This document shows, piece after piece, positions 1-64,000 of a DNA stretch of 64,000 nucleotides (within the stretch, counting starts at the first letter, position 1; each line of letters starts with the position of its first letter). This DNA is from Azoarcus sp. (GTDB lineage: Bacteria > Pseudomonadota > Gammaproteobacteria > Burkholderiales > Rhodocyclaceae). Under the pieces are notes generated by a model. The model ran no database searches and was not told the origin of the DNA. It saw nothing but the letters and a program-made list of their open reading frames with translations. The position numbers and the translations under genes were made by a program. The stretch is taken from contig JAITMK010000132.1 in NCBI GenBank assembly GCA_031277415.1, forward strand, positions 3,977-67,976. The letters are read 5' to 3'.

Positions 1-570
1 GCCCAACGGCCCGAATCGAGGATGCTGGAGCTTGCGCACCGGCTCGACCGTGAAACGTCCGGCTTGCTGATCGTGGCAAAGAAGCGTTCGGCGCTGACCG
101 CGTTGCACGACATGATGCGCAAGGGGTACATGGAGAAGCACTACCTTACTCTCGTCGCCGGTCAATGGCCCAACCCGCTGCAACATGTGCGCGCGCCGTT
201 GCTCAAATATCTCACTGAAGAGGGAGAACGTCGCGTCAGGGTAAGTGAATTGGGAAAACCGGCGCACAGTATCGTGCGTCTGATCAAACGCTGGCGGCAC
301 TTCAGCCTGCTCGACGTCGAACTGAAAACGGGGCGTACCCATCAGATACGGGTACATCTTTCCCACCTCGGGTTTCCGATTGCGGGTGACGACAAATACG
401 GAGATTTCACGCTCAATCGGATGCTCGGGGGTGATGGATTGCGCCGGATGTTCCTGCATGCCACGAAGCTTGTTTTTGAGCATCCGGTAAAAGGCGGGAA
501 GTTGGTGTTCGAGGTGCCGCTGCCTGCGGAATTGCAGGATTTTGCCGCACGGCTCGATGAATGGAGATAG
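1..570 (+). CDS. rluC: 23S rRNA pseudouridine synthase, RluA/C/D family (5' end outside window)
   Basis: HRLDRETSG catalytic motif, GRTHQIRVH and GDDKYG motifs; proximity to maf favours RluC. Confidence 0.85.
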   Translation, partial: AQRPESRMLELAHRLDRETSGLLIVAKKRSALTALHDMMRKGYMEKHYLTLVAGQWPNPLQHVRAPLLKYLTEEGERRVRVSELGKPAHSIVRLIKRWRHFSLLDVELKTGRTHQIRVHLSHLGFPIAGDDKYGDFTLNRMLGGDGLRRMFLHATKLVFEHPVKGGKLVFEVPLPAELQDFAARLDEWR

Positions 571-577
571 ACCGAGG

Positions 578-1303
578 TCAGGCCAACAGCAAAAACAGCG
601 CCGGGCGTTTTGCAAGCATGGGCAGCGATGTTTTGCGCCAGTCGGCAATGGCGAGAGTGCGCAGGTATTCATCGGCGCTGCCAAGGTCGCGCGCAACGCA
701 CAGGCGGGTAGACGGTCGGCAAACGCGAAGCAAGGCGGCGAACAGGTGTTCGTTGCGGTAGGGCGTTTCGATGAAAATTTGCGTGCGATTAAGTTGCCGG
801 GACTCATTCTCAAGCGCACGCAGATGACGGTCACGGGCGTCCTTTGCGGACGGCAGGTAGCCGTGAAAGGCAAAGTTCTGGCCGTTGAGGCCCGAACCCA
901 TCAGGCCGAGCAGAATGGACGACGGGCCGACCAGCGGAACGACGCGCACGCCAAGGGCGTGGGCGCGGGCAACGAGCCGCGCGCCGGGATCGGCAACCGC
1001 CGGGCAACCGGCGTCCGACATCAGGCCGACGTCTTCGCCGTCGAGTGCCGGGGCAAGCAGGGCATCCAACGCATGATCGCCGCCTTCAGCAGGTAACTCG
1101 CGGATATCGGTGTCGCGCAGCACGCCGGGAAAGTCGATACGTTTCAGGTGGGCGCGGGCGGTACGGGCGTTTTCGACCACGAAATGACGAATATTGACGG
1201 CGCGGGACTGCGCTGCGGCAGGAAGAAAATCCGTCCAGGGCGCCTCTCCCAGACTGGCGGGAATGAGCACGAGATCGCCGTTGCCCGCGTTTGGCGCGTT
1301 CAT
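578..1303 (-). CDS. RsmI-like SAM-dependent (tetrapyrrole methylase family) methyltransferase
   Basis: SDAGCPAVADPG, VVPLVGPSSILL, FAFHGYLP and IFIETPYRN motifs. Confidence 0.85.
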   Translation of the reverse strand: MNAPNAGNGDLVLIPASLGEAPWTDFLPAAAQSRAVNIRHFVVENARTARAHLKRIDFPGVLRDTDIRELPAEGGDHALDALLAPALDGEDVGLMSDAGCPAVADPGARLVARAHALGVRVVPLVGPSSILLGLMGSGLNGQNFAFHGYLPSAKDARDRHLRALENESRQLNRTQIFIETPYRNEHLFAALLRVCRPSTRLCVARDLGSADEYLRTLAIADWRKTSLPMLAKRPALFLLLA

Positions 1304-1893
1304 GGCAATGGCACGCCTGCCGCGCGAAGCATGCGGGCAAGCGCAATCAGGGGCAATCCGATGAGCGCGGTGGGATCATCGCCCGAGAGCGCGTCGAGCA
1401 GCGCGATGCCCAACCCTTCGCACTTGGCGCTGCCCGCACAATCGAGCGCCGGTTCGCGTTCGAGGTAACGGCGGATTTCAAGTTCGCTCAGAGAGCGGAA
1501 ACGCACGCGGGTGAGGATGTTTTCGCACTGTTCATGCCCGTTGCGCCCGTCGATGAGGGCGACGGCGGTATGGAAGAGCACTTCCTGCCCGCTCATGCGC
1601 TGTAATTGGGCAACCGCGTTTTCAATCGAACCCGGTTTGCCGAAAATTTCCGCACCAAGGGCGGCGACCTGGTCGCTGCCGATGACGAGATCACCCGGCC
1701 GCGGCCCAGAGACATTACGCGCCTTGGCAAGCGCCAGCCGTTGGGCGAGACGTTCGGGAGCCTCGCCGGGCAGGCGAGTTTCGTCGACTTGCGGGCTGGA
1801 CGTCTCGAAAGGCAGTCCGAGGCGTTCGAGCAACTGACGGCGATAGATCGAGGTCGAAGCGAGAACGAGACAGGGAGGAGAAGATGAGTTCAT
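1300..1893 (-). CDS. maf: Maf/YceF family nucleotide pyrophosphatase
   Basis: LVLASTSIYRRQLL, LVIGSDQ, LIGLPL motifs; start moved to ATG 1893. Confidence 0.9.
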   Translation of the reverse strand: MNSSSPPCLVLASTSIYRRQLLERLGLPFETSSPQVDETRLPGEAPERLAQRLALAKARNVSGPRPGDLVIGSDQVAALGAEIFGKPGSIENAVAQLQRMSGQEVLFHTAVALIDGRNGHEQCENILTRVRFRSLSELEIRRYLEREPALDCAGSAKCEGLGIALLDALSGDDPTALIGLPLIALARMLRAAGVPLP

Positions 1894-1903
1894 GCCGGAT
1901 GCG

Positions 1904-1951
1904 AAGAAAAAAACCGCTGCCGGTCGCAATGACCCGTCCGGCAGCGGTTTT
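1904..1951 (-). terminator. Intrinsic terminator downstream of the peroxidase gene
   Basis: AAAACCGCTGCCGG (1910-1923) / CCGGCAGCGGTTTT (1938-1951) inverted repeat with T-run on minus strand. Confidence 0.75.
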
Positions 1952-1966
1952 GTGAGTTCGAGGCGG

Positions 1967-3010
1967 TTAATTGAACGGCTTGGGTTGTGGCGTATTGTTT
2001 TGTGAAGGCGGCAGAATCGGCAGTTGCAGCTTGGGCTGATCGCCGGTCAGGGTCTTCAGGAACGCAACGATCTGCGCCACTTCTTCCGGAGTGTACTTCT
2101 TGGCCAGTTGCAGGCGGCCCATCAGATCCACGGCTTCTTCCAGCGTTTTGGCTACGCCATCGTGGAAGTAGGGATAGGTCAGTTCGACGTTGCGCAAGGT
2201 CGGCACCTTGAAGAAGAAGCGATCCGCGTCTTCCTTGGTCACACCGGCACGGCCAATCTCGGGACTGTTGGTCTTGTACGGCTCAAAAACGCCCATTTTC
2301 TGGAACGAATTGCCGCCAACCGCTTCACCGTTATGGCAGGCAACGCAACCACTGCTCTTGAACAATTCGTAGCCTTTGAGTTCCTCGGCGGTAATAGCTT
2401 TCTTGTTGCCTTTCAGCCATTGGTCGAAGCGTGAATTGGGCGTTACCAGCGTTTTTTCAAACTCGGCAATCGCGTCGGTCACCAACTGCATATCCAGCTT
2501 CTTGTTGCCGTAAACCTTGGCAAACTCCGCACGGTATTGCGGAATCGAGTTCAGCACTTCGAGGGTCAATTCGTGCGTGAAAGCCATTTCCTTCGGATTG
2601 GCAATCGGACCGGCTGCCTGTTCCTGAAGGTCCTTGGCGCGGCCATCCCAGAATTGAACGAAACTCAGGCTGGAATTCAAGACCGTCGGCGAATTGATCG
2701 GGCCTTGCTGCCAACGGTCGCCGATCGATGTCGGCAGGTTGTCCGATCCGCCCATGCTCAAATTGTGGCAAGAGTTACAGGAGATGAACCCCGATTTGGA
2801 CAGACGGGGATCAAAAAACAGTTTTTTCCCAAGTTCAACCTTGCCCGGATTGGTGACCTTGGCCGGAGTAATCGGCTGGATCGGTTCGTTTTTGCCTTGT
2901 GCCGCAACACTGGTTGCGCCTGCAATACCCGTCACCATGATAGCAGCCGTTATGACACTACGGAATGTTCGGGAAGTCCGGATAGATATTGATGTTGATG
3001 TTTTGTTCAC
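1967..3010 (-). CDS. ccpA: Di-heme cytochrome c peroxidase (CcpA family), exported
   Basis: Two CxxCH motifs (CNSCH, CVACH), QFWDGRA, FKVPTLRNVELTYPYFHDG; N-terminal signal peptide. Confidence 0.95.
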   Translation of the reverse strand: MNKTSTSISIRTSRTFRSVITAAIMVTGIAGATSVAAQGKNEPIQPITPAKVTNPGKVELGKKLFFDPRLSKSGFISCNSCHNLSMGGSDNLPTSIGDRWQQGPINSPTVLNSSLSFVQFWDGRAKDLQEQAAGPIANPKEMAFTHELTLEVLNSIPQYRAEFAKVYGNKKLDMQLVTDAIAEFEKTLVTPNSRFDQWLKGNKKAITAEELKGYELFKSSGCVACHNGEAVGGNSFQKMGVFEPYKTNSPEIGRAGVTKEDADRFFFKVPTLRNVELTYPYFHDGVAKTLEEAVDLMGRLQLAKKYTPEEVAQIVAFLKTLTGDQPKLQLPILPPSQNNTPQPKPFN

Positions 3011-3265
3011 GGAAAGTCTCCAAAATAGTTATAAATCCAAGGCTGCCCGTCTTTTTGCACACCGTCCGCTGGCCTGCAAAAGCAACCTTGTCACCCCCGG
3101 ATTCGGCGGAGACGGGGTATGTGATATTCGTTCTATTGTTGCAGTGTGTCAAGACATTGACAAACATTTAAAATAGCGGATCTGGTGACGTCCCGCCCGC
3201 GTGAGAGACTTTTTTGTTCTCTCCTGTACCATTCATATTTTCTCCAACGATCACTTGAGAACATC

Positions 3266-4177
3266 ATGAAAACTTTGCGAATGGCAGTAGTAGGTTACGG
3301 CAACATCGGCCGCTATGCGGTTGAAGCGGTACAGGCGGCGCCGGACATGGAACTGGCCGGAGTCATCCGGCGCTCGGCAAAGCTCTCGCCGGAGGAAGCG
3401 AAAAATCTGGCCGGGATCGAGATCGTCACCGATGTCGGCATGCTGGGTCAGGTCGATGTGGCGCTGCTGTGCGGCCCGACCCGCAGCATCCCGGAAACCG
3501 CGCCGCAATATCTGACTCGCGGCATCCACACGGTCGACAGCTTCGACATTCACGGCGAAAAACTCTGGCAACTGCGCTCGACCCTGGATGCCATCGGTAA
3601 AGAACACGGCAGCGTCGCGGTCGTCTCTGCCGGATGGGATCCCGGCAGCGATTCGCTGTTGCGCGCGCTTCTGTTGGCAATGGCGCCCAAGGGTCTGACC
3701 TACACCAATTTCGGCCCCGGCATGAGCATGGGGCATTCCGTCTGCGCAAAATCGAAGCCGGGCGTCAGGGATGCGCTGTCAATGACGATTCCCACCGGCA
3801 CCGGCGTGCATCGGCGCATGGTCTACGTCGAACTCGAACCCGGCGCGGAACTGGCGCAGGTCGCGGCGGCCATCAAGGAAGACGAGTATTTCGCCCACGA
3901 CGATACCCGCGTCTTCGCCGTGCCGAGCATCGATGAACTTAAGGACGTCGGCCACGGCGTACTGATGGAGCGCAAGGGTGTCAGCGGCAGCACACACAAT
4001 CAGACGTTCGAATTCCGCATGAGCATCAACAATCCCGCGCTCACCTCGCAGATCATGGTTTCCTGCGCCCGCGCCGCAGCGCTGCGGCTCGCCCCCGGCG
4101 CCTACACGATGCCGGAAATCGCGCCGATGGATATGCTGCCCGGCGACCGGGAAATGTTGGTCAAGACGTTGGTGTGA
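3266..4177 (+). CDS. ddh: meso-diaminopimelate D-dehydrogenase
   Basis: VVGYGNIG Rossmann motif, TVDSFDIH, SAGWDPG, FGPGMSMGHS, HRRMVYVEL, DVGHGV. Confidence 0.9.
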   Translation: MKTLRMAVVGYGNIGRYAVEAVQAAPDMELAGVIRRSAKLSPEEAKNLAGIEIVTDVGMLGQVDVALLCGPTRSIPETAPQYLTRGIHTVDSFDIHGEKLWQLRSTLDAIGKEHGSVAVVSAGWDPGSDSLLRALLLAMAPKGLTYTNFGPGMSMGHSVCAKSKPGVRDALSMTIPTGTGVHRRMVYVELEPGAELAQVAAAIKEDEYFAHDDTRVFAVPSIDELKDVGHGVLMERKGVSGSTHNQTFEFRMSINNPALTSQIMVSCARAAALRLAPGAYTMPEIAPMDMLPGDREMLVKTLV

Positions 4178-4329
4178 TTGTTTGGACGAAAACCGTGCTG
4201 GTGGGGCCGTGCAGACGCTGGAAACATCGGGGATGCAGGGGCTTTCGAGGAAAAACGCCCTTGCTTCTCCCCTTACGCAAGTTTTTTTGTATGAAGCTCA
4301 ATTGAAACATTTTACATAGGCAACCCATC

Positions 4330-5754
4330 ATGGATTTTTTTTCCATCATTGTGAACATTTTCGTCGCTATTGCATTGATATTCGCAGTTGTTGTTTTTAT
4401 TTCGCCTAAAATCCTGATCAAATTTTGCGCGGCGCGCGCAGAAGCACTCGGCAAGAAGATCCAAGCCCAGGAAATTGCCCAGGAAAACAAGGAAGCTATC
4501 GCCGCCTTCGACAACATCATCCACGGTTTTGATAACGACGATTCGCCCAACGCGCGCAAACAGGTCGTAGAAGCGCTTTTCCACAAGGCCTTTTGCCTGG
4601 AGGAACTGGACAAAATCGAAGAAGCAATTGCCGTCTTTGACGACATTGACCGCCGTTTCGGCAGCGATGATTTGCCCGATGTGCGCGAATGGGTCGTAAT
4701 GGCACTCATTGGCAAGAACCTTGCCTTGGAAAAACAGGGCAAGACCGAGGAAGCGTCCACCGTCCATGACGACATTGACCGCCGCTTCGGCGGTGATTCG
4801 TCCGATGTGCGCGAAAAAGCTGCGAAAATTCTCACCACCAAGGGCGCTGCCTTGTTGAAACAATACAAGACCGGGGAAGCAATTGCTGTCTTTGACGACA
4901 CCGTCCGCCGCTTTGGCAGCGATGATTTGCCCGGTGTGCGCGGATGGGTCGCAAACGCACTCATCAATAAAAGCATTGCCTTAATGGAACAAGACAAGGC
5001 CGAGGAAGCAATCGCTGTCTACAACGACATTGATCGTCGTTTCGGTAGCGACGATTCGCCCGACGTGCGCGAACAGGTCGTGAGGGCACTCTGCGGCAAA
5101 GGATTTATTCTGGGAAAACAGGATAAGACCGAAGAGGCAATTGCCGTCTATGACGACGTCGACCGCCGTTTCGGCAGCAACGATTCGTCCAATATACGCG
5201 AATGGGTCGCAAATATGCTCACCGCCAAAGGCAGTATTCTGGGGGAACAAGGCAAGATCGCAGAAGCAATTGCCGTCTGTGACGACATAATCCGCCGTTT
5301 TGATGGCGACGATTCGCCCGACGTGCGCGCATGCATCGCAAGAGCGCTCGCCGCCAAAGGCGGCACCCTGGCAAAACAGGACAAAACCGAGGAAGCAATT
5401 GCCGCCTATGACAACATAATTTGTCGTTTTAATACCGACGATTCGCCCGAAATGCGTGAGTACATCGCAAATGCACTCGCCGCCAAAGGCGTTATCCTGG
5501 GGGGACAAGGTAAGATCGAAGAAGCAATTGCCCTCTGTGACGAAATCGACCGCCGTTTCGGCAACGATGATTCGCCCGTCGTGCGCGAACAAGTCGCAAT
5601 GACACTCACCACCAAGGCCATTTACCTGGAGAACCGGGGAAAGACGTCGGAAGCAAAGGCCGTCTATGACAGCATCTACCGCCGCTTCTGCAACGACGAT
5701 TCTCCCGACGTGCAAGAATTCGTCGAGATAGCATTTGCAGCTTTAAACCGGTAA
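4330..5754 (+). CDS. Membrane-anchored TPR-like repeat protein
   Basis: N-terminal hydrophobic helix then about 10 repeats of EEAIAVYDDIDRRFGSDDSPDVRE. Confidence 0.8.
   Translation: MDFFSIIVNIFVAIALIFAVVVFISPKILIKFCAARAEALGKKIQAQEIAQENKEAIAAFDNIIHGFDNDDSPNARKQVVEALFHKAFCLEELDKIEEAIAVFDDIDRRFGSDDLPDVREWVVMALIGKNLALEKQGKTEEASTVHDDIDRRFGGDSSDVREKAAKILTTKGAALLKQYKTGEAIAVFDDTVRRFGSDDLPGVRGWVANALINKSIALMEQDKAEEAIAVYNDIDRRFGSDDSPDVREQVVRALCGKGFILGKQDKTEEAIAVYDDVDRRFGSNDSSNIREWVANMLTAKGSILGEQGKIAEAIAVCDDIIRRFDGDDSPDVRACIARALAAKGGTLAKQDKTEEAIAAYDNIICRFNTDDSPEMREYIANALAAKGVILGGQGKIEEAIALCDEIDRRFGNDDSPVVREQVAMTLTTKAIYLENRGKTSEAKAVYDSIYRRFCNDDSPDVQEFVEIAFAALNR
4489..5751 (+). repeat. About ten 129-bp (43-aa) coding tandem repeats
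   Basis: Recurrent GAAGCAATTGCCGTC...GACCGCCG(T/C)TTCGGC...GATTCGCCCGA(C/T)GTGCGCGAA; one unit is 42 aa. Confidence 0.85.
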
Positions 5755-5759
5755 TCACA

Positions 5760-6278
5760 ATGAGACGGATGAGAACAATACTGCTTGTTTTTCTGCTGGG
5801 TTTGTTTTGCAGAAACGCGTTGGCGTCGTCCGATATAGAACTTGCCAACATTGTTCGCAATGCGATGATTGAACGATTACTGGATGGCGACAGCACAAGG
5901 CTGAAGCAGGAAACTCCTGTTGAGGGTGCGTTTGTCAGGGAAATTGCTCCTGAACGACTCGGTTCCAATATCGTAAATTCTGCCTTCAAGGTTACAGGGA
6001 CAAAGTTTGAATTTGAATCATCGGAGCATGATATTCCTCAACATTTGTCTCACGTAGTCGTATGGATTTTTTCCTATCACGATAACAAGTCAGCCTTTCG
6101 CAATGCAAAATCCATCCGAAGTTTTTGTAAAAATGGTAATTGTTTCAAATCGAAAATATTGACTATTTTTTCATCTACCATCGTGGAAAATAAAATAGTG
6201 ATCGTTTTTACGGAAAATTCCGGAAACGAAAACGTTGTTTCTTTCATCAAGTCTGCGCCAGGACTCTTTGAGAAATAG
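5760..6278 (+). CDS. Hypothetical exported protein (AT-rich)
   Basis: Signal-peptide-like N-terminus (ILLVFLLGLFCRNALA); no family recognised. Confidence 0.6.
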   Translation: MRRMRTILLVFLLGLFCRNALASSDIELANIVRNAMIERLLDGDSTRLKQETPVEGAFVREIAPERLGSNIVNSAFKVTGTKFEFESSEHDIPQHLSHVVVWIFSYHDNKSAFRNAKSIRSFCKNGNCFKSKILTIFSSTIVENKIVIVFTENSGNENVVSFIKSAPGLFEK

Positions 6279-6330
6279 CCCGCACAAGTTGGGGTGGCGA
6301 AGGAATTTCAACGTTTTTGTGGTTAGTTGG

Positions 6331-6364
6331 ATGTTGGGATTCGCTTCGCTCGTCCCAACCTACG
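6331..6364 (-). repeat. REP-like palindrome (GTAG type)
   Basis: Minus strand GTAGGTTGGGACGAGCGAAGCGAATCCCAACA between convergent genes. Confidence 0.6.
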
Positions 6365-6371
6365 GCTCAAA

Positions 6372-6908
6372 TCATAAACCACCATCAACAGTAATAATTC
6401 CACTTCTAGAACATAGAAGCTCTTCAGTTTCCATTTTTATCAACTTTGCCTGCTTCACATCAATTCGCCACGCGAATTGCACAGGCGACATATCCCCCAC
6501 CCCCTTTCCATTTCCATTTCTTTCGAATACTCCAATAACCTCCTCTTCCATATTCTCTCCTCGAAGACTACAAAAGCCAATGAATTGCGGGCTTTGTTTT
6601 GAATGATCTGGAAATTTCAAAACATCCCTGACAAACCCACTATTATTCACAAGCATCACGTATTCATCGCCACATATTCGCCACGTAATAAGAGAAACAT
6701 CGTCGGAAACTCTAGTTCCACCTAAATCTTTCAGTCCCAAATCTTTATGTCTTTCCTCTATGATGACAACACGTTCGTTTGGTATCGTCCGTTTCAAAAG
6801 TGCTTTACGCACGTCAGACCCACACCGCACAGCACTGAAAGCGTCTGCTGCATATACCCCCGTGTTACAAGAAAACATCAACAGGACAACAAATAGTCCC
6901 TTCAACAT
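6372..6908 (-). CDS. Hypothetical exported protein
   Basis: AGGAGG RBS before ATG 6908; signal peptide ending VYA-A. Confidence 0.65.
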   Translation of the reverse strand: MLKGLFVVLLMFSCNTGVYAADAFSAVRCGSDVRKALLKRTIPNERVVIIEERHKDLGLKDLGGTRVSDDVSLITWRICGDEYVMLVNNSGFVRDVLKFPDHSKQSPQFIGFCSLRGENMEEEVIGVFERNGNGKGVGDMSPVQFAWRIDVKQAKLIKMETEELLCSRSGIITVDGGL

Positions 6909-6934
6909 GCTAACGCCCTCCTGAGTGATGGTTT

Positions 6935-9616
6935 TCACCCCTTCCCAAACCTCAACTCCCCTCCTTCAAACGTCACGCGAATCACATCCTTCGCCAGAAA
7001 CCGGCCTTCGAGTATGGCTTTGGCGAGGGGGTTTTCCAGTTTTTCCTGAATTGCGCGCTTCAGCGGGCGGGCGCCGAAAACCGGATCGAATCCCGCTTTG
7101 GCGAGTTCCGCCAATGCCGCATCATCGACTTCGAGCCGCATGTCGAGCCGCGTCAGACGCTGTTCCAGGTGTTGCAGTTGAATTTTGGCAATCCCGGCGA
7201 TATGCGCTTCGTCGAGGGCGTGGAAAACGACGATTTCGTCGATGCGGTTGATAAATTCGGGGCGGAAGGACGCCTTCACTTCATCCATGACCGCCCGTTT
7301 GATGAGGTCGTCACCCCCGCCCGCCCGCCGGGCCGCCCCAAGGGCGGGCGCGCCCCCTTGGGGAGCAGCGAATTCGGCAGAGCCGGATGAGCGTGGGGGC
7401 TCACCCCCCCCTGTCATCTGCTGAATCATCTGGCTGCCGAGGTTGGACGTCATGACGATCACCGTGTTCTTGAAGTCCACGGTGCGTCCCTGCCCGTCGG
7501 TCATGCGGCCATCGTCGAGGACTTGCAGCAGGACGTTGAACACGTCGGGATGCGCTTTTTCCACTTCGTCGAACAGAATCACGCTGTAGGGTTTGCGCCG
7601 CACCTGTTCGGTCAGGTAGCCGCCTTCTTCATAACCAACGTAACCCGGGGGCGCGCCAATGAGGCGGGCGACAGAGTGTTTCTCCATGAATTCGCTCATG
7701 TCGACGCGAATCAGATGCTCCCCGGAATCGAACAGAAAACTCGCCAGCGCCTTGCAAAGCTCCGTTTTGCCCACGCCGGTCGGCCCCAGGAACAGGAAAG
7801 AACCGTAGGGCCGGTTTTCGTCGGAAAGTCCGGCGCGCGAACGGCGGATGGCGTCCGAGACGAGCCGCACGGCTTCGTCCTGCCCGACGACACGCTCATG
7901 CAGACGCTCTTCCATCTTGAGCAGTTTTTCGCGCTCGCCCTGCATCATCCTGGAAACCGGAATGCCCGTGGCGCGGCTGACAACTTCGGCGATTTCTTCC
8001 GCGCCGACCTGGGTGCGCAGCAGCCGGTTCTGCTTTGATGCGCCGCCTTCATCACCATCCATTTTTTCGGCAGCTTTCAGTTGCGCTTCGAGCCTCGGCA
8101 ATTCGCCGTATTGCAGTTCAGCGAGTTTATCGAACTGACCTTTGCGCTGGAATTCGGCCATGCGCACCTTGAGATGGTCGATTTCCTCCTTGATGTGCCG
8201 GGCTCCGTGCAGTTGGGCTTTTTCGGCTTTCCAGACTTCTTCGAGATCGGAGTACTCCTTCTCCAGCCGGGCAATTTCCGCTTCGATCAGGGAAAGGCGC
8301 TTTTGCGAGGCTTCGTCCTTTTCTTTCTTGACCGCTTCGCGTTCGATTTTGAGCTGGATGAGGCGGCGGTCGAGTTTGTCCATGACTTCGGGCTTGGAGT
8401 CGATTTCCATCTTGATCCGCGCCGCCGCTTCGTCGATGAGGTCGATGGCCTTGTCGGGTAAAAAACGGTCGGTGATGTAACGGTTTGAGAGTTCGGAAGC
8501 CGCAACGATGGCCGGGTCGGTGATTTCCACCCCATGATGGATTTCGTATTTCTCCTGCAAACCGCGCAGGATGGCAATAGTCGCCTCGACCGTCGGCTCT
8601 TCGATCAGCACCTTCTGGAAACGGCGTTCCAGTGCCGCATCCTTTTCGATGTATTTGCGGTATTCGTCCAGCGTCGTCGCGCCGATGCAGTGCAAATCGC
8701 CCCGCGCTAGCGCCGGTTTGAGCATGTTGCCGGCGTCGATGGCCCCCTCGGCCTTGCCCGCGCCGACCATCGTATGCAATTCATCGATGAAGAGAATGAT
8801 GCGGCCTTCCTCGCGGGTGATTTCTTTCAGCACCGCTTTTAGACGCTCTTCAAATTCGCCCCGATACTTGGCCCCGGCGAGCAGCGCCGCCATGTCGAGC
8901 GCAAGCACCCGTTTTCCCTTGAGCGTTTCGGGAATCTCCTCGTTGACGATGCGCTGCGCAAGACCTTCGACGATGGCCGTCTTGCCAACGCCGGGTTCGC
9001 CGATCAGCACGGGATTGTTCTTGGAACGCCGCTGAAGAATCTGAATGGCGCGGCGGATTTCATCGTCACGCCCAATCACGGGATCGAGTTTGCCCATGCG
9101 CGCGCGCTCGGTGAGATCCATGCAATATTTCGATAGCGCCTCGCGCTGCCCTTCGCCTTCCTGGTTGTCGACCGCCGCCCCCCCGCGCACGGCATCGATG
9201 GCCGCTTCCAGCGCCTTGCGGTTCAGGCCATATTCGCGCAGCAAGCGCCCGGTTTCGCCTTTGTCCTCGACAAGCGCGAGCAGGAACATTTCACTGGCGA
9301 TGAACTGGTCGCCGCGTTTTTGCGCTTCGCGGTCGGTGAGATTGAGTAGCCCCCCAAGATCGCGCCCGACGGTCACGTTACCGCCGTGACCTTCGACTTT
9401 CGGCAGGTTTTCGAGCGCGCGGGCAAGCGCCGCTCTCAAGGGTTGCACGTTGACGCCCGCGCGCTGCAACAGCGATACCGTGCTGCCGTCTTCCTGTTCG
9501 AGCAGGGCCAGCAGCAAGTGCTGGGGTTCGATGAACTGCTGGTCGTTACCGACCGCCAGACTTTGCGCGTCGGCAAGCGCCTTCTGGAACCGGGTGGTGA
9601 GTTTGTCGAGTCGCAT
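6935..9616 (-). CDS. clpB: ClpB chaperone
   Basis: Start [11 protein letters not shown]; GEPGVGKT and GPTGVGKT Walker A motifs, middle coiled-coil, GARPLKR. Confidence 0.97.
7314..7411. repeat. GC-rich palindromic repeat-like element inserted in frame in clpB
   Basis: CCGCCGGGCCGCCCCAAGGGCGGGCGCGCCCCCTTGGGGAGCAGCGAA...GAGCGTGGGGG encodes a low-complexity ~30-aa insertion in NBD2. Confidence 0.55.
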
Positions 9617-9677
9617 GGTGAAAATCCTGTGTAAAAACCGGAAAACGTCTGCCAGACAAATTGGCCGAATGGCCTTT

Positions 9678-9706
9678 ATGTGGGGGAGGAAGCATTCGGC
9701 TTCAAG
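9678..9706 (-). promoter_or_regulatory. sigma32 (RpoH)-type promoter of clpB
   Basis: Minus strand CTTGAA-N14-CCCCCACAT, close to the sigma32 consensus. Confidence 0.7.
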
Positions 9707-9833
9707 AGGAAATCGCCTGCGTGACGAATTACCGTCACACATGCCCAACCTGTCTTTTGATGTGACATAGGTCGTTCCTCCCTTACCCCGGATCAAACAG
9801 AATCCCAAGCAACATCTTCGTAAATACAGGGCC

Positions 9834-10346
9834 ATGAACCAGATGCCCGATCCCCCTGTAACACGCACTCGACAGATCGGAGTCAGCCTGATCGAAGTGC
9901 TTGTTTCCGTTTTCGTGCTCGCCTTCGGCATCCTCGGCATTGCTGCCATGCAGGCCGGGGCATTGCGAAACAACCAGGGCGCGTTCGAGCAGAGCGCTGC
10001 CGTTTTTATCGCGCACTCCATTCTCGACGCCATGCGCGCCAGCATGGTGCACGACTCTGAGAACCCCGGCAGGCTGATCGTCCGCCAGGGCTATGCGACG
10101 GGTAATTTAATTTGCCAGGACAGCCAGATTTCCAGTACCGACACCCTCGTCGCAAACGATCTCAAACGCTGGCTCAAAAATATCCGCGACAACCTGAACG
10201 GCGGCGTGGCCGATGACAACGCCTGCGGCAAGATCGTATGCGACGTGGGCGACCCCAATCTCTGCACGGTATCGGTTCAGTGGAACAACAGCCGCTCCCT
10301 GGGCGGAAATGCGGCGCAGGTCGTGGAAACACGGAGCCGACTATGA
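9834..10346 (+). CDS. pilV: Type IV minor pilin PilV
   Basis: Class III signal G|[24 protein letters not shown]; C-terminal CTVSVQW. Confidence 0.9.
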
Positions 10347-11317
10347 CCCGCCTCCCTGTGAGCCCTGCCCTCTCCACCCAGCGTGGCCTGACCCTCGTTG
10401 AACTGATGATTTCCATGCTGCTGGGGTTGATCGTTGTCGGCGGCGTTCTGGGAATTTTCGTTGCCAACAGCGAAACAAATCGCCGCACGGGCGACCTTGC
10501 CCGCATTCAGGAAAACGCCCGCGCTGCCGTGCAATCCATAAGCCGTTCGATGCGCGAAGCAGGCGGCAATCCCTGTGGAATTCCTCCGGACAAGGGGCTG
10601 ATCATTCACACGGCAGACGCTCCGACAAGCAGTTGGTGGTCGGGCGGCGAAGGTTTCACATCAACCCTCAGCGGTTACGCAGGCGGAAACGGTTTTTCTG
10701 CCAATGGAAATGTGACGATGGTCGCCGGTAGCGACGCAGTCGTTACCGTCTCCGGCAACGCCTTTACCAAGGCCGTCATCAGCGACAGCCCGCCCGGCGG
10801 GCCGATAATTGTCCGCACGAGAGAAGGGTTCGCTGCGAACGATATTTTGTTTGCCTGTAGCATGGACAGAGGCTTGGGCGTGGTTTTCAAGGCAGGGGGA
10901 ATTTCCGCATCCGGAGCCAACTGGCAGATCAATCGCGCAACCCCTTTCGTGGGCACAGTCGCAGCCATGACAGCCACCTCTTTGGGGAAAGTCAACGCCG
11001 AAGGCTGGTTCGTCGGTGAGAACGTATGGGGCGGCACCTCCCTGTTTCGCGCATTCATCGGAGGCGGCGGGCAACCGGAAGAAATTGCCCAAGGCGTTTC
11101 GAACATGACGATCACTTATCTGTTGTCGGGCCAAGACCAATATGTGACTGCCGACGCAATCAACGACAATGACTGGCCAGGCGTTATCGCCGCCTACATC
11201 GAACTCACCGTCTCAAGAACCGGCAATAACGAGACCATCAACCGCACGGTCGGGCTGACCGTCAATCTCCGGAACAGGTTCGTATTGAACGCTACGGATG
11301 GAGAGACTTCGCCATGA
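10343..11317 (+). CDS. pilW: Type IV minor pilin PilW
   Basis: QRG|LTLVELMISMLLGLIV, RIQENARAA; ATGA overlap with pilV. Confidence 0.88.
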   Translation: MTRLPVSPALSTQRGLTLVELMISMLLGLIVVGGVLGIFVANSETNRRTGDLARIQENARAAVQSISRSMREAGGNPCGIPPDKGLIIHTADAPTSSWWSGGEGFTSTLSGYAGGNGFSANGNVTMVAGSDAVVTVSGNAFTKAVISDSPPGGPIIVRTREGFAANDILFACSMDRGLGVVFKAGGISASGANWQINRATPFVGTVAAMTATSLGKVNAEGWFVGENVWGGTSLFRAFIGGGGQPEEIAQGVSNMTITYLLSGQDQYVTADAINDNDWPGVIAAYIELTVSRTGNNETINRTVGLTVNLRNRFVLNATDGETSP

Positions 11318-11889
11318 CCCGCTCTGTTTCCGCCGTCCCTGTTTCCAGACTCCAGCGCGGCGCGTCGCTGATTATTGCCATGATCCTGCTGCTGGTCATG
11401 TCGCTGGTAGCAGCCGCCTCGTTGCGCAGCACACTCATGCAGGAGCGCATGAGTTCCAACACTTATGACCGCGATCTGGCTTTCCAGTCGGCAGAAGCCG
11501 GACTGAGGATGGGCGAACGTCAGGCAGAAAAAGCCGATCTGACTGCCTTGTCGGGCTGTCAAAGTCCAAAACCTTCAACAGGACTTTACCGGAACACCGA
11601 CCCCGCCTTATGTCCGCAGCCGCTCTGGGAAGGTCCGGCGCCGGGCGCCTCCGGTTCGTACTGGCACGACGCGCAGAACGATGCCGGAAGCGACGACATC
11701 AGTTTCAGCAGCAATAACCTGTCGCTCGCTCCCTATTACATCGTCGAACTTATCTCCGAAAAAGCGCCCTGCCAGATCAACGCCCCCGACTCGGACAGGA
11801 ATTGCAAGCGCTTCCGGGTCACAGCCAGCAGCAGAGCCGCCGAGGGCCGCTCACAGGTCATTCTCCAATCCATCTACGCCACCCAATAA
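11314..11889 (+). CDS. pilX: Type IV minor pilin PilX
   Basis: QRG|ASLII lacking Glu5, LMQERMSSN, AFQSAEAGLR, YYIVE. Confidence 0.9.
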   Translation: MTRSVSAVPVSRLQRGASLIIAMILLLVMSLVAAASLRSTLMQERMSSNTYDRDLAFQSAEAGLRMGERQAEKADLTALSGCQSPKPSTGLYRNTDPALCPQPLWEGPAPGASGSYWHDAQNDAGSDDISFSSNNLSLAPYYIVELISEKAPCQINAPDSDRNCKRFRVTASSRAAEGRSQVILQSIYATQ

Positions 11890-11932
11890 AAACAGGAAGG
11901 CAAGAGCGCCCGACCCCACAGGAAGCCACGCC

Positions 11933-14900
11933 ATGCACAATCATGAAAACAACATGTCCGAAGCCTGGAAGACACTCTCTTTGTTGCTTCCCTGCTTCCT
12001 TCTTGCCGCGGTGCCTGCCAGCGCACAGATTCTGATCCCCTCCGTCCCGCTGAACACGGGCCAGAGCAACCCCCCGCTCGTCATGCTGGTCGCGGGTAAA
12101 GATCACAAAATGTTTTACGAAGCCTACAACGACACCTCGGATCTCGACGGCGATGGCGTGATCGATATTCGCTTCAACCCCCGGATCGTTTACTACGGAT
12201 TGTTCGACAGCAAGCTGTGCTACAAAAACAATGGAACCACCGGAAACAGCCTGAGCGACGTTTTCATCCCCGAGTCCGCCGTCACCGACATGACGCTCCA
12301 TAAATGTCGCGGAGGGCAGTGGTCAGGAAACTTTCTCAACTACGTCACCACCAGCCGCATGGACGCCTTGCGCAAAGTCCTCTATGGCGGCGAGCGCGCC
12401 ACGGACTCCGCTTCCGAAACCGTACTGCGCCGCGCCTATATCCCGCGCGATGCGCATGGATGGGGCAAGGAATACACCAGCGTACTCGTAGACGGTTACA
12501 ACATTTCCGACTACACCCCGCACCCCGTACCCACTTCGGGAAGGCGTCACTTTTTCGGCAGCTACACTCCGCTTACGAATTGCAGTACCCCTTCAACCTG
12601 CCGCTCGGCGGCCCCGGTGCTGCACGTAGCGCTCAATACCGGAAGTTCCTATCGCATATGGGACTGGTCCGGCTCCGAAGCCGGCAGCCTCTTCAGCGAC
12701 TCGGGGGTTGGAGCCACCTCCAATAAAAAATACAGGGTATTTGTTCAGGCCTGTTCCCTTGCCTTCACCCTGCCGGACGGCACGGCCAATTACCGGGGCG
12801 AAAACTGCAAACCCTATGTGGATTCCAAGGGCGTCACCGTATACCGGCCTACCGGCGTGCTGCACAAGTTCGGAGAAGACGGAACCATCCTCTTCGGACT
12901 GCTTACCGGCAGCTATGACACCAACGTTTCCGGCGGCATATTGCGCAAGACCGTTTCTTCCTTCGCCAACGAAGTCAACCCGCAAACCGGCCAATTCACC
13001 GCCAACAACACCATCGTCAAGACTTTCAACAACATCATGGTTCGCGGCTTCATGGGCAATACCATGCAGTACGTGAACTATCTCGGCGGCAACGCCTGGA
13101 TCGGTGGCCGTATCATGAACGAACGCGAATTTCCCGACTGGGGCAACCCCGTCGGCGAAATGATGTACGAGGCGCTGCGCTATCTCGGCGGCGCAGGCAC
13201 CCCGACTTCCGTTTTCCAGATCAGCACCGTTACCAACGACAATGCTGTCGGCCTGGCTCGCGCCACCTGGGACAAACCCTACAACCGCGTGCCCTGGTGC
13301 TCCCAGCCCAACATCCTCGTTCTCTCGGACATCAATCCCTCGTTCGATTCGGACCAACTGCCGGGCGCGCGGTTCCGGAGTTGCACAAAGTCGACAGCCA
13401 ATCTCACTACCACGGCAGCCTGCGTCACGGGCGCAACCGACTTCACCGGCTCTTTCGGGTCGCTCAACGTCGGAAAACTCGTCGATGAAATCGGCTCGAA
13501 AGAAGGCATCAACGGCAAGAGCTTCTTCATCGGCCAGTCCGGCTCGACAACCGACTGGGCGCCAACGGCCAAAACCGTTTCCTCCCTTTCCACCGTTCGC
13601 GGCCTTGCGCCGGAAGAACCCGGCAAAGAAGGCAGCTACAACTCCGCCGGCGTTGCGTATTACGGCAAAACCGTCGGTGTTCCCACCGTAACGGGGAAAA
13701 AAAACCAGCCTGTCGACACCTGGGTCATCGCGCTCGCTTCCCCTTTACCCAAAATCGAAGTGACCACGCCGAAAGGAACCATCACCATCGTGCCCTTCGG
13801 TAAATCCGTCGTGGGCAGTGGTTACGGCATCGACCCCGCGCGCACGCGCTTTCAGCCCGCCACCCAGATCGTCGAGTTCTACGTCACCGATCCTCCAAAG
13901 AACACGGGCCTTTACGATGCGAAATTCCTGGTCAACTACGAAGACATGGAACAGGGTGCGGATCACGACATGGATTTCATTGTCGAATATCACATCCAGC
14001 AACAAGCGAACGGAAATGTCAAAGTCATGCTCACGCCAAAATACATGGCGGCAGGCATCGTCATGAACGTCGGCTACATCGTCTCCGGCGCAGGCGCGCA
14101 GGATGGGCCTTACCTCGTCACGCAAAACATACGGCAAACTTCTACCAGCAGTTATTACTATCTCAACGTGCCGGATACGCAAGCCGCCGGATACTGCAAC
14201 AGCAACAACTCCGGATGCTATGCCCTGCCCGCTTGCACCACCGGCAACCACGGCATATGTAATCTTGGCAACATAAGCACACGAACCTTCACCCCAAGCA
14301 GCGCCGGAAATGCGGCCACCCTGCTGAAAGATCCGCTCTGGTACGCCGCCAAATGGGGCGGATTCCGCAGCAGGGCCAACGACGCCAACAACTGGCCCAA
14401 CACCCCTGCAAAATGGGATACCGACGGTGACGGCCAGCCCGACAACTACTTTTCCGTCAGAAACGCCCTCGCGCTGGAAAAGGCGTTGACCACCGCCCTC
14501 AACGCCATCCGGGAGAACACGGACAAATCTTCCGGCAAAATCTCCACGAGCAGCGACACCCTCGGTTCCTCCGACACCCTGGCCTTCAGCACCGCGCTCA
14601 GTTCTACCGTCGACCCACCCGACTGGAGCGGGGATCTCGTCGCCAAGGTCATCACCCGTGTCAACCAGGACAACCCCACCGGACTCGGCCCGGTGCGCTG
14701 GCGGGCCGCCGAACAGCTTTCCGCTGCCGCCGCGCGGCGCATCTTCACCCGCAACAACGCCAATTTGCAGGACATTTCGAGCCACGGCATACAATTCCAG
14801 TGGAATCAGCTCAATTCGGCTCAACAGGCTGCTCTCACCGGGGGGAACCAGTTCAACGGGGCTGATGTGCTCGATTACGTGCGCGGCAGCGCCAGCAAAG

Positions 14901-16423
14901 AGATTGCGAACTCCGGAAAACTCCGCACCCGCGCCAGGGCAGGCAGCGCAGCCAGCCCGCTCGGCGACAGCCCGAACAACGGCCCGCATTACTTCAAACC
15001 CACCGACACCGTTTATCTCGGCGCAAACGACGGAATGCTGCACGCATTCAATGCCGCAACGGGCAAGGAACTGTTTGCCTACATCCCTTCCGCGCTCATC
15101 CCGAAACTGCCGGAACTCGCCCGCCCCGACTACGGCCATGCCTGGTATGTCGATGGAGAAATCGCCGTTGGAACCGTTACCCAGGGAGCCGCCACAACCC
15201 ACATGCTGATCGGCGCACTTGGGCGCGGCGGGAAAGGGCTTTTCGGGCTTGACGTGACAAACCCGGCCAGTTTCTCCACCAATCACGTTGCCTGGGAACT
15301 CAATGCCCCGCCAGACGGACAATGCGGAACGAATCCGGACCACGACAACCTCGGCATCATCCTCGGCAAGCCCCTCTTTGTCACCTTGAACGACGGCAAA
15401 ACCTACGCCCTCACCGGAAACGGCTACAACAGTTGCACCGGCAAGGCCGCGCTCTACGTCATCGACATCCTGACAGGCCAGGTCGTCCGGCGCATCGACA
15501 CGCCCATTGTGGGCAACAACGGCCTCTCCACCCCGGCCGTGCTGGACACCAACGGCGATGACAAGATCGACTTCGCCTGGGCAGGGGATCTCCTCGGCAA
15601 CCTCTGGCGGTTCGATCTGAGCTCAAACTCGCCCGCAGATTGGAACGTCCGCTTCGGTTCCAGTGCCGTGCCCATGTTTACCGCAACCAGCAACACGGGC
15701 AAAGCGCAACCCATTACCGCGTCTCCGATCGCCATCCTCCTCGACAGCGGAACAGATGGCTCTCCCGCTCCTTTCGTCTTTTTCGGCACGGGCCGCTACC
15801 TCACCCTCGCCGACAGAACCGATCAGAGCGTCCAAAGCTGGTACGGGCTCATCGACGATAACGGCAGCGGAACCATTACCCGCAATCAACTGGTACGGCG
15901 CAAGTACGAGTCTTCCGGTTCCGCCGTACTCTCCAACGGAAAACAAACCTCCACTCGAACCATGCAGACACAGGGTAACGTCAACGACATGAACAACAAA
16001 CGCGGCTGGTTCATCGATTTCGACTTCAAGGGCGACGAAGGCGAACGGGTCGTCGGCGCCCCACTCGTCATCAAAACCCACCGCGGCGCAGTGGTCGTAG
16101 TCCCCTCCATCATCCCCAGCGACGATCCCTGCATGGCAGGCGGGCGAGGCTATCTCAACTACGTTTCCGCCCTCAGCGGCGCGGCAGTCGACTTCCCCTT
16201 CATCGACCTCAACGGCGACGGCATCATCGATGCGAAGGACGTGCTTGGCACAGGTTCCGTCGACCTGCAAATCGGCATGCCGGGAAATCTTGTCCTGATC
16301 AGTAGCAGCGGCGGCGGCAAGCAACTCGTCATCGGAGGTACGGAAGAAGACCTCGGCATTGACCTGGGAGGCGGATCAACCCACCGAGGACGAGTTTCCT
16401 GGCGGGAAATCATTCGGGAGTAG
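11933..16423 (+). CDS. pilY1: Type IV pilus tip adhesin PilY1/PilC
   Basis: Signal peptide; VYLGANDGMLHAF, ELFAYIP, GALGRGGKG, DTNGDDKID Ca loop, GRVSWREI C-terminus. Confidence 0.92.
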   Translation: MHNHENNMSEAWKTLSLLLPCFLLAAVPASAQILIPSVPLNTGQSNPPLVMLVAGKDHKMFYEAYNDTSDLDGDGVIDIRFNPRIVYYGLFDSKLCYKNNGTTGNSLSDVFIPESAVTDMTLHKCRGGQWSGNFLNYVTTSRMDALRKVLYGGERATDSASETVLRRAYIPRDAHGWGKEYTSVLVDGYNISDYTPHPVPTSGRRHFFGSYTPLTNCSTPSTCRSAAPVLHVALNTGSSYRIWDWSGSEAGSLFSDSGVGATSNKKYRVFVQACSLAFTLPDGTANYRGENCKPYVDSKGVTVYRPTGVLHKFGEDGTILFGLLTGSYDTNVSGGILRKTVSSFANEVNPQTGQFTANNTIVKTFNNIMVRGFMGNTMQYVNYLGGNAWIGGRIMNEREFPDWGNPVGEMMYEALRYLGGAGTPTSVFQISTVTNDNAVGLARATWDKPYNRVPWCSQPNILVLSDINPSFDSDQLPGARFRSCTKSTANLTTTAACVTGATDFTGSFGSLNVGKLVDEIGSKEGINGKSFFIGQSGSTTDWAPTAKTVSSLSTVRGLAPEEPGKEGSYNSAGVAYYGKTVGVPTVTGKKNQPVDTWVIALASPLPKIEVTTPKGTITIVPFGKSVVGSGYGIDPARTRFQPATQIVEFYVTDPPKNTGLYDAKFLVNYEDMEQGADHDMDFIVEYHIQQQANGNVKVMLTPKYMAAGIVMNVGYIVSGAGAQDGPYLVTQNIRQTSTSSYYYLNVPDTQAAGYCNSNNSGCYALPACTTGNHGICNLGNISTRTFTPSSAGNAATLLKDPLWYAAKWGGFRSRANDANNWPNTPAKWDTDGDGQPDNYFSVRNALALEKALTTALNAIRENTDKSSGKISTSSDTLGSSDTLAFSTALSSTVDPPDWSGDLVAKVITRVNQDNPTGLGPVRWRAAEQLSAAAARRIFTRNNANLQDISSHGIQFQWNQLNSAQQAALTGGNQFNGADVLDYVRGSASKEIANSGKLRTRARAGSAASPLGDSPNNGPHYFKPTDTVYLGANDGMLHAFNAATGKELFAYIPSALIPKLPELARPDYGHAWYVDGEIAVGTVTQGAATTHMLIGALGRGGKGLFGLDVTNPASFSTNHVAWELNAPPDGQCGTNPDHDNLGIILGKPLFVTLNDGKTYALTGNGYNSCTGKAALYVIDILTGQVVRRIDTPIVGNNGLSTPAVLDTNGDDKIDFAWAGDLLGNLWRFDLSSNSPADWNVRFGSSAVPMFTATSNTGKAQPITASPIAILLDSGTDGSPAPFVFFGTGRYLTLADRTDQSVQSWYGLIDDNGSGTITRNQLVRRKYESSGSAVLSNGKQTSTRTMQTQGNVNDMNNKRGWFIDFDFKGDEGERVVGAPLVIKTHRGAVVVVPSIIPSDDPCMAGGRGYLNYVSALSGAAVDFPFIDLNGDGIIDAKDVLGTGSVDLQIGMPGNLVLISSSGGGKQLVIGGTEEDLGIDLGGGSTHRGRVSWREIIRE

Positions 16424-16479
16424 CAGGCTCGTTCTCTGCATTACGAAAACAAGCTCCAAAAGGCGAGAGTAAAGGAGTT

Positions 16480-16507
16480 GCGCCGGGGAAACCCGGCGCT
16501 TTTTTTT
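16480..16507 (+). terminator. Intrinsic terminator after pilY1
   Basis: GCGCCGGG-GAAA-CCCGGCGC followed by T8. Confidence 0.85.
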
Positions 16508-16552
16508 GGATATCACGCGAACTGTTTGATGGGGTTGAAACTTCTGTCCTTT

Positions 16553-17551
16553 TCACGGCCTTGTAGGCATTCCGGGCGTATATCCCTGTTCTGATGCCTT
16601 GCGAAACCACTTCTCGGCTTCAGCATCATTCTTGGCTACACCTCGTCCATGGGCGTACATTATTCCAAGGTTATATTGACCCATCGCATTGCCTTGTTCT
16701 GCAGACCTGCGAATCCACTTCACGGCCTCGTCATAATTCTGGGGCACACCCTGTCCATTGGCATACAACCCTCCAAGATTACTTTGAGCCACCGCATTTC
16801 CCTGTTCCGCCGACATGCGGAATAGTTTTAATGCTTCAGCATAGTCCTGTGTTACCCCCCGGCCTTCGAGGTACATCCTTCCAAGATTATTCTGCGCATT
16901 TATGTCTCCCTGTTTCACGGCTTTCATGTACCACTTCACGGCCTCAGCATCATCACGCGCTACGCCCAAGCCATTGGCGTACATCATTCCAAGACTGTTC
17001 TGACCCAGCGCTTTTCCCTGTTCTGCTGACTTGCGAGTCCACTTCAATGCCTCGGCATAATTCTGTGCAACACCCCGGCCTGCGATGTACATTGTTCCAA
17101 GGTTGTTCTGACCCAATGCATTTCCCTGCTCTGCCGACTTGCGATACCACTTCACTGCTTCCGCATCATTGCACGCTACGCCCAGACATCTGTCGTACAT
17201 CCATCCAAGATTACTTTGACCCCACGCATCCCCCTGTTCCGCAGCCTTGCGGAACCATTCCAAGGCTTGCGCATTATCCTGCGCGACACCCCGGCCTGTG
17301 ATATACGCCATCCCAAGGTTATTTTGCGATTTCGCATATCCCTGTTCCGCAGCCTTGCGGAACCATTTCAGGGCTTGCGCATTATCCCGCGCAACGCCCT
17401 GGCCTTCGGCATACATCGCCCCGAGGATGTGTTGCGCGGGCACATTGCCTTGCTCTGCCGCGCGTTTGACGGCCTCGAAATCCTGCGCCTGAACCGGCAG
17501 GGTAATGCAAATTGCAAACAAACCCATGCACCAACGCAGAATCTGAAACAT
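16553..17551 (-). CDS. Exported Sel1-like repeat protein (8 repeats)
   Basis: Eight 36-aa units AEQGxAxAQxNLGxMYxxGxGVxxDxAEAxKW; AGGAGA RBS; signal peptide. Confidence 0.92.
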   Translation of the reverse strand: MFQILRWCMGLFAICITLPVQAQDFEAVKRAAEQGNVPAQHILGAMYAEGQGVARDNAQALKWFRKAAEQGYAKSQNNLGMAYITGRGVAQDNAQALEWFRKAAEQGDAWGQSNLGWMYDRCLGVACNDAEAVKWYRKSAEQGNALGQNNLGTMYIAGRGVAQNYAEALKWTRKSAEQGKALGQNSLGMMYANGLGVARDDAEAVKWYMKAVKQGDINAQNNLGRMYLEGRGVTQDYAEALKLFRMSAEQGNAVAQSNLGGLYANGQGVPQNYDEAVKWIRRSAEQGNAMGQYNLGIMYAHGRGVAKNDAEAEKWFRKASEQGYTPGMPTRP

Positions 17552-17662
17552 CTCATTTCTCCTACCTGAAGCAATTCGAAAAAACAAACATGCCTAAAGA
17601 GTATGAGAACTCCCAGCAAGCATCCTCCTGTATTTCAACCGTTCCGGAACAACCAGGGCAAC

Positions 17663-19123
17663 TCAGCGAACGTCCGAAACGCGCGCATTCACGGAGTATC
17701 GGGACGACGTACTCCCCAGAAGGAAAGCAAAACCGTAGTCTTCCAGGTAGTAATAGGAGGCGATTTCGTCGACCCTCCTTCCAACGGTATGGCATTTCAA
17801 TTCTTTTGCCCTGCCTTGAAGCTGCGGATGCAATTCTGTGGCCTGCAGGTTACGGGCGACTTTGCAAATGACTTCCGACTCCCGGTTGGATTGGTTGGTA
17901 ACGAGATCCGTGATCTTTACACGCTGCCAATACCCCAATTGGCCGTTGATGGACATATTGTCCCAGTCTCCCCGCAATTCCAGCCTGTCGGCCTGAAAAA
18001 CGTTTTGCTCCTCGGCGCTATAGAGCATCTGGCTGACAGGAACCATGCCGAGAAAACTGATCTGCTCCGTCCTGTCGTCGCCCTCCTGCCATGTGACGTG
18101 GAAAACGCCCGGTGTCGAGGTAGGTTCGATCGAGACATCCTGCTGGAAGGCCACGGGTTTGTTCGAGCGGGCTGCCGCGCTGCCGCTCAGCGGCAACCGG
18201 GTTCCTTCGATGCGCATGGAAGTAATGGATCGCACGGGCGAAACATGCCTGAGTTGTGCAAGTTGCGCGGCAATGTTCGCATCCAGATCGGGCAGGACGG
18301 AAAAATTCGGCAACCGCTTGCCGCGCGGTTCGGGAGGCAGGAGGGTCTGGGACAGGTTTTCGTTGCTGCAAATCGCCGACAGCATGGTAGCGGAATCGCC
18401 GGTAGCCTGCGGAATCCCCAGGACGGACGGATAAGTCTGTACCCCGCCGTCCGTGACCGTCTGTTGTTGATCCAGGTAATAGACATGAAGAAGGGAATAC
18501 GACTGCTTCTGGCAATCCGCCTGGTAGAACCCGGCCCGGCGGGCATATGGCGCCTTGGAAAGCCGGATATACGCGAGATAGGGATAATCGACTGCCGCCC
18601 AGAAGCGAACGCTGCCATCCGCCTGTGCTTTCAGGCTCGAAATTTCCAGTAAAAGCTGCGCCTCCGTCTTCTTGTTGTAGGCCAGTTCGCGCCAGGAGGG
18701 AGCACGCTCACAGGCTTCCTTGACTGCATCCAGCCGATGAACAGCCTTGGCGGCAGATTCGCTCAAGGCAAGCGGCGGAGCATAGAGCGAGGTTCCGCTG
18801 GTGTAATGCCTTTCCTTCCTGGCAGGGGATGTCTTTCTGTCCATAATGTCTGCATAAAGCCAGTCTGCCCTCCCGCTCGCGCAATCCACACGAAGATACA
18901 GTTCTCCGGTCGCCTTGCCCCCGGACTCCGGCAAACGCACGGCCAGAAAAACCTTTTCATCATTGCGCAGCACACTTTCCCCGATCACGTTGTTTTTTTC
19001 GGCGGCTTCTCTGACAGCCTCATCAATGTGTTTCTGATCGGTAGTCAGTTTCAGCGAGGAAGAAGGGGAACTGCACGCAAACAGGACAAAAGAGAAAGCG
19101 GCAAGCAGGTATGTTGATTTCAT
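17663..19123 (-). CDS. Lipoprotein of unknown function
   Basis: Lipobox VLFA-C at residue 17; no clear family. Confidence 0.7.
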   Translation of the reverse strand: MKSTYLLAAFSFVLFACSSPSSSLKLTTDQKHIDEAVREAAEKNNVIGESVLRNDEKVFLAVRLPESGGKATGELYLRVDCASGRADWLYADIMDRKTSPARKERHYTSGTSLYAPPLALSESAAKAVHRLDAVKEACERAPSWRELAYNKKTEAQLLLEISSLKAQADGSVRFWAAVDYPYLAYIRLSKAPYARRAGFYQADCQKQSYSLLHVYYLDQQQTVTDGGVQTYPSVLGIPQATGDSATMLSAICSNENLSQTLLPPEPRGKRLPNFSVLPDLDANIAAQLAQLRHVSPVRSITSMRIEGTRLPLSGSAAARSNKPVAFQQDVSIEPTSTPGVFHVTWQEGDDRTEQISFLGMVPVSQMLYSAEEQNVFQADRLELRGDWDNMSINGQLGYWQRVKITDLVTNQSNRESEVICKVARNLQATELHPQLQGRAKELKCHTVGRRVDEIASYYYLEDYGFAFLLGSTSSRYSVNARVSDVR

Positions 19124-19206
19124 GATGAATACACTCTCGAAAAACGCTATTGGTACATGTGCTGGTACATCGAAAAAACCTCTGCATTACCCTGCATCCA
19201 CTGCTT

Positions 19207-19281
19207 GTCATCCTGCTTGATACCGCAGGATCCATGCGGTAACTGGATTCTGCGACTTCGCTTCGCTACGCGCAGAATGAC
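19207..19281. repeat. REP/MITE-like palindromic element
   Basis: Terminal inverted repeats GTCATCCTGC...GCAGAATGAC with internal hairpins and TTCGCTTCGCT core; intergenic between divergent genes. Confidence 0.55.
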
Positions 19282-19382
19282 AGGAGGGGTTTTGCAGATG
19301 TTCCAAAAGGATTCGGTATTTTAACCTTAATCTCCCGGAACCGTCCCTTATCCACGCAAGGCAAAAAAGACCATCGGCTATC

Positions 19383-20333
<951 letters not shown>

Positions 20334-20343
20334 GCATTTCCGC

Positions 20344-21324
20344 ATGCTCGCCGTGCCCGCCCGCCTGCGTGCCCTGTTCCGGTTAGGCCCGGGCAAACCG
20401 GAAGCCGCGCCGGTCGGGTTGCGGCAGGGGCGTATTTACATTCTGCCCACGTTGCCGGGACTGGCTTTCGCGGGGATGCTGGTAATCATGCTGGTCGCTT
20501 CGATCAATTACGGCATCAGCCTGGGCTACGCGTTTACGTTTCTGCTCGGCGGCGCGGGAATTGGCAGTGTCCTTTTTGCCTTTCGCAATCTGTTGCGGAT
20601 CTCGATCCGGTACGGCAAGGCGGAATCCGCGTTTCTCGGCGGCAACGTGGTATTTCATTTGCTCTTCGATAATCCCGAGCCACGCCGCCGCCCGGCACTG
20701 CGGCTGATCGGCAACGGCAGGCTGGGAGAAACCTGCTTCGATCTGCCCCCCGGCTCATGCAGCGAAATCCTCCTGGCTCTACCCGCAGAGCGGCGCGGTG
20801 TGCTGCCGATTGGCCGCACGGTGATCGAAACGCGCTGGCCGCTCGGGCTTGTCCGCGCATGGAGTGTATTCGTTCCGGATATGGAGGCTTTGGTTTTCCC
20901 CAAACCGGAAATCGATCCTCCTCCACCCACGTCCTTTCCGGGTAACCGCTCCGTGGATTGGGGAAACCTGCACACGGGCAACGAGGATTTCGCCAGCTTG
21001 CGCGCTTACCAGGACACGGATTCTCCCCGGCATCTGGCCTGGAAAATCTATGCGCGCACCGGAGAAATGATGACAAAAGAATTTTCGGCTTCAGCAGGAG
21101 ACGAACTGTTCTTCGACTGGGATGACCTTCCTGTCGAATTGCCCGAAGAGCCACGGCTTTCAAGGCTGGCCGCCTGGTTGCTGCGAGCCGATCAGGCCGG
21201 GCACCGTTATGCATTACGCCTGCCCGGATGCGAATTTTCCTCCGCGCGGGGCGAGGCACACTTGTACCGTTGCCTTGGCGCACTGGCTTTACATGGAGCG
21301 GGACGGGAAAGGAAATGGGAATAA
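20344..21324 (+). CDS. DUF58 domain protein
   Basis: Two N-terminal TM segments; EDFASLRAYQDTDSPRHLAWK motif; follows moxR. Confidence 0.85.
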   Translation: MLAVPARLRALFRLGPGKPEAAPVGLRQGRIYILPTLPGLAFAGMLVIMLVASINYGISLGYAFTFLLGGAGIGSVLFAFRNLLRISIRYGKAESAFLGGNVVFHLLFDNPEPRRRPALRLIGNGRLGETCFDLPPGSCSEILLALPAERRGVLPIGRTVIETRWPLGLVRAWSVFVPDMEALVFPKPEIDPPPPTSFPGNRSVDWGNLHTGNEDFASLRAYQDTDSPRHLAWKIYARTGEMMTKEFSASAGDELFFDWDDLPVELPEEPRLSRLAAWLLRADQAGHRYALRLPGCEFSSARGEAHLYRCLGALALHGAGRERKWE

Positions 21325-23330
21325 AGGGATTGAGCGCGTACCTGCCTAATGCTCTATTCCGTAACCGTGTTCCTGCGGAACGCGCCGCTGCGCTCTCGCT
21401 GCATCGAGACCAGGGGGTCTGGCTCCTGGCAGCCGCAGCACTGACCCTCGTTCCTCATCTGCCCCAACTGCCCGCCTGGAGCATCGCGCTCTGCACAGCG
21501 CTGCTCATCTGGCGCAGTTGGCGTTTCTGGCACGGGAAAGCCGCGCCGCCGCGCTGGGTATTGCCGCCGCTCGTGCTGGCCGTCGCCGTCGGCATCCGCC
21601 TCGACCTGGGGCAATTTTTCGGTAAAACGCCAGGGCTGATTTTCCTGGCGGCGCTGCTTTGCCTGAAACTGTTGGAAATCCGGAACATGCGCGATATCCG
21701 CGTCGTGGTGCTTCTGTGCTTTTTCCTTCAGTTCGGGCTGTTCTTCAACGATCAATCCATGTCCGCCGCAGCACTGGCCCTTGTTGCCCTGCTGGTCACG
21801 CTCGGCAGCCAGATCGCGCTGGCCGATCCGTCCAGCAGCACACGCGAACGCCTGAAAACGGGCGCGGCATTGCTTGCGCTCGGCGTGCCGTTCATGCTGG
21901 CGCTGTTCCTGCTTTTCCCCCGGATTCCGCCGCTGTGGGGTATCCCAACGGATACGGTCGCCTCCACCGGCCTGTCCGATTCGATGTCGCCCGGTTCGAT
22001 CAGTGAATTGATCCTCTCGGACGAACTCGCTTTCGCCGTGGAATTCGACGGCCCTCTTCCGGCTCCGGCCGACCGCTACTGGCGCGGCCCGGTACTGAGC
22101 CAGTTCGATGGCCGCATCTGGCGCATGGCGGCACGTTTGCCGAAAGAGCTTCCTGCCTATACGCCCTCCGGCCGCCGTTTCGATTACCGGATCATGCTCG
22201 AACCTCACCAAAAGCACTTTGTACCAACGCTCGATTACCCCGCCGGGCCGGTGGAAGGAGTGCGTTTTTCCCTCGATTTTCAAACGCTGACGCAACATCC
22301 GGTCAGCTACCGCAGGCAATTCACGTTCAGCGCCTTTCCCGATACGGAAGTCGGACTACAGGAATACCAATACCCGGCAATGCTCGATCTGGCTCGCCGT
22401 TTGCCCATCGAAGGCAATCCGCGCGCACGGGCGCTGGCCGCCGAACTGAAAACGAGAACGCCCCAGCAAACGGTCGGCCGGATTCTTGGCTGGTTTTCCG
22501 AGGGACAATTCACCTACACGCTACAACCTCCAAAGCTCGGAGAAGACAGCATCGATTCTTTCCTGTTCGACACCCGCGCAGGCTTTTGCGAACACTTTGC
22601 CGAGGCTTTTGTTTTTCTGGCACGTGCGGCGAACATCCCGGCTCGCGTGGTTACAGGCTACCAGGGAGGGCATGTCAACCCCATCAACGGAACCATCAGC
22701 GTGCGCCAGTCGGACGCCCACGCCTGGGCCGAAGTCTGGTACGCGAAGCGCGGCTGGGTCAGGGTCGACCCCACCGCGCTCGTCGCGCCGATGCGTATCG
22801 AACAGGGGCTGGAAGGAGCGCTGGACAGGGGATTGCCCTTCATGTTGCGCCCGGAAAACGCATGGTTCCGCAAAGCGCGTGACGGTTGGGAAGCCGTCGC
22901 AATACGATGGAACCGGCTGGTCATTGCATATGACGGCAACCGGCAACGCGATCTGCTGAAATCCTTCGGGCTGGATGTTTTTTCTCCGTCGAAAGCGCTC
23001 GGTGTGGTTTCCATCGCCACCGCTCTCCTGATGGTCGCGTTTTACGGTTGGGCACAACTTCGCCGAAATGACGGCAGAATCGACCGCCTCGACAAAGCCT
23101 GGGCACGATTTTCGGCGCGGCTTGCCCCGCTCGGCCTTGCCCGCGCACCCGCCGAAGGCCCGCTCGACTACGCCAGAAGACTGGCTTCCTCCCGGCCTGC
23201 CGATGCCGATGATCTCACCTTGATCTGTACCCGGTACGCCCGTTTGCGTTATCGTCTACCGCCCTTGCGTGCGGAAGTCGACGCACTGGCACGTATCATT
23301 GATACTTTCAGCTTCAAACCGTCGGTTTGA
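21315..23330 (+). CDS. tgpA: TgpA-like DUF3488/transglutaminase membrane protein
   Basis: Multi-TM N-terminus; GFCEHFA, RVVTGYQGG, DAHAWAEVW, WVRVDPT catalytic motifs. Confidence 0.88.
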   Translation: MGIKGLSAYLPNALFRNRVPAERAAALSLHRDQGVWLLAAAALTLVPHLPQLPAWSIALCTALLIWRSWRFWHGKAAPPRWVLPPLVLAVAVGIRLDLGQFFGKTPGLIFLAALLCLKLLEIRNMRDIRVVVLLCFFLQFGLFFNDQSMSAAALALVALLVTLGSQIALADPSSSTRERLKTGAALLALGVPFMLALFLLFPRIPPLWGIPTDTVASTGLSDSMSPGSISELILSDELAFAVEFDGPLPAPADRYWRGPVLSQFDGRIWRMAARLPKELPAYTPSGRRFDYRIMLEPHQKHFVPTLDYPAGPVEGVRFSLDFQTLTQHPVSYRRQFTFSAFPDTEVGLQEYQYPAMLDLARRLPIEGNPRARALAAELKTRTPQQTVGRILGWFSEGQFTYTLQPPKLGEDSIDSFLFDTRAGFCEHFAEAFVFLARAANIPARVVTGYQGGHVNPINGTISVRQSDAHAWAEVWYAKRGWVRVDPTALVAPMRIEQGLEGALDRGLPFMLRPENAWFRKARDGWEAVAIRWNRLVIAYDGNRQRDLLKSFGLDVFSPSKALGVVSIATALLMVAFYGWAQLRRNDGRIDRLDKAWARFSARLAPLGLARAPAEGPLDYARRLASSRPADADDLTLICTRYARLRYRLPPLRAEVDALARIIDTFSFKPSV

Positions 23331-23412
23331 CCGGCACACAACCCGCAATAAGTCTTCGCGCCGATGCAATCCCTGTCTGGCAAACAGAGTTCACGATGAA
23401 GAGTTTTTTCAA

Positions 23413-24555
23413 ATGAGATCAAAACCCCCCTCCTCTCTGCTTCGCCTGGGCATCGTTTTCCTGACGCTCACCTTCGGGCCGGTCTGCACGCGCGCGGATT
23501 TCACAACGCGCGAAGATGTCACCGCTTTCATCGAAGAAATCGCCGCGCGCAATGAACTCGACCCCGCGCCAATCTACGTGGCACTTTCCCGCGCCAGTTA
23601 TCTGCCACGCGTCATCGAACTGATCAAGCCGCCCACCAAACGCGGGGCACGATCATGGAAACGTTATCGCAGCCAGTTTCTCGGCCACACGCATATCGAA
23701 GCCGGACTCAAAGCCTGGACGCAGTACGAAAGCGAATTGCGCCAGGCTGAAAAGCAATACGGCGTGCCGCCGGAAATCGTCCTGGCCATTCTCGGGGTGG
23801 AAACGATTTACGGTCGCAATACGGGCAGTTTCGAAACGCTTTCCGCACTGGCTACGCTGGCCTTCGACTATCCGCCGCGCGCCGACCTGTTTCGCGGCGA
23901 ACTGGAGTCGCTCTTCCTGCTCGCCAGGGATCAGAAACGCGACCCGGCCAGTTACACCGGCTCCTACGCAGGCGCAATCGGCTGGCCGCAATTCCTGCCG
24001 AGCAGCATCCTCCGTTTTGCGGTGGATTTCGACGGCAGCGGAAAAATCGACTTCGACAGCGACGCAGTAGACGCCATCGGCAGCATCGCCAATTACCTGC
24101 GCGAACACGGCTGGGCGGCGGGCGCGCCCATCGCAGTAAGAGTCCGGCTCACTCCCGGCGCGGATCCCGTGCCGCTCATCGAAGCAGGCATCGAACCCCG
24201 TTTAAGCCAGACACAACTGCAAGAAGCCGGTATCCGCCCGCTCACCGGCTCCCTGCGTCCCAACGATGAAGCCGCGTTTGTCGACCTGGAAACACCGGGA
24301 GCAGATACCGAATACTGGCTCGGCTACCGCAATTTCTACGCCATCACCCGCTACAACCGCAGCAGTTTCTACGCAATGGCGGTATTTCAGTTGGCGGATG
24401 CGCTACGAACGGCGCATAACGGCGGCAGTGTCGACGCCGCATCCCCCAAACCCGCAACAGCGCGCAAGGCTTCGCCAAAGGCCAAGGCAGGCAAGTCATC
24501 CAAAGCAACGCCGCGCAAGAAACAGGCGCCGCAGCGCTCGCGCCGGACGAAGTGA
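23413..24555 (+). CDS. mltB: Lytic murein transglycosylase B
   Basis: ILGVETIYG, GSYAGAIGWPQFLPSS, VDFDGSGKID, AITRYNRS. Confidence 0.93.
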   Translation: MRSKPPSSLLRLGIVFLTLTFGPVCTRADFTTREDVTAFIEEIAARNELDPAPIYVALSRASYLPRVIELIKPPTKRGARSWKRYRSQFLGHTHIEAGLKAWTQYESELRQAEKQYGVPPEIVLAILGVETIYGRNTGSFETLSALATLAFDYPPRADLFRGELESLFLLARDQKRDPASYTGSYAGAIGWPQFLPSSILRFAVDFDGSGKIDFDSDAVDAIGSIANYLREHGWAAGAPIAVRVRLTPGADPVPLIEAGIEPRLSQTQLQEAGIRPLTGSLRPNDEAAFVDLETPGADTEYWLGYRNFYAITRYNRSSFYAMAVFQLADALRTAHNGGSVDAASPKPATARKASPKAKAGKSSKATPRKKQAPQRSRRTK

Positions 24556-24565
24556 TCACGCACAT

Positions 24566-24829
24566 TCAAAGCAGCAGCGTCATCAACAATTCTCCCTCGC
24601 TGACCGAATCGCCTTCGGCAACCCGCACCTCCTGCACGGTTCCGGCCCAGGGCGAAGAGATATCGAGCGCAACCTTGCCGGTTTCCAGGACGAGAACCGT
24701 ATCGTCACACGCGACACGGTCGCCGGGTGCAACAACGATTTCGAGCACAGACACCTCACCCTGCCCGCAACATCCGCAAGACTCCCAGCACTCGGGGAAC
24801 CTGGGCATACGAATTTCCTTGAACGGCAT
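24566..24829 (-). CDS. Stand-alone lipoyl/biotinyl-attachment domain protein with Cys-rich loop
   Basis: VAPGDRV...VLETGKVALDISSPWAGTVQEVRVAEGDSV pattern; CWESCGCC insertion. Confidence 0.75.
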   Translation of the reverse strand: MPFKEIRMPRFPECWESCGCCGQGEVSVLEIVVAPGDRVACDDTVLVLETGKVALDISSPWAGTVQEVRVAEGDSVSEGELLMTLLL

Positions 24830-25034
24830 GGCGGCGACACATTGAGCAGAATTTCCGGCAAGCCATTATATCCGGAGGTTTGAACCTGCCGTCATGAAAC
24901 CATTACCGGCGCCTGCCCACAACAGGAAGAACAACCCACGGAAAGCGTGACTCCTGCTTTTACAGAAAGAAAATACATGGTTTCAACCACTTTACAGACC
25001 CGGAAACGCACACTACAATGCGCCCTCTTTCGTC

Positions 25035-25110
<76 letters not shown>

Positions 25111-25122
25111 GGAAAGAACCGC

Positions 25123-25198
25123 GTCCCCATCGTCTAGAGGCCTAGGACACCGCCCTTTCACGGCGATAACCGGGGTTCGAATCCCCGTGGGGACGCCA
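25123..25198 (+). tRNA. tRNA-Glu (TTC); probable prophage attL
   Basis: GTCCCCA/TGGGGAC acceptor, CTTTCAC loop, encoded CCA; C27-A43 mismatch. Confidence 0.95.
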
Positions 25199-26672
25199 CC
25201 TGTACCCCGCTTTTTTGCGGGCTGAAGCGGAAAGTAATTTCCGCCTCAAACGTTGTGGCGTCAAGCGTGATGCCCTCTACCATCTCGCGCAGCATGTCGG
25301 CTAAGCCCTCCGGGGCTGCGCCGCCCATGTCGCCAACAATCCCTTTGAGCATCCGTTTCACGTCCGACGCGCTTATCTCTCTTAGCACACGCGCGTTCGC
25401 GTTTTCACTCTCCATCCCTTCAAGCCTTACCTTGAGCGTTTCTCGCTCATCTTCACAGGCCTCGATCTGGCGAAGTAGCGCATCCGGCGCGCTGGTCTCT
25501 GAGAGCAAATCTACGAGGCGAGTAATTTTCTTGTCGATTTCCGCAATCCTGCGTTTAACGCTCGCGATTTCATCCGTGTTACTGCCTGCCGTTTTCGACA
25601 GCTTGCGGTAGTGCTCTGCAATGGATGAAGCCATTTCATCAGAGCGCATCTGCTCGATGACGCTCTCGACAATCACGCGCTCAATGGTGTCTGCTTGGAT
25701 TCTCGCGCCTTTTCCGATGCGGTACGTCCCGCCGTCTCCACTCCACGCGATACCCTCAGGAGAGACAAGCAGACCCGAAAGCAGATAGACGCGCTTCGCA
25801 GGTTTTCCGCCACTTCGTTTTTTCTGCTCGACCTGCGCCAGTATCGCTTCTGCCTCTTCGTCAGATATCAGCGCATCGTGTGTGTTCCTTTGGATGATCC
25901 ATTCTGCGCGTGGACGGTACTTCTGCCCTCCGACGTATCCATTGCCTGACTTTTCCGCTGTGCGGTTCCAGACAGTATGCCCAGCGTAGGTGAGCGCATT
26001 GCGCTCGATCTCTAGCAAGCTTGTGGTAGGTATGCCCGTACCTGCCAATTCCAAGGCGCGTGAGCGCTTAAATCCGCGCGCTCTGTGCATGAGGTAAGCG
26101 CGAACCTTGACGGCTTCCTCATTCGGCGCCAAGCGCGATTTCGTAACGCGCTGCCCGTCCCTTACTGCGCCGGTTTCTTCGTACTGTAGACGGTATCCTC
26201 GTGGCGCGCGACCGCCTGCCCGCCAGCCTTGTCGGATGTTTTCCGCCATACCTGATAGACCTTTCGCCTTGCTCGTCAGGCTGTGCCATTCGTCCATAGC
26301 TTGCAGGATGGACTTTAGCAGCATTTCCGTGATGGGGTCAGCGTCCGGCAGGCTCTTGTAAATAATCTTGATGCCGCGCCGGGCGCATTCGTGCTCCTCG
26401 AAGATGATGGCGAGTGCACGCCGCCGGGCAATACGTGCTGTATCCAGCACAAGGATATGATCCCATTTTCTGTCGGCTGATCGGATAGCGCGAAGCAGGG
26501 ATTGAAACCCTGGCCTATCGTCGTCCTTACCGCTCTCTACCGCATCAGCGAACTCAGCGACAATTACGATACCGCGCGCGGAAGCAAGTTCTGACAGCGC
26601 ACGCCTCTGCGCGTCTATGGAAACGTCAGAACGATCTTTTGAAGATCGGAGGTAGCTGGCCGCGCGGATCAT
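25158..26672 (-). CDS. Large serine recombinase (integrase)
   Basis: YLRSS catalytic Ser, DTARIAR, GWRAGGRAPRGY, WIIQRNTHDALIS, coiled coil; ends ASPRGFEPRLSP over the tRNA. Confidence 0.93.
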   Translation of the reverse strand: MIRAASYLRSSKDRSDVSIDAQRRALSELASARGIVIVAEFADAVESGKDDDRPGFQSLLRAIRSADRKWDHILVLDTARIARRRALAIIFEEHECARRGIKIIYKSLPDADPITEMLLKSILQAMDEWHSLTSKAKGLSGMAENIRQGWRAGGRAPRGYRLQYEETGAVRDGQRVTKSRLAPNEEAVKVRAYLMHRARGFKRSRALELAGTGIPTTSLLEIERNALTYAGHTVWNRTAEKSGNGYVGGQKYRPRAEWIIQRNTHDALISDEEAEAILAQVEQKKRSGGKPAKRVYLLSGLLVSPEGIAWSGDGGTYRIGKGARIQADTIERVIVESVIEQMRSDEMASSIAEHYRKLSKTAGSNTDEIASVKRRIAEIDKKITRLVDLLSETSAPDALLRQIEACEDERETLKVRLEGMESENANARVLREISASDVKRMLKGIVGDMGGAAPEGLADMLREMVEGITLDATTFEAEITFRFSPQKSGVQVASPRGFEPRLSP

Positions 26673-26756
26673 AGCGCGGTAAGTCTAACCATTTTGCCGA
26701 CGCCAGGAAAATGGTTTTGTTTGTCATAAAACACAGTTAAGCATAGACAACTATGC

Positions 26757-27254
26757 TTACTTCGGCCACGCGCCGATCAATGTTCGCCGCTCGATCTCAC
26801 ATCGGTCAGATTGTTCTGCCACCTCGACAAGTCGATCACCACACTCTCCGAGAGCATCGGCTGCGGCTCTAGCGACACGGAGGCAGGCGGAGGAGGTATC
26901 TGGGGGCAGACTGTTTGTGGCCGCAACCCCTGCGTCGCGCAACCGGCGAACAGCATCAGCAGCAGCACGGGTAGCAGCATCCTTTTCGATTCGTAGCTTG
27001 ACATTCTCTTTCTCCGATTCGTTCGCGGCGTTCTGCCACGCTTGCTCTTTCGCGCGCGCATCGGCGAGAGACTGCGCGTAAACTTCTGCCGCCTTCAACC
27101 TCTCGCCTTCCCAAGCAAGTTGTTCCGCTGCAAGTTGCGACTTCGCGGCGGCTGTCTTGCCAGACTGCACCGCGCTGCCCGCCATGTATCCGGCGATAGA
27201 CGCCACAACGGCGATGGCAAGCGCGATCAGTTGGGTTTTGTTGATCGGAATCAT
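26757..27254 (-). CDS. Rz-like inner-membrane spanin
   Basis: N-terminal TM, Ala-rich coiled coil, last gene of lysis cassette. Confidence 0.8.
   Translation of the reverse strand: MIPINKTQLIALAIAVVASIAGYMAGSAVQSGKTAAAKSQLAAEQLAWEGERLKAAEVYAQSLADARAKEQAWQNAANESEKENVKLRIEKDAATRAAADAVRRLRDAGVAATNSLPPDTSSACLRVARAAADALGECGDRLVEVAEQSDRCEIERRTLIGAWPK
26777..26980 (-). CDS. Rz1-like outer-membrane spanin embedded in Rz (+1 frame)
   Basis: MLLPVLLLMLFAG-C lipobox, Pro-rich mature part, GAAAAGG RBS, fully inside Rz. Confidence 0.85.
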   Translation of the reverse strand: MLLPVLLLMLFAGCATQGLRPQTVCPQIPPPPASVSLEPQPMLSESVVIDLSRWQNNLTDVRSSGEH

Positions 27255-27352
27255 TTGAGCTTGTCTGTGTGGTCAAGCCCGGCGTACATGCCAAAGCAAC
27301 CGACCAACACACCAATCACGAAACTCAGAAATGAGTAACCAGCAACGTCCAT
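27251..27352 (-). CDS. 33-aa single-TM protein in lysis cassette
   Basis: AGGAG RBS, MDVAGYSFLSFVIGVLVGCFGMYAG; stop overlaps Rz ATG. Confidence 0.55.
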   Translation of the reverse strand: MDVAGYSFLSFVIGVLVGCFGMYAGLDHTDKLK

Positions 27353-27365
27353 GATGAATCTCCTT

Positions 27366-27905
27366 TTAGTTAATGGCGGAATGACATAACTCCGCCCGGG
27401 CTTTCGCGCGGGTCCACACGCCCGCGCAAATCTTGTTTCCCGGTGTGGCACAATCGAACTTGCGCACGAACCGATACCGTAGGTAAAAATCGCAGTGCTC
27501 TTGGAGTTTCCTAGCACGCGCCAAGGTGAGCAGAGACGAGTTGCGCCATGTCGTGCAGCCGAACTGATGCACGAAATCCCCCGCCAGATCGACCAACGTC
27601 ATTGGCGTCTTGCAGTCAGGGCATGACCGTCGGACGCAATCCACGTTCTCTTTCGTGGCCAGTGAAAATTCTTCAATGGCGCGCTCGATACTGACGCGAT
27701 CACCCGGCTTCACGCGTAAGCCTGTGCTCGGGTAGTACGTCAATCCACCAACGTCGAGCGTGTGCGGGTCACCCGGCACGGGGACAATGGCAACAGATTC
27801 CGTTGCGCCAGGTTTCGGTGCACCCTCGTAATTCAGCGTGAAGGCAATCCCGGCGGCAGTCATCGCCGCGACCGATCCCCATGTAACGGCGTTTTTCCTG
27901 ATCAT
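27366..27905 (-). CDS. SAR-type endolysin (T4-lysozyme-like)
   Basis: Weakly hydrophobic Ala/Gly N-terminus followed by NYEG catalytic Glu and PGDPHT; FDCATPGNKICAGVWTR. Confidence 0.8.
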   Translation of the reverse strand: MIRKNAVTWGSVAAMTAAGIAFTLNYEGAPKPGATESVAIVPVPGDPHTLDVGGLTYYPSTGLRVKPGDRVSIERAIEEFSLATKENVDCVRRSCPDCKTPMTLVDLAGDFVHQFGCTTWRNSSLLTLARARKLQEHCDFYLRYRFVRKFDCATPGNKICAGVWTRAKARAELCHSAIN

Positions 27906-28237
27906 TTCTCGCCCCCAGCGTTACCAATATCATCGGCAATCCGTAGCACCTTCAACACATCCTGTAGGGAGAGTGATGGGTTAGAAGAAAGCGTTTCAAC
28001 CAACGGCGCAAGAATCTTGTGCCGTGTATCTGTAAGCCGCGTCTGCGAATCCAGAGCTGCAACCTTAGCTGCACTCTCAATCTTTCCCCGTCTGTCACGC
28101 CGGTATAAAAAAATTGCCGGAATCAAAACGCCGAATAGAAAACCAAGCAATCCTAACCATTTGTCGATTGTCATACCTGCGGCAGTTGCAGTAATAACAC
28201 CAAATGCGCTGGCGAGTTTTTCTTGTATTTGGCTCAT
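27902..28237 (-). CDS. Putative holin
   Basis: Two hydrophobic segments, basic cluster RRDRR, directly upstream of endolysin. Confidence 0.65.
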   Translation of the reverse strand: MSQIQEKLASAFGVITATAAGMTIDKWLGLLGFLFGVLIPAIFLYRRDRRGKIESAAKVAALDSQTRLTDTRHKILAPLVETLSSNPSLSLQDVLKVLRIADDIGNAGGEK

Positions 28238-28240
28238 GAA

Positions 28241-28972
28241 TCAATACCTCTCAGGAACAGTGTAATTACCAATGTATCTCGCCGCTCTGGTAACGCGCAG
28301 TCGTCTAAAGTTGAACGGTGTGTTCTGTAATGCCGAACCTTGAGGGGTAGCACCTATAAATGACCCGCCATTTGATCCAAAATCAAAAATTGTTGTATTT
28401 CCTGAAACTGAACCTCCATATTGAACCCCATCAAAAAAAGCATATAAATTACCACCTCTGCGCATGAACGCATACTCGTGCATTCCTTGTAACATTTGTG
28501 AATTGTGAAACCCGCCAGCGTTTGTTCTAAGTACAACAGCAGATCCAGATGCAGCGATCCATCCAACATTGTTCGCCCAGTTTTTACCTGCAAATACAAC
28601 AGAAAAGCCAACTATATTATCGGAAAACTCCGACGCAAATTCTATTGTGAAATCTTGATTTGATTGAATATATAAATGTCCTTTATCGTTCACCTCGAAA
28701 TGCTTACCGAACGTAATCCCTGAAGCGACACCGCTTATAAAATCTGCGCCACCAACAGGCGTAATTGTGTGCTCGTATCTCGATTGATCGACGGCACTGC
28801 CCTCAATTAGTAATACTGTCTCATTCCAGTAAGGGTCAAATATAACTTCCCGGACGTTTGTGCCGTCGTTGTGCAACAGCCGTTTTGCGGTTCGCAGTGT
28901 GCCGACATCGTTGTATATCAGCCTTCGCGCTGTGCGCGGCGTGCCGGTATCGTTGTATATGAACCGTGACAT
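28241..28972 (-). CDS. Putative receptor-binding/tail-tip protein, lectin (LamG/ConA)-like beta domain
   Basis: DPYWNETVLL, DFTIEF, LYAFFDG, LRVTRAARY..NYTVP pattern; 1 nt after fibre stop. Confidence 0.6.
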   Translation of the reverse strand: MSRFIYNDTGTPRTARRLIYNDVGTLRTAKRLLHNDGTNVREVIFDPYWNETVLLIEGSAVDQSRYEHTITPVGGADFISGVASGITFGKHFEVNDKGHLYIQSNQDFTIEFASEFSDNIVGFSVVFAGKNWANNVGWIAASGSAVVLRTNAGGFHNSQMLQGMHEYAFMRRGGNLYAFFDGVQYGGSVSGNTTIFDFGSNGGSFIGATPQGSALQNTPFNFRRLRVTRAARYIGNYTVPERY

Positions 28973-28973
28973 G

Positions 28974-31133
28974 TCAGTAACCGATGATGAACGTGCCGGG
29001 CGCTGACGTAGCCGCAGCGGCATCCGCCTGCGCATCGAGTACGGCGATTACGGCGGGTCCGTCACTGCCGTCCTGTCCGGCTGGCCCTTGAATTCCTTGT
29101 GCGCCCTGGATTCCTTGTATGCCTTGGTCTCCAGCCGGACCTTGTTCACCTTGCACACCCTGCGGGCCGGTTGAACCGGTCGCCCCCGTCGGCCCGATAT
29201 CTCCCGTGTCGCCCTTGTCACCTTTTGGCCCACGCCATTGCGCGCCTGCGCCGTTCGCAGGCCAGCCGTAGGTGCCATCAAAGATGTAGAGCCGCCCGTC
29301 TGCATCGACGTAGTACGCGTCGCCCTGCGCCACACCGGATGCGGGGAGGTTGCTATAGTCCGGCACCGTGCCATGGTACGTAATGCTCGTGCCGTTCTGA
29401 CCATCATCACCGTCTTTGCCCTGTGCCTTGACGCCAGTATCGGTCGTACCGATCCACCAGTTGCCGCCAGCATCGATATGCGGAGACGTACCGTCCACAC
29501 CGGTCGCCTGAACGCCTGTATCGACGAACGCATTGGTAGCGGTATCCCACGCAAACCAGTTACCGTTCGTACCGATATAGGGCGATTTACCCGGCTCTCC
29601 TGGCGCCGATGTGATGTTGGAGATTGCTAACTCAAGCGCCTCAAACTCACCTTTCAGGCTGGAGTTATCGCGTGCATTCCCTGTAATAAGCGCAAATGCA
29701 ACCGGCCAGCTTGACCCGCCTCCTGGCTGTGTGGATGCCTCGCGGTACTTGATGTAGGCTCTAAGCCGTACACCAGCGGCAAGATTCTTCCCTCCTCCTG
29801 TTGATCCTATATTTACAGGGTGCGTATGGCTACCGTCATCAGAGAGAACACCAGGAACAGTAACATTTTCTGATAAAGCATAAATATCATGTCTACGATG
29901 TAATAATACTGGATCTCCAGAATATGTTCCTGTAATTACAGTTGAATAATAAGGAGATATGCTGCTAACCGCAAAATTAACTTCATGGTAGTGCGTTGTT
30001 GGTGATGTGTTTCCTGTATGTCCGTGTGCAATAACAGCACCATTAGTCCTACTTCCAAGAAGGTTTGTAACAGACGCGACTAAAGAATCATCATCATCTA
30101 ACATCGGAACACGGAATGTCGTGCTTCCGTTCCCGCTGGAAAATGCGCCTCTATCTCCCGCCTGCCACGCAGTCTCCGTGACAACACGGCTATGCGTAAG
30201 CGCCCAGGTAAAAATATCCCCATATTCACTCGAACGTTGATATTGTGCGCCATTAAGTGATAGATACCCTTCTGGCGCTGTAGTGCTATAGCTATAGATG
30301 ACAGAGCCAATCGGAAGCGCTTCGTATGCCGTCAGTTTTGAGATGCGCAACACCGGCGCGGAAGACCATGTGATATTTCCACTACCGTCGATGTCTGTTA
30401 TGTCGTAGACAGTGATGGCGTTCGGCCAGTCCGGATCAGACTGAACGTAAATCATGTCGGCCAACGTCGGCGTCTTTCCAAACAGTGATATGGCCTGCGC
30501 GACAGTATCCGGTAGTCCGGCGGGTGTTTCGACAGACCCTAGGCGAGAGCCTAGTTTTTCGAGGTTTTGCAGTCTATCAAGCAGGTTTGTGTACTCCTGC
30601 TGCCAGACGGCGAGCTTTTGATCCATCTCGTTTGCAGTTTGCGCCGCAGAATCCGCCTCTTGCGCGGCGCGGTCTGCTTCCTGTTTGGCGTCTGCGCTGA
30701 CACCTAGAAGTTCATCAACAAGATCATCAGGACTTACTTCTGATGTGATATTCGTCTTGACTGAGCGTGATACCGCTTCTTCAAGCTGCTGAATCTGTAT
30801 CGTCGCTCTGTCAGCGGCATCATTGACCGTTTCTGGGTGGAACCCGCCGACGTTTGTCAGCATCATCGGCTGCGTGTTCGGCACATCACTTGTGATTGCA
30901 AGTGTTTCACCGGCTGGTATTGGAATAGAGAGCGTTACAACACCGCCCTGTGCAGCGTCCTGGTCTGCGTTGAGCGATACCGTTACCCCTGTAACTTCGA
31001 CCTCTACGCCAAAAGTGTTTCCATGTAATACAAGGATATCATCTGGCTTGAATACCTTGAAATTAAACGGGAATGCAACTTGAGCACCATCACTGGTAAA
31101 TAAAACCTTTCGCTCTAACGACTGTATAGTCAT
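28974..31133 (-). CDS. Tail fibre protein
   Basis: Podoviral anchor (GAQVAFPFNFKVF, GGFHPETVNDAADR), tail-collar domain (LPIGSVI...EGYLSLNG), HxH motifs, collagen GXY repeats. Confidence 0.85.
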   Translation of the reverse strand: MTIQSLERKVLFTSDGAQVAFPFNFKVFKPDDILVLHGNTFGVEVEVTGVTVSLNADQDAAQGGVVTLSIPIPAGETLAITSDVPNTQPMMLTNVGGFHPETVNDAADRATIQIQQLEEAVSRSVKTNITSEVSPDDLVDELLGVSADAKQEADRAAQEADSAAQTANEMDQKLAVWQQEYTNLLDRLQNLEKLGSRLGSVETPAGLPDTVAQAISLFGKTPTLADMIYVQSDPDWPNAITVYDITDIDGSGNITWSSAPVLRISKLTAYEALPIGSVIYSYSTTAPEGYLSLNGAQYQRSSEYGDIFTWALTHSRVVTETAWQAGDRGAFSSGNGSTTFRVPMLDDDDSLVASVTNLLGSRTNGAVIAHGHTGNTSPTTHYHEVNFAVSSISPYYSTVITGTYSGDPVLLHRRHDIYALSENVTVPGVLSDDGSHTHPVNIGSTGGGKNLAAGVRLRAYIKYREASTQPGGGSSWPVAFALITGNARDNSSLKGEFEALELAISNITSAPGEPGKSPYIGTNGNWFAWDTATNAFVDTGVQATGVDGTSPHIDAGGNWWIGTTDTGVKAQGKDGDDGQNGTSITYHGTVPDYSNLPASGVAQGDAYYVDADGRLYIFDGTYGWPANGAGAQWRGPKGDKGDTGDIGPTGATGSTGPQGVQGEQGPAGDQGIQGIQGAQGIQGPAGQDGSDGPAVIAVLDAQADAAAATSAPGTFIIGY

Positions 31134-31165
31134 CTTTCACCAAGCACTCAGTATCAAATGGCTTG

Positions 31166-31200
31166 ATTTTGATGAATTAAGAGAAGTCCGTATGAACGTT
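31166..31200 (-). promoter_or_regulatory. Putative late promoter, copy 3 (tail fibre/lysis)
   Basis: AACGTTCATACGG-N16-CAAAAT. Confidence 0.65.
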
Positions 31201-34200
31201 CAGTAACTGTATTCCTGGTACCCGAACACAGGCGCAAGCGGGTTAGACGTATCTCCCTCTATCATCTTCTCTATACCCTTGTACGATCTATTGAACTGCG
31301 TTGAGGGTAGACCAAGGTAAAGGCCAAGAACTTGAACAAATGATCTCCTGAGCGCACTATCTGCTTCGCCTTGCGATACCTGGATAAGGAAATTTCCAGT
31401 GTCGCCAATGACGCGAACACCAGCAGGGCCAGAGTACCCACGTAACCCCGGAACACCTGTAATCTGACGGGTAACGAAAGATAGCTCTCGCACAACCAGA
31501 AGCGTGCCCATCGCGTATTCAAGGTTGGCGTTCAGTATGCCTCTCAAGAATTTTTCAGGATCGTCCCATTCATCACCACCGCCCGGTATGAGCGCATTCA
31601 TCACGATGTAGGTGAGTATCGCCGGTAGGATAATGATTTGCGCAACGTCCTTTGTTAGGGCCGCGTACTCTGCTGGCGTCTCAGCTAGCATGTACTTGGC
31701 TGCCAGAAGGTTGAATGTACTATTGAAGTACGATGTGAACGGAGAAAGTACCCTCATCAAACCTTTTGAGCGATGCCATGCTGATAAATCCTTTATCTGC
31801 CCGCCTGCCTGAGAATCCAGTACCGCCTGTTCTGCCTGTGCAATGGCAGAAACCTCATCAGCACCGTTTGCAAGGGCTTTAGCTTTTGCACCGTAATATG
31901 TCGGCACGTCAACGAAGCGCTGACAGAATGAGATAAACAGGAACGAGTGATTTCTTATGGATGAAATAATCCCAGGCTCGTTGCTGCGTACCGTGTTCAT
32001 GACTTCGTTTATTTCTCGCATCAGTGTGCGTGCGCGGTTTGCCATCAACAGGCTTTCGTTTGCTGCGGCACGCGCTGCATCAATCGGCCCCATTCTCATG
32101 GATTCAGCCACACCATGCACGATCCACCGTGCACCAACCCTGTTGATACTCTGAACAATCCCGGTGAATTGCAGCGCTGAGGTTGTTGCGCTATAGCCCA
32201 TCGCAGCAATACCGACGTTTCGCGGTAGCCATGCACTTACTTCCTCTCCGTACTTCATAGCAAAAGATTCACCGATGGCGACATCTTTTATCCATTCCTG
32301 GAAACGTTTGTACATTTCCGCGCCACGTGTTTCACGCACTGCATTTTTAAATTCATTTGACCGTATCACTCTATTTGCGTTATGGACGGCCTCACGGTGA
32401 GATATGTCATGAATGATTTCATTCACGCCATTGAAGAGCGTTTGAAGACTAAGCAAGATTGGACGGTCAAACACCTCATTCACGCGCGGCTTTGCAAACG
32501 TTCTTCGCGTTGTAGCGGAAGTATAGGACGCTCTTTGTTCAAGTTTTGCTGTGTCTTCTCTTTCCTGCTGCTCTGCCCTGACGCTTGCTTTCGGGTCGTA
32601 CTTAATCGGGTAGTAACCACCGCGCAAGTGGTGTGTATTGCCTTCAGAATCTGTCACCGTGATTGCCTGCGGCTCTACCCATTGCGGCTCTCTCCCAAGC
32701 ATTCTGCGCTCAAGTGCCGCAATCAGCGGACGGTAAGTTTCGATAAAATCCCATATCTTTTGAACGGCTTCGACAGCTACAGGAGGTAGGTTTTTGAACG
32801 CTTCCTGTACATGCTGTGCTGTAAAGCCGTTACCGCCTTCAATGCGCTGCAAGTTTCCTTTATTCCCAGAATTGAGCGCGATGGAAAAAATTTGCTCCAT
32901 AGTGTAGCGCTTACCATTTCCGATGCTGTACTTCGCCGAGGTGATATTTCCTATGGCCTTCTTGACTGGTTTTAATATCTCATCGAGTGATACAAACCCA
33001 TCATGGCTCATCTGCGCTTTAAGATTCCCAGCATCATTTATGGGTTTGAGGAGCAAATCCCACAGCAACCCACCGTCCACGCCGCCGTCCAGTACGCGAA
33101 CATCCGTCGACGCCTTTATCTGACGAGAAAAGAAAATATCTATAGCCTCTTTCTTTTTCCCCCATGGTGTTGCCGGTGTTTCATTTACCCTTTCTTTTCC
33201 ACGATAGTTCTCACGGATATTTGACTGCATCGCGTCGAGCGAATCCAAAAAACGCTCATCACGCTTTCCTATTGCCGTGATCTGACGTACCGCTTCGCCA
33301 ACATCCAGCGCCTCTTCCAGAGTGAGTTTGCCCCACGGCTTTCTTTCGTTTTCGTCCGTTACGATATCGGCTAAATCGAGTTGTGGGCCTTCATTGTTTT
33401 CAAGCTGTTCCAGCCAGTCAGCAAGCGTCGTACCCTCTCTCGGCATTTCACCGGCAATAAACCTGTCAATGATGCGCCAGACCTGCTCAGAGTATCCAGG
33501 AAGGAGGTGGCGCCCGCGCTTGTTGTGGTTGAGAATGTATTTGTACTCACGCTTCGCACGGTTCAGAACCCTGTTCGCCTCATTTGAGAGCATCTGGTTC
33601 AAAACCTTTGTTCTCGTGAATGCCGCCGCCGTTTCAATGTCGCCTGACCTAAGCGCCTTTTCCGCCTCGGTTGCGTTCTTCTGCGCAGTCGCAGAAAAGC
33701 GTTGCGGATTGATATCATCAATCATCATGCGCGCGATAGCGACACGCGCGTATTCACGCGCTGCCGCGTTCATGAACCGCTGGCCGCCATACGCTTTTTC
33801 GAGCGCCGAAAGTTCTGTCTGAGAGAACCGCACCATTGCATCATTGGCTATCGCCTCATCTGCCGCGCGTTCTATCGCCTGCGGGGTCGCAAGCTCGCCG
33901 TGTTGTTCAAGCATCCGCGCGTCTGCAATTTGCGCAATGGCCTGCTCCGGCGGTGTCGCTGCGGCAAGCGCGTCAACGAGTTCAGCGCCGTTGTCGAACC
34001 CGAACATCCCGGCCACGATTTCAGGATGAAGACCGTCTTTCGCGGTCATGCCGCGTTCTCTCAAATTTGCGGAAGATTCTTTCCCAAAATCATCCAGTGC
34101 GCTAATATCCAACCGGCCAGCGCCAAGAGCCTGCGGGTTAGCAACCTGCTCGCCCGCCATTATCTCTTCAAGTATTCCGTATTCGTATGCGCTCGAATAC

Positions 34201-37200
34201 TGTGGCACCCCACGCAATTCATCGAAGAACGCACTCTCGAAGTACGTATTCGAGAAACTTGGATCATCAGGCAGGTAGCCAAGTTCCGTCAGCGCTTCTT
34301 CCATCTTCGAGACGCTCAATCCGCCCTTGTTGCGGATGACGATCTTCCAGCCCTTCGGAAGTGTTGCCTTCTCTTCCGGCTTTAACCCCCACAGGCTTGC
34401 AAGCTCCTCCCGGTTCATACCGCCAAGTTTCGATATAGCCTCGAACAGCGAATCAATCGATTCATCCACCTTACCGCGTGGCGTTGCTTTGCGTTGCTGT
34501 GGCGGTTTACCAATCCTGTCCTGCGGCCTGAGTGGCGCAGTCAGAAATTGCCATGCGCGATAAACGGGCTGACTCATCACCTCGCGCCGAGCATCCATCT
34601 CAGCCTGCGCGCGCGCCTGCGTTGCTTGGCGTTGTAGCCGCTTTATCTCTCGTCCTCTGGCGTAATGCAACCATCGCATGTCGCGCAGTGCCTTTGCCTG
34701 CATTGCGTCAGTTGCAACGCCTACGGCATCAGAGAACTGCTGCAAATATTCGTCGAACTCTTCCGGAGTCATGTTGGCGAGTTCTGCGTTATCAATCAGA
34801 GGCATCGATCCTCGCGCGCGCATCACTCTATTTATTTCCGCCTCAGAAGCAATCATCCGGTCAAACACGGCTCGTACAGCAGGCGTGAGTGTGACGTTAT
34901 GCGCCTTGAGTGACTTGTAGACGGAGCGGATGAAGTTCGACAGCCGACGAAATGCACGCATCAGCGCGGAAGATGGCGCAACACCCTCATGGATGTACCG
35001 CTCAAACCCTCTTGCAAGCTTCTCATGGTGTGGCGTTTGCTCATCAACCGTCATCTGATTCCACGCATCGATGGACGGCACGCCGAACCAGTCGAGCAAT
35101 GCTTGCGTGTCTTCAATGATTCGCCGCTCGCCTGCTGTGATGTCTGCTTCAGGCTTCATCGTGAATTGCTGCGACAAGTCGGCGTAGATGCTCAGGAACA
35201 TATGCCCGAACTCGTGTATTGCTGTGGATGAATCCTGCGTCTGCGTCAGTAAGATGAGGCGTTCTTCAAAACTCGTAAATCCTCGTGGAACGTCTTGCTG
35301 GACTGACTGGTAATAGTTCTCGCCAAGCCGATTGACAAGACGGGCACGAGAGAATACTCTTCTGCTGCCGTGGGAAAACGAGCCAATGGAATTGTCCCAG
35401 TAACTCCCCATCGCCGAGACCGCCCCCGCCCTTGTGGCCGCTGCGGTCTCACTGTTTTCTGGCCTTGACCTATCTCGTACATACACAGGCGATTTAGTAT
35501 TTGCTTTAAGTAATGCGGCAAGCCTTGCTTTAAGCCTATCCCATCCGCTTTCTACTACATCTCCTGCACCATCAGTAACGTTGTGCTGTGGAGTAATTGT
35601 TCTTATCTCTCCGTTACGGATACCAACGATTATTGGCTCGCCGTTCTGCGTCATCGCGTCAATGAGAACGTTCACACCACCTTCCGGTGCCGGATAGGAA
35701 AGCAACGGATCATGAAGGAAATCTGTAAGGTTCGTCACTACTTCTGACGGTATTTCGTGCCCATGATCACGCACAATCTTCTGCCAGTACGTAGGAGAAA
35801 ATGAAATCTCACCGCTTCTTACGCCCATCTCTCTAAGAACAGCAGGTGTTTTCATGCGTACCGTCTTGCCACGGTTTAGGTCGCCAATAGCATTGCGCCA
35901 GCGCGCAATTTCCGCTTCCAGCGTAGCCTGCGCAGCTTGGCTGAACCCTTCTCCTTGAACAATTCCACGAAGAATCCTGTGACCGTACTGCGCGTAGAAC
36001 GCTTCTGTCGTCACGCCTATATTTTGTGCAATCGTGTTGAACATTGACGAAGCCAATAACGCAACGTCAGCCGACTCTTTCGCCGGTCGGCCTGCCGCCT
36101 CAAGCTGCGTTCGGATATCATCCATGATCACGACACGCTGCGCGTCGAGCGCCGCCAATCTCGCATCCTCTGCCATGGCGCGCTCTATCGTCTCTCTCGT
36201 CTCTGTGTCTGCGTCAAACGCCTCACGCTGTGCGGGCGTTGGGATGTCTGGGTTGAACGTGGTGTGGAGTCGTATTTGATCAATTATTGCACTGTTCGGC
36301 GCTACGTTATTCGCAAACTCACGAAGGGATATCTGAACATACCCGTTTTCAGCAATCGGTTCCTGTAGCTGCTGCGCGGCTTCTGGTGAGACTGCTGAAA
36401 GCTGCTCTGATAGACCTTGCTGTGCAAACGCCTCGGATGAAATATAGACGGTTTCTACTTCGCTTTCTCTTCCTACGGCTTCCACAAAATCTGCGTATGC
36501 TTTTGGATCTCTCCTGATAAGATTAATGTCTTTAGAAAGATTAATTAATTGATCTAAAAGTCGTTGATGAAGTTCAGATACCCCTCCAAGAGATTCTTTT
36601 CTCAGCAGGTTGTCGATGCTACTCATGATAGCAACATTGCCTGCACTTCCGACGATGGTTGCTACAAGCGTCTGATAGGCCGCATCCGGGCGTTCTGAAA
36701 GGTACTCTACAAGATGCTGACCAAAGCCTTTTTCAGGGTGTTGAGCAGCCCGTATAAAAACCTGACGATTAAAATCTTGAATGAGCGTGGTTACTTGCTC
36801 TTGCGGCACCTCTTTCAACATAACATTGAATGCTGTTTTTAAGACGCCTGAGCGGTTAGCAATTCCACTTAGCGCAGCCATAAATGGGGCACGCTCTAGC
36901 AATGCTTCAGGAACGCCTTGTGACAGACCGTACAATGCCGCTCTTCCGGGTGAATAGCCCGCTCTTAATCCTTCTCCGTATTCTTCACCTCCTACCATGC
37001 CGCCAAACATTACCAATGGACCCCATGATCCAGCAGAATAAGCAGGAAGCGACATTACAAACTGCGTTATAGATTCAATGCCAGAATAAATAGCAGATTC
37101 AGTTTTTCCAGGATTTCCTATTACGCGCCAATCCGTGCTCTCTGCACGATGTTTCCATGCTTCTTCGCTTCTCTCCCATACCTTGCCCGCTCTACGAAAA

Positions 37201-37745
37201 GAGTCTTTATGTCCCCCAGGAATAAGATTTAACCACGGGTCAAATATCGGCGATAGAACATTTGTCATTGCAGCAGATATCCAACCGCTAAGACCTTCTT
37301 CACCTCTTAAATATCCTCTACCGGAGGCTCTGCCAATATTACGTACAATCTCCTCTAAACCGCCTAGCATTTCAATATCGTCGTGCGCAATGGCTGCAAA
37401 ATTTGGATCTGTCATTCTCCGCTGAAGTTGCGGGTAGTTCCGCATGACACTTCTTACCGCACGCACACGATTATGGTTGACGTAGGCATCCTGGTTTCTT
37501 TCTATAACAGAGACATCTACGCCGTAAATCTTAGCAAGGTTCTGCGCTTCTGCTGCCTTGTCAGGATTGCGCGGCATCGTCCGCTCAAGATACTCCTGAA
37601 ATTGAGCCGCCTGTTGTTCTTGCTCCTGTCTATGTCTTTTTGCGAAATTCTCAAACCATTCATCTTCAGATAAACGTTTATTTACAATAGGACGGCTTGT
37701 TAAGTCTATATTGCCTTGCTCAATAATATTATCTTGGTTTTCCAT
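31200..37745 (-). CDS. Large internal virion (ejection) protein, T7 gp16-position, polyvalent
   Basis: About 2180 aa; HEFGH zincin motif; BECR/MuF-C-like segment; likely ATG 37745 overlapping upstream stop. Confidence 0.75.
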   Translation of the reverse strand: MENQDNIIEQGNIDLTSRPIVNKRLSEDEWFENFAKRHRQEQEQQAAQFQEYLERTMPRNPDKAAEAQNLAKIYGVDVSVIERNQDAYVNHNRVRAVRSVMRNYPQLQRRMTDPNFAAIAHDDIEMLGGLEEIVRNIGRASGRGYLRGEEGLSGWISAAMTNVLSPIFDPWLNLIPGGHKDSFRRAGKVWERSEEAWKHRAESTDWRVIGNPGKTESAIYSGIESITQFVMSLPAYSAGSWGPLVMFGGMVGGEEYGEGLRAGYSPGRAALYGLSQGVPEALLERAPFMAALSGIANRSGVLKTAFNVMLKEVPQEQVTTLIQDFNRQVFIRAAQHPEKGFGQHLVEYLSERPDAAYQTLVATIVGSAGNVAIMSSIDNLLRKESLGGVSELHQRLLDQLINLSKDINLIRRDPKAYADFVEAVGRESEVETVYISSEAFAQQGLSEQLSAVSPEAAQQLQEPIAENGYVQISLREFANNVAPNSAIIDQIRLHTTFNPDIPTPAQREAFDADTETRETIERAMAEDARLAALDAQRVVIMDDIRTQLEAAGRPAKESADVALLASSMFNTIAQNIGVTTEAFYAQYGHRILRGIVQGEGFSQAAQATLEAEIARWRNAIGDLNRGKTVRMKTPAVLREMGVRSGEISFSPTYWQKIVRDHGHEIPSEVVTNLTDFLHDPLLSYPAPEGGVNVLIDAMTQNGEPIIVGIRNGEIRTITPQHNVTDGAGDVVESGWDRLKARLAALLKANTKSPVYVRDRSRPENSETAAATRAGAVSAMGSYWDNSIGSFSHGSRRVFSRARLVNRLGENYYQSVQQDVPRGFTSFEERLILLTQTQDSSTAIHEFGHMFLSIYADLSQQFTMKPEADITAGERRIIEDTQALLDWFGVPSIDAWNQMTVDEQTPHHEKLARGFERYIHEGVAPSSALMRAFRRLSNFIRSVYKSLKAHNVTLTPAVRAVFDRMIASEAEINRVMRARGSMPLIDNAELANMTPEEFDEYLQQFSDAVGVATDAMQAKALRDMRWLHYARGREIKRLQRQATQARAQAEMDARREVMSQPVYRAWQFLTAPLRPQDRIGKPPQQRKATPRGKVDESIDSLFEAISKLGGMNREELASLWGLKPEEKATLPKGWKIVIRNKGGLSVSKMEEALTELGYLPDDPSFSNTYFESAFFDELRGVPQYSSAYEYGILEEIMAGEQVANPQALGAGRLDISALDDFGKESSANLRERGMTAKDGLHPEIVAGMFGFDNGAELVDALAAATPPEQAIAQIADARMLEQHGELATPQAIERAADEAIANDAMVRFSQTELSALEKAYGGQRFMNAAAREYARVAIARMMIDDINPQRFSATAQKNATEAEKALRSGDIETAAAFTRTKVLNQMLSNEANRVLNRAKREYKYILNHNKRGRHLLPGYSEQVWRIIDRFIAGEMPREGTTLADWLEQLENNEGPQLDLADIVTDENERKPWGKLTLEEALDVGEAVRQITAIGKRDERFLDSLDAMQSNIRENYRGKERVNETPATPWGKKKEAIDIFFSRQIKASTDVRVLDGGVDGGLLWDLLLKPINDAGNLKAQMSHDGFVSLDEILKPVKKAIGNITSAKYSIGNGKRYTMEQIFSIALNSGNKGNLQRIEGGNGFTAQHVQEAFKNLPPVAVEAVQKIWDFIETYRPLIAALERRMLGREPQWVEPQAITVTDSEGNTHHLRGGYYPIKYDPKASVRAEQQEREDTAKLEQRASYTSATTRRTFAKPRVNEVFDRPILLSLQTLFNGVNEIIHDISHREAVHNANRVIRSNEFKNAVRETRGAEMYKRFQEWIKDVAIGESFAMKYGEEVSAWLPRNVGIAAMGYSATTSALQFTGIVQSINRVGARWIVHGVAESMRMGPIDAARAAANESLLMANRARTLMREINEVMNTVRSNEPGIISSIRNHSFLFISFCQRFVDVPTYYGAKAKALANGADEVSAIAQAEQAVLDSQAGGQIKDLSAWHRSKGLMRVLSPFTSYFNSTFNLLAAKYMLAETPAEYAALTKDVAQIIILPAILTYIVMNALIPGGGDEWDDPEKFLRGILNANLEYAMGTLLVVRELSFVTRQITGVPGLRGYSGPAGVRVIGDTGNFLIQVSQGEADSALRRSFVQVLGLYLGLPSTQFNRSYKGIEKMIEGDTSNPLAPVFGYQEYSY

Positions 37746-40047
37746 CCCACGGCTCCGGAACTTCATCATCTGAAGGTATTCTGCCAGGTCTTTCTGGCGT
37801 TTTTATTATTGTTGCACTCATAACGTTTTTATGTTTTGTTTTATCAAGATAATCCCTATATTCTTTAGCAATATAACGCATATTTGCATTCGGGTTAATA
37901 CTTTTTATTTTCTCAACAAAGTCAATAGGAATTGAAGAAATGCGCACTTCACGACCATCATCTAGTTTAATATAAAGATTTCCTTGTTCTCCTTCAGATA
38001 TACCCTTATAAAATGAAATTTCATTATCAGGCGAAAATGTATCACGCCTCATTACTTTATCATCAACAATTCTATTTAGAATTTCATCAAGATCTTTTCC
38101 TGTCGCTGTCCGCCCATTAATTGCTTTAAATTCATAAATTTCTTCCTGTACTCTGTACATAAATTCTATGAATTCCGGCTTCTCTTTTTCATTCTTTTCA
38201 GGCTCTTCGTTAAGTATTCCAATCTTTCTTGCAGTTCTAACAACAAGATTAATATGTGACAACAATTCTATACCTTTATTATTATCTTTATTATCATTGT
38301 TATTATCTTTATTATCATTGTTTATAAGATTTGCGCGCAACTTGGTTATTTCATCAAACTTGTTTCCAAGCCTTGATTTCAGGTTCGTCATTTCTGCATC
38401 AGTCAAGCTTCTCACAACATCATGGTTGGTGATGAGATGGACGTAAATTGCAGGATCTGGATCAGTCGGTCCTTTACGTAGCGCCTCTATCTGGCTCTTT
38501 ACTGATGACCTGTCCGTCTCGTGAATAGCCTCCCTGATAGACATGGGTAGTTCGTCGAACTTAAGCCCGGTTTGCTCGGAGTATCGTATCGCTGCTGCTT
38601 TTGCTTCTTCTCGCTCTTGCTTGACAGCATCATTCTGCGCCGTGTGCCGTTCTTTTACGTATTCAATTGCCCGTTTTCGTGCACGAGATGATAGGCCAGA
38701 AGCGTCTATATGCTCGATATATCCTTCAAGCGTTGGTCTTGCTGGCCTACCTCCTCCGCTTCCGAGTAAGCGCATGTTCTTCTCAACGTAGTCTTTCGTT
38801 TGCTTCCTGTTATCAGGCGTTCTATCATCGTTATTAAGCTGCCAGAACCAGTCGGATTCCTGTGTCCCTTGTTCTGCCTTTTTAGCCTTGGATACAGCAG
38901 CGTCAACCCACTTCTCTCCAGCGTTGTACGCTGCCCATGCCTTACCGATATTCCCGCCATACTTATCGACAAGTGCGGCAAGAAGCTCACTGCCTACCCG
39001 GTTATATTCTTCCGGTGTATCGTTTTGCGCTGGCTTTATACCGTGCCCAGGTTTTTTAGCCGTATCCGGCATGACCTGCATTTTGTACATTGCGCCAACT
39101 GGTGATCGCACAGGCTGACCACCTTCAATAAAATCCCTGTTACCGCTTTCTGACTGAGCGGTAATATTAAGCACCCTATCAAAATCGTTAGGTTTATACG
39201 CTTTCTCTCTATCTGAAATAAGAGTACTACCGAAAGCAATTCCTTTTTCATCCTCAACGAAATTAGATAAGGTGATATTATCCTTTATCTTATGCTGATG
39301 CTCCATGCCGCCATTGAACTGGTTGAAGTACGCAACCGCTCCGACCAAGTCGCCTTCATCTATCATCGCATTCAGGTTGTTCGAGTGCGCAGCAGAGACA
39401 ACGCCCTTCGCCTTCCTTCTCGCCTCGTCAATGTGCATCCCTGTGATAGACGAAAACCGCTCCGCCTCTTCAATGGCGCGTCGAGAGGCAGTTTCGACCG
39501 CTTCCGGGTCATTCCTCAACGCGATGATCTCGTCCGCAGCCTGCGCGATAATCGCCTGAGAGGCGCTTGCTTTCCACTTCTGCGCCTCGTTGTGCTCATG
39601 GCGCATCGCGCCCTCTTTGAAGCGCAAGAGTTCTTTTTGCTTGAACGCCTCGAAATACGCTCGCTGTCTGTCGTTTCCGAGCCCTCTTGAAACCTCAGCA
39701 CTGAATTCATCAAGGCGCTTCGTGTATTCATCAGAGAGTGCCTTACCCTCTTTTGGCAGCGCTGCTGCACCTTGCAGTGCGCCATATCCGTCCTGGCCTA
39801 ACTGCAATTCTATGGCCTTTTGCCGCACCTCTCGCGCTGCGTCATCCAAGCGCAGATTGTCCATTTCGTCACGGCGCTCATTTTCAATCTTGAAGAGCGC
39901 ACGCCCTGCATCGGTCATCACGCCCGCAAGCTGTGCATGTTGTGCAGATGGGTCTACGGACGGTACAGCAGCATGAAACCGGTTAGCTGTAGGTTGATTC
40001 AGCCCGACTGACGGCGCGTTATCGTTATAGGTGGGTACAGTTGGCAT
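37729..40047 (-). CDS. Internal virion protein with lytic transglycosylase (SLT) domain
   Basis: MPTVPTY start typical of this family; AQSES, MQVMPDTA, AYNAGE SLT motifs. Confidence 0.8.
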   Translation of the reverse strand: MPTVPTYNDNAPSVGLNQPTANRFHAAVPSVDPSAQHAQLAGVMTDAGRALFKIENERRDEMDNLRLDDAAREVRQKAIELQLGQDGYGALQGAAALPKEGKALSDEYTKRLDEFSAEVSRGLGNDRQRAYFEAFKQKELLRFKEGAMRHEHNEAQKWKASASQAIIAQAADEIIALRNDPEAVETASRRAIEEAERFSSITGMHIDEARRKAKGVVSAAHSNNLNAMIDEGDLVGAVAYFNQFNGGMEHQHKIKDNITLSNFVEDEKGIAFGSTLISDREKAYKPNDFDRVLNITAQSESGNRDFIEGGQPVRSPVGAMYKMQVMPDTAKKPGHGIKPAQNDTPEEYNRVGSELLAALVDKYGGNIGKAWAAYNAGEKWVDAAVSKAKKAEQGTQESDWFWQLNNDDRTPDNRKQTKDYVEKNMRLLGSGGGRPARPTLEGYIEHIDASGLSSRARKRAIEYVKERHTAQNDAVKQEREEAKAAAIRYSEQTGLKFDELPMSIREAIHETDRSSVKSQIEALRKGPTDPDPAIYVHLITNHDVVRSLTDAEMTNLKSRLGNKFDEITKLRANLINNDNKDNNNDNKDNNKGIELLSHINLVVRTARKIGILNEEPEKNEKEKPEFIEFMYRVQEEIYEFKAINGRTATGKDLDEILNRIVDDKVMRRDTFSPDNEISFYKGISEGEQGNLYIKLDDGREVRISSIPIDFVEKIKSINPNANMRYIAKEYRDYLDKTKHKNVMSATIIKTPERPGRIPSDDEVPEPWDGKPR

Positions 40048-40061
40048 AAATTACGCCTCGA

Positions 40062-40205
40062 TCATTTTAATGCGCTCACAAGCGCACTAATTAAGTACCC
40101 AGTACCAAACATTGCGAAAACCAGCCATAGGAGCAGGAATTTCCATGTAGAAAGCTTCTCTGTCATACCCATCAATTCCTTCAAGGATTTGATAAAATTA
40201 ACCAA
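40062..40205 (-). CDS. 47-aa membrane protein (moron)
   Basis: AAGGAG 6 nt before TTG; hydrophobic FLLLWLVFAMFGTGYLISALVSAL; AT-rich. Confidence 0.6.
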   Translation of the reverse strand: MVNFIKSLKELMGMTEKLSTWKFLLLWLVFAMFGTGYLISALVSALK

Positions 40206-40282
40206 GTTCTTCTCCTTGTCTCCTTCAAGGGGTTGATACCAGAGAGCCTTATGTGTTTGCAGCACATGAGGCTTTCGTTTTA
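40205..40282 (+). ncRNA. Candidate cis-antisense (sar-like) RNA
   Basis: TGnTAAAAT extended -10 at 40190-40198; hairpin 40245-40273 followed by TTCGTTTTATTT; complementary to RBS/start of 40062-40205 ORF. Confidence 0.5.
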
Positions 40283-40286
40283 TTTG

Positions 40287-40907
40287 TCACCACCTTCTAA
40301 AAAGACCTTCGCCAAAACCGCTTGGCGGGATGATCCCAGTGCCGCCATTCATACCAATAGCGGGCTGGCTACCGCCAGAAGCAGTGATGGACGAAGGTGT
40401 CGTGTTTTGCGGATTCAGCGCGTACCAGCTTGCAGCAACCTGTGTCGCGCCACCGAGCAGCGACGTAATGCCTGCCATCGCAGGGCTTACAGCGCCAGCA
40501 GACGAAGATAACGCGCGAGATTGCGCAACGTAGTTCATTCCCTCGACGCGATGCCCCCACGCGCTCATGTCCGCGTTGTAGAGGATAGTCCCCTTATCGA
40601 TGTCTTTGAGCAGTTCCGCGTCAGCAAGGGTCTGTCTGTCAATCTTTGTGCCGCTTGCACCCATCGCCGCGCGCTGCTTCCCCATCAACTGACCAGCGCG
40701 CATCGTGAGTTGCATGACTTGATGCTGGCCTTGCATCATCGCGCCCTGTGCGGATAGCTCAGAAAGTCGCGCGTTGATTTCCGCCATTGCGGATTGATGC
40801 TTCAGGATATTTTTTTGATTTTTTGCGCTAATGTACGATGAGAACGCGCTATTGATTGCGCCCAACCCCATAACATACGGCGAATAATTTGTTGTCATAT
40901 TATCCAC
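40287..40907 (-). CDS. Internal virion protein (T7 gp14-position)
   Basis: Ala/Gly-rich, QRAAMGASG motif, position after tail tube genes. Confidence 0.7.
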   Translation of the reverse strand: MDNMTTNYSPYVMGLGAINSAFSSYISAKNQKNILKHQSAMAEINARLSELSAQGAMMQGQHQVMQLTMRAGQLMGKQRAAMGASGTKIDRQTLADAELLKDIDKGTILYNADMSAWGHRVEGMNYVAQSRALSSSAGAVSPAMAGITSLLGGATQVAASWYALNPQNTTPSSITASGGSQPAIGMNGGTGIIPPSGFGEGLFRRW

Positions 40908-42951
40908 CTACCGATACTTCAGCGACGATATTAGACAGCGTAAGAGGTAGCGGGTCACGTTGCTGTACGACAATTCGGCCATGCTCGCCCCATGACGGAG
41001 ATAGGAGTAGATCAATCTCTCCCGTCCTGATCCGTGGCGGCGACCCCATCGGTTCATCTGTCCTTTGTTTGTACATAACAAGTTCATCAGCAGACGGACC
41101 CGCCCAAATACCGGATGATCGAACCGTCCTGAGTTTCACCCTGTTCACATTCTTCGTCCTGCCAAGGCCAAGCGCATGATCTATCTGCGCGGCAATCGGC
41201 AAGGTTTCAATCTCTGAAACGTATGGGAGCCCGATGTGAACGACGCTTGCCGGGTAGTCAATCGTCACGCTACCGCCTGTGACAATTTTTCGCGGAAAGA
41301 CCTTTCCATCCCCAATGATCGATACCTCTTCTCCCTCCAGATGGTCAAGACCTATAAATACATCCTCTGGTTCACCCCTATACGTAAGACCAGAATCAAC
41401 AAAAAAAGCATCTTCAAGGCTATTGAACATCCGGTCTTCAAGACATTCGACGTACCTTACCGTTTGCCCGTTTATTTCACGCCGGACAATCACGTAAGTA
41501 ACATCGCGCTCTTCTTCTGCTACAACACAAAGCGACTCGAAATCTCCCTTTGTCTCATGAACATGCCATGCTGCGATCTGTTGTTCTGGGATGTATGTCA
41601 TCCCAAGCATAACGCCTGACACCATCACGCAGAAGGCTACAGGTATCGGAGCTTTTGAGAGCGCCATCACGCTGATATAGTCATGTTCGAATAGATGCGA
41701 AGCCCTGAGTGAGATATCTGAATTTTTCCACCCGTTAGCCTGCCCTCCATAGCCAAGCTCACGAACATGTCCACCTCGCGAAGCGCTATACAGGATGATA
41801 TTGTTCACCACAATCGGGCGAACTTCTGATGATCCTTCGTATGCCTGCGGAATAACATTGAAAGATGTTTGCGTTATCGCGTCGCTATTAACAGACGTGA
41901 CGATGTATTCAGCGCTTGATGTCAGAAGAACAAGGCTTGTTATTGGAACCATATGAAGGATGTCGCTCATATGGAGCGCGGCAACTTCCTTGCTTATCCT
42001 GTCGTCGTCACGCATCGGCCTTCTAAAACTCAAGGACGATTCTGTCCCGGTCTTCGTCATCCAGATTCGCTGCGGCCTGTACTTTGTGCTTGCGAACGCA
42101 CGACGTTGCTCGAAATAGGTTGTCGTCCTTGGGTAATTACCGTTTCCAGAAAATACGTTTTCGTATATCGGCGGCGTCATCGACATGTCAGGAGAGATAT
42201 TGTCATCGATGATGGATAGCTCGCCATTCGTCTGCCCGATATACCCTAGTAGCCCGGCTTTCATCTTGTACACAAAATATTGTGTCGCGCCAGAGACTGC
42301 CTGCCATGAAATGATGTTTGATGCGCCATTTTCGAATAGGTTGCCGTTCACCTTGGTTATTACAGAAGCAACGGACTCGTATCCGTCTGAGGTTGCCGCT
42401 GTTACCGCATAAGCTATTTCAAACTGTGTTCCTGTCTGGTTCAATTTCTGCACTGTCGGCGCAGGTGGCGGTAAGATTGTCGGCGAGAAAATGATTGCCT
42501 CAATCCTCCAGTCTGTCGCGCCGTAGCGCCTCAACTCCATCGGCGGGTAGTTCTGATGAACCAATGTCAGCACGTCCTCTTTTTGGACGTACTGAAGGTT
42601 CATCAGGTCACCTTCCTGGTACGGTGACGCAATTTCGTAGGGTTCACCATTTGAACCAAGTAGCGTTTTCGCTTGCGTGTGGAATCTGAAGTACTGGTGT
42701 CCAGCCTCAATTGCCATCGTCTGCGTCAGAGAGAACGTAAACGGGATCATCGCCGCGCGCCGGTCGTTGTATTTCGCAGGACGAACAAACCGCAGCCCTG
42801 CCCTATTCTCTACGGGCCCTTGAGGTCTCACAATGAAGTTCACGCATTTCGCTAAACCTGATTGATATTTCGCATCATCCGGGCGACCAGACATTTCAGG
42901 ACTGACAACACCACCTGAAAACGAAAGCTGAACGGTCCTGATCGACGGCAT
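40900..42951 (-). CDS. Tail tubular protein B / nozzle (T7 gp12-like)
   Basis: SFSGGVVSPEMSGRPDD, YFEQRRAFA, IAAWHVHET, VHIGLPY, QRDPLPLTL. Confidence 0.85.
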   Translation of the reverse strand: MPSIRTVQLSFSGGVVSPEMSGRPDDAKYQSGLAKCVNFIVRPQGPVENRAGLRFVRPAKYNDRRAAMIPFTFSLTQTMAIEAGHQYFRFHTQAKTLLGSNGEPYEIASPYQEGDLMNLQYVQKEDVLTLVHQNYPPMELRRYGATDWRIEAIIFSPTILPPPAPTVQKLNQTGTQFEIAYAVTAATSDGYESVASVITKVNGNLFENGASNIISWQAVSGATQYFVYKMKAGLLGYIGQTNGELSIIDDNISPDMSMTPPIYENVFSGNGNYPRTTTYFEQRRAFASTKYRPQRIWMTKTGTESSLSFRRPMRDDDRISKEVAALHMSDILHMVPITSLVLLTSSAEYIVTSVNSDAITQTSFNVIPQAYEGSSEVRPIVVNNIILYSASRGGHVRELGYGGQANGWKNSDISLRASHLFEHDYISVMALSKAPIPVAFCVMVSGVMLGMTYIPEQQIAAWHVHETKGDFESLCVVAEEERDVTYVIVRREINGQTVRYVECLEDRMFNSLEDAFFVDSGLTYRGEPEDVFIGLDHLEGEEVSIIGDGKVFPRKIVTGGSVTIDYPASVVHIGLPYVSEIETLPIAAQIDHALGLGRTKNVNRVKLRTVRSSGIWAGPSADELVMYKQRTDEPMGSPPRIRTGEIDLLLSPSWGEHGRIVVQQRDPLPLTLSNIVAEVSVGG

Positions 42952-42953
42952 AA

Positions 42954-43547
42954 TTAGCGCCTCGCTCTAATCCAAGGTGCTTCATCAGTGATCTTTTGAT
43001 GCCCTTGGTTTGCGTCGCTGGCTGCTGCAATCGACAATGCAAGCTGGTACGCCTGCAAACATCGCTTTGCGTGCTCTGCGCCCGTTCCGCCCTTGTAGAT
43101 CGCTCCAGCAAGTTCTGAGGCAAGCAGCCATGCCAGCGCATCAATGGCAGCCGGGGGGTATTTTGTGGTGTCCTCTTCGCGTCGAATGAACAGCATGAAC
43201 GCGCCTTCTGCGTTCGTCATGACGATGTTGCCTTCTATCGCGTACTCTTGCCTGACATCCATTACGCCCTGCACGCAATACACTTCAAGGCAGCGTATGA
43301 AATGGTTCGGCAGCGCATACGACATCGACCATTCCCCAGGCTGATCTTTCGCCTTCAGTGCAAGGCGATCCCGCGTTGTGGCAAATCCCCAAGCGTGGTG
43401 CTCCAGAAACCTGTCTCTGGTCTGTGCGAAAAAAGCCGCACACAGATAAGCTTGCGTAGATCCTTCTGGCGGATCAATTGAGGAGACGTGCGCCGCTTCG
43501 CCGAGCCTGCTTAACGCAAGATTGCAGATTTCGACGGGCGACGCCAT
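42954..43547 (-). CDS. Tail tubular protein A / adaptor (T7 gp11-like)
   Basis: VEICNLALSRLG, HAWGFATTR, LAWLLASELA. Confidence 0.82.
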   Translation of the reverse strand: MASPVEICNLALSRLGEAAHVSSIDPPEGSTQAYLCAAFFAQTRDRFLEHHAWGFATTRDRLALKAKDQPGEWSMSYALPNHFIRCLEVYCVQGVMDVRQEYAIEGNIVMTNAEGAFMLFIRREEDTTKYPPAAIDALAWLLASELAGAIYKGGTGAEHAKRCLQAYQLALSIAAASDANQGHQKITDEAPWIRARR

Positions 43548-43559
43548 AGAACACCTCCA

Positions 43560-43733
43560 TTAATTCTTTTGGCGAGATTCTTTCTCGGATGTTTTGGCTT
43601 CCTGCTCTTGTTTTTGTATTGGTGCGAACCATGAGGCGGTTTCACCGTCCTTCACATCGAATACCTCAGTATTCTTTCCAGGCTCTCGCAAAACGCCGCC
43701 GTAGTATCCTTTTTTGATCGCTCTCACTTTCAT
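43560..43733 (-). CDS. Small virion-module protein
   Basis: MKVRAIKKGYYGGVLREPG...FDV...ASWF; GAGG RBS; conserved position. Confidence 0.6.
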   Translation of the reverse strand: MKVRAIKKGYYGGVLREPGKNTEVFDVKDGETASWFAPIQKQEQEAKTSEKESRQKN

Positions 43734-43740
43734 GGCTTCC

Positions 43741-44151
43741 TCACGCAGGCGGGATCTCTTCGTTGCCGGTTGTGAAACCGGCGGTGACTGTACCGGCGGT
43801 CGGCGTGCCGCCAGTGGCGGTGTACTGCGCACGCAGATAGCGTTTCGTCACACCATAAGGCAACTCACGGTAAATAGCGCGAGACCCTGCCGTAACGCCG
43901 TTGAACGGTATCGTTGCCACCGTGACAGGCGTAGTAAAGGCTTCCGTGTCTGAGGTTTGCAGTACGAGGTTCATACCGGTTGCGCCGATGATGTTCGCCG
44001 TCACCTGCGCAAGAAATGGAATACCGTTCCATGCCTTGTCGAAGGTTCCATCCAGCGTCGATCCGAGATCGATGATGTTCTCTGACGTGACCGTCGCAGC
44101 GGCAATCGTCTGGTTGTAGGAAAGGCTGTTTTGTTTGCTCATGATGGTCAT
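43741..44151 (-). CDS. Capsid cement/decoration protein (Bbp16-like)
   Basis: SENIIDLG, RYLRAQYT..G..TAGTVTAG; follows capsid gene. Confidence 0.75.
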   Translation of the reverse strand: MTIMSKQNSLSYNQTIAAATVTSENIIDLGSTLDGTFDKAWNGIPFLAQVTANIIGATGMNLVLQTSDTEAFTTPVTVATIPFNGVTAGSRAIYRELPYGVTKRYLRAQYTATGGTPTAGTVTAGFTTGNEEIPPA

Positions 44152-44162
44152 GCTTGTTCTCC

Positions 44163-45248
44163 TTACACAACGCGCGCTTCGGTGTTCAGAAGGGCGTCAG
44201 AGACAACGATTTCATGTTTTCGGAAAGTCTCGATCATCTGGCCTTCCACGTCGGACACAGTGGTAATCCTGCGGAAGTTATCGAACGCGCCCTTGTTGAT
44301 CTGCTGAAGATCGATTGCTTCCATCACATCCGTGTTGCAGTAGATGTAAGTGCGACCGATCAGCGCGAGCATTTCAGCCATATCGTCTTCACTGATACCC
44401 GGAATACTTCCGCGTCCCTTGTGAATTCGCCGCTTCGTAGCGAAGTGTCGGTAATACCCGTTGATGAGGAACTTGTAGATATCGACCGTACCGGCGCGAA
44501 GCGCGCTGATGTCGATGTTGGCAAGACGCACGACGTAGCGCGGATCGGCCACGTACATACCAACATTCATCTCGATGAAGTCTTTGACGCCAGGGTATTC
44601 ATTCCGGCCTTCATCGACGATTGTAATCGGCTTATCGACCGTGCCTTCTGTCGTATGCCGTATGCCCTTCATCGTTTCCTGCGGGTAGAAGCACCCCGCC
44701 TGATTCTCGCCCTGCGTAACAAACCAGATGGATGTGTTTTCGTTACCAGTTCCGCCGCAGTCGATTATCTGACTTCCCCACGGGTCTGTACCGAGATTGT
44801 TAAATCGCGGCGTCAACCCCTTAAACTGCTCCGGTGCGCCCTCCGTGTTGCCATACCAGAAACCGGATTCGAGGGTTTGAACCATCCCCTCGATGTGATT
44901 AACGCCGCTCTTGAAACGCTTGTGAACCTGCGCGTCACGCTCAAGTCTCAGGAGTGCCTGTACGTCGATTTCCCACCTATCGGCGAGGATTGCGCAAGTA
45001 TCCGTGATGCGCTGCGTCCTGCCTTTCGTCGGCGGAACACCTTGGTACAGACGCCGAAACATCGGTTCCGGCATGGACACCTGCATGTCCGTTTCATGTT
45101 TATCTCCGTTCGTCGCCTGCGTCCAGTAGGCTGTTGCGACAAACCCAGAAAGACCCGCCATCAGATTGACAAACGGTCGAACTCGTTTGTAACCATCCTG
45201 GTCTTTGATGTCCGAAATATCGGTGAAATACCCGCCAACCGTTGCCAT
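44163..45248 (-). CDS. Major capsid protein (Bbp17-like)
   Basis: FRRLYQGVPPTK, FWYGN, SIWFV, PRYVVRLANID, DALLNTEARV. Confidence 0.88.
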   Translation of the reverse strand: MATVGGYFTDISDIKDQDGYKRVRPFVNLMAGLSGFVATAYWTQATNGDKHETDMQVSMPEPMFRRLYQGVPPTKGRTQRITDTCAILADRWEIDVQALLRLERDAQVHKRFKSGVNHIEGMVQTLESGFWYGNTEGAPEQFKGLTPRFNNLGTDPWGSQIIDCGGTGNENTSIWFVTQGENQAGCFYPQETMKGIRHTTEGTVDKPITIVDEGRNEYPGVKDFIEMNVGMYVADPRYVVRLANIDISALRAGTVDIYKFLINGYYRHFATKRRIHKGRGSIPGISEDDMAEMLALIGRTYIYCNTDVMEAIDLQQINKGAFDNFRRITTVSDVEGQMIETFRKHEIVVSDALLNTEARVV

Positions 45249-45251
45249 TTT

Positions 45252-45860
45252 TTAACCTCCGTCTCCGTAAATCTGTTGGGCAAAACTCTTCTTCTCTTTC
45301 GATGGAGAGCCGCCTACAAACTTATCCTCGCTGATGCCTTTACCGACTTTCGCGAGAAATTTGATAAACCCAGGGTGATTTCCGAAGACAGATCCGCCTA
45401 TTTCTTTGACGAACGCTTCATCCGCATAGGCGCTGATCGCCTTCTTTGCAAGCGACAGAGATTCGTTCAGGTTGTCGCCGCCGAACTCCTTGTCCGCTTT
45501 GAATTCTTCAGACCACTTACTTCCAAGGCTCCTAGCCTGCCGCGCGGCAAGGCCAGACATTGCGCCTGAGAGTTTCTGTGCAACCTTCCCAGCCGCGTCT
45601 TGCGGCATATTTGCCTCGCGTGCCGCCTCCTCGAATGCCGTGCGGAACTCATCATCCGCCTGAAAGCCATCTGCAAAGGCGAAAGGCTCGTACTTCTCCG
45701 GCGCGCCCTGTGGCTCTTGTGCCTTTTCATCCGACAGATTTCCATCATCATTTTTCTGACCAAGAAGTGAGGATTTCTCGTTTCCGTTTTGTTCTTCGAC
45801 GATGCCTTCCTCGTTCTGCTGTTCACTTCCTTCGTCAATATTTGAATCGTCACTCATCAT
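45252..45860 (-). CDS. Capsid scaffolding protein
   Basis: Acidic N-terminus, APEKYE, DKEFGG, GNHPGFIKFLAKVGK..SED. Confidence 0.75.
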   Translation of the reverse strand: MMSDDSNIDEGSEQQNEEGIVEEQNGNEKSSLLGQKNDDGNLSDEKAQEPQGAPEKYEPFAFADGFQADDEFRTAFEEAAREANMPQDAAGKVAQKLSGAMSGLAARQARSLGSKWSEEFKADKEFGGDNLNESLSLAKKAISAYADEAFVKEIGGSVFGNHPGFIKFLAKVGKGISEDKFVGGSPSKEKKSFAQQIYGDGG

Positions 45861-46116
45861 TTACCCCTAAGACCTCTGCCAAAACACTCGGGAAGGCTTC
45901 TTTTATCGCTGAAAGTAGCTCTACGCCGACTGACCTTCTACCTTCTGAAAATGCAGCCATTGCTGCATCTGTGTGAAACGTTGTATGAAATACCCCGCAC
46001 GAAAACAAAATTCTTTTGAACACGTTGATACCGTGCCGCGTTGATAAGACATTGCGCAATTCATGCGCCGCTTCATCGGCGCGCAACTTAGACTCAGCGT
46101 AATTTTGCGTATCCAT
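45850..46116 (-). CDS. Bbp19-like conserved phage protein
   Basis: VFKRIL..CGVF...F.EGRRSVG motif between portal and scaffold. Confidence 0.72.
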   Translation of the reverse strand: MDTQNYAESKLRADEAAHELRNVLSTRHGINVFKRILFSCGVFHTTFHTDAAMAAFSEGRRSVGVELLSAIKEAFPSVLAEVLGVNDE

Positions 46117-46122
46117 ACTTTT

Positions 46123-46157
46123 ACATTGCCATAGCTATAAAAGCCCGTATGAACGTT
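46123..46157 (-). promoter_or_regulatory. Putative late promoter, copy 2 (capsid operon)
   Basis: AACGTTCATACGG-N16-CAATGT-N6-ATG. Confidence 0.7.
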
Positions 46158-46158
46158 T

Positions 46159-47805
46159 TCACATGCCTGCCATTTGCGTTAGCGCGTTGTCTCCGGACAT
46201 ATCCGCGCTGCTCAGCTTTGCGGCAATATCCGCGCCTTGCTGCATTGCCATCGCTTGTTTCGCGGCCTGCTCCTGCTCTGCGCGCTGCTGCCTGATAATG
46301 GCCGCCTGCGGACCTGCAACGATGATTGACGGATCAACCCCTTCCGCGTCTGATACAACATCCACCCATCTGTCTGCGTCAAACCTGTCAAGCACTTCCG
46401 GTTTGATTTCTGAAATCATTCCAAGCTTCGAGACAAAGCGATCTGTTGCGGCCAATCCGAACGCGCGCTGCGACTGCGCCAACATGGAGATGTATTCGAC
46501 GGAGAGTTCCTGTCCTTGGATCTCAGGTGGAGGCGGCGGCAGGATGCCAGCACGAAGTGCCTTCATGAAGGTCAAATTAACCAGCGGTTCAAGTATCTCT
46601 GCCTGTTGACGCTCTAGCACAGGGCCGAGCACCATCAACTTTTCGACTTCGCGCGCGCTAATCTCTCGCGCCGTTTTCTGCTGATCTCCGCCTTCTGCGA
46701 TCATGAGGATTACGTTCGTATAGAGCGCGTCATGTATGCGTTTACGAACATCCTCAATGTCTTGCAAAAGGTATGATAAATTCATGTATCGCGCATCAAA
46801 CACAGGCTGTGCAGCAGTCTGTGCGGCAGCGTTACCGAAAACTGCGCTACCGGGGCGCGTATCCAGTAAGGAATCCTTGAAGTTTGCCGGGTAGATGATC
46901 GCCGGATCTGTTTGCCAGTCGATACCCTTAGATTTGCGCAATTGCTCATGCTGGAGCTGTTTTATGTCGCCGAGAGCGTCCATTACCGGGGAATCCCCGT
47001 AGACGTCTGGCGGGCGAACGATCCAGCGCGGGCAGAGCGCTGGAAAATCTTCGTATCCAGACTCGCGCAGCACAACGCATTTATCGCCATCTCTTTCTAT
47101 GTAAACAGAGCGCCATCGCATGTTGAGGTTGTCGCGTTTTCGCGTATCCCTTCCGCGCCGTGGCTCGATAGCGTGAAGAACTGTTACCCAATAATCGTAC
47201 TCGCGCGATTCGTAACGTCGCCTGACATAGCCGCTTACATTATTGATACCGAACGTCTCGACAAGTTGCGATACGGTCATATCGAACTCGCGGTATAGAG
47301 TATCGACTTGTCCGAGGCTGTCGCACGCAAACGCATACTCACCCACTGTGAGCGTGTGATTATGTATCACTGTGCGGTAATTATCGTCGATGATGTCTGA
47401 CGCCTGACCGTATACGATTTGCTCTTCGTACAGGCTGTGTAGCGCGCGGTATGTGTTCGACTTTGCGAAGATCATGAACTGCGCCGTCTCGACCTTTGAT
47501 AACCACGTTTTGACGGCGTGCGATTCATCAAGCTCCGGCGATGAGGTTGTAAGCCTCATCCACTTTGATGCCGGGCTGGACATTCCCGCTACCATCGCAG
47601 CGGCGAGCGTCCGAACTGCGCGCGTTACTGTGTTATCAAGTATCTCGTTTGACCTGTCGCCGCCACGGTTACGGTCACTCGCGAGAAAACGACCAGAACG
47701 AGGGAAAACAAGCTTGCTTGATTGCCGCCACCCAAGCTCGTAGCTGGAACGCTCGGACAGCAATCTATGCCATCTGTTTCGTATGTCTTGAGCAATGCAG
47801 CGCAC
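46159..47805 (-). CDS. Portal (head-to-tail connector)
   Basis: AGMSSPASKW, VDTLYREF, YGDSP.MDALGDIKQLQ, REVEKLMVLGPVLER; likely GTG 47805. Confidence 0.9.
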   Translation of the reverse strand: MRCIAQDIRNRWHRLLSERSSYELGWRQSSKLVFPRSGRFLASDRNRGGDRSNEILDNTVTRAVRTLAAAMVAGMSSPASKWMRLTTSSPELDESHAVKTWLSKVETAQFMIFAKSNTYRALHSLYEEQIVYGQASDIIDDNYRTVIHNHTLTVGEYAFACDSLGQVDTLYREFDMTVSQLVETFGINNVSGYVRRRYESREYDYWVTVLHAIEPRRGRDTRKRDNLNMRWRSVYIERDGDKCVVLRESGYEDFPALCPRWIVRPPDVYGDSPVMDALGDIKQLQHEQLRKSKGIDWQTDPAIIYPANFKDSLLDTRPGSAVFGNAAAQTAAQPVFDARYMNLSYLLQDIEDVRKRIHDALYTNVILMIAEGGDQQKTAREISAREVEKLMVLGPVLERQQAEILEPLVNLTFMKALRAGILPPPPPEIQGQELSVEYISMLAQSQRAFGLAATDRFVSKLGMISEIKPEVLDRFDADRWVDVVSDAEGVDPSIIVAGPQAAIIRQQRAEQEQAAKQAMAMQQGADIAAKLSSADMSGDNALTQMAGM

Positions 47806-47806
47806 G

Positions 47807-48097
47807 TTATCCGCCGAGCAGGCTGTTTCCGCCGAGCGGCATACCACCTGATATGCCACCTGGTCCAGTTAATGACGTTGCGCTTACATCATCTCCAAAA
47901 TCAAGCAATGATGATTGACGCTGATTCTCGCGATTCCATCGTTCAGCTTGCGCGTCTTCAGCAGCTTTTGCCGCTTTTTGCGAATCGCTCTGTTGCCTCT
48001 TCATCGCAGATTCTTGTTTACTTGCTTGCCTATGTTGGCTGTAGGCGCTTCCGGCTGATACTGCTGCCATAATACCTAATGCTACTGCTTGAGGCAT
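47807..48097 (-). CDS. Small virion protein upstream of portal
   Basis: Hydrophobic N-terminus, Gln/Ala coil, SLTGPGG...LLGG C-terminus. Confidence 0.65.
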   Translation of the reverse strand: MPQAVALGIMAAVSAGSAYSQHRQASKQESAMKRQQSDSQKAAKAAEDAQAERWNRENQRQSSLLDFGDDVSATSLTGPGGISGGMPLGGNSLLGG

Positions 48098-48541
48098 TTA
48101 TAATCTCCTCATAAAAATACGTCCGGATTCTTTGAAAAGCTTGCTTCTCTCCATTGCTTTATGGAGGACTCCACCGGTTGGCGCGGTAACAACATATGAC
48201 CTTGCGCCAATCTCTTTAGCGATCCTTCCAGAACGCCTAAGTAATGACGCGCCCGCACCGGTATTTCTGTATTTATTACGAACGAAAAGCGCCTCAGTGA
48301 AGGCGTCTATCCGGTCATACTGGAGTTGATGAAAAACCGTTAAGATGCAAAACCCGACGATCTCTCCGTTTACATATGCACACAAAAGGATTGCAATACC
48401 TGCATCCTCAAGTTGTTTATAAGCATCAATATTTGGTTCGGGATTACCAAAACTTGAAGCCTCACGCGCGTACTCAGTGAGAAGCGTGTTTACATCAGCT
48501 TGCGCAAGTGCCTCATCGAATGTTGTTTGCCTTATATCCAT
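48098..48541 (-). CDS. GNAT-family acetyltransferase
   Basis: LFVRNKYRNTGAGASLL acetyl-CoA binding motif A. Confidence 0.78.
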   Translation of the reverse strand: MDIRQTTFDEALAQADVNTLLTEYAREASSFGNPEPNIDAYKQLEDAGIAILLCAYVNGEIVGFCILTVFHQLQYDRIDAFTEALFVRNKYRNTGAGASLLRRSGRIAKEIGARSYVVTAPTGGVLHKAMERSKLFKESGRIFMRRL

Positions 48542-48547
48542 AGGAAA

Positions 48548-48582
48548 ACAATGGCACAGCGCCGAAAGCCCGTATGAACGTT
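48548..48582 (-). promoter_or_regulatory. Putative late promoter, copy 1 (GNAT-portal)
   Basis: AACGTTCATACGG-N16-CATTGT-N6-ATG. Confidence 0.7.
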
Positions 48583-50082
48583 TTACTTTGTGACGACCGC
48601 GTATGGGTCGTAGTCTCGGTATTTGCGGTAGTTTGTGATGACCGCTTCGTGTCCCTCAAACTCCGCTATCGGATAAGCAAATGTGAGCGCAAGCGCATCT
48701 CCCTTATCGGGTGATGACAGACCACGCTTTTTCATATCCTCTTTTTTTTCAAGCGCGACTTGCCCTTTATCGGTGTAACCGTACTCAATACCGGTTAGGT
48801 CTGTTGCAAGAACTTCATCTTTTTCGATGCAACCTCCCGTCAACCACTCTTTGACGCGCCCCCACATCTCTGCGCGCTTGTTTCGATATTTTGTCGGATC
48901 GTCCGCTGTTCCTCCGAAAGCGATCTCAATCACCGGCACGCCGATCTGTCTTAGCCTGTCTATAACACCCCACCCGCCGCCACTATCGATAAATACCGTC
49001 ACATCGACGCCCTCTTTATCGCGCAGCATGGTGACGTGCTCAGCGATGATCGATGCAAGCCGCATCGTGTCCAGACCCCTGAACTGCCGTATCGTGTACT
49101 TGCGCGCGTCCCGCCCTATTCTTGTAGCGATGGCGCTTGAGTCATCGCCAAAACGCGCCACATCAACGCCGACACAAGCACGACTGTACCGGGTGTGATC
49201 GGGCTGCCGACGCATCGCCTCGTCCACCAGGTCACGTGAGATGTACTGCGTGCTGGATGCGCGGGGGAATATACCGCGCACTCTCACGCGGACGAAGTCA
49301 GAATCCTCTCCGTAGTCCTCTACCCACTGGTTGAGTTGCTCTTTGTTTGTACCCTCTACGTCACGGCTGTCGATCTGGGCGGTACGCCACCGATTTCGAC
49401 GTGATCCAAAGCACTCGAAAAACTTACCTGTGTTGCGCGTCGGGTTGCCGAATGCGATAAATATTATCTCTGTCCCCTCATCCGTCAGCGCGCCCTCAAC
49501 GACCTCCCAGATAGGAGGCGGAATAGCGCTTGCCTCATCAAAAATGACAATGACACGTTTCCCCTTGTTGTGCAGCCCGGCGAAAGCCTCCGGTCTCTGC
49601 TCTGACCAAGGGATAAAGTCCGCCCTCCACGTCTCGTCATGCCCCTTATCTCTTGATCTGACAGACGTTGCCTGTGAGTCGAAGTATGACGCTGAAATTG
49701 ATCTTCGTAGCCACGTCGAAACCTCTGGCACTGTTTTTGTCCTAAGCTGAGGTTGAGTGTTTGCTGTGATGACAATTCGCGCATCGACGCATGTCGATAA
49801 CCCCCAATCAATTATCATGCCGACTATGGCTGATTTACCGATGCCGTGACCGCTCGCCACAGCAATACGCAGAGGTGTATATCGCGTCTGCTCTGATGTG
49901 AGATGGTCTCTTATCGTAGCGAGTATGTCTTTTTGCCAAGCGCGCGGCCCGTCCGTGCCAACCAGGTCTCCGTGACCCCAATCGTAAGCGCAGATTGCCC
50001 ACAGTAGAGGGTCGTACCTGCACTCACTCGGCAGCGTCTCGATAAGTCTTGACACGATCAGCCGCCCTAATATCCCGCTCAA
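48583..50082 (-). CDS. terL: Terminase large subunit (start TTG 50082 or GTG 50055)
   Basis: ASGHGIGKS Walker A, FDEAS Walker B, GNPTRN, VGVDVARFGDD, SPDKGDALALTF. Confidence 0.92.
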   Translation of the reverse strand: MSGILGRLIVSRLIETLPSECRYDPLLWAICAYDWGHGDLVGTDGPRAWQKDILATIRDHLTSEQTRYTPLRIAVASGHGIGKSAIVGMIIDWGLSTCVDARIVITANTQPQLRTKTVPEVSTWLRRSISASYFDSQATSVRSRDKGHDETWRADFIPWSEQRPEAFAGLHNKGKRVIVIFDEASAIPPPIWEVVEGALTDEGTEIIFIAFGNPTRNTGKFFECFGSRRNRWRTAQIDSRDVEGTNKEQLNQWVEDYGEDSDFVRVRVRGIFPRASSTQYISRDLVDEAMRRQPDHTRYSRACVGVDVARFGDDSSAIATRIGRDARKYTIRQFRGLDTMRLASIIAEHVTMLRDKEGVDVTVFIDSGGGWGVIDRLRQIGVPVIEIAFGGTADDPTKYRNKRAEMWGRVKEWLTGGCIEKDEVLATDLTGIEYGYTDKGQVALEKKEDMKKRGLSSPDKGDALALTFAYPIAEFEGHEAVITNYRKYRDYDPYAVVTK

Positions 50083-50431
50083 GCACCTCTTTCAACGACA
50101 CGCCAACGTCATGCTCATGCTTGTCAGTAAACATCCCGTAATGCCGCCCCTCAAGCTCAAGCCCTTTAAACTCGTGGCGCAAATCATCAGCTTGTCTTGC
50201 TCGTCTCGTTGCGTCTTGTATATCTATAAGAACATCATCTGCGGTTCTTTTGGTCCGCTCTGAGCGGTCTTTTATAGCCTTTTCGATTGCGGTCTTGACA
50301 CTAACAGTTGCTAACAGTCGCGCCCCCTGCTCATTTGCAGTTTTGCTGCTGTATCCAGCGCGTATTGCGGCCTGAGTTGCGTTAAGGTCAATAAGATATT
50401 CATCAACGAATCGTTGTTGTTTAGGTTTCAA
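50024..50431 (-). CDS. terS: Terminase small subunit
   Basis: KQQRFVDEYLIDLNATQAAIRAGYS motif. Confidence 0.9.
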   Translation of the reverse strand: MKPKQQRFVDEYLIDLNATQAAIRAGYSSKTANEQGARLLATVSVKTAIEKAIKDRSERTKRTADDVLIDIQDATRRARQADDLRHEFKGLELEGRHYGMFTDKHEHDVGVSLKEVLERDIRAADRVKTYRDAAE

Positions 50432-50628
50432 TGTTTCACCTTATAAGTAATTCGCCCTATTATTGCGCGAGACATAAAATTACAGACGTAATATGCTGTT
50501 GATCTACAAATTTCAAATTTTTCGGCTATTTTTCCGTAACTCATGCCGTGTACATGCCTTAATTCACGCATGTTGCGAACATCACTATCAGACAGTTTTG
50601 CGTTACCGTTTGTAATCCCTGTCGTCAT
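50428..50628 (-). CDS. Small HTH DNA-binding protein, candidate late activator
   Basis: NAKLSDSDVRNMREL...SYGKIAEKFEICRSTAYYV helix-turn-helix. Confidence 0.7.
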   Translation of the reverse strand: MTTGITNGNAKLSDSDVRNMRELRHVHGMSYGKIAEKFEICRSTAYYVCNFMSRAIIGRITYKVKH

Positions 50629-50785
50629 CTCTGAAATGCCCTGGGTGTAGTGCTTTGATGCGTTTGATTGCCTTGTCAATCGCGACGATCTTGTCGCTTA
50701 CGCGGTTTCCCTTGTCTTTAACCATAGACGCTTCGACGAGCATCATCGCTGCGTCGTAAGGGAGTAATGTTGAGATCTCTAACAT
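50603..50785 (-). CDS. Hypothetical protein
   Basis: 60-aa ORF at head of late operon; no RBS seen. Confidence 0.4.
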   Translation of the reverse strand: MLEISTLLPYDAAMMLVEASMVKDKGNRVSDKIVAIDKAIKRIKALHPGHFRDDDRDYKR

Positions 50786-50807
50786 GTGGGTAGTTTTGTT
50801 GATAGAT

Positions 50808-50836
50808 TGTGGATAATTTTACATTATTGTGGATAA
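50808..50836. promoter_or_regulatory. Two consensus DnaA boxes in direct repeat
   Basis: TGTGGATAA (reverse complement TTATCCACA) at 50808-50816 and 50828-50836. Confidence 0.5.
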
Positions 50837-50961
50837 CTTTTCGGAAAAATTTTCGTTTGTTTGATCTATATCAATTTGGTTTGTTTTGTGTGTGACTACA
50901 ATACAAACATGGATCGACGATCCAGCCGCGCCTCGGGAACTGTGGGCACAAGGAGTAAAAA

Positions 50962-51162
50962 ATGAAAAATACAAACACCATCGCTATTACCATCGAATCC
51001 CTGAAGTCCATAAAGGGCGATGTAAATAAAAATGTCGCCACGTACTTGAAGCAGCGCGGCATCAATGTGCTTGACGCAGACGTGGTAGTCACATGCCCGT
51101 CAGAACCAGGTCGAATCTGGGTCAAGCGTCCAGGCAAGTCTTCTGTCGATGCCTACGGCTGA
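50962..51162 (+). CDS. Small hypothetical protein (anti-defence candidate)
   Basis: AAGGAG RBS; 66 aa; antisense to flanking operons. Confidence 0.7.
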   Translation: MKNTNTIAITIESLKSIKGDVNKNVATYLKQRGINVLDADVVVTCPSEPGRIWVKRPGKSSVDAYG

Positions 51163-51192
51163 TGCGCTTACGCGGGATATTAGGAGAACAAA

Positions 51193-51660
51193 ATGATTTC
51201 AACTAAAACAGTCGATTTGGGTAATGGTCGCATCATCACCGTGACAGCAACCTGCACCGTCTCTGATGACATTAGCTACTCGGACGGTTGGAACATCAAC
51301 CTGGGTCGTAAGATTTCCAGGAAAGTAGTGTGCTCGGTCGAAAAAGACGGAAAAAATATTTGCAGCGGCGATTTTTGCCAAGTCGTTACCCCGGACGAAA
51401 AGCAGAGATACCCGGCGGCAGTCGGAAGTATCGCGGACAGTATCTACCTGGGCGCTGAATCTTTTGAAAAAGTCAAGACAGCATACGATGCGGCTGTCGC
51501 GGAAGCAGAAGAACCGGAAGCTAAGGAACTCGACGCTAAGGAAAAAGCAAGGGTCGAAGCCCTTGACGAAATGTACACAAAGTACGAGCCAACGCAGCGT
51601 CCATACGGCTGGTGCGATAAATGTCAATCGTGCTGTTACGGCGATTGCGAGGCAGCGTAA
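51193..51660 (+). CDS. Hypothetical protein with C-terminal CxxCxxCCxxxC cluster
   Basis: AGGAG RBS; WCDKCQSCCYGDC. Confidence 0.75.
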   Translation: MISTKTVDLGNGRIITVTATCTVSDDISYSDGWNINLGRKISRKVVCSVEKDGKNICSGDFCQVVTPDEKQRYPAAVGSIADSIYLGAESFEKVKTAYDAAVAEAEEPEAKELDAKEKARVEALDEMYTKYEPTQRPYGWCDKCQSCCYGDCEAA

Positions 51661-51737
51661 ACAGCAGTCGACGGGATCGATCTCGCGCAAGAGGAGCAGC
51701 GTGTTGGCAAAAAGATCTATCTTGCTGATGCCGTATA

Positions 51738-51773
51738 GCCGAAACGACAAACGCCTCCTGAGAGGCGTTTGTC
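51738..51773 (-). terminator. Hairpin terminating the repeat-containing RNA
   Basis: GACAAACGCCTC-N4-GAGGCGTTTGTC then GTTTC on minus strand. Confidence 0.65.
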
Positions 51774-51905
51774 TGAGAAGCCCTTTTCAAATATCGTTTC
51801 AATCCACGCGTCCCGTGAAGGACGCGACAACTACAAAGCGTAAAGGACAATCCCTTTACAAAGACTGTTTCAATTCAACGCCGGTCTAAACCGGCGACAT
51901 GCTGC
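51740..51905 (-). ncRNA. Candidate CRISPR-like RNA (tandem Racr/crlRNA), about 165 nt
   Basis: Promoter, repeat, pseudo-spacer, repeat, pseudo-spacer, terminator in one orientation. Confidence 0.6.
51796..51898 (-). CRISPR. Two divergent type I-C-like repeats separated by 38 nt (not a canonical array)
   Basis: GTCGCCGGTTTAGACCGGCGTTGAATTGAAAC (51867-51898) and GTCGCGTCCTTCACGGGACGCGTGGATTGAAAC (51796-51828); both with 7-bp stem and ATTGAAAC end; no cas genes in window. Confidence 0.8.
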
Positions 51906-51911
51906 GAGAGC

Positions 51912-51941
51912 AGAATATCACAGGAGCTATGATGTCATCAA
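51912..51941 (-). promoter_or_regulatory. Putative sigma70 promoter of the repeat RNA
   Basis: TTGATG-N18-TATTCT with TGn extension; predicted +1 about 51905, 7 nt before first repeat. Confidence 0.55.
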
Positions 51942-52192
51942 GGAATAAATCCATTTCACAGCGGATTCGCACGGCGGGATCTGCTGAACTACGATCTGAA
52001 ATCTACAATGAATGGGCTAAACACTGGGCAAGCAACCAGATGGCCATCATAGCGCGCATGGATCGTGCGCGCGAAAATAAGGACTGGGATCAAATAGCCG
52101 GAAACTTGGCGCAGCTTCATGCGCTTTCTGTGAAGATGTTTTCGGCGCTGCCAAATGTATTGTCTTTGCTCAATGACAATGGTGATTTATGA
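51929..52192 (+). CDS. Small helical hypothetical protein
   Basis: AGGAG RBS before ATG 51929; 87 aa. Confidence 0.7.
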   Translation: MMSSRNKSISQRIRTAGSAELRSEIYNEWAKHWASNQMAIIARMDRARENKDWDQIAGNLAQLHALSVKMFSALPNVLSLLNDNGDL

Positions 52193-52437
52193 CAAACCAC
52201 CCGAATCGTAACTGGCGACGCTGTTGGAAAGTTGATCTTTCCGCAGCAACGGCAACACACTCTGACGGATGGGTTTTCCACTTCGAGCGCGACGAAGAAG
52301 ACGGAGCCTGGGACGGCAGCGTGATCGACTGCCCGCCGCTTGAAGCTGAAACGTCCCCGGAATTCGCGCAACGAGCACTTCGCATCGCGCGCGAAGCAGG
52401 GGAAATCTACACCGAAGCCCTGGCGGAGAGACACTGA
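52189..52437 (+). CDS. Small hypothetical protein (MTNHPNR start)
   Basis: ATGA coupling to upstream gene; 82 aa. Confidence 0.7.
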   Translation: MTNHPNRNWRRCWKVDLSAATATHSDGWVFHFERDEEDGAWDGSVIDCPPLEAETSPEFAQRALRIAREAGEIYTEALAERH

Positions 52438-52438
52438 C

Positions 52439-52675
52439 ATGGCGCGGCCTCGTATTTATGCAAAAGGCACCACGGCAACGCAGCGCGTAGCCGCTTCAAC
52501 GGCGGCACTTGTCGCTGCCGGTGGTGCGCGTAAGACTTTCCGTTTATCACCGGATGCGATGGCCGCGCTACGCACACTGATGAGTTCGCCGGAGGCGCCT
52601 GACACAGAGACAGCTTTGATCGAGCGACTTTTGCTTGATGCTTCTATTACACAAGGGCGGCCTGAACGCTTTTGA
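52439..52675 (+). CDS. Small putative DNA-binding (ribbon-helix-helix-like) protein
   Basis: RKTFRLSPDAMAALRTL...TALIERLL pattern; GGAG RBS. Confidence 0.6.
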   Translation: MARPRIYAKGTTATQRVAASTAALVAAGGARKTFRLSPDAMAALRTLMSSPEAPDTETALIERLLLDASITQGRPERF

Positions 52676-52686
52676 AGAGCGGTTCG

Positions 52687-53097
52687 TCAGTCATCCGTAA
52701 TCCTCACAACTGTCAGTGGCGTCGCGCTGTACCGCTTCTCGATGTGCAGCGTGACAACCTGAGAATCGTCCGCGTAGCAAATGCCGTTGATGGCGTCCAG
52801 AACCGCTTTTGCGACGTTATCGGCATCAGGTTTTACGGTTGGCATCACCTCGCCATTAAGCGCCGCCTGACGCTTCTTTTTCGACCACGACGCAGGTACC
52901 GGGAAGCTAGAGATGACTTCAGCGGATACGGATCCCTCAATCGGCGCGAGGTCCCGCATGGCGTTCTTCGCGGCGAGTTTGACTAGGTTCTCGAAACTGG
53001 CGGTCTTCTCCGGCGTGTAGGCGTGCCCGCTCCGTGTAAAACGTGGCCTGGCTTTACCGACGGGATGGCCCGGGACGGTGAATAAGATGATGGTCAT
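52687..53097 (-). CDS. rusA: RusA-family Holliday junction resolvase
   Basis: GKARPRF, KPDADNVAKAVLDAING, YADDSQV. Confidence 0.9.
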   Translation of the reverse strand: MTIILFTVPGHPVGKARPRFTRSGHAYTPEKTASFENLVKLAAKNAMRDLAPIEGSVSAEVISSFPVPASWSKKKRQAALNGEVMPTVKPDADNVAKAVLDAINGICYADDSQVVTLHIEKRYSATPLTVVRITDD

Positions 53098-53315
53098 ACC
53101 CTTCCCCAACGAAGATCTTCAAGCCACCTTTCGCGCTCTTCGACGGTGCTTTTTTCGGCCTTTTCGAACTTGTCGCACACCCGCAGCCAGAACGGTTCTG
53201 TGAGACGACCGTATGCGCCAACTTTACACGCGGCAAGCCCTTTCTGTCGGTGCTCTGTCACTGCGGTCTCAAGGTCGCAGTGCTGGCAATCGATGCATCG
53301 GACGGCGGCGTTCAT
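53094..53315 (-). CDS. Small Cys-rich phage protein
   Basis: VRCIDCQHC...C...C; coupled on both sides. Confidence 0.6.
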   Translation of the reverse strand: MNAAVRCIDCQHCDLETAVTEHRQKGLAACKVGAYGRLTEPFWLRVCDKFEKAEKSTVEERERWLEDLRWGRV

Positions 53316-53902
53316 GCTGACATCCTCATGTCGATGACTTCTCTCGCACGGTTTTGCGTGATAACGCCGGTACGGACATGCTCCCTCAAAATCTCGATGA
53401 ACCGCGCATCACCGCCATTAGCGGCTGCGATGACGTGATTCTCCCAGTGCGATTTATCCGGGCAGGACGGCGGTTTTCTTGCCCATGCCGTACCGTCGAA
53501 CGTTCCGGATGCGATCCGCCGTGAGGCTTCAGCGAGATACTGCGCTCTCGCTGCGCGGACTTCCGGCGAGGGTTTCGGCTCCGGTAGCGCGGCAGGCGCA
53601 TCGTCTGGCGCCTGCCGGCATAGCTCGATGAACTCCGGGAGCGTCGGCGGAAGAGGCCTGTGTCGGCACGCATCTAGCGCAACCGAGATGCGTTTTGGCT
53701 GATCCGCGAACCCGGCCAGTTCCTTCGCCCAGGTCGCTTTTGCCAGCAGAAGCCCTTGGTCGAACCGTTTTCCGCCGCGCTCGATCTGCACGCCATCGCG
53801 CCATCGGTCAAGCCATAGCGACCCGTACATCCCTTGCAGTTGGCTGAAAATACGCTCAACCAAGGTGTCCGGCAATGGTGTTCGTTTCGATTGTTCTGGC
53901 AT
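53312..53902 (-). CDS. Replication protein P-like (helicase loader)
   Basis: VERIFSQL..MYG, WAKELAGF, PPTLPEFIELCR; follows initiator. Confidence 0.7.
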   Translation of the reverse strand: MPEQSKRTPLPDTLVERIFSQLQGMYGSLWLDRWRDGVQIERGGKRFDQGLLLAKATWAKELAGFADQPKRISVALDACRHRPLPPTLPEFIELCRQAPDDAPAALPEPKPSPEVRAARAQYLAEASRRIASGTFDGTAWARKPPSCPDKSHWENHVIAAANGGDARFIEILREHVRTGVITQNRAREVIDMRMSA

Positions 53903-54887
53903 CAGTTTTTATCCTATTCGCATCAACCTCACAGGCTGCCCTGAACCCGGCAAGCGTCGTCTCAGCCGCGATCCGCCGGGATTCGTCGCGGCTCGGCGCA
54001 CGGCTTCCGTTCGGCGGGGCGCGCTGAACCGCCTTGACGCTGGCCGCATCTCGTCGCCGACCATCGACAACGGCCAGCACCCAGGCAAACCCCTTGCCGC
54101 CTGCGGCTGCCTCCCGTGCCGCATCGTCGAACTCGCCAACCCCGGCGCCAGCCTCGATCAGCGCCGCCAGCTTGGGGTGCGAAGGGCTGACGTTGGCAAT
54201 GCCGTGGCTTCGGATCGCGCAGCAGATCGCCCCGGCTTTGCTCGGAGGTGGAATGTCATCGACATTTTCAAGGTTTGGAGGCGAGCGCACGCCGCTGTCG
54301 GTGTTCGCGCGCGACTCCGGTTCAGGTTTAGTGCGTGTGTCTTCGGAGAGAGGTTTTTTGTTTGGCTTTTGGTTATTGGCTATTGGTTCTTGGTAAGCCG
54401 TATCAGGTGCGTTGCAGGTTTGTTCTTGTACATGTTGTGTACGCGTTACAGGTGCGTTACAGGCTCGATTTAGGATGTCGCGCAACTCCGTTACAGGTGT
54501 ATCCCATTTAGGGGTAATACCAATAGTACGAAGATCTGAAAATAAGCGCGATCTCTCTTCGCGGTGGCGTTTAACGCGCTCCTTTTCGTTATTTGCCCTT
54601 TGTTCACGCTCACTATTTCCTTCCTGACAGCGGACGATTTCTGCGTCACATCTTGCGTTGTGCCATCCATCAGCCTCCAGCGTGAAGAACTCATCAAGAA
54701 TAGTGTCGACGGCTGCTTTTTCTTCGCGTGACCTAGCCCGTGATACGCGGTAAACCTGATCCGATGGGATAGGTCTCTCTGTCGCGTAATACCTGTCAAG
54801 GAGCAGCCGGTAAGCGCCATGTTCGAGTATGGTTAGATGGGATGTATCTTTCGCGTAATCCCCGAGATGATGGTTGTAGTAGTTCAT
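53856..54887 (-). CDS. Replication initiator, YdaU/DUF1376 family (O-like)
   Basis: MNYYNHHLGDYAKDTSHL..LEHGAYRLLLDRYY..E.PI. Confidence 0.85.
   Translation of the reverse strand: MNYYNHHLGDYAKDTSHLTILEHGAYRLLLDRYYATERPIPSDQVYRVSRARSREEKAAVDTILDEFFTLEADGWHNARCDAEIVRCQEGNSEREQRANNEKERVKRHREERSRLFSDLRTIGITPKWDTPVTELRDILNRACNAPVTRTQHVQEQTCNAPDTAYQEPIANNQKPNKKPLSEDTRTKPEPESRANTDSGVRSPPNLENVDDIPPPSKAGAICCAIRSHGIANVSPSHPKLAALIEAGAGVGEFDDAAREAAAGGKGFAWVLAVVDGRRRDAASVKAVQRAPPNGSRAPSRDESRRIAAETTLAGFRAACEVDANRIKTDARTIETNTIAGHLG
54349..54498. repeat. Putative phage replication origin inside initiator gene
   Basis: Five 11-bp (G/C)CGTTACAGG(T/C)-like iterons (54398-54498) next to five TTGG(T/C)TN-like 7-mers in a T-rich tract (54362-54396). 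Confidence 0.6.
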
Positions 54888-54920
54888 TTCAGGTTTAACC
54901 TAAAATTAATTGTCATTCTC

Positions 54921-54980
54921 GACCCGCCTTGACCAGCCGATACCAGCCGAGCCAATCCAAGCCTCGCATTGCCGCGCCGC
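54921..54980. repeat. Degenerate pentamer array
   Basis: 12 units: GACCC GCCTT GACCA GCCGA TACCA GCCGA GCCAA TCCAA GCCTC GCATT GCCGC GCCGC. Confidence 0.65.
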
Positions 54981-55005
54981 GATAGAATTAAATAGGTAGT
55001 GACTA

Positions 55006-55251
55006 TCATCCCTTCGCTTCCCGCAAAATCCCGCTCGATCCCGATAAATCCCGCTCGATCCCGGTTAATCCCAAGCGGGATAGCCGTGCCGCCTGTAAGG
55101 TGACGGCATGAAATTCAGCCACAATCATTTTTTCAAGCAGGTAAGAAGCGTGCTCTGCTGCGGTATCGTTGTTCAGACCGGCAAGCACGTTGAGACGGTC
55201 AATCATGTCTTGGGAGAGTCGCACGTGAACGGATTGCTTCTCAAGGCTCAT
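55006..55251 (-). CDS. CII-position small DNA-binding protein
   Basis: VHVRLSQDM..RL..LA ribbon-helix-helix-like pattern upstream of initiator. Confidence 0.65.
   Translation of the reverse strand: MSLEKQSVHVRLSQDMIDRLNVLAGLNNDTAAEHASYLLEKMIVAEFHAVTLQAARLSRLGLTGIERDLSGSSGILREAKG
55008..55077. repeat. Seven 10-bp phased ATCCCG repeats
   Basis: (A/T)TCCC at 55008, 55018, 55028, 55038, 55048, 55058, 55068. Confidence 0.75.
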
Positions 55252-55254
55252 AAA

Positions 55255-55455
55255 TCACTCGTCATCGTCATCGCATCTATACGTGAGTGGGTTTGCTTTG
55301 AACGTTTCGTCATAAAACCTACTCACGAACCAGTAATTGAACCTTGCCCTCTCGATGCGCTCATGGATCCTGTCATGCAGGAAGAGCAGAGGCGAGAGCA
55401 GCCAGAGCAGCACCCGGTATCGCGCCTGACGGTTCATCAGCGTCACTCTGTCCAT
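55255..55455 (-). CDS. Hypothetical protein
   Basis: AAGGAG RBS before ATG 55455 (MDRVTLMNRQ). Confidence 0.55.
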   Translation of the reverse strand: MDRVTLMNRQARYRVLLWLLSPLLFLHDRIHERIERARFNYWFVSRFYDETFKANPLTYRCDDDDE

Positions 55456-55565
55456 CTGTCGAACTCCTTGCCGACGTACCAGCGGATCAGGCTGTACACG
55501 AGCCAGCACACCGGTACGAATGACAGGATCGCCACGGCCACTATCATTAAAAAAAGCATGTCCAT
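55443..55565 (-). CDS. 40-aa single-TM protein (not in ORF track)
   Basis: AAGGAG RBS; MDMLFLMIVAVAILSFVPVCWLVYSLIRWYVGKEFDRWTE. Confidence 0.55.
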   Translation of the reverse strand: MDMLFLMIVAVAILSFVPVCWLVYSLIRWYVGKEFDRWTE

Positions 55566-55647
55566 ACGTCACTCCTTAGCGATGTCCTCGCCGCGCGTAG
55601 AATTGGAAGTTCTGACACAACCCTTTTCCACGCCGGGAGGACAAACC

Positions 55648-56157
55648 ATGATTGACCTAACTACTGCCATCGGCGCATCCATTACCGGGTACAGCGTCCT
55701 GAGAGACGCCTTTTCCGCTTTCATCAGCGCCCGTGACAGCGAAAAAGCCGCCAAACTCGAACGAGAATTCAGCGAAAAGCTGGCTTCCGCTCTCAATAAT
55801 CTTTTGCAGGTTCAGCAGGCCGCGCTTGTCACGAACCAAGTCCTGGCTGAACAACACGAAGAGATACGTGCACTGAAGGCACAGATGATCGATAAATCGC
55901 GGTACGTCCTGCGTAAGCTTGGAACTCAGGGGGAGTACTTCGCGTATTGCTTCGTACCGCCCACGGAAACGGTTTATGGCACTGGCGACGATCCCCATTT
56001 CGTTTGCCAGCCATGCTTCGACGCAGGCACCAAGAGTGTCCTTCATGGCCTCGGTAGCGGCATCTGGCGCTGTTCCGTGTGTAAAACCTCCATGCACACC
56101 GAGCCCATCAGCCATCCCCCCAGGCGATCCTATGACCCCTTTGAAGGTATCCCGTGA
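55648..56157 (+). CDS. Antisense moron protein: coiled coil plus CxxC...CxxC zinc ribbon
   Basis: GGAGG RBS, TAGAAT -10 at 55598; PHFVCQPCFD...WRCSVCK. Confidence 0.75.
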   Translation: MIDLTTAIGASITGYSVLRDAFSAFISARDSEKAAKLEREFSEKLASALNNLLQVQQAALVTNQVLAEQHEEIRALKAQMIDKSRYVLRKLGTQGEYFAYCFVPPTETVYGTGDDPHFVCQPCFDAGTKSVLHGLGSGIWRCSVCKTSMHTEPISHPPRRSYDPFEGIP

Positions 56158-56193
56158 CATCACCTCACCCCCTCCTCCAACCTGGAGAAACAC

Positions 56194-56454
56194 ATGCTTG
56201 ACCTAACCGTCGAACAACGCATCGAAAACCTCGAAGCCAGGGAAGCAGCGATGCGCGCTGTACTTTTGTCGCTCATAGGCTCTCACCACGACAAAAAAGC
56301 ACTCTTATACGTTCTTGAAAAAATCCAACCACTTCTGGAAGTAAGGCATCTAAACGCCCAGGTGTCAGATGCGGTAGTTTTTGGAGCCGAAGAAGCGCTC
56401 TCTCTATATACCGGCACTCTTCGGAAATACTTGCAACAGGGGGAAGCGGGATGA
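56194..56454 (+). CDS. Antisense moron hypothetical protein
   Basis: GGAG RBS; 86-aa helical ORF. Confidence 0.55.
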   Translation: MLDLTVEQRIENLEAREAAMRAVLLSLIGSHHDKKALLYVLEKIQPLLEVRHLNAQVSDAVVFGAEEALSLYTGTLRKYLQQGEAG

Positions 56455-56527
56455 CCGGGCCGAGCGCATCTCTACAAAGTTCGATCCAGTTGTCATGCAT
56501 GATCTCGCGCAGCTCGTCAGCTTTCAT
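56273..56527 (-). CDS. Hypothetical protein coupled to cro
   Basis: GGAG RBS inside cro 3' end; overlaps opposite-strand ORF by 182 nt. Confidence 0.4.
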   Translation of the reverse strand: MKADELREIMHDNWIELCRDALGPVIPLPPVASISEECRYIERALLRLQKLPHLTPGRLDALLPEVVGFFQERIRVLFCRGESL

Positions 56528-56708
56528 TCGACGGCTCCTCCTTCTTCTGCTCCGGGAACAGGTCGGGGCGGGAAACTCTCACCGCAAGCGGTATTCCTCT
56601 TCTCATCCAGTTGCCGCATCGCTGCACGCCATGCGGCTTCGGATAGCCGAGCTTCTCAGCAAGTGCTGTCGGCCCACCATGCCAACGAATAATTTCTTTA
56701 TCGTTCAT
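56517..56708 (-). CDS. cro: Cro-like repressor
   Basis: IIRWHGGPTALAEKLG...VQRCGNWMRRGIP HTH; divergent from cI. Confidence 0.85.
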   Translation of the reverse strand: MNDKEIIRWHGGPTALAEKLGYPKPHGVQRCGNWMRRGIPLAVRVSRPDLFPEQKKEEPSNES

Positions 56709-56714
56709 GACGAC

Positions 56715-56782
56715 ACTAAACACTATGTTTAATTAAAAGTCAACTCCGTGTGTATCAGCAACATGTTTATATTCCCTATGAT
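56715..56782. promoter_or_regulatory. OR region: pR, pRM and three 15-bp operators
   Basis: Operators TAAACACTATGTTTA (56717-56731), TCAACTCCGTGTGTA (56740-56754), TCAGCAACATGTTTA (56755-56769); pR TTGACT-N17-TTTAGT (minus); pRM -10 TATGAT 56777-56782. Confidence 0.8.
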
Positions 56783-56788
56783 TCAGCT

Positions 56789-57448
56789 ATGCACGAAACA
56801 ATGAAACGCCTCTATACAGCAGCAAAAGAACTCAAAGCCATCTCCGGGCAGACTGAGGTTGCAAAGCTGCTTGGTGAATCTCCACAAACGGTAAATAATT
56901 GGGAGAAGCGCGGAGTCTCAACACAAGGAAGGTTGAACGCTCAAGCAATTATTGGTTGTGATGCGCTGTGGATAAAAACAGGCAAAGGCGTAATGAGTAT
57001 TTATACTCGGCGTGATGGTGTTTCCAGATTTGATGTCCTGGACGCTCGCGCATCCTGCGGTCCGGGCGCAGTCAATGCGGACTACCCCGTTGTCGTCCAA
57101 TCAATCGAGATGCCAAAGGAAATCGCCAGACAGTTGATCGGGCGCACAGATGACGCCGTGCGGATCATCCGCGCCACGCACGACAGCATGGTTCCAACGA
57201 TCAACCCGGACGACCTGCTGTTCATCGACACCACCGTCACAGAGTTCCAGGCGGAAGGTATCTATCTCGTATTGCACGGTAGGGAACTTGTCTGCAAGAG
57301 ACTATCTATCATCGGGAAGAGGCTCAAGGTTACGTCAGACAACAAATTCTACGAATCATGGCTTTGGGATGAAAGGCTAGAAGACGACCGCATCGTTGGG
57401 AAAGTTCTTCGCGCTCTACCGATGGACTTCAAAAATTTTGGGGGGTGA
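56789..57448 (+). CDS. cI: CI-like repressor with S24 peptidase domain
   Basis: QTEVAKLLGESPQTVNNWEKRG HTH; DSMVPT (Ser) and CKRL (Lys) autocleavage residues; CGPG cleavage-loop region. Confidence 0.93.
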   Translation: MHETMKRLYTAAKELKAISGQTEVAKLLGESPQTVNNWEKRGVSTQGRLNAQAIIGCDALWIKTGKGVMSIYTRRDGVSRFDVLDARASCGPGAVNADYPVVVQSIEMPKEIARQLIGRTDDAVRIIRATHDSMVPTINPDDLLFIDTTVTEFQAEGIYLVLHGRELVCKRLSIIGKRLKVTSDNKFYESWLWDERLEDDRIVGKVLRALPMDFKNFGG

Positions 57449-57452
57449 TGCT

Positions 57453-58391
57453 GTGAGGAGCGAGCAAGAAATAGCATATGATTCTCGCAGATATTTCAAT
57501 ATGGTGGATACTTATATTGAAGAAGCAGGACACTTGCAGATGTTTCTCGATCTACGCGGAAGCGATACAGACTACCTTGGGTCTGTAGGCGTTTTGTGTG
57601 TAACAGGGTTTTCATGTGGCATACCAGAGGAAGAAATTGCAGAAATTATATTAGAATCTATTACAAAATATAATAATCAAGGCGCTGATTCCGCTATTGA
57701 GTTTTTAAGTGAATCAGAGATAATAATACATTCAAAGAATGAAGATACAAATAAAGCACAAAAAAATAAACAGTCAAACATGGATCAAAAAAAAATAACA
57801 GATAAAATAGAAGAAAAAACGCAAGAAGAAATTAATAAATATAAGAGATCTGACGGGCTTTTTGACTGGTATATGGTTTTTGATATTAAAAATACAGCAA
57901 CACAGAAACAAATAAGAGAAGCCTTTATTAAACTTCGCTCTGAATTATCTGGAGTAACTGAGACGGATAATATACAAAAAGCAGTCCGCTATTCTTTGTT
58001 GCTAGCCGGTATTAAACAAATAGGCGATAAGGAGAAAAGAGAAAAGTACGATAGATTTTGTCGTTACACGTATGGCCGCGCACAACTTCTCACAGCCCTT
58101 GAGACAACGAGACAAAATATTGAAATGGAGAAAATGCCGGACATATCTTTTATTAATAAAGCAGACACACGCTTAAAACGCATTTCACTTATAGCATTTC
58201 CTTTCTTCGTTGTAGCTACATTATTCAGGTTTTCAAAAGATATGGGTTATAGATGGGATATTGACGATGTTTCTCTAACTACAGCACTGCTAATAATGGC
58301 ATCAGTATTATGCCTACTGATCGCTTTCACACGCATTTCTGACTGGATAAACGGCGATAAACCACCACCCTCACCCGCCGACGAACGGTAG
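57453..58391 (+). CDS. J-domain-like protein lacking HPD, two C-terminal TM helices
   Basis: WYMVFDIKNTATQKQIREAFIKL...IGDKEKREKYDRF; AT-rich; GTG 4 nt after cI stop. Confidence 0.65.
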   Translation: MRSEQEIAYDSRRYFNMVDTYIEEAGHLQMFLDLRGSDTDYLGSVGVLCVTGFSCGIPEEEIAEIILESITKYNNQGADSAIEFLSESEIIIHSKNEDTNKAQKNKQSNMDQKKITDKIEEKTQEEINKYKRSDGLFDWYMVFDIKNTATQKQIREAFIKLRSELSGVTETDNIQKAVRYSLLLAGIKQIGDKEKREKYDRFCRYTYGRAQLLTALETTRQNIEMEKMPDISFINKADTRLKRISLIAFPFFVVATLFRFSKDMGYRWDIDDVSLTTALLIMASVLCLLIAFTRISDWINGDKPPPSPADER

Positions 58392-59276
58392 CCTGATCTG
58401 GCGCATGGCCTGCTTGTGGTCGATGACTTGCTCGACGGTGTATTCTGTCCTTACGCCTTCACGGGTCTGCCACTGCTGCATCCTTACCTGACAAACAAGA
58501 ACGTCACCTTTTGAGAACGCTTCCATGTTTTGGTCTACACGGGAAAGGAATTCAGTATCTATGATACGAGCCTGAATTGTTGCGTTCCCATCATACAACC
58601 TCCATTTATTATCTTCTTTAAAAGCGAGGGAAATTATTGAAAAACTCATCCTGCGAGATTCATCTATTATTAAATCTTCACCAACAGGAGGAGTTTCAAA
58701 AAACACAGCGTCGCACGATTCTACCTGCTCAGAAAAACTCAAGTCATCACCAAAAGCAACGCGGTCAATACCATCCCGGTTAATTGGTGAAATAACAGCA
58801 GCAAGGTTTTCACGTACAGATCTGTCTGTCAGAAGAGTATAAACATGGCGCTCAGTTTCAATAAATTCATCATCTTCTAAATAAATAATGACCCCGTTTT
58901 CATTTTCAGATATAGATTTTATCTTTCTGTTTTTGAGTTTTTTCAAAACACCTACAAGACCGCGTCCAGCGCCAAAAATAATAGCTATCAACGCAGTCGC
59001 GTTTATTGTTGCTTGCGCACCCTTCCCCGTAAGAAGATCGGAGACCTGATTCACAAAGTCTTGCGACAAGATTAGGTCAATACCAAACGACCCCGTTTTG
59101 AATGAAGCCTTGACTTCTGTTCTAGCTCTTACCTTGTTTCCATTCAGGGCGTTGCTTGCAGCGGCCATCATATCGCCCACAGCAAGGAGTGCCGGGGCAA
59201 GCTCTCGCACATCCATTGTGTGCGCATCAAGCGCACTGCCGCAGTAGGTTACGCGGAATGCGGCTGATGAACTCAT
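58371..59276 (-). CDS. Conserved prophage hypothetical protein
   Basis: YCGSALDAHTMDVRELAPALLA...FKTGSF...KWRL...F.KGDVL pattern; upstream TGGTAGGAT extended -10. Confidence 0.75.
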   Translation of the reverse strand: MSSSAAFRVTYCGSALDAHTMDVRELAPALLAVGDMMAAASNALNGNKVRARTEVKASFKTGSFGIDLILSQDFVNQVSDLLTGKGAQATINATALIAIIFGAGRGLVGVLKKLKNRKIKSISENENGVIIYLEDDEFIETERHVYTLLTDRSVRENLAAVISPINRDGIDRVAFGDDLSFSEQVESCDAVFFETPPVGEDLIIDESRRMSFSIISLAFKEDNKWRLYDGNATIQARIIDTEFLSRVDQNMEAFSKGDVLVCQVRMQQWQTREGVRTEYTVEQVIDHKQAMRQIRLPFVGG

Positions 59277-59389
59277 TGCGTTTTTCCCCTGTAGTTACAA
59301 GCAAATCCTACCACAGCCATCCACCATCAGGCTGTCGGCTATCCTGCTACATCACGAGCACCAGCTTCATAGCTTCATACTTTCCTCAT

Positions 59390-59683
59390 CTAGACTACGG
59401 CAATCGTCTTGATGCCGTATCGAACACAAGCCTCGAACTCCATCCAACAGTCACGCGAATCTCGCCAGCCGTCCATGAAGTACACAGCATCTGCCTGCGC
59501 AATGATCTGAAATGATTTACCAAGGCAATCAAGCGCACGGTTGCCTGTAGGCGTCTCGTCTGTGACGTAGCTATCAATGATCTCGTAACCCAGTTCGGTG
59601 ATCAACGATACGACTTCTGCTCGATTGGACTCTATCTGTTCGCGTGTCAGCCCTTTCATGGGCTGAGAAATCATGATTTTCAT
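59390..59683 (-). CDS. DUF4406-like (nucleoside deoxyribosyltransferase-like fold) protein
   Basis: KIMISQPMKG, ADAVYFMDGW..S..C..E motifs; GGAGG RBS. Confidence 0.7.
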   Translation of the reverse strand: MKIMISQPMKGLTREQIESNRAEVVSLITELGYEIIDSYVTDETPTGNRALDCLGKSFQIIAQADAVYFMDGWRDSRDCWMEFEACVRYGIKTIAVV

Positions 59684-59734
59684 ACCTTCCTCCGTGCCGT
59701 GACCATCACGGCTGAGGGTATTTTACACAAAATA

Positions 59735-59774
59735 TAAACATGATGTTGACTAAAACTTAAACATAGTGTTTAAT
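59735..59774 (+). promoter_or_regulatory. OL/pL
   Basis: TAAACATGATGTTGA (59735-59749) and TAAACATAGTGTTTA (59758-59772; exact reverse complement of the 56717 operator); TTGACT-N17-TTTAAT. Confidence 0.85.
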
Positions 59775-59929
59775 ACACCCCATACCACCCCGCCAGCGCG
59801 AGACGAAGAGGATGCGAGGCAGGCAGGTAAGTCCCGGCTGTCACCGGGCGCGGGGGCCGAAGACGGTTACGCCACAGGCGGCCAAGTAGGCGGGTAGATG
59901 CAGCAGATCAACATCACCAGGGGAACGAC

Positions 59930-60145
59930 ATGACAGGATATGAACTTGTGGCTGCCATCGCAGCACTTCCGAGCAACAAGAAAATCGGCATCGCCGCGCT
60001 CCTCCCAAGCGGGATCATCTTCCGACTGGTAGTGGATAAAGACCAGGCTCTGCGCGAGTTCGTCGACATCGGCAACACCGAAACAGGCTTCAGAAATCTG
60101 GACACAAGCGGATCCTACGAAGCTATTTCTGCGTGGGTGGAATGA
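59930..60145 (+). CDS. Early hypothetical protein
   Basis: AGGGGA RBS; first pL gene. Confidence 0.65.
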   Translation: MTGYELVAAIAALPSNKKIGIAALLPSGIIFRLVVDKDQALREFVDIGNTETGFRNLDTSGSYEAISAWVE

Positions 60146-60450
60146 TGAACGAACTCCGCAACCTCATCGCTAAAAAGGAAACACTCCTCGACTTCGCTGA
60201 GCGCCTTGGGCGACAACTCGATGAGGCGGGCATCACCTACGGCGATCTCATGGCCGCGCTGGCGTGGCAACTGCAAAACGAATGCAACTACGACGCTGAT
60301 TACTACCTCAACGACATCGCAAAAGAAGCGCGAGGCGTCATCAAGCACTTCCGCCATATCGACGACGACGAAGAGCGCGCCGACATGGAGGACTACTTCG
60401 CAAGCCGCGAATCGTTCGACGACTACCACGCCTACAGGGGAGCAGCATGA
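60142..60450 (+). CDS. Early acidic hypothetical protein
   Basis: ATGA coupling on both sides. Confidence 0.7.
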   Translation: MMNELRNLIAKKETLLDFAERLGRQLDEAGITYGDLMAALAWQLQNECNYDADYYLNDIAKEARGVIKHFRHIDDDEERADMEDYFASRESFDDYHAYRGAA

Positions 60451-61172
60451 CTACCAAGACACCCACCAAGACACCTCGTAAGAAGCAAGCGAAGCCAAAG
60501 CAAACCGCCGAAGCCACAGAAGTCATCACAGCCTATAAAGGCTTCGACAAAAACTTGCAGTGCCGTGGCTATCAGTTCGAGGTAGGTAAAACCTACCAGC
60601 ACGACGGCGAAGTAAAGACGTGTAAATCAGGATTCCACGCCTGCGAATATCCGCTTGATGTGTTTAATTATTACCAACCATCAGCAGGCAACAGGTTCGC
60701 GGTAGTAAAAGCATCCGGACAAATCAGTCGTCACAGCAATGACACAAAGATTGCCAGCGAAATACTTACTGTAGAGGCAGAGATTAGGATACACGATCTA
60801 GTGGCGCGTGCCGTTGATTGGGTGCTGTTAAAAATCGACAAATCTTGTGAGCAAACCAACACGGGCAACTACTCAGCCGCGACGAACACGGGCGACCAGT
60901 CAGCCGCGACGAACACGGGCAACCAGTCAGTCGCGACCAACACGGGCTACCGGTCAGCCGCGACCGTAAGCGGAAAAGAATCTATTGCCATCTCGATTGG
61001 CGCAGAAGGTCGCGCAAAAGGTGCCGAAGGAAGCGCAATCGTGCTCGTGTATAGAGACGATGAATGCAGGCTTATCCATATACGTGCCAGCAAGGTAGGC
61101 GAAAACGGCATCAAGCCGGACACGTTTTACATGCTGGACAAACACGGCAATTTCATCGAGGCGGACGAATGA
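60447..61172 (+). CDS. Widespread phage early protein with 9-aa repeats
   Basis: AYKGFDKNLQCRGYQFEVG...GFHACEYPLDVF; TNTGxxSAA x4; VGENGIKPDTFY.L. Confidence 0.8.
   Translation: MTTKTPTKTPRKKQAKPKQTAEATEVITAYKGFDKNLQCRGYQFEVGKTYQHDGEVKTCKSGFHACEYPLDVFNYYQPSAGNRFAVVKASGQISRHSNDTKIASEILTVEAEIRIHDLVARAVDWVLLKIDKSCEQTNTGNYSAATNTGDQSAATNTGNQSVATNTGYRSAATVSGKESIAISIGAEGRAKGAEGSAIVLVYRDDECRLIHIRASKVGENGIKPDTFYMLDKHGNFIEADE
60855..60962 (+). repeat. 4 x 27-bp coding tandem repeat
   Basis: AC(C/G)AACACGGGC...TCAG(C/T)CGCG units. Confidence 0.85.
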
Positions 61173-61323
61173 CTCCCCACAGAGCGCGACGGCCAACCCC
61201 CTTCCCGGTTCCGTGTGCCGGGATCGCGCACACACGGGCATGTTGTAACTGGTGATGGAACCCGGCACGGCGGGCAAAGCAGGCGGAACCGTGTGGCATC
61301 CCCGCCTGCATCTGGAGACGGAA

Positions 61324-61500
61324 ATGAAAGCGTTTAGCGTTGTCATAAACGCATACGGATACGAGCAAGAAGAAATCTCTACCGTAGCGAGAAACAGCAT
61401 TGATGCGTTCTGCAATGCCATCAACCTTTTCATCCGCACGCACGGAATCGAACTCGTCCCGGACGGCTTCAGCGTTCGGTGTTCACTTATCGGGGAATGA
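61324..61500 (+). CDS. Early hypothetical protein
   Basis: GGAG RBS before ATG 61324. Confidence 0.55.
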   Translation: MKAFSVVINAYGYEQEEISTVARNSIDAFCNAINLFIRTHGIELVPDGFSVRCSLIGE

Positions 61501-61501
61501 C

Positions 61502-61714
61502 ATGAACTGCCTGAAATCACTTGATGAGCGGGCATCAGCCGTCGAATGCGACTACCTGTCGATGCTGGCATACCACTACGGCACGCACGACCATGACCCG
61601 GAGACGAAAGAAGAAATCGCGCTGCACGACGAGATGTGCGCGGCAAGGCATGAGGCAGCGACTGAGGCGTGGAACATCTCCATTCTCAGAAAAGCACTAA
61701 TGACACTGAATTAA
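61502..61714 (+). CDS. Early hypothetical protein
   Basis: ATG 1 nt after previous stop. Confidence 0.55.
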   Translation: MNCLKSLDERASAVECDYLSMLAYHYGTHDHDPETKEEIALHDEMCAARHEAATEAWNISILRKALMTLN

Positions 61715-61727
61715 AAAAGGATCGAAA

Positions 61728-62654
61728 ATGACAACTCAAACATCTGTCGCCAGACAACAGGACACCTTTTCAAACTGGATCACCGGCGCGGGAGTCAAAT
61801 CCAAAATAGCCGCGATGGTGTCAGGCGTGCGTGGAGAGCAGCTTGTCACAGCCATCGTGACCGCCGTCAATCAGAACGCACAGCTTGGGCAGTGCGAGCG
61901 CGGCTCGATCCTCTCGGCAGCCCTCACCGGGGCAGCGCTGAACCTCTCCGCCTCGCCATCGCTCGGTCATTTCTACATGGTGCCTTATGGCGGGAAAGCG
62001 CAATTCCAGCTTGGCTATAAAGGCATGATCCAGCTTGCCATGCGAAGCGGCGATTATTTTAGCATTAATGCCATGGAATTGCGCGAAGGCGAGTTGCGCG
62101 CATGGAACCCACTCACCGAAGAGATTGACGTGGAAATGGTCACGGACGCCACTGTGCGCGACGCGCTGCCGATCATCGGGTACCTCGCTCGGTTCAAGCT
62201 TTTGAACGGTTTTACTAAAACGATCTATTGGTCACGCGAAAAGGTTGTCGCACATGCCAAGCGTTTTTCAAAATCTTTTGCCAAAAAGGACTCGCCATGG
62301 CAGGAGCATTTTGACGCAATGGCGAAAAAGACCGTGATGCGCGATCTACTTGGAAGATGGGGTGTGATGTCTATCCAGATGGAGCGTGCGCACACAGCAG
62401 ACATGGCCATCGTCCGCGACGACGGTTCGTTCGACTACATCGACATGCAGGACGGCAGCACGGACAGCATCGCAGGTGCAGCAGCCCTGCCTGAATGCAC
62501 ACCAGAGAAATTTGAAGAAGAACTCCATAAGTGGGCTGAGGTCGTCCTATCCGGCAAAAAAACACCCGAACAAATCGCCGACATGGTCGGTACGAAGTAC
62601 GCGCTCACGGAAGAGCAGCGGGCGCGAATTATGAAACTTCAGACAGGTGAATAA
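61728..62654 (+). CDS. recT: RecT-family single-strand annealing protein
   Basis: SILSAAL..A.LNLS..PSLGHFYMVPY..KAQFQLGYKG.IQLAMRSG; W..HFDAMAKKTV. Confidence 0.9.
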   Translation: MTTQTSVARQQDTFSNWITGAGVKSKIAAMVSGVRGEQLVTAIVTAVNQNAQLGQCERGSILSAALTGAALNLSASPSLGHFYMVPYGGKAQFQLGYKGMIQLAMRSGDYFSINAMELREGELRAWNPLTEEIDVEMVTDATVRDALPIIGYLARFKLLNGFTKTIYWSREKVVAHAKRFSKSFAKKDSPWQEHFDAMAKKTVMRDLLGRWGVMSIQMERAHTADMAIVRDDGSFDYIDMQDGSTDSIAGAAALPECTPEKFEEELHKWAEVVLSGKKTPEQIADMVGTKYALTEEQRARIMKLQTGE

Positions 62655-62657
62655 ACC

Positions 62658-64000
62658 ATGAAAACAATCACACACCGGCAAGGCTCACCAGAGTGGCACG
62701 CTTGGCGCGCATCGCGCTTCACTGCGTCGGATGCCGCTGCCATGCTCGGCATCTCCCCCTACAAGACGCGAAATGAACTCCTGCGCGAAAAAGCAACCGG
62801 CATCACGCCGGAGTTTGACGACGCCACGCTTGAACGCTTTGCGCGTGGTCACGAACTTGAAGAAGCCGCACGCCAACCCGCCGAGGGGGTCGTCGGCAGC
62901 ACTCTCTACCCGTGCGCCGGGGAGTATGACGAGTGGCCACTGATAACCGCCAGCTTCGACGGCATCACTATGGATGAAGAAATCATCTGGGAGCATAAGA
63001 CGCTCAATGACGATCTACGAAACGCAACAGAATTGCCAGAGCACTATGCCGTGCAGGTCGAACAGCAGTTGCTTGTGTCTGGCGCAAAAAGATGTCTTTT
63101 CACAGCAACCGATGGACAGGGCGGCGAGAAGCAATTCTTCATCGAATCAAACGAGGATCGCCGCCAACAGATCATTGACGGATGGCGGCAGTTTGAAAAA
63201 GACCTTGATGAGTACACGCCGCCCGCAGCAGAAGAAACGCAGCCGATAGGTCGCGCACCGGAAAACCTCCCGGCGCTGCGCATCGAAGTCACTGGAAAAG
63301 TCATCGCATCCAACCTGCCGGAGTTTCGCGCGCACGCGATGGCCGTTATAGACGGTATCAACACCACCCTTGAAACGGACGAGGATTTTGCAGACGCCGA
63401 CAAAACGGCAAAGTGGTGCAAAGAGACGGAATCAAGGCTCGAAGCAGCCAAAGCACACGCCCTCTCACAAACGGCCAGCATCGAAGAACTTTTTCGCGTC
63501 GTCGATGATGTGAGCGAACGGATACGGCAAAAGCGCCTCACGCTCGAAAAGCTCGTCAAGGCTAGAAAGGAAGAGATCAAGACCGCAATCGTGACAGAGG
63601 CGCTGACAAAATTCAGGCAGCACACAGCGGCCCTGCAAGCAGAAATCGGTACAGCGCTCGATCTTCGCATCGGACAACCCATGTTTGGCGAAGCCATCAA
63701 GGGACTGAAAACGCTGTCCAGCATCCGCAATGCGGTCGACACCGCGCTTGCAACGGGGAAGATCGAGGCGGATGCACGAGCGAAGGATGTGAGAGTAAAG
63801 CTGGCGTGGTTCGGCGAGCATGCCGAAAAGCACCGCGCCCTACTCTTTGCAGATCTGCAAAGCTTGATCGAAAAACCTCTAGACGATTTCCAGCTTGCTG
63901 TGACATCACGCATCGAGCGGTTCGAGCGCGAGCAAGAAATCAGCCGTCAGGAAGAACTCCGTGCAAACGAGGATCAGGCAAAGAGAGCAGAGGCAGGGCT
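62658..64000 (+). CDS. YqaJ-like viral exonuclease with long C-terminal extension (3' end outside window)
   Basis: Hand translation: QGSPEWHAWR..RFTASDAAAMLGISPYKTR..L..EK; ASFDG...IWEHK PD-(D/E)xK motif; absent from ORF track because it runs off the end. Confidence 0.85.
   Translation, partial: MKTITHRQGSPEWHAWRASRFTASDAAAMLGISPYKTRNELLREKATGITPEFDDATLERFARGHELEEAARQPAEGVVGSTLYPCAGEYDEWPLITASFDGITMDEEIIWEHKTLNDDLRNATELPEHYAVQVEQQLLVSGAKRCLFTATDGQGGEKQFFIESNEDRRQQIIDGWRQFEKDLDEYTPPAAEETQPIGRAPENLPALRIEVTGKVIASNLPEFRAHAMAVIDGINTTLETDEDFADADKTAKWCKETESRLEAAKAHALSQTASIEELFRVVDDVSERIRQKRLTLEKLVKARKEEIKTAIVTEALTKFRQHTAALQAEIGTALDLRIGQPMFGEAIKGLKTLSSIRNAVDTALATGKIEADARAKDVRVKLAWFGEHAEKHRALLFADLQSLIEKPLDDFQLAVTSRIERFEREQEISRQEELRANEDQAKRAEAG

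Follow-up and report, generated by a model that had tools for sequence, protein, structure and literature searches.

A five-gene prophage operon enclosing a type I-C repeat-like RNA gene is a candidate anti-defence island of acr-aca architecture

Several described systems come close to the locus analysed here. The aca1, aca2, aca10 and aca12 operons have been reported with the same promoter/hairpin/start-codon architecture, and acr-aca operons under dual DNA and RNA control (Aca2 and Aca1, with Aca10 and Aca12 predicted) resemble our locus in its predicted layout: the operator sits within the promoter, a hairpin of the RNA opens the transcript, the start codon keeps a set position, and variable small cargo precedes a conserved small gene for a DNA-binding protein, tandem units being possible. 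Racr and Cracr genes cluster with acr genes, as in the pairs RacrIC1-AcrIC5 and Cracr-AcrIF24 (CracrIF), and the link of AcrIF24 to such RNAs is tight and widespread; two-repeat units and two-spacer I-C arrays have also been reported in phages. RHH proteins occur in this setting both as parts of bifunctional Acr-RHH fusions (AcrIE10 and AcrIF25) and as an Aca in its own right, namely Aca14 of Pasteurella multocida (bioRxiv 10.64898/2026.07.27.740549). Finally, type II toxin-antitoxin systems with an RHH antitoxin have in common with part of the locus a small two-gene cassette with an RHH autoregulator, found in prophages, on plasmids and sometimes alone in chromosomes.

The island comprises five small genes (orf1 to orf5) of a termite-gut prophage, within the 64-kb stretch of DNA that was analysed as a whole (the window). 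Table 1 lists its features. All five genes are confirmed on the plus strand and run opposite to every neighbour, the minus-strand genes being rusA (52687-53109), an 83-aa HTH gene, a 60-aa gene, terS and terL. That these are real genes, as an earlier sequence-only reading had held, is borne out by several observations. For each ORF its own frame scored highest of the six by codon-usage log-odds trained on the long genes of the window, with coding scores comparable to those of rusA and terS; the gene caller of an independent assembly returned the identical five genes; and orf4 (34 homologues) and orf5 (67 cluster representatives) belong to conserved families. Of the lengths first assigned (66, 155, 87, 82 and 78 aa) only that of orf3 changes: we prefer 86 aa, the 87-aa form using an alternative start at 51929, and a further start at 51899 would give 97 aa. 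The orf4 ATG overlaps the orf3 stop (ATGA) and orf5 starts 1 nt past the orf4 stop, positions by which orf3, orf4 and orf5 are translationally coupled. The G+C content of the island is below that of its flanks, its DNA showed no similarity to the phage collection searched, and no Neisseriaceae or Pasteurellaceae uptake sequences, which might have pointed to the host, were found.

Searches of orf1 to orf5 against Pfam, PHROGs, PADLOC and NCBIfam gave zero matches, the Pfam library including Acr models such as that of AcrIC5 (PF22147). With PDB sequences and folds added (the fold comparisons covering the orf4 and orf5 models), none of the five resembled a known Acr, Aca, toxin or defence family. 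Similarity to a known Acr, sought by Pfam, PHROGs and NCBIfam for all five and in the PDB for orf4, was likewise lacking, which agrees with the earlier statement that no Acr among them is recognisable.

Table 1. Coordinates of the genes and sequence features of the island, in window positions
Feature	Position	Strand	Description
Putative operon promoter	50875..50902	+	-35 TTTGGT (weak), 16-nt spacer TTGTTTTGTGTGTGAC, -10 TACAAT at 50897-50902
7-bp hairpin (inverted repeat)	50910..50924	+	TGGATCG-A-CGATCCA; at predicted mRNA 5' end
5'UTR element	50927..50955	+	CCGCGCCTCGGGAACTGTGGGCACAAGGAG; conserved; contains orf1 Shine-Dalgarno
orf1	50962-51162	+	66 aa; pI 9.5 (basic); AGGAG 7 nt upstream; orphan cargo gene
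orf2	51193-51660	+	155 aa; pI 4.7 (acidic); AGGAG upstream; orphan cargo gene
12-bp perfect hairpin	51746..51773		GACAAACGCCTC-N4-GAGGCGTTTGTC; 22 nt 3' of repeat B (minus), 86 nt 3' of orf2 (plus)
Repeat B	51796..51828	-	GTCGCGTCCTTCACGGGACGCGTGGATTGAAAC; canonical I-C geometry: GTCGC, 8-bp stem, 4-nt loop, 11-nt tail TGGATTGAAAC
Spacer-like segment	51829..51866	-	38 nt, between repeats A and B
Repeat A	51867..51898	-	GTCGCCGGTTTAGACCGGCGTTGAATTGAAAC; variant I-C-like repeat: different, compensated stem, same architecture
Putative repeat-RNA promoter	51914..51941	-	TTGATG, 16 nt, TGtGATATT (extended -10); overlaps orf3 RBS and start
orf3	51932-52192	+	86 aa; basic; predicted helical; AGGAG 51922-51926
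orf4	52189-52437	+	82 aa; acidic; N-terminus MTNHPNRNWRR
orf5	52439-52675	+	78 aa; basic; GGAGAG upstream; N-terminal helix and predicted RHH

The five genes had been described as flanking an I-C repeat unit. Flank it they do, but there are two repeats rather than one, both on the minus strand and thus antisense to the genes. We assigned repeats A and B to type I-C by the I-C repeat consensus. Both repeat hairpins are present in the minimum-free-energy fold (z = −4.2), and the first 21 nt of the spacer-like segment between them are similar to the first 21 nt after repeat B. The window contains neither cas genes nor CRISPR arrays. In one respect the locus agrees with Racr and Cracr genes: an MGE carries, away from any cas genes, a repeat with the sequence and hairpin geometry of a defined CRISPR subtype. 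Further marks of such genes are a host with the cognate CRISPR-Cas subtype and, for a Cracr, a match of the spacer-like part to a cas or creT promoter; the DNA here is a termite-gut metagenome contig, and scans of genome collections turned up neither its host nor a relative. As in those systems, the repeat-mimicking RNA gene directly adjoins small protein genes; it differs from them in being antisense to an operon and embedded inside it. The promoter given for this RNA in Table 1 is putative, having been read by eye and not listed by the consensus scan. The hairpin downstream of repeat B lacks a canonical U-tract on both strands, and the terminator scan did not call it; it may be the 3' end of the small RNA or a protective hairpin, and, lying between orf2 and orf3, it might mean that the five genes are transcribed as two separate units. 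A scan for the repeat together with its conserved downstream motif found none in viral contigs and chance matches only in genomes, and so yielded no CreR-like RNA of the host.

Of the protein genes, orf3 is the one most closely tied to this RNA. Its family has three known members, from the window, from a Haemophilus conjugative plasmid and from one viral locus (L153), and in all three places the orf3-family gene is adjoined by an I-C-like crRNA-like gene, which may point either way relative to it. The linkage comprises these three cases in all. In Haemophilus, the most frequent CRISPR type is I-C. A homologue search with orf3 returned orf3 itself only, while scans with the back-translated sequence found nothing in the viral and genome collections and a single metagenome match, to the same Haemophilus plasmid. 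Since both relatives also adjoin I-C-like crRNA-like genes, orf3 is the best candidate for an Acr or an RNA partner in the island, and its family may be a dedicated protein partner of I-C crRNA-like RNAs. As such it would be the I-C counterpart of AcrIF24-Cracr, and therefore either a new AcrIC or a cofactor of RNA anti-CRISPRs of a novel type. It is unrelated to AcrIC5, whose model gave no match. Gene-neighbourhood analysis of homologues was among the checks proposed with the sequence-only reading; beside relatives of orf4 and orf5 elsewhere there is no I-C repeat, which speaks against that reading.

The spacer-like segment of the Haemophilus RNA was compared with phages, and its one match, to Mannheimia P2-like phages (24/27, E 0.6, with no PAM or seed match), was judged to be chance.

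The alternative that survives best concerns the role of orf3, which might be not an Acr but a regulator, stabiliser or processing and loading factor of the crRNA-like RNA; a variant has the RNA gene as a real mini-CRISPR, and not a decoy, used in competition between MGEs. The relatives of orf3 are basic (pI 9.4-9.8) and helical, with a conserved basic N-terminus (R-x-x-S-I-S/T), unlike the acidic DNA-mimic Acrs, and both the indifference of the linkage to orientation and the spacer-length segments of 35-38 nt, which in the orf3-linked RNAs separate one repeat from another or from a hairpin, are consistent with such a role. Against it, family-library searches detected no DNA- or RNA-binding domain in orf3, the spacer-like parts have no convincing protospacer (that of the window matched nothing in the phage collection), and AcrIF24-Cracr provides a precedent of a true Acr tightly linked to RNAs of this kind. 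We consider this alternative possible, with the odds clearly against it, and note that it is compatible with an anti-defence function of the operon as a whole.

Upstream of orf1 lies the part of the locus with the widest kinship. The region as a whole aligns with the upstream regions of three operons that close in orf5-like genes (L032, L034 and L009), and the putative promoter aligns with those of L032 and L034, for which the consensus is TTGACT/TTGACA-TTTTGTGTGCGNCTACAWT; its assignment as the operon promoter draws on this sequence alignment. The −35 hexamer of the operon promoter is poor. A hairpin of other sequence occupies the same position as the 7-bp hairpin in 73% of 112 related units, as against 21% of shuffles. 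The 5'UTR element follows the pattern CCGCGCCUCGGG…GGGC…GGAG-AUG and occurs as a single copy within the window; Rfam gave no match on this region, nor on four element-bearing loci. We defined a family of such operons by an element placed 6-9 nt upstream of the initial start codon, a hairpin and promoter ahead of the element, small variable cargo and a terminal small DNA-binding gene, all of which are found in positions 50875-50961 and orf1 to orf5. The inverted repeat and the element are candidate sites for the regulator, as far as their sequences suggest. A motif of the promoter spacer (TTTTGTGTGNGNCTACA) was tried as a search handle and dropped, its matches being mostly chance. Compared with the acr-aca operons under dual control, the operon of the window lacks a palindrome in its promoter spacer, has a predicted RHH protein as regulator together with an extra conserved partner (orf4) and contains no known Acr, and its 5'UTR element, absent from Rfam, differs from the published Aca RNA motifs with which it was compared.

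At least 119 viral stretches contain the element, which lies almost always 6-9 nt ahead of a start codon and heads at least 108 small operons in the IMG/VR loci L057-L175, in viral contigs and plasmids. It also heads operons of the orf4 and orf5 families (L002, L003, L013, L032 and L038 were compared). In the element family a σ70 promoter with a palindromic spacer is followed by a variable hairpin and then by the element, and the operons are closed either by a small XRE HTH protein or by an orf4-like gene paired with one for an RHH or HTH protein. An N-terminal M-x-NHPNR peptide is common to the XRE regulators, the orf4 family and others. The core UTR stem showed no covariation, being invariant in the set of sequences, which had been selected by pattern. 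The cargo is hypervariable, with 124 proteins falling into 104 clusters, and the few members that can be annotated (AcrIC5, ArdC-N/anti-restriction, RadC, DUF932, orphan methylases, C5-methylase and UvrD) are of anti-defence type. An Acr model, that of AcrIC5, was matched by 1 of 115 cargo proteins; in tracing the source of this protein, none was positive among 20 candidates scanned and in two concatenated PDB searches. I-C-like repeats occur in 2 of the 119 element-bearing viral loci, and one of the two also encodes an orf3 relative.

These figures bear on a second alternative, that the island is an ordinary early or moron unit carrying miscellaneous host-takeover cargo, the element being a general phage expression signal and the proximity of the RNA incidental. 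Most of the 115 cargo proteins are without annotation, and orf1 and orf2 are orphans: orf1 matched no family and nothing by tblastn, and for orf2, which has nine cysteines and a C-terminal CDKCQSCCYGDC, a search of 5.8 billion proteins returned orf2 itself alone. The presence of one element copy in the prophage and the rarity of I-C-like repeats among the element loci also sit well with this alternative. However, the minority of the cargo that is annotated belongs throughout to anti-defence or leading-region types, finding two I-C-type repeats in 1.1 Mb far exceeds chance for a hairpin with an 11-mer tail, one such locus has an orf3 relative, and hypervariable cargo alongside a conserved regulator is the signature of acr-aca loci. 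We therefore regard an ordinary early unit as unlikely. A 124-136-aa protein precedes orf3-like genes elsewhere, and on comparison neither orf1 nor orf2 proved to be its kin.

The last two genes form the probable control module. The AlphaFold2 model of orf5 (pLDDT 92.7) consists of a helix, an extended strand and two further helices, and its best fold and profile matches, though weak, are RHH proteins. Pfam RHH_1 is matched by 3 of 43 orf5 relatives. An RHH-like pattern in the last ORF had been noticed from the sequence, and the model and these matches support it; orf5 is accordingly a predicted RHH protein and a candidate Aca-like autoregulator. By prediction it has the generic make-up of an Aca, being small and of a DNA-binding fold (HTH, or RHH as in Aca14). 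An Aca shares its operon with a validated acr gene; in this operon no gene matches a known Acr. Like Aca14, which closes anti-defence operons, orf5 is small, combines an N-terminal helix with an RHH core and is encoded last in its operon, but the two show no similarity at the level of a family: BLASTP gave no alignment and hhalign a probability of 19% over a 39-column RHH core only, and membership of orf5 in Aca14 was rejected. Several element operons are closed by an orf5-like gene, and the orf4-orf5 pair recurs in L032.

The orf4 family is conserved on MGEs and always adjoins, or is fused to, a small DNA-binding protein, in which RHH can be exchanged for HTH, while the partners upstream of it are hypervariable. 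By these comparisons orf4 is a conserved partner of the regulator and behaves unlike a variable Acr. Its model (pLDDT 86) has no fold match in the PDB with E below 0.9, and its profile has no match there. In the orf4-RHH fusions, as in AcrIE10 and AcrIF25, an effector-like domain is joined to an RHH autoregulator; the RHH is C-terminal in the orf4 fusions and N-terminal in AcrIE10, and the orf4 fold matches no solved Acr.

That orf4 and orf5, perhaps with the whole set, are instead a selfish toxin-antitoxin or addiction cassette, or another lysogeny moron with an RHH autoregulator and no part in counter-defence, would suit the facts that RHH proteins are typical antitoxins, that a few orf5 relatives weakly match the Antitox_RHH, VapB and ParD models, that in about 20 contigs an orf4-RHH fusion and a 78-aa gene stand alone in the chromosome, flanked by lpxB and cysS, and that orf4 cassettes lie near integrases at prophage ends and on plasmids, but is quite improbable given that no toxin of known fold or family is paired with the RHH protein (Pfam and PADLOC give no toxin match and the orf4 model no solved toxin or antitoxin fold), that fusion of partner and RHH protein, seen in some relatives, is atypical of a toxin-antitoxin pair, that the cargo upstream varies with no fixed toxin, and that the same 5'UTR element heads operons carrying AcrIC5, ArdC-N, RadC and DUF932.

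We therefore return to the reading of the five genes as one accessory operon of acr-aca kind, with orf1 to orf3 as cargo, orf4 and the RHH protein orf5 as control module, and an anti-defence function, to which we give a probability of roughly 0.55. The acr/aca island proposed from the sequence is thereby partly supported, through architecture and not through homology: the operon layout, the kinship of the element, the RHH prediction for orf5 and the adjacency of orf3 to the RNA speak for it, whereas no Acr or Aca family is matched, orf4 is not Acr-like and the RNA is antisense to the genes. An anti-defence role is plausible because a probably self-regulated cargo operon built like anti-CRISPR operons is wrapped around an RNA gene that mimics CRISPR repeats. 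Under this proposal an early-type promoter and the structured 5'UTR would drive the operon from a transcription start at about 50909. The fast-evolving cargo proteins orf1, orf2 and orf3 would come first and work against the defences of the host. Repression would follow, with an RHH dimer of orf5, probably aided by orf4, acting on the operon at promoter DNA, at the 5'UTR RNA or at both. Transcription of the other strand would give a small RNA, about 150 nt long and containing both I-C repeats, that type I-C Cas proteins of the host could load; it would either titrate them in the manner of a Racr or redirect them in the manner of a Cracr. Orf3 would be the protein partner of this RNA, as a type I-C Acr that cooperates with it or as a factor that the RNA needs.

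The proposal may contain two linked novelties, a widespread control system made up of the near-invariant 5'UTR element (CCGCGCCUCGGG…GGGGCUGGAG) and M-x-NHPNR proteins, and orf3 as an I-C RNA partner; we advance the pair tentatively and regard it as doubtful. Control of phage and plasmid anti-defence cargo by the element and M-x-NHPNR proteins may be undescribed, so far as we have checked, and orf4 with orf5 may be its RHH-based version.

If true, the 1.8-kb island would yield three new candidate anti-defence proteins (orf1, orf2 and orf3) and, with its conserved partner, a new family of RHH regulators, and the orf3 family would serve as bait for type I-C RNA anti-CRISPRs. Regulatory-sequence handles have worked before, in the form of Aca-binding sites. 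The 5'UTR element, short as it is, would be the most useful outcome, as a cheap handle of this kind for anti-defence genes that already marks more than 100 operons of unannotated cargo in viral contigs and plasmids.

The five small genes described from the sequence are present in the window, each with a Shine-Dalgarno sequence. orf3 and orf4 overlap in an ATGA, a single base separates the orf4 stop from orf5, and the gene caller of a second assembly predicts the same five genes. With codon-usage log-odds trained on the long genes of the window, the annotated frame scores highest for all five, at values similar to those of rusA and terS, and many homologues are known for orf4 and orf5. The long antisense ORFs (183 and 107 aa) score lower than the five and have no entry in the protein collection. 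The contig is from a termite-gut metagenome, and the window holds a prophage of about 32 kb adjoining tRNA-Ala and tRNA-Glu, with podovirus-like head genes (Head-tail_con and Bbp19 domains). The orientation of the island opposite to its neighbours was borne out: the recognisable phage genes around it (rusA, replication genes, a 60-aa gene, an 83-aa HTH gene, terS and terL) are all on the minus strand. The left two-thirds of the plus-strand block have a G+C content of 0.41–0.50, and the flanks are higher at 0.54–0.63. In the divergent region separating orf1 from the 60-aa gene, two perfect DnaA-box complements (TGTGGATAA) lie 20 bp apart, and a match to the promoter consensus (TTGATA-17-CATTAT) overlaps them; with a third one elsewhere, the box occurs three times in the window, where 0.28 copies would be expected.

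Features located in the window and in the loci compared with it (L097, L146, L153, IMG/VR viral loci; L015, Haemophilus plasmid NZ_CP063125; L035–L037, chromosomal loci)
Feature	Locus	Position	Strand	Detail
2189-aa prophage protein	window	31200-37769	minus	
GNAT acetyltransferase gene	window	48098-48541	minus	between terL and portal gene
Sole plus-strand block of region	window	50786-52686	plus	
DnaA-box complements	window	50808-50816, 50828-50836, 56967-56975		pair and third copy
Leader hairpin	window	50910-50924		
5'UTR element	window	50927-50955		
orf1 to orf5	window	50962-52675	plus	66, 155, 86, 82, 78 aa
orf2 Cys-rich C-terminus	window	51598-51660		GWCDKCQSCCYGDCEAA
Repeat B	window	51828-51796	minus	GTCGCGTCCTTCACGGGACGCGTGGATTGAAAC
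Repeat A	window	51898-51867	minus	GTCGCCGGTTTAGACCGGCGTTGAATTGAAAC
orf4 NHPNR start	window	52189-52215		
rusA	window	52687-53109	minus	Pfam RusA, E 2e-37
Unannotated RNA-like gene	L015	24196-24340		between 136-aa gene and orf3 homologue
Mini-array	L153	9850-9957	minus	GTTCGTCCCGTGTACGCACGGGCGTGGATTGAAAG, 36-nt spacer, degenerate second repeat
124-aa gene, then orf3 relative	L153	9994-10658	plus	
Solitary I-C-type repeat	L097	1765-1801	plus	hairpin plus TGGATTGAAAC
lpxB-cysS insert	L035–L037	5001-5632		orf4-RHH fusion (132 aa), 78-aa acidic gene
C4 antisense RNA	L146	177-370		a1/b1 targets, isrK-like RNA (Rfam)

None of the five proteins matched Pfam, PHROGs, PADLOC or NCBIfam, and none shows likeness to a known Acr or Aca, as the sequence-only reading had said of Acrs. 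The region upstream of orf1 aligns with the upstream regions of operons that end in orf5-like genes. In the shared leader, TTTTGTGTG(Y)GAC stands before a −10 TACAAT; next come a hairpin kept in position and differing in sequence, and CCGCGCCTCGGG, after which a short gap leads to (C)AGGGGC or TGTGGGC, GGAG and ATG. Its downstream part is a near-invariant 5'UTR element (CCGCGCCUCGGG-N4-12-GGGC-N-GGAG-AUG), present once in the window. By exact-pattern scan of IMG/VR it occurs in at least 119 stretches; among the matches listed, a start codon lies within a few bases downstream in 108 of 124 occurrences, and the element stands at the head of at least 108 small operons, on viral contigs and on plasmids. 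A sigma-70 promoter with a palindromic spacer (e.g. TTGACAATACGCGCAATGCGCGTATTAT) usually precedes it, and the 27 nt before the element fold at −5 kcal/mol or below in 73% of units versus 21% of shuffles. Some viral contigs carry two or three units in tandem (L067, L130, L146), the last of these also carrying a C4 antisense RNA. The element also heads operons of the orf4 family, in prophages (L002, twice, and L003), a Citrobacter plasmid, L032 and the plasmid locus L038; L013 is a further locus that has it. No Rfam (15) family matches the element, and a full-text literature search for the motif returned nothing relevant. The element-bearing operons share their layout with the aca1, aca2, aca10 and aca12 operons as described in a recent preprint: the promoter contains a DNA motif, an RNA motif begins where transcription does, and the start codon has a fixed position.

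The cargo behind the element is small and hypervariable (124 proteins forming 104 clusters). Most of 115 cargo proteins lack annotation; the remainder include RadC/JAB (3), AcrIC5 (PF22147, E 2.5e-9), ArdC-N/anti-restriction, DUF932, C5 DNA methylases, a UvrD helicase, YccJ, DUF2958 and DUF6948, a repertoire typical of anti-defence islands and of the leading regions of plasmids. A motif search detected a conserved XRE-type HTH protein (about 72 aa) behind the cargo in 36 of the 108 operons; these proteins start with MxNHPNR, the N-terminal peptide of orf4. Otherwise unrelated proteins of these operons share this start, among them the XRE regulators, DUF6948 proteins, the orf4 family, a UvrD-like helicase and a 137-aa protein. 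Its codons vary, so selection seems to act on the peptide itself.

The description of orf5 as RHH-like can be accepted: its AlphaFold2 model is confident (pLDDT 92.7) and shows a helix at the N-terminus, then an extended segment and two further helices; the best matches of orf5, although weak, are RHH proteins (Reg576, TCP domains, ParD); and Pfam RHH_1 or antitoxin-RHH models pick up a few of its relatives. The family has 67 cluster representatives, with the consensus MxRPRxHPxGTTAxxRVxAS..ALxxxGGARKTFRLSxEA..AL..L…TxT..IERLL, and its members close small operons with differing upstream genes. A relationship to Aca14 was rejected after sequence comparison. orf4 has 34 homologues with an invariant N-terminus (MTNHPNRNWRxRW), three of them fused to a C-terminal RHH. 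Its model (pLDDT 86), a long helix packed against a four-stranded sheet, has no counterpart in the PDB and a single viral match, an uncharacterised phage protein. Relatives occur in prophages adjoining integrases (L002, L003, L006), on plasmids (Citrobacter IncFII, Sulfuricystis, and L038 adjoining a relaxase) and, in one setting, as a two-gene insert standing alone between lpxB and cysS. This insert is present on about 20 contigs and has its own promoter with a palindrome (TTATGCGCATAA) and no 5'UTR element. The upstream neighbour of orf4 relatives varies and the downstream one is a small DNA-binding protein (KorA-like HTH, another RHH family, or XRE); in L032 an orf5-like gene follows. The operon thus has a variable part, orf1–3, and a conserved end made up of orf4 and orf5. 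orf1 and orf2 are orphans. orf2 is acidic, and its Cys-rich C-terminal motif, with 9 Cys across the whole protein, suggests a metal-binding or disulfide-rich tail.

The genes had been said to flank an I-C repeat unit; repeats are indeed present between orf2 and orf3, but there are two, both on the minus strand. Each is a stem-loop followed by an 11–12-nt tail ending in ATTGAAAC, which we take to be the type I-C repeat layout. The two stems differ in sequence and both pair, the repeats are spaced 38 nt apart, and the ~21 nt after each are also similar. A perfect 12-bp hairpin lies 22 nt beyond repeat B, and the predicted fold of the complete unit is much more stable than those of shuffled sequences (z = −4.2). 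A plausible but putative extended −10 promoter for the repeat RNA overlaps the start of orf3, and the orf2–orf3 hairpin might split the five genes into two transcripts.

A large protein search gave no relatives of orf3. With tblastn, a conjugative plasmid from Haemophilus parainfluenzae yielded one (34% identity); in the genus Haemophilus, I-C is the most frequent CRISPR type. Directly upstream on the same strand is a compact RNA-gene-like unit with a strong promoter (TTGACA-17-TACTAT), a repeat of I-C geometry (hairpin and 11-nt tail AGTGTTGAAAC), a 35-nt spacer-length segment and a strong rho-independent terminator; small hypothetical genes cluster around it, following parA. Two canonical I-C-type repeats emerged when the element-bearing viral loci (1.1 Mb) were scanned for a hairpin plus TTGAAA[C/G/T]. 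One, in L097, is about 360 nt from an element-bearing operon and divergent to it. The other belongs to the two-repeat mini-array of L153, and about 400 nt away, divergent as in the window, is a third orf3 relative (31% identity to orf3, phmmer E 5e-13). The orf3-like genes of L153 and the plasmid are preceded by homologous proteins (124 and 136 aa) that have no homologue in the window. In L153 the preceding operon has the element upstream of it, and the gene string with the orf3 relative closes with an XRE gene, so the overall order parallels that of the window. From these three neighbourhoods, an I-C-like crRNA-like gene therefore adjoins orf3 in 3/3 known members, a small but striking sample. 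Published parallels are RacrIC1 beside AcrIC5 and the tight AcrIF24–Cracr linkage, and I-C Cracr arrays with two spacers have been reported in phages.

The five genes are best read as one accessory operon of acr-aca type, in which orf1, orf2 and orf3 would be the cargo, control would be exerted by the leader and orf5, probably jointly with orf4, and a repeat-mimicking type I-C RNA gene is embedded antisense between orf2 and orf3. The operon layout, the leader, the RHH-like orf5 and the orf3–RNA link favour the acr/aca interpretation proposed earlier; the lack of likeness to known Acr or Aca proteins speaks against it. On balance that interpretation is partly supported. orf4 looks more like part of the conserved control module than like an anti-CRISPR, and the RNA is tied specifically to orf3, not to the set as a whole. 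Two rival readings, a toxin-antitoxin-like cassette formed by orf4 and orf5 and a generic early operon, are less compatible with the cargo spectrum, with the fusions and with the RNA linkage. The island belongs to a known kind of system, regulated anti-defence loci with RNA anti-CRISPRs, and its protein families are undescribed. Two leads for follow-up reach beyond the window: the 5'UTR element, near-invariant as it is, together with the proteins headed by NHPNR, and the orf3 family, which could mark I-C crRNA-like RNAs.

Follow-up and report, generated by a model that had tools for sequence, protein, structure and literature searches.

A termite-gut prophage locus with two type I-C repeat-like units and homologous trailers, a candidate viral crRNA-like two-guide array

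Counter-defence by phage RNAs that hijack or decoy host CRISPR proteins was described between 2023 and 2026, and the locus analysed here is most likely a new example of it rather than a new principle. One group of these RNAs, the Racrs, consists of solitary repeat units of phages, among them RacrIC1 of a Bifidobacterium prophage (Camara-Wilpert et al. 2023, PMC10651486). A second group, the Cracr arrays, numbers 30 in the preprint that reports them, nine being two-spacer arrays of type I-C; validated psi-spacers are given there as 21 and 24 nt long and are often arrayed to cover the variants of one subtype (bioRxiv 10.1101/2024.10.29.618823). Shmakov et al. describe a type I-F1 prophage mini-array with two largely identical spacers (PMC10120712). 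On the host side, the crRNA-like RNAs (crlRNAs) CreR and CreA consist of a degenerate repeat, a psi-spacer that matches in part and a structured 3′ end (bioRxiv 10.1101/2023.03.10.532045).

The present locus lies in a 64-kb stretch of DNA (the window, to which all coordinates refer), inside a prophage of an uncultured Zoogloeaceae (Rhodocyclales) bacterium from a termite gut. ClpB, which places the host in this family, shares 91% identity with Zoogloeaceae MAG proteins and 82-83% with those of Thauera and Pseudothauera nasutitermitis. The prophage begins at a large serine recombinase beside tRNA-Ala and tRNA-Glu and runs through tail, head and terminase (TerS/TerL) genes to RusA, a DUF1376 replication protein, an S24 repressor and RecT. 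Gene calls on an identical Logan contig (L001) place an island of five small orphan genes (66, 155, 86, 82 and 78 aa) on the plus strand at 50962-52675, between RusA and the small terminase and opposite to the minus-strand phage genes. The array fills a 272-nt gene-free gap after the second gene of this island and is antisense to it. Contig L001, from a termite-gut metagenome, is the one further public occurrence of the locus, and the element is known from one metagenome only. A search for RNA-seq runs that contain the locus returned none.

The neighbouring proteins say little about function. Searches of Pfam, PHROG and PDB gave no matches for the island proteins, no homologue of the 86-aa protein was found among 5.8 × 10^9 proteins, and the relatives of the 155-aa protein are no more than 29% identical and have no array nearby. 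No known acr or aca gene was recognised among the neighbours, which counts against the two-guide array proposed below; being orphans, these genes speak neither way on whether this is an acr/aca setting. The original prediction held that the window carries no cas genes, and indeed no cas gene or domain was found among the roughly 30 larger ORFs scanned.

Read directly on the minus strand from 51941 to 51738, the locus consists of a promoter-like site, a repeat-like unit (A), 38 nt, a second unit (B), 22 nt and a 12-bp hairpin. Every promoter-site, repeat, trailer and hairpin sequence listed in the original prediction, which had read the units as RNA anti-CRISPR decoys or a CreR-like regulatory guide, is in place. 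The putative sigma-70-type promoter (51912-51941, minus strand) has a -35 element TTGATG (51941-51936), an 18-nt spacer and an extended -10 element TGa-TATTCT (51920-51912), and it overlaps the ribosome binding site AGGAG (51922-51926) and the ATG (51929/51932) of the divergent 86-aa gene on the plus strand. Although the sequence is there, agreement with the consensus extends to only 8/12 positions plus TGn, and a promoter scan did not include the TTGATG/TATTCT site among its predictions. The 7-nt length given for the leader presupposes a predicted transcription start.

Downstream of this site, unit A (psi-R1, 32 nt, GTCGCCGGTTTAGACCGGCGTTGAATTGAAAC, 51867-51898, minus strand) is defined by reading and by predicted fold as GT, the stem strand CGCCGGT, a TTAG loop, the stem strand ACCGGCG and a 12-nt tail, TTGAATTGAAAC. 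The first 22 nt of the 38-nt interval (51829-51866, minus strand) are psi-spacer 1, AGTCTTTGTAAAGGGATTGTCC; nt 8-27 of the interval are predicted to fold as GTAAAGG-GATTGT-CCTTTAC and are followed by a terminator-like GCTTTGTAGTT. Unit B (psi-R2, 33 nt, GTCGCGTCCTTCACGGGACGCGTGGATTGAAAC, 51796-51828, minus strand) has the form of a canonical type I-C repeat with an 11-nt 5′ handle, UGGAUUGAAAC, and leads directly into a 22-nt trailer, psi-spacer 2 (GATATTTGAAAAGGGCTTCTCA, 51774-51795, minus strand). The last element is a GC-rich hairpin with a predicted 12-bp stem, GACAAACGCCTC-TCAG-GAGGCGTTTGTC (51746-51773, minus strand).

The predicted fold of the 169-nt RNA contains four hairpins, namely the 7-bp stem of A, GUAAAGG/CCUUUAC, an 8-bp stem in B and the 12-bp terminal stem, with a z-score of -4.15 relative to dinucleotide shuffles (0/200 shuffles fold as well). 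The folding of trailer 1 that had been proposed was thus recovered, and reading and fold agree that the two repeats differ in stem sequence while both keep GTCGC and a 7-bp stem, the B stem gaining one pair in the fold. Self-folding of nt 8-27 is predicted to involve part of psi-spacer 1 and could hinder its use as a guide. The terminal hairpin that had been called a terminator is present, with its predicted 12-bp stem, but the sequence 3′ of it, GTTTCGG (51745-51739), has no U-tract, and a terminator scan left the hairpin unflagged and picked out the small one inside the 38-mer instead. Promoter and terminator are at consensus level only, a point that weighs against a guide RNA.

Type I-C repeats are 32-33 nt long and have a 5′ GTCGC, a GC-rich 7-bp stem and a 3′ end G(G/A)ATTGAAAC, giving an 11-nt handle; the cas genes of this type are arranged cas3-cas5-cas8c-cas7-cas4-cas1-cas2, with the arrays adjoining. 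A permissive, degenerate A/B repeat pattern run against species-representative genomes returned at least 119 I-C loci. Repeat B matches at 33/33 positions the repeat found in long arrays of L051, L058, L063, L089, L099 and L145; it is the array repeat of several Pirellulaceae genomes and one Alteromonadaceae genome, with 37 copies in L063. In L089 the array adjoins ORFs that have the sizes and order of cas2, cas1, cas4, cas7, cas8c and cas5, of which only Cas7/Csd2 was confirmed, by the database name 'type I-C Cas7/Csd2'. Because of this identity, and because the L089 array adjoins I-C cas ORFs, repeat B is, judged by its sequence, a bona fide type I-C repeat.

The I-C shape is preserved in repeat A, with GTCGC, a 7-bp stem and the AUUGAAAC end, and the stem of A differs from that of B in a fully compensated manner, 4/7 stem pairs being exchanged. 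The description of the two units as type I-C repeat-like was therefore apt, B being an exact repeat of this type and A retaining its form. The tail of A measures 12 nt, against the usual 11 nt; the Cas5c cut site and the handle may consequently be off, which would be unfavourable to a guide. No match to the stem sequence of A was found in IMG/VR, in termite-gut runs or among the at least 119 genome loci listed, and the exact repeats A and B and the A-type tail gave 0 matches in IMG/VR. Repeat typing, one of the checks proposed at the outset, thus assigned B to type I-C by identity, but the Rfam covariance search returned only sub-threshold CRISPR-DR matches, CRISPR-DR9 in the case of B.

Real arrays with repeat B are present on contigs of the source metagenome (SRR14710899) and of a sister termite-gut sample. 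A 96-nt metagenome contig has two copies of repeat B, one of them 33/33 identical, and a 33-nt repeat contig from termite-gut metagenomes has a depth of 3433. These sequences place a cognate I-C system in the same community, not necessarily in this host. Alignment of source-metagenome contigs to L089 gave matches in short conserved motifs only and did not recover an I-C locus. One contig, of 3613 nt and depth 13.6, has a Cas7 motif; the proteins listed by a Cas7 search included none from a contig of this length.

The feature that sets the locus apart is the relationship between its trailers. Psi-spacers 1 and 2 are identical at 15/22 positions (68%) in a fixed register, with a shuffle p value of 7.5e-5, and in genuine I-C arrays non-duplicate adjacent spacer pairs reach at most 14 identities (0 of 1474 pairs reach 15). 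The trailer likeness proposed in the original prediction is not chance. Beyond nt 22, where the terminal hairpin starts, it falls to 2/16; its end matches the psi-spacer length of validated viral crlRNAs. The psi-spacers differ at seed positions 1, 2 and 4, and again at position 9, and agree at most later positions; such seed differences fit two variant targets, as reported for Cracr arrays. Both contain TTGnAA, which would suit a -35 box, although this is only a hint. With 15/22 positions kept in the trailers against 4/7 stem pairs exchanged in the repeats, conservation is higher in the trailers than in the stems, which suggests that a sequence-specific function maintains the trailers.

When a spacer is acquired, the repeat is duplicated and the DNA inserted with it is unrelated. 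At this locus the near-identical repeats, usual spacer length and unrelated 3′ flank of a canonical mini-array are all missing. Spacers of 38 nt or more make up 0.8% of 1499 genuine I-C spacers, and in a set of 38 small I-C arrays from IMG/VR the present locus ranks first in trailer similarity and last in repeat similarity (13/33 ungapped). Other two-unit I-C-like arrays whose repeats are unequal were also found in IMG/VR (L174, L206, L230, L236 and L242). An ordinary array of acquired spacers is unlikely on these sequence features, because the repeats differ from each other, 38 nt is an atypical spacer length and the trailers are homologous; the same three features bear out the earlier view that the trailers are not independently acquired spacers.

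We next consider targets and partners. As marks of a Cracr we took a psi-spacer that shares at least 9 PAM-proximal nt with a host CreR/CreA psi-spacer, and partial pairing with a site beside a PAM in the promoter of cas or creT genes. Cas-dependent maturation, repression of cas or creT transcription and rescue of a targeted phage are further traits of the class. A search of the trailers for TTC-flanked targets had been suggested from the start; it yielded none beyond chance, either in the 64-kb window or among the at least 119 I-C loci listed, which come from unrelated taxa. The best match among these, 16/22 upstream of cas3 in Hahella (L141), was rejected, as its seed is mismatched, it has no TTC and about five such matches are expected by chance.

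A pattern of ATTGAAAC plus the conserved trailer positions gave 0 matches in IMG/VR. In the JGI metagenomes the handle-plus-trailer pattern gave 29 matches, triaged by patterns and, for two of them, by eye; these were set aside as chance matches without an upstream repeat, one lying for example in a Lon protease gene. No CreR-like partner or other element with the same psi-spacers was found in IMG/VR or the JGI metagenomes. That these searches returned neither a PAM-flanked target nor a matching host CreR, and that the element comes from a single metagenome, counts against a guide.

The original prediction had named a full-length protospacer for the 38-mer in another phage as the sign of a true mini-array. 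None was found in IMG/VR, GenBank phages or plasmids by searches that tolerate few mismatches. Both 20-mers of the 38-mer had 0 matches in IMG/VR, BLAST of the 204-nt locus and of the 1.7 kb around it against GenBank phages gave chance matches only, and a plasmid BLAST with the 204-nt locus had no meaningful result and no match in the spacer region.

In type I-C systems, Cas5c cleaves the repeat hairpin at its 3′ base, the 11-nt 5′ handle ends in AUUGAAAC and the PAM is 5′-TTC. We consider it probable that the locus encodes an RNA that engages type I-C Cas proteins to the benefit of the phage. That this RNA would specifically be a viral crRNA-like two-guide array (a 'Cracr array'), directed at a promoter and acting against type I-C CRISPR-Cas, is a narrower proposal, to which we give an even chance. 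The class suggested originally, Racr or CreR-like, was right in so far as the neighbourhood in the literature is concerned; the version of a pure repeat-trailer decoy fared less well. The sequence evidence leans to the guide half of that either-or, because the trailers outlast the stems and their likeness ends with nt 22. Guide and decoy action could go together, since Cracrs also compete for Cas proteins.

A two-guide array might work as follows. Transcription of the minus strand would start at the weak extended -10 promoter or arrive as read-through of the early operon, and host Cas5c would recognise both I-C-like hairpins and cleave at their 3′ base. Guide 1 would then comprise the handle from A, psi-spacer 1 and the B hairpin, and guide 2 the 11-nt B handle, the 22-nt psi-spacer 2 and the terminal hairpin in place of a third repeat. 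The terminal hairpin could serve as a terminator, as a substitute for the 3′ hairpin of that third repeat, or as both. Assembly of Cas5c, Cas7 and Cas8c on the guides would take Cas proteins from immune crRNAs, and the psi-spacers of about 22 nt would guide the assembled complexes to a single TTC-flanked site in its two variant forms. The target would most likely be the -35 region of a cas promoter, where partial pairing would allow binding and repression without cleavage by Cas3. The guides may instead reprogram the I-C Cascade as a phage CRISPRi against two variants of another conserved promoter, of the host or of a rival phage, although we regard this as quite unlikely. It is also possible that the crlRNA and the mRNA of the plus-strand island, to which it is antisense, regulate each other.

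The locus could alternatively be a decoy of the Racr type and nothing else, with Cas5c-processed hairpins and Cas7-coated trailers tying I-C subunits into non-targeting subcomplexes, and with trailers that have no guide function and are alike only through duplication of the unit. There is good precedent for such RNAs, as solitary repeat units of phages inhibit types I-C, I-E, I-F and V-A, RacrIC1 being a validated I-C example (PMC10651486). Mimicry is evident in the exact I-C repeat B and the arrays of the community; a Cas5c-type hairpin and handle are predicted to be kept in both units; the 22-nt trailer and hairpin resemble a solitary unit with its own terminator; and the failure to find a target for either trailer in IMG/VR, the JGI metagenomes, the window or the at least 119 loci listed is as expected of a decoy. 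However, Racrs are solitary and here there are two tandem units, and a drifting duplicate should keep its repeat better than its trailer, the opposite of what is seen. The sharp stop of the trailer likeness at nt 22, and differences at seed positions with the rest conserved, look more like two alleles of a guide. Decoy activity is in any case not exclusive to Racrs, given that Cracrs compete too. On balance a decoy with no guide function is the main rival and a serious one, though we find it rather unlikely.

Two further explanations have less in their favour. The spacer-sized insert between two repeats might suggest a genuine phage mini-CRISPR array, in which the 38-mer would be an acquired spacer that turns the host I-C machinery against a competitor phage or plasmid, in a form of superinfection exclusion; there are known cases of mini-arrays in phages and prophages that carry real spacers, and IMG/VR contigs include I-C and small arrays. 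Repeats that match at only 13/33 ungapped positions and have different stems are not an acquisition product, however, and a spacer in the 0.8% tail of I-C lengths, homology between it and the sequence after the last repeat, the absence of its 20-mers from IMG/VR and the lack of a significant GenBank phage or plasmid spacer-region match make this the least credible of the explanations, with only a very slight chance of being correct. A decaying, functionless CRISPR or CreR remnant acquired by the phage would account for the single occurrence, the weak promoter and terminator, the lack of an identified target and the absence of recognisable acr neighbours. Against decay stand two perfect hairpins with fully compensated stems, an unmutated I-C repeat in B, a fold far better than those of shuffles (z = -4.15), conserved trailers and a compact promoter-unit-unit-hairpin arrangement that fills a gene-free gap, and we think a remnant very improbable as well. 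The two-guide array thus remains the reading we prefer.

If correct, it would add an example of a type I-C RNA anti-CRISPR from an unsampled lineage, a Zoogloeaceae termite-gut prophage. Two-spacer I-C Cracr arrays (nine) and prophage mini-arrays with near-identical spacers have already been described (10.1101/2024.10.29.618823; PMC10120712). What would be notable here is a pair of 68%-identical guides with different seeds, stems exchanged while the guides are kept, and a plain hairpin in place of the last repeat. The homologous psi-spacers predict a pair of allelic TTC-flanked sites in the I-C loci of the phage's hosts. Should the 12-bp hairpin stand in for the 3′ repeat, the second unit would represent a minimal I-C guide format, and 'handle + 22 nt + hairpin' could interest builders of small I-C guides.

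Set beside the known systems, the locus is closest in plan to the Cracr arrays, which occur on viruses or plasmids outside CRISPR-cas loci, as does this prophage element, with no cas in the scanned ORFs. It shares with them repeat-like units with a conserved 5′-handle part, two short psi-spacers per transcription unit, non-identical psi-repeats, an aberrant 3′ end on the last unit and, by inference, the logic of one array for two variants of one subtype. Unlike them, it showed no CreR/CreA psi-spacer match and no cas or creT promoter target in the searches made here, its third repeat is replaced by a 12-bp hairpin, its first interval is 38 nt long with an internal hairpin, its psi-spacers are 68% identical to each other and it has no known Acr co-encoded. 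With the regulatory mini-arrays of type I-F1 it has in common a prophage location, related spacers, repeats conserved near the spacer and poorly in the stems, and a setting in an accessory or anti-defence island. The I-F1 mini-arrays, in contrast, have counterparts in hosts and targets that were located upstream of cas8, whereas here the type is I-C, two repeats are followed by a hairpin and no target was found.

Like the Racrs, the locus is a phage-encoded I-C repeat mimic with its own putative promoter and terminal hairpin, and cutting by the repeat nuclease is expected. It differs from them in its tandem units with mutually homologous, conserved trailers, the RNA downstream of a Racr not being a guide. 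Racrs are frequently found near acr genes, as RacrIC1 is at 11 nt downstream of acrIC5; this locus has no known acr. The degenerate repeat, the psi-spacer, which would match in part, and the 3′ structure recall host CreR/CreA, but CreR/CreA lie inside a CRISPR-cas locus beside the promoter they repress, as opposed to a prophage with no cas found in 64 kb (about 30 ORFs). A host-type crlRNA layout did appear among the genome loci: in L142 a solitary I-C repeat, 40 nt and an intrinsic terminator lie between cas3 and cas5d, and the first 11 nt give a 9/10 non-flipped match to a TTC-flanked site 144 nt upstream of cas5d. The build of L142, one repeat, a trailer and a terminal hairpin, is that of unit 2 of the prophage locus, and L070 shows the same layout.

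The putative -35 and -10 elements of the array (51912-51941, minus strand), the pair of type I-C repeat-like units in the prophage, overlap the start region of a divergent 86-aa orphan gene, with its ribosome binding site (AGGAG) and double ATG (51922-51934, plus strand). Five orphan genes on the plus strand (50962-52675) possibly form a single operon; if this is the case, the operon mRNA would be antisense to the entire array, and this mRNA and the array transcript could interfere with each other. The immediate neighbour of the array (51193-51660, plus strand) encodes an orphan protein of 155 aa whose C-terminus (CDKCQSCCYGDCE) is rich in cysteine; the only relatives of this protein, 29% identical, were found on two IMG/VR contigs.

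The end of the prophage is occupied by tRNA-Ala(ggc) (25035-25110), followed by tRNA-Glu(ttc) (25123-25198) and then by a large serine recombinase of 504 aa (25158-26672, minus strand). The recombinase ORF extends into the 3′ portion of tRNA-Glu, and this overlap marks the likely integration site. Elsewhere in the window, the longest ORF for ClpB (1036 aa; 6935-10045, minus strand) overruns the true gene: the family model begins only near residue 149, and in the database the protein has 893 aa vs. the 1036 aa of the ORF.

Comparison of the contigs of two termite-gut metagenome runs, X1 and X2, with window positions 51795-51830 showed that I-C arrays are present in these samples, with a repeat identical or nearly identical to repeat B, the canonical repeat of the second unit. 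In X2, a contig consisting of the 33-nt repeat reached a depth of 3433. A 459-nt contig of X1 (depth 49.7) carries one B-like repeat with 3 mismatches, and no second copy was found within 70 or 255 nt of it; it may represent a further solitary unit.

Seven IMG/VR viral contigs (L174, L206, L230, L236, L242, L175 and L245) carry two-unit I-C-like arrays in which the stems differ between the two repeats, with intervals of only 26-30 nt in several cases and terminator-like hairpins 3′ of the arrays in L174 and L206. Their trailers are unrelated to those of the window array. We consider these seven to be candidate I-C crlRNA/Cracr arrays.

Solitary I-C repeat units also occur in other genomes. In a Pirellulaceae MAG (L142, 2900-3520), a repeat followed by 40 nt and an intrinsic terminator lies between cas3 and cas5d on the opposite strand, with a TTC-flanked seed match (9/10) 144 nt upstream of cas5d; this is likely a host CreR-type autoregulator made from one repeat. 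The unit of a Clostridiales MAG (L055, 4364-4470) immediately follows a DUF927/Toprim primase gene, which suggests that it resides in a mobile element. Lastly, the unit of a Vulcanimicrobiota MAG (L070, 4710-4800), a repeat with 21 nt and a terminator hairpin, has the same layout as unit 2 of the window array.

What the first reader, a model, noticed from the sequence alone, without database searches (positions are those of the whole stretch)
57453..59683. Three-gene cassette between cI and OL (rexAB position): candidate new anti-phage or exclusion system
Seen: an AT-rich J-domain-like membrane gene co-oriented with cI, converging (21-nt overlap) on a 301-aa conserved unknown and a DUF4406-like gene transcribed away from OL. 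Established: the slot between cI and pL holds lysogen-expressed exclusion/defence genes (lambda rexAB). Inference: a sensor/effector combination (membrane pseudo-co-chaperone, unknown, possible nucleotide glycosidase) that I do not recognise as a named system.
Basis: inference. Interest (0 to 1): 0.72.

Follow-up and report, generated by a model that had tools for sequence, protein, structure and literature searches.

The report
Three unrelated accessory genes beside cI
The three genes between this prophage's repressor and its early promoter are real, but they are three independent add-ons rather than one system; one is a distant relative of a tested mycobacteriophage defence gene, and another belongs to an undescribed family of membrane proteins that follow phage repressors.

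Summary
The described anatomy is correct. The cI-type repressor gene (56750/56789-57448, +) is followed after 4 nt by an AT-rich gene A (57453-58391, +). Gene A converges, with a 21-nt overlap, on the 301-aa gene B (58371-59276, -). The DUF4406 gene C (59390-59683, -) lies upstream of B and points away from OL/pL.

The interpretation as one three-gene sensor/effector system is not supported.
- **No co-occurrence:** none of 62 other loci carrying a B homolog has an A or C homolog within 5-6 kb, and B's neighbours vary.
- **Gene B is already catalogued:** it belongs to PADLOC candidate PDC-S42 and NCBIfam "LAPAL". It is also a remote homolog of mycobacteriophage MichelleMyBell gp29, the toxic part of the tested gp29/gp30 prophage defence.
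- **Gene A is nearly an orphan:** it has a J-domain fold without the HPD motif. Its two-helix membrane module defines a small family that lies directly behind cI-type repressors in at least five other phage contigs.
- **Gene C is an ordinary phage gene:** its candidate promoter lies under an OL operator.

Best reading: a mosaic accessory slot holding one probable single-gene abortive-infection gene (B), one probably lysogen-expressed membrane protein (A) and one probable early nucleotide-metabolism gene (C).

The parts
56517..56708 (-). cro-like gene, transcribed divergently from cI. The ORF as listed starts at GTG 56723; the ATG at 56708 is the likelier start.
   Evidence: phrog_8008 DNA-binding protein, E 1.1e-15; sequence read
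56718..56730 (.). Operator-like palindrome AAACACTATGTTT in the cro-cI intergenic region (OR)
   Evidence: One of only three matches to AAACA-N3-TGTTT (up to 1 mismatch) in the 64 kb. All three lie in the two immunity control regions.
56750..57448 (+). cI-type repressor with HTH and Peptidase_S24 domains. The likely start is ATG 56789, giving 219 aa.
   Evidence: Pfam Peptidase_S24 2.4e-13 with a sub-threshold HTH_3 match (E 0.0012; 19.2 bits against a cut-off of 23), and phrog_4 transcriptional repressor 1.3e-33; the gene call on the identical contig gives 219 aa
57453..58391 (+). Gene A, 312 aa, 36.5% GC. It begins 4 nt after the cI stop codon, behind a GGGGGG Shine-Dalgarno-like run. It has a unique helical N-terminus (aa 1-120), a degenerate J domain and a C-terminal two-helix membrane hairpin.
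57864..58052 (+). J-like domain of gene A (aa 138-200). The HPD motif is replaced by S-G-V.
   Evidence: Pfam DnaJ E 6.4e-4, below the gathering score; 7 of 14 relatives match DnaJ, best 2.5e-12; 46 of the top 50 Foldseek PDB hits are J domains; alignment
58182..58337 (+). Conserved membrane hairpin module of gene A: TM1 at aa 244-262 and TM2 at aa 273-291, preceded by the motif (A/D)T(R/K)xKR
   Evidence: Hydropathy peaks of 1.59 and 2.47. This is the part shared with about 30 small proteins; alignment A4 has 69% mean column identity.
58371..59276 (-). Gene B, 301 aa. It is a member of the LAPAL / PDC-S42 family and a remote homolog of MichelleMyBell gp29.
   Evidence: PADLOC PDLC05015 E 7.6e-100; NCBIfam NF053583 267 bits against a cut-off of 60; phrog_3243; homology to gp29
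59187..59201 (-). LAPAL motif of gene B (aa 26-30)
   Evidence: Read from the translation; nearly invariant in alignment A5
58944..59000 (-). Central hydrophobic, glycine-broken helix pair of gene B (aa 93-111, ATALIAIIFGAGRGLVGVL)
   Evidence: Hydropathy 1.92; the aligned segment of MMB gp29 is also the most hydrophobic part of that protein, at 1.09; low-confidence helices in the model
58407..58679 (-). C-terminal beta-barrel of gene B (aa about 200-290), OB-fold-like
   Evidence: AlphaFold model with pLDDT 88. The best PDB matches are SSB, RPA and the LysRS anticodon-binding OB folds: Rim1 6cqm has target-normalised TM 0.67 and probability 1.0, but E is only 0.029.
59277..59389 (-). 113-nt spacer between genes C and B, with no recognisable terminator. 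A weak extended -10 (TGGTAGGAT) is the only promoter-like feature.
   Evidence: Sequence read; no terminator in the scan
59390..59683 (-). Gene C, 97 aa, DUF4406 / nucleoside 2-deoxyribosyltransferase-like. A strong GGAGG lies 5 nt before the ATG.
   Evidence: Pfam DUF4406 30.3 bits against a cut-off of 22; phrog_355 3.9e-14; sequence
59720..59749 (-). Candidate promoter of gene C (and possibly B): TCAACA-18-TAAAAT. Its -35 lies inside the operator at 59736-59748.
   Evidence: Promoter scan, 9 of 12 matches, no better than the shuffled background; coordinates read
59736..59771 (.). OL: two operator-like palindromes, AAACATGATGTTG (59736-59748) and AAACATAGTGTTT (59759-59771), with centres 23 bp apart
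59746..59774 (+). pL-like promoter TTGACT-17-TTTAAT, pointing into the early operon on the + strand
   Evidence: Read from the sequence. The scanner missed it because it requires A at position 2 of the -10 hexamer.

Best explanation
The stretch between cI and OL is a mosaic accessory slot with three separately acquired genes, not one system.

**Gene A**
- It is most likely translated from the cI (pRM) transcript in the lysogen.
- It is an inner-membrane protein with a cytoplasmic degenerate J domain and a conserved two-helix hairpin.
- It belongs to a small family whose members sit directly behind cI-type repressors in unrelated temperate phages.
- I infer a lysogen-expressed membrane function of the superinfection-exclusion or Rex-B-like kind.

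**Gene B**
- It is the probable anti-phage gene. It is a full-length member of the LAPAL / PDC-S42 family, which includes mycobacteriophage MichelleMyBell gp29, the toxic component of a tested abortive-infection-like prophage defence.
- The family has an N-terminal alpha/beta domain, a hydrophobic glycine-broken helix pair and a C-terminal OB-like barrel.
- I infer that the barrel or the N-terminal domain recognises a phage product, and that the protein then becomes toxic, possibly at the membrane, stopping phage production.

**Gene C**
- It is a small nucleoside 2-deoxyribosyltransferase-like protein of a kind found in both lytic and temperate phages.
- Its candidate promoter is covered by an OL operator, so it is more likely an early lytic gene than a lysogen defence gene.

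**Shown:** the anatomy, family memberships, homology to gp29, lack of co-occurrence, and recurrence of the A family behind repressors.
**Inferred:** expression timing, the defence phenotype and the mechanism.
For: **Independence of the three genes**
- Gene A has only itself among 5.8 billion indexed proteins. An exhaustive HMMER search of 1.84 billion representatives gave 36 weak relatives.
- Gene B has 1140 relatives.
- tblastn with A and C against 50 genomic and 12 viral loci carrying B homologs found no relative within 5-6 kb. The only hit was one at E 0.006.
- Pfam families of B's immediate neighbours are heterogeneous.
- The three genes differ in GC content: 36.5%, 45.4% and 49.7%.

**Gene B**
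- It matches PADLOC PDC-S42 at E 7.6e-100 and NCBIfam LAPAL_fam with 267 bits.
- MichelleMyBell gp29 matches the same PADLOC model at E 1.6e-16 over aa 39-297.
- hhalign of the B family against gp29 gives 93% probability and E 3.2e-7 over 225 columns.
- My own HMM finds gp29 at E 4.1e-7 among 9063 ORFs, and every other locus-derived hit reviewed lies in a locus retrieved as holding a B-family gene; one hit (L050_1237_1428, E 2e-5) lies away from that locus's B-family gene and was not examined.
- B homologs sit alone next to the integrase or repressor in Lactobacillus phage A2, Listeria phage vB_LmoS_188 and Bifidobacterium phage PMBT6. They lie directly behind an S24 repressor in L018 and L051.
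- Literature on the MichelleMyBell defence: gp29 is toxic and gp30 is a membrane protein (PMC11856565); the system is abortive-infection-like (PMC6426606); the efficiency of plating of phage Tweety falls by 4-5 orders of magnitude (PMC8549241).

**Gene A**
- The J-domain fold is supported.
- A-family members lie directly downstream of, and co-oriented with, a repressor in L070 (HTH_3), L077 (S24), L074 (S24), L079 (HTH_3+S24) and L080 (divergent cro-like gene).

**Gene C**
- Its homologs occur in an Aeromonas phage of 117 kb, in Faecalibacterium and Thiohalocapsa phages, and in gut phage contigs.
- The overlap of operator and promoter can be read.
Against: - No expression or phenotype data exist. 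The sequence comes from a termite-gut metagenome, and only DNA runs hold it.
- The similarity of B to gp29 is remote: 23% identity over the C-terminal 74 residues by BLASTP.
- The validated system needs gp30, which is absent here.
- PDC-S42 itself is an untested candidate (10.1101/2024.01.29.577857).
- If B is transcribed only from the promoter next to OL, it would be repressed in the lysogen. That fits a prophage defence gene poorly, and I found no convincing promoter for B alone.
- The candidate promoter of C is a 9-of-12 match, no better than the shuffled background.
- The tight convergent overlap of A and B could reflect functional coupling that a co-occurrence test cannot detect for a near-orphan gene.
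- NCBIfam names the B family a putative phage structural protein.
Confidence: 0.6

Rival explanations
1. A and B form a two-component, Rex-like or gp29/gp30-like abortive-infection pair. B is the cytoplasmic sensor or toxin. The two-helix membrane protein A takes the role played by the small two-helix protein gp30 in MichelleMyBell. Their convergent, overlapping 3' ends couple their expression.
For: - The validated relative works as gp29 plus a 67-aa two-helix membrane protein (PMC11856565).
- A ends in a two-helix hairpin and abuts B with a 21-nt overlap.
- Both genes are compositionally foreign.
- The slot and the logic resemble lambda rexAB and Sbash 30/31 (PMC6426606, PMC6426596).
Against: - A-family members occur behind repressors without any B homolog, and B homologs occur without A in 62 of 62 other loci.
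- A and B are convergent, not co-transcribed as gp29/gp30 and rexAB are.
- Their GC contents differ by 9 points.
- A shows no sequence similarity to gp30.
- Only 1-2 independent loci among 64 B-family loci (the near-identical pair L046/L049) have a plausible small membrane ORF directly downstream; three more passed the crude hydropathy filter but look spurious, so the family mostly works alone.
Confidence: 0.12
2. One reading: A, B and C together form one new three-gene sensor/effector defence system, expressed in the lysogen like rexAB.
For: - All three lie in the cI-OL slot.
- The identical arrangement is seen on a second assembly, a 15.8-kb Logan contig.
Against: - That second contig is the same phage, with 99-100% identical proteins, so it is not independent.
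- There is no co-occurrence anywhere else.
- The genes lie on two strands, in at least two transcription units.
- C-type genes occur in lytic phages.
- The candidate promoter of C is under an OL operator.
Confidence: 0.04
3. None of the three is a defence gene. B would be a lysogeny-module or structural accessory protein, as its NCBIfam name suggests. A would modulate repressor function or prophage induction from the membrane. C would be nucleotide metabolism.
For: - NCBIfam calls the family a putative phage structural protein.
- PDC-S42 is untested.
- The strict linkage of the A family to repressors would also fit a regulatory role, for example in control of induction.
Against: - B homologs lie in lysogeny modules, next to housekeeping genes and on a multi-copy mobile unit, not in structural operons.
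- A homolog, gp29, has a reported defence phenotype (PMC11856565, PMC8549241).
- PADLOC derived the family from genes embedded in known defence systems.
Confidence: 0.15

Closest known systems
Mycobacteriophage MichelleMyBell gp29/gp30 prophage defence (DefenseFinder MMB_gp29_gp30)
   Same: - Gene B and gp29 have similar length (301 and 310 aa) and match the same PADLOC profile nearly end to end.
- They share the central hydrophobic segment and the C-terminal barrel motif: F(K/D)(E/D)xxKWR ... F(L)xRV ... (E/K)H(R/K).
- Both lie in the accessory region of a temperate phage.
   Different: - Identity is very low: 23% over 74 residues.
- No gp30-like small membrane gene lies downstream on the same strand. 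That space is taken by the convergent gene A.
- The host is a Gram-negative-type bacterium from termite gut, not an actinobacterium.
PADLOC PDC-S42 / NCBIfam NF053583 LAPAL family / phrog_3243
   Same: - Gene B is a full-length, high-scoring member with the LAPAL motif.
- Like most members, it has no conserved partner gene.
   Different: Nothing structural differs. Here it sits between cI and OL, facing the repressor operon, whereas the characterised phage members sit next to the integrase.
Lambda rexAB (and Sbash 30/31, CarolAnn 43/44)
   Same: - The genomic slot is the same, between cI and OL.
- Gene A follows cI in the same orientation, as rexA does.
- There is a membrane protein beside a soluble protein.
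   Different: - There is no sequence or domain relationship. No DUF4747 match was found in the Pfam scan at E up to 0.1.
- A has two helices, not four.
- B and C are on the opposite strand.
Membrane-anchored J-domain proteins (for example E. coli DjlA) and pseudo-J proteins
   Same: Gene A has the J-domain fold attached to a membrane anchor.
   Different: - The HPD motif needed to stimulate DnaK is missing in A and degenerate in all its relatives.
- The anchor is C-terminal, is a hairpin, and is better conserved than the J domain.
DUF4406 / nucleoside 2-deoxyribosyltransferase-like phage proteins (phrog_355)
   Same: Gene C matches both models over its whole length.
   Different: No close solved structure was found by sequence. 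Its activity and substrate are unknown.

Membership tests
PADLOC PDC-S42 / NCBIfam LAPAL_fam (gene B) | Full-length match to the family profile above its cut-off | tested here: met
   PDLC05015 E 7.6e-100, aa 3-298 against profile positions 2-300 of 302; NF053583 267.4 bits against a cut-off of 60
PADLOC PDC-S42 / NCBIfam LAPAL_fam (gene B) | LAPAL motif near the N-terminus | tested here: met
   RELAPALLAVGD, aa 24-35; the motif columns are invariant or nearly invariant in 68 sequences
PADLOC PDC-S42 / NCBIfam LAPAL_fam (gene B) | Single-gene unit without a conserved partner | tested here: met
   Neighbours are heterogeneous in 38 loci. Only one near-identical pair of loci (L046/L049) among 64 has a plausible small membrane ORF downstream; three further ORFs passed the hydropathy filter but look spurious.
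MichelleMyBell gp29/gp30 defence system | A gp29 homolog | tested here: met
   PADLOC model against gp29 E 1.6e-16; hhalign 93% probability, E 3.2e-7; own HMM E 4.1e-7 among 9063 ORFs
MichelleMyBell gp29/gp30 defence system | A gp30-like small two-helix membrane protein encoded directly downstream on the same strand | tested here: not met
   The only - strand ORF of 40 aa or more downstream of B is a 45-aa ORF antisense to the AT-rich part of gene A (57774-57911). It lies 460 nt away and is probably an artefact.
MichelleMyBell gp29/gp30 defence system | Lysogenic expression and protection against heterotypic phages | not testable with these tools
   Metagenomic source; no RNA runs exist
Lambda RexAB-type exclusion | Genes co-transcribed with cI from pRM | tested here: inconclusive
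   Gene A is co-oriented with cI and starts 4 nt after its stop codon, which is compatible. B and C are on the opposite strand, which is incompatible.
Lambda RexAB-type exclusion | A RexA-like DUF4747 protein and a RexB-like four-helix membrane protein | tested here: not met
   No DUF4747 match for A, B or C at E up to 0.1. A has two hydrophobic helices.
J-domain co-chaperones (DnaJ/Hsp40) | J-domain fold | tested here: met
   46 of the top 50 Foldseek hits are J domains; 7 of 14 relatives match Pfam DnaJ
J-domain co-chaperones (DnaJ/Hsp40) | HPD tripeptide between helices II and III | tested here: not met
   The window protein has S-G-V at that place. Its relatives have HPS, FDP, GPS or YLS.
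DUF4406 / nucleoside 2-deoxyribosyltransferase-like (gene C) | Match to PF14359 above the gathering score | tested here: met
   30.3 bits against a cut-off of 22, aa 1-92 against profile positions 1-88 of 91
DUF4406 / nucleoside 2-deoxyribosyltransferase-like (gene C) | Catalytic glutamate of the deoxyribosyltransferase superfamily | tested here: inconclusive
   A DGW...WMEFEAC segment resembles the superfamily's D...E motif, but only by eye and from my memory of the family. No structure or aligned reference was available.
   None of 62 independent B loci holds A or C. None of the A-family loci holds B.

The most novel reading that the evidence does not exclude
Gene A represents an undescribed class of repressor-cotranscribed membrane proteins. 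Each has a strongly conserved two-helix hairpin with interchangeable cytoplasmic heads, and here the head is an HPD-less J domain. In this phage A would have been recruited as the membrane partner of a gp29-like toxin (B). The result would be a Rex-like two-component abortive-infection system whose two halves are wired to the immunity switch from opposite sides: A to pRM/OR, and B (with C) to OL. Convergent transcription would set their ratio.
Probability: 0.1. Interest if true: 0.65.

Novelty: new member of a known kind. Interest (0 to 1): 0.4.

Why it matters
- **A catalogue entry gains an experimental anchor.** PDC-S42 is one of 145 untested PADLOC candidates. It is linked here to MichelleMyBell gp29, an experimentally tested prophage defence. 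I found no paper stating that link, although one GenBank record already labels a family member with the DefenseFinder gp29 model.
- **The family is widespread in temperate phages.** It occurs in phages of Proteobacteria, Firmicutes and Actinobacteria, usually as a single gene. This makes it a tractable target for a mechanism study. The fold is new in combination: an alpha/beta domain, a hydrophobic hairpin and an OB-like barrel.
- **The gene-A family is a small, previously unnamed group.** It behaves like rexB or sie genes by position, directly behind cI. It would be worth one cloning experiment.
- **A caution for scans of this kind.** Adjacency in a moron slot is not evidence of a system.

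Tried and rejected
- **Near-identical DNA:** none in 50,697 phage records or in E. coli genomes. No annotated relative of the region exists.
- **Literature:** no paper mentions "PDC-S42" or "LAPAL motif", and the supplements of the PADLOC embedding preprint do not either. The primary MichelleMyBell paper (Dedrick 2017, PMC5508108) is not held, so its content is cited second-hand.
- **Locus search with the full gene-A alignment:** it failed for lack of a conserved stretch. An alignment of the C-terminal module worked, but gave only 1 viral and 3 metagenomic loci.
- **Gene A in the phage collection by tblastn:** no match.
- **Gene C against PDB sequences:** no match.
- **Foldseek of B against PDB:** no full-length match. 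Only OB folds matched the C-terminal barrel, and ferredoxin-like folds matched weakly elsewhere. BFVD gave two uncharacterised phage proteins, from Mycobacterium phage Pipsqueaks and a DUF6575 protein.
- **Search for a gp30-like small membrane ORF downstream of B homologs:** essentially negative.
- **RNA-seq:** only three DNA metagenome runs were returned, and only one of them holds the sequence, so expression could not be examined.
- **Promoter and terminator scans:** no more sites than in shuffled sequence, so all transcription-unit statements are inferences.
- **B as a structural protein:** rejected on genomic context.
- **The 45-aa antisense ORF 57774-57911 as a gp30 analogue:** rejected. 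It is the Phe-rich mirror of a Lys-rich, AT-rich coding stretch.
Full report
**1. What is in the sequence**

The immunity region of a temperate phage lies at 56.5-59.9 kb of the window.
- Other parts of the prophage are also present: a large serine recombinase (25161-26672), a GP7-type capsid gene, a T7-type head-tail connector, and RecT on the far side.
- A cro-like gene (56517-56708, -) and a cI-type repressor gene (HTH plus Peptidase_S24; 56750/56789-57448, +) diverge from a short control region.
- Gene A starts at GTG 57453, 4 nt after the cI stop codon and behind a G-run. It ends at 58391.
- Gene B runs the other way, 59276 to 58371, and overlaps A by 21 nt.
- Gene C (59683 to 59390, -) lies 113 nt upstream of B and has a strong GGAGG ribosome-binding site.
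- The palindrome AAACA-N3-TGTTT occurs three times in 64 kb. One copy lies between cro and cI. Two copies lie at 59736 and 59759, 23 bp apart.
- The count of three is not itself unusual, since 2.1 are expected by chance. What is unusual is that all three fall in the two control regions.
- The two OL copies cover the -35, the spacer and the -10 of a promoter TTGACT-17-TTTAAT. That promoter points into the + strand early genes.

**2. Gene B**

*Family membership.* B is not an unknown.
- It matches PADLOC PDC-S42 end to end (E 7.6e-100).
- It matches NCBIfam NF053583, "LAPAL motif-containing putative phage structural protein" (267 bits against a cut-off of 60), and phrog_3243.
- The family is large: 1140 hits in a word-seeded search, from Burkholderia, Xanthomonas, Stenotrophomonas, Rhodocyclus and many alphaproteobacteria.
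- PDC systems are 145 untested candidates, proposed because their genes are embedded in known defence systems (10.1101/2024.01.29.577857). No paper in the library names PDC-S42.

*Where the family sits.*
- Distant members (25-29% identity) lie alone in the lysogeny modules of temperate phages:
  - Lactobacillus phage A2 ORF19, between the lysin and integrase genes;
  - Listeria phage vB_LmoS_188 ORF27, next to the integrase;
  - Bifidobacterium phage PMBT6, next to the integrase.
- A further distant member lies in a Vibrio tectivirus-class element.
- In L018 and L051 the gene follows an S24 repressor directly.
- In a Rhodopila genome a 3.8-kb unit carrying it is present in three nearly identical copies.

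*The link to MichelleMyBell gp29.* The Vibrio record's note reads "MMB_gp29_gp30__gp29". That led me to mycobacteriophage MichelleMyBell, whose genes 29 (310 aa) and 30 (67 aa, two hydrophobic helices) I retrieved. Three tests support homology:
- gp29 matches the PDC-S42 profile at E 1.6e-16 over aa 39-297.
- A profile of 68 proteobacterial B relatives aligns to gp29 with 93% probability and E 3.2e-7 over 225 columns.
- An HMM I built from those 68 sequences finds gp29 at E 4.1e-7 among 9063 ORFs. Every other locus-derived hit I reviewed lies in a locus retrieved as holding a B-family gene, apart from one unexamined hit (L050_1237_1428, E 2e-5).

According to the papers held, gp29 is toxic and gp30 is a putative membrane protein (PMC11856565). 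The MichelleMyBell system behaves like an abortive infection (PMC6426606). The MichelleMyBell lysogen lowers the plating of phage Tweety by 4-5 orders of magnitude (PMC8549241). The primary paper was not available.

*Structure.* The AlphaFold model is confident (pLDDT 88, pTM 0.69).
- It has an N-terminal beta-alpha-beta domain and a low-confidence hydrophobic helix pair (aa 93-111, hydropathy 1.92).
- It also has a middle alpha/beta domain and a C-terminal beta-barrel.
- No solved structure matches it as a whole. The barrel resembles the OB folds of SSB, RPA and LysRS.
- No catalytic domain is recognisable.

**3. Gene A**

*A near-orphan.* The word-seeded search of 5.8 billion proteins returned only the protein itself. 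The exhaustive search of 1.84 billion representatives returned 36 hits.
- Three proteins of about 180 aa cover aa 120-300.
- The rest share only aa about 232-302.
- The first 120 residues are unique. The chance that a stretch of that composition stays open is about 1e-4.

*J-like domain.* The middle part is a J domain by fold and by the Pfam matches of its relatives (7 of 14, best 2.5e-12). The HPD tripeptide is missing or degenerate in all of them.

*Membrane hairpin.* The C-terminal part is a two-helix hairpin. It is much better conserved than the rest, with 69% mean column identity across distant members. It is combined with different N-terminal heads.

*Genomic context.* Members lie directly downstream of, and co-oriented with, a cI-type repressor in five other loci:
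- L070, behind an HTH_3 repressor with a divergent cro-like gene;
- L077, behind an S24 repressor;
- L074, behind an S24 repressor, with a 4-nt overlap;
- L079, behind an HTH_3+S24 repressor, with a 4-nt overlap;
- L080, behind a 125-aa protein with a divergent Cro/YdaS-like gene.

One more divergent member is a reverse-oriented insert between the portal and scaffold genes, and another lies near an integrase. None of these loci holds a B homolog.

A is therefore the gene that truly occupies the rex-like position. It belongs to a small unnamed family (four members fall in phrog_14336, function unknown).

**4. Gene C**

- C matches DUF4406 above the gathering score, and phrog_355 "nucleoside 2-deoxyribosyltransferase".
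- Its relatives occur in a 117-kb Aeromonas phage, in Faecalibacterium and Thiohalocapsa phages, and in gut phage contigs. It is a general phage gene, not a lysogeny-specific one.
- Its only candidate promoter (TCAACA-18-TAAAAT, 59749-59720) has its -35 inside the operator at 59736-59748.
- If cI binds there, C would be off in the lysogen, and so would B if they are co-transcribed. This is an inference from a weak promoter match. It is also the main unresolved point for B.

**5. Is it one system?**

No.
- From B's side, tblastn with A and C found nothing within 5-6 kb in 50 genomic and 12 viral loci, apart from one hit at E 0.006.
- The Pfam families of the nearest upstream and downstream genes in 38 loci are heterogeneous. 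Peptidase_S24 occurs in 3. DNA methylase and IS1595 transposase occur in 2 each. The rest are mostly housekeeping genes, and none is DnaJ or DUF4406.
- From A's side, none of the A-family loci holds a B homolog.
- The only other contig with all three genes carries the same phage, with 99-100% identical proteins, from an independent Logan assembly (SRR14710899). The runs reported as holding this sequence are termite-gut metagenomes.
- The different GC contents also point to separate acquisitions.

**6. Mechanism, committed**

- *A (confidence about 0.5-0.6 for lysogenic co-expression with cI; about 0.4 for an exclusion or abortive-infection role).* A is made from the cI transcript and inserts as a hairpin with both ends in the cytoplasm, as the positive charges before TM1 suggest. 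It acts at the inner membrane against incoming phages or as a Rex-B-like effector. The HPD-less J head is a protein-binding module, not a DnaK activator.
- *B (about 0.6 for a defence function).* B acts as a single-protein abortive-infection gene, as its relative gp29 does with gp30. The OB-like barrel or the N-terminal domain would recognise a phage product. Toxicity may involve the hydrophobic helix pair. This last step is speculation.
- *C (about 0.6).* C is an early nucleotide-metabolism or nucleotide-directed gene, with no role in the other two.

The main rival keeps A and B together as a gp29/gp30-like pair (0.12). It cannot be excluded, because a co-occurrence test has little power for a near-orphan gene.

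**7. Verdict**

- The region is a mosaic accessory slot, not a new three-gene system.
- The likely defence gene belongs to an already catalogued family with a tested distant relative, so the novelty is that of a new member of a known kind.
- The repressor-linked membrane family of gene A is the least explored element and the one most worth an experiment.

Noticed in passing
window 56718-56730, 59736-59748, 59759-59771: The palindrome AAACA-N3-TGTTT occurs only three times in 64 kb, and all three copies lie in the two immunity control regions. These are probably the cI/Cro operators. The OR region also holds a spacer-less AACATGTT at about 56761.
   Followed up: partly
L023, L024, L025 at 5388-9180 (Rhodopila MAG NZ_CBDICE010000006): A 3.8-kb unit carrying a gene-B homolog and a 342-aa gene on the opposite strand is present in three copies of 99.97-100% identity in one genome. 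The family therefore also travels on a multi-copy mobile element. IS1595-type transposase hits occur among the downstream neighbours of B homologs.
   Followed up: partly
L072 4462-4878 and L073 4782-5198: A 138-aa three-helix member of the gene-A membrane-module family sits in reverse orientation between the portal and scaffold/capsid genes of a podovirus-like metagenomic contig. This is a classic moron arrangement.
   Followed up: no
window 60447-61172 (+): A DUF7666 protein in the pL operon (Pfam 2.1e-37) has a C-terminal run of repeats, roughly NTG-x-xSAAT. Its function is unknown.
   Followed up: no
window 25161-26672 (-) and 23269-24552 (+): A large serine recombinase (Resolvase plus Recombinase domains) is probably the prophage integrase and marks one prophage end near 25-27 kb. 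An SLT_2 lytic transglycosylase lies just outside it.
   Followed up: no
window 57774-57911 (-): A 45-aa, very hydrophobic ORF lies antisense to the AT-rich, lysine-rich part of gene A. It is probably a mirror artefact (AAA read as TTT) rather than a gene.
   Followed up: partly
L046 and L049 at 6981-7199: In two Pseudomonadales MAGs the B homolog is followed on the same strand by a conserved 72-aa single-helix membrane ORF. These are the only loci that resemble the gp29/gp30 arrangement.
   Followed up: no
window 58419-58436 (+): A weak hairpin followed by a T-rich tract lies 28 nt after the stop codon of gene A, inside the 3' end of gene B. It could terminate the cI-A transcript.
   Followed up: no
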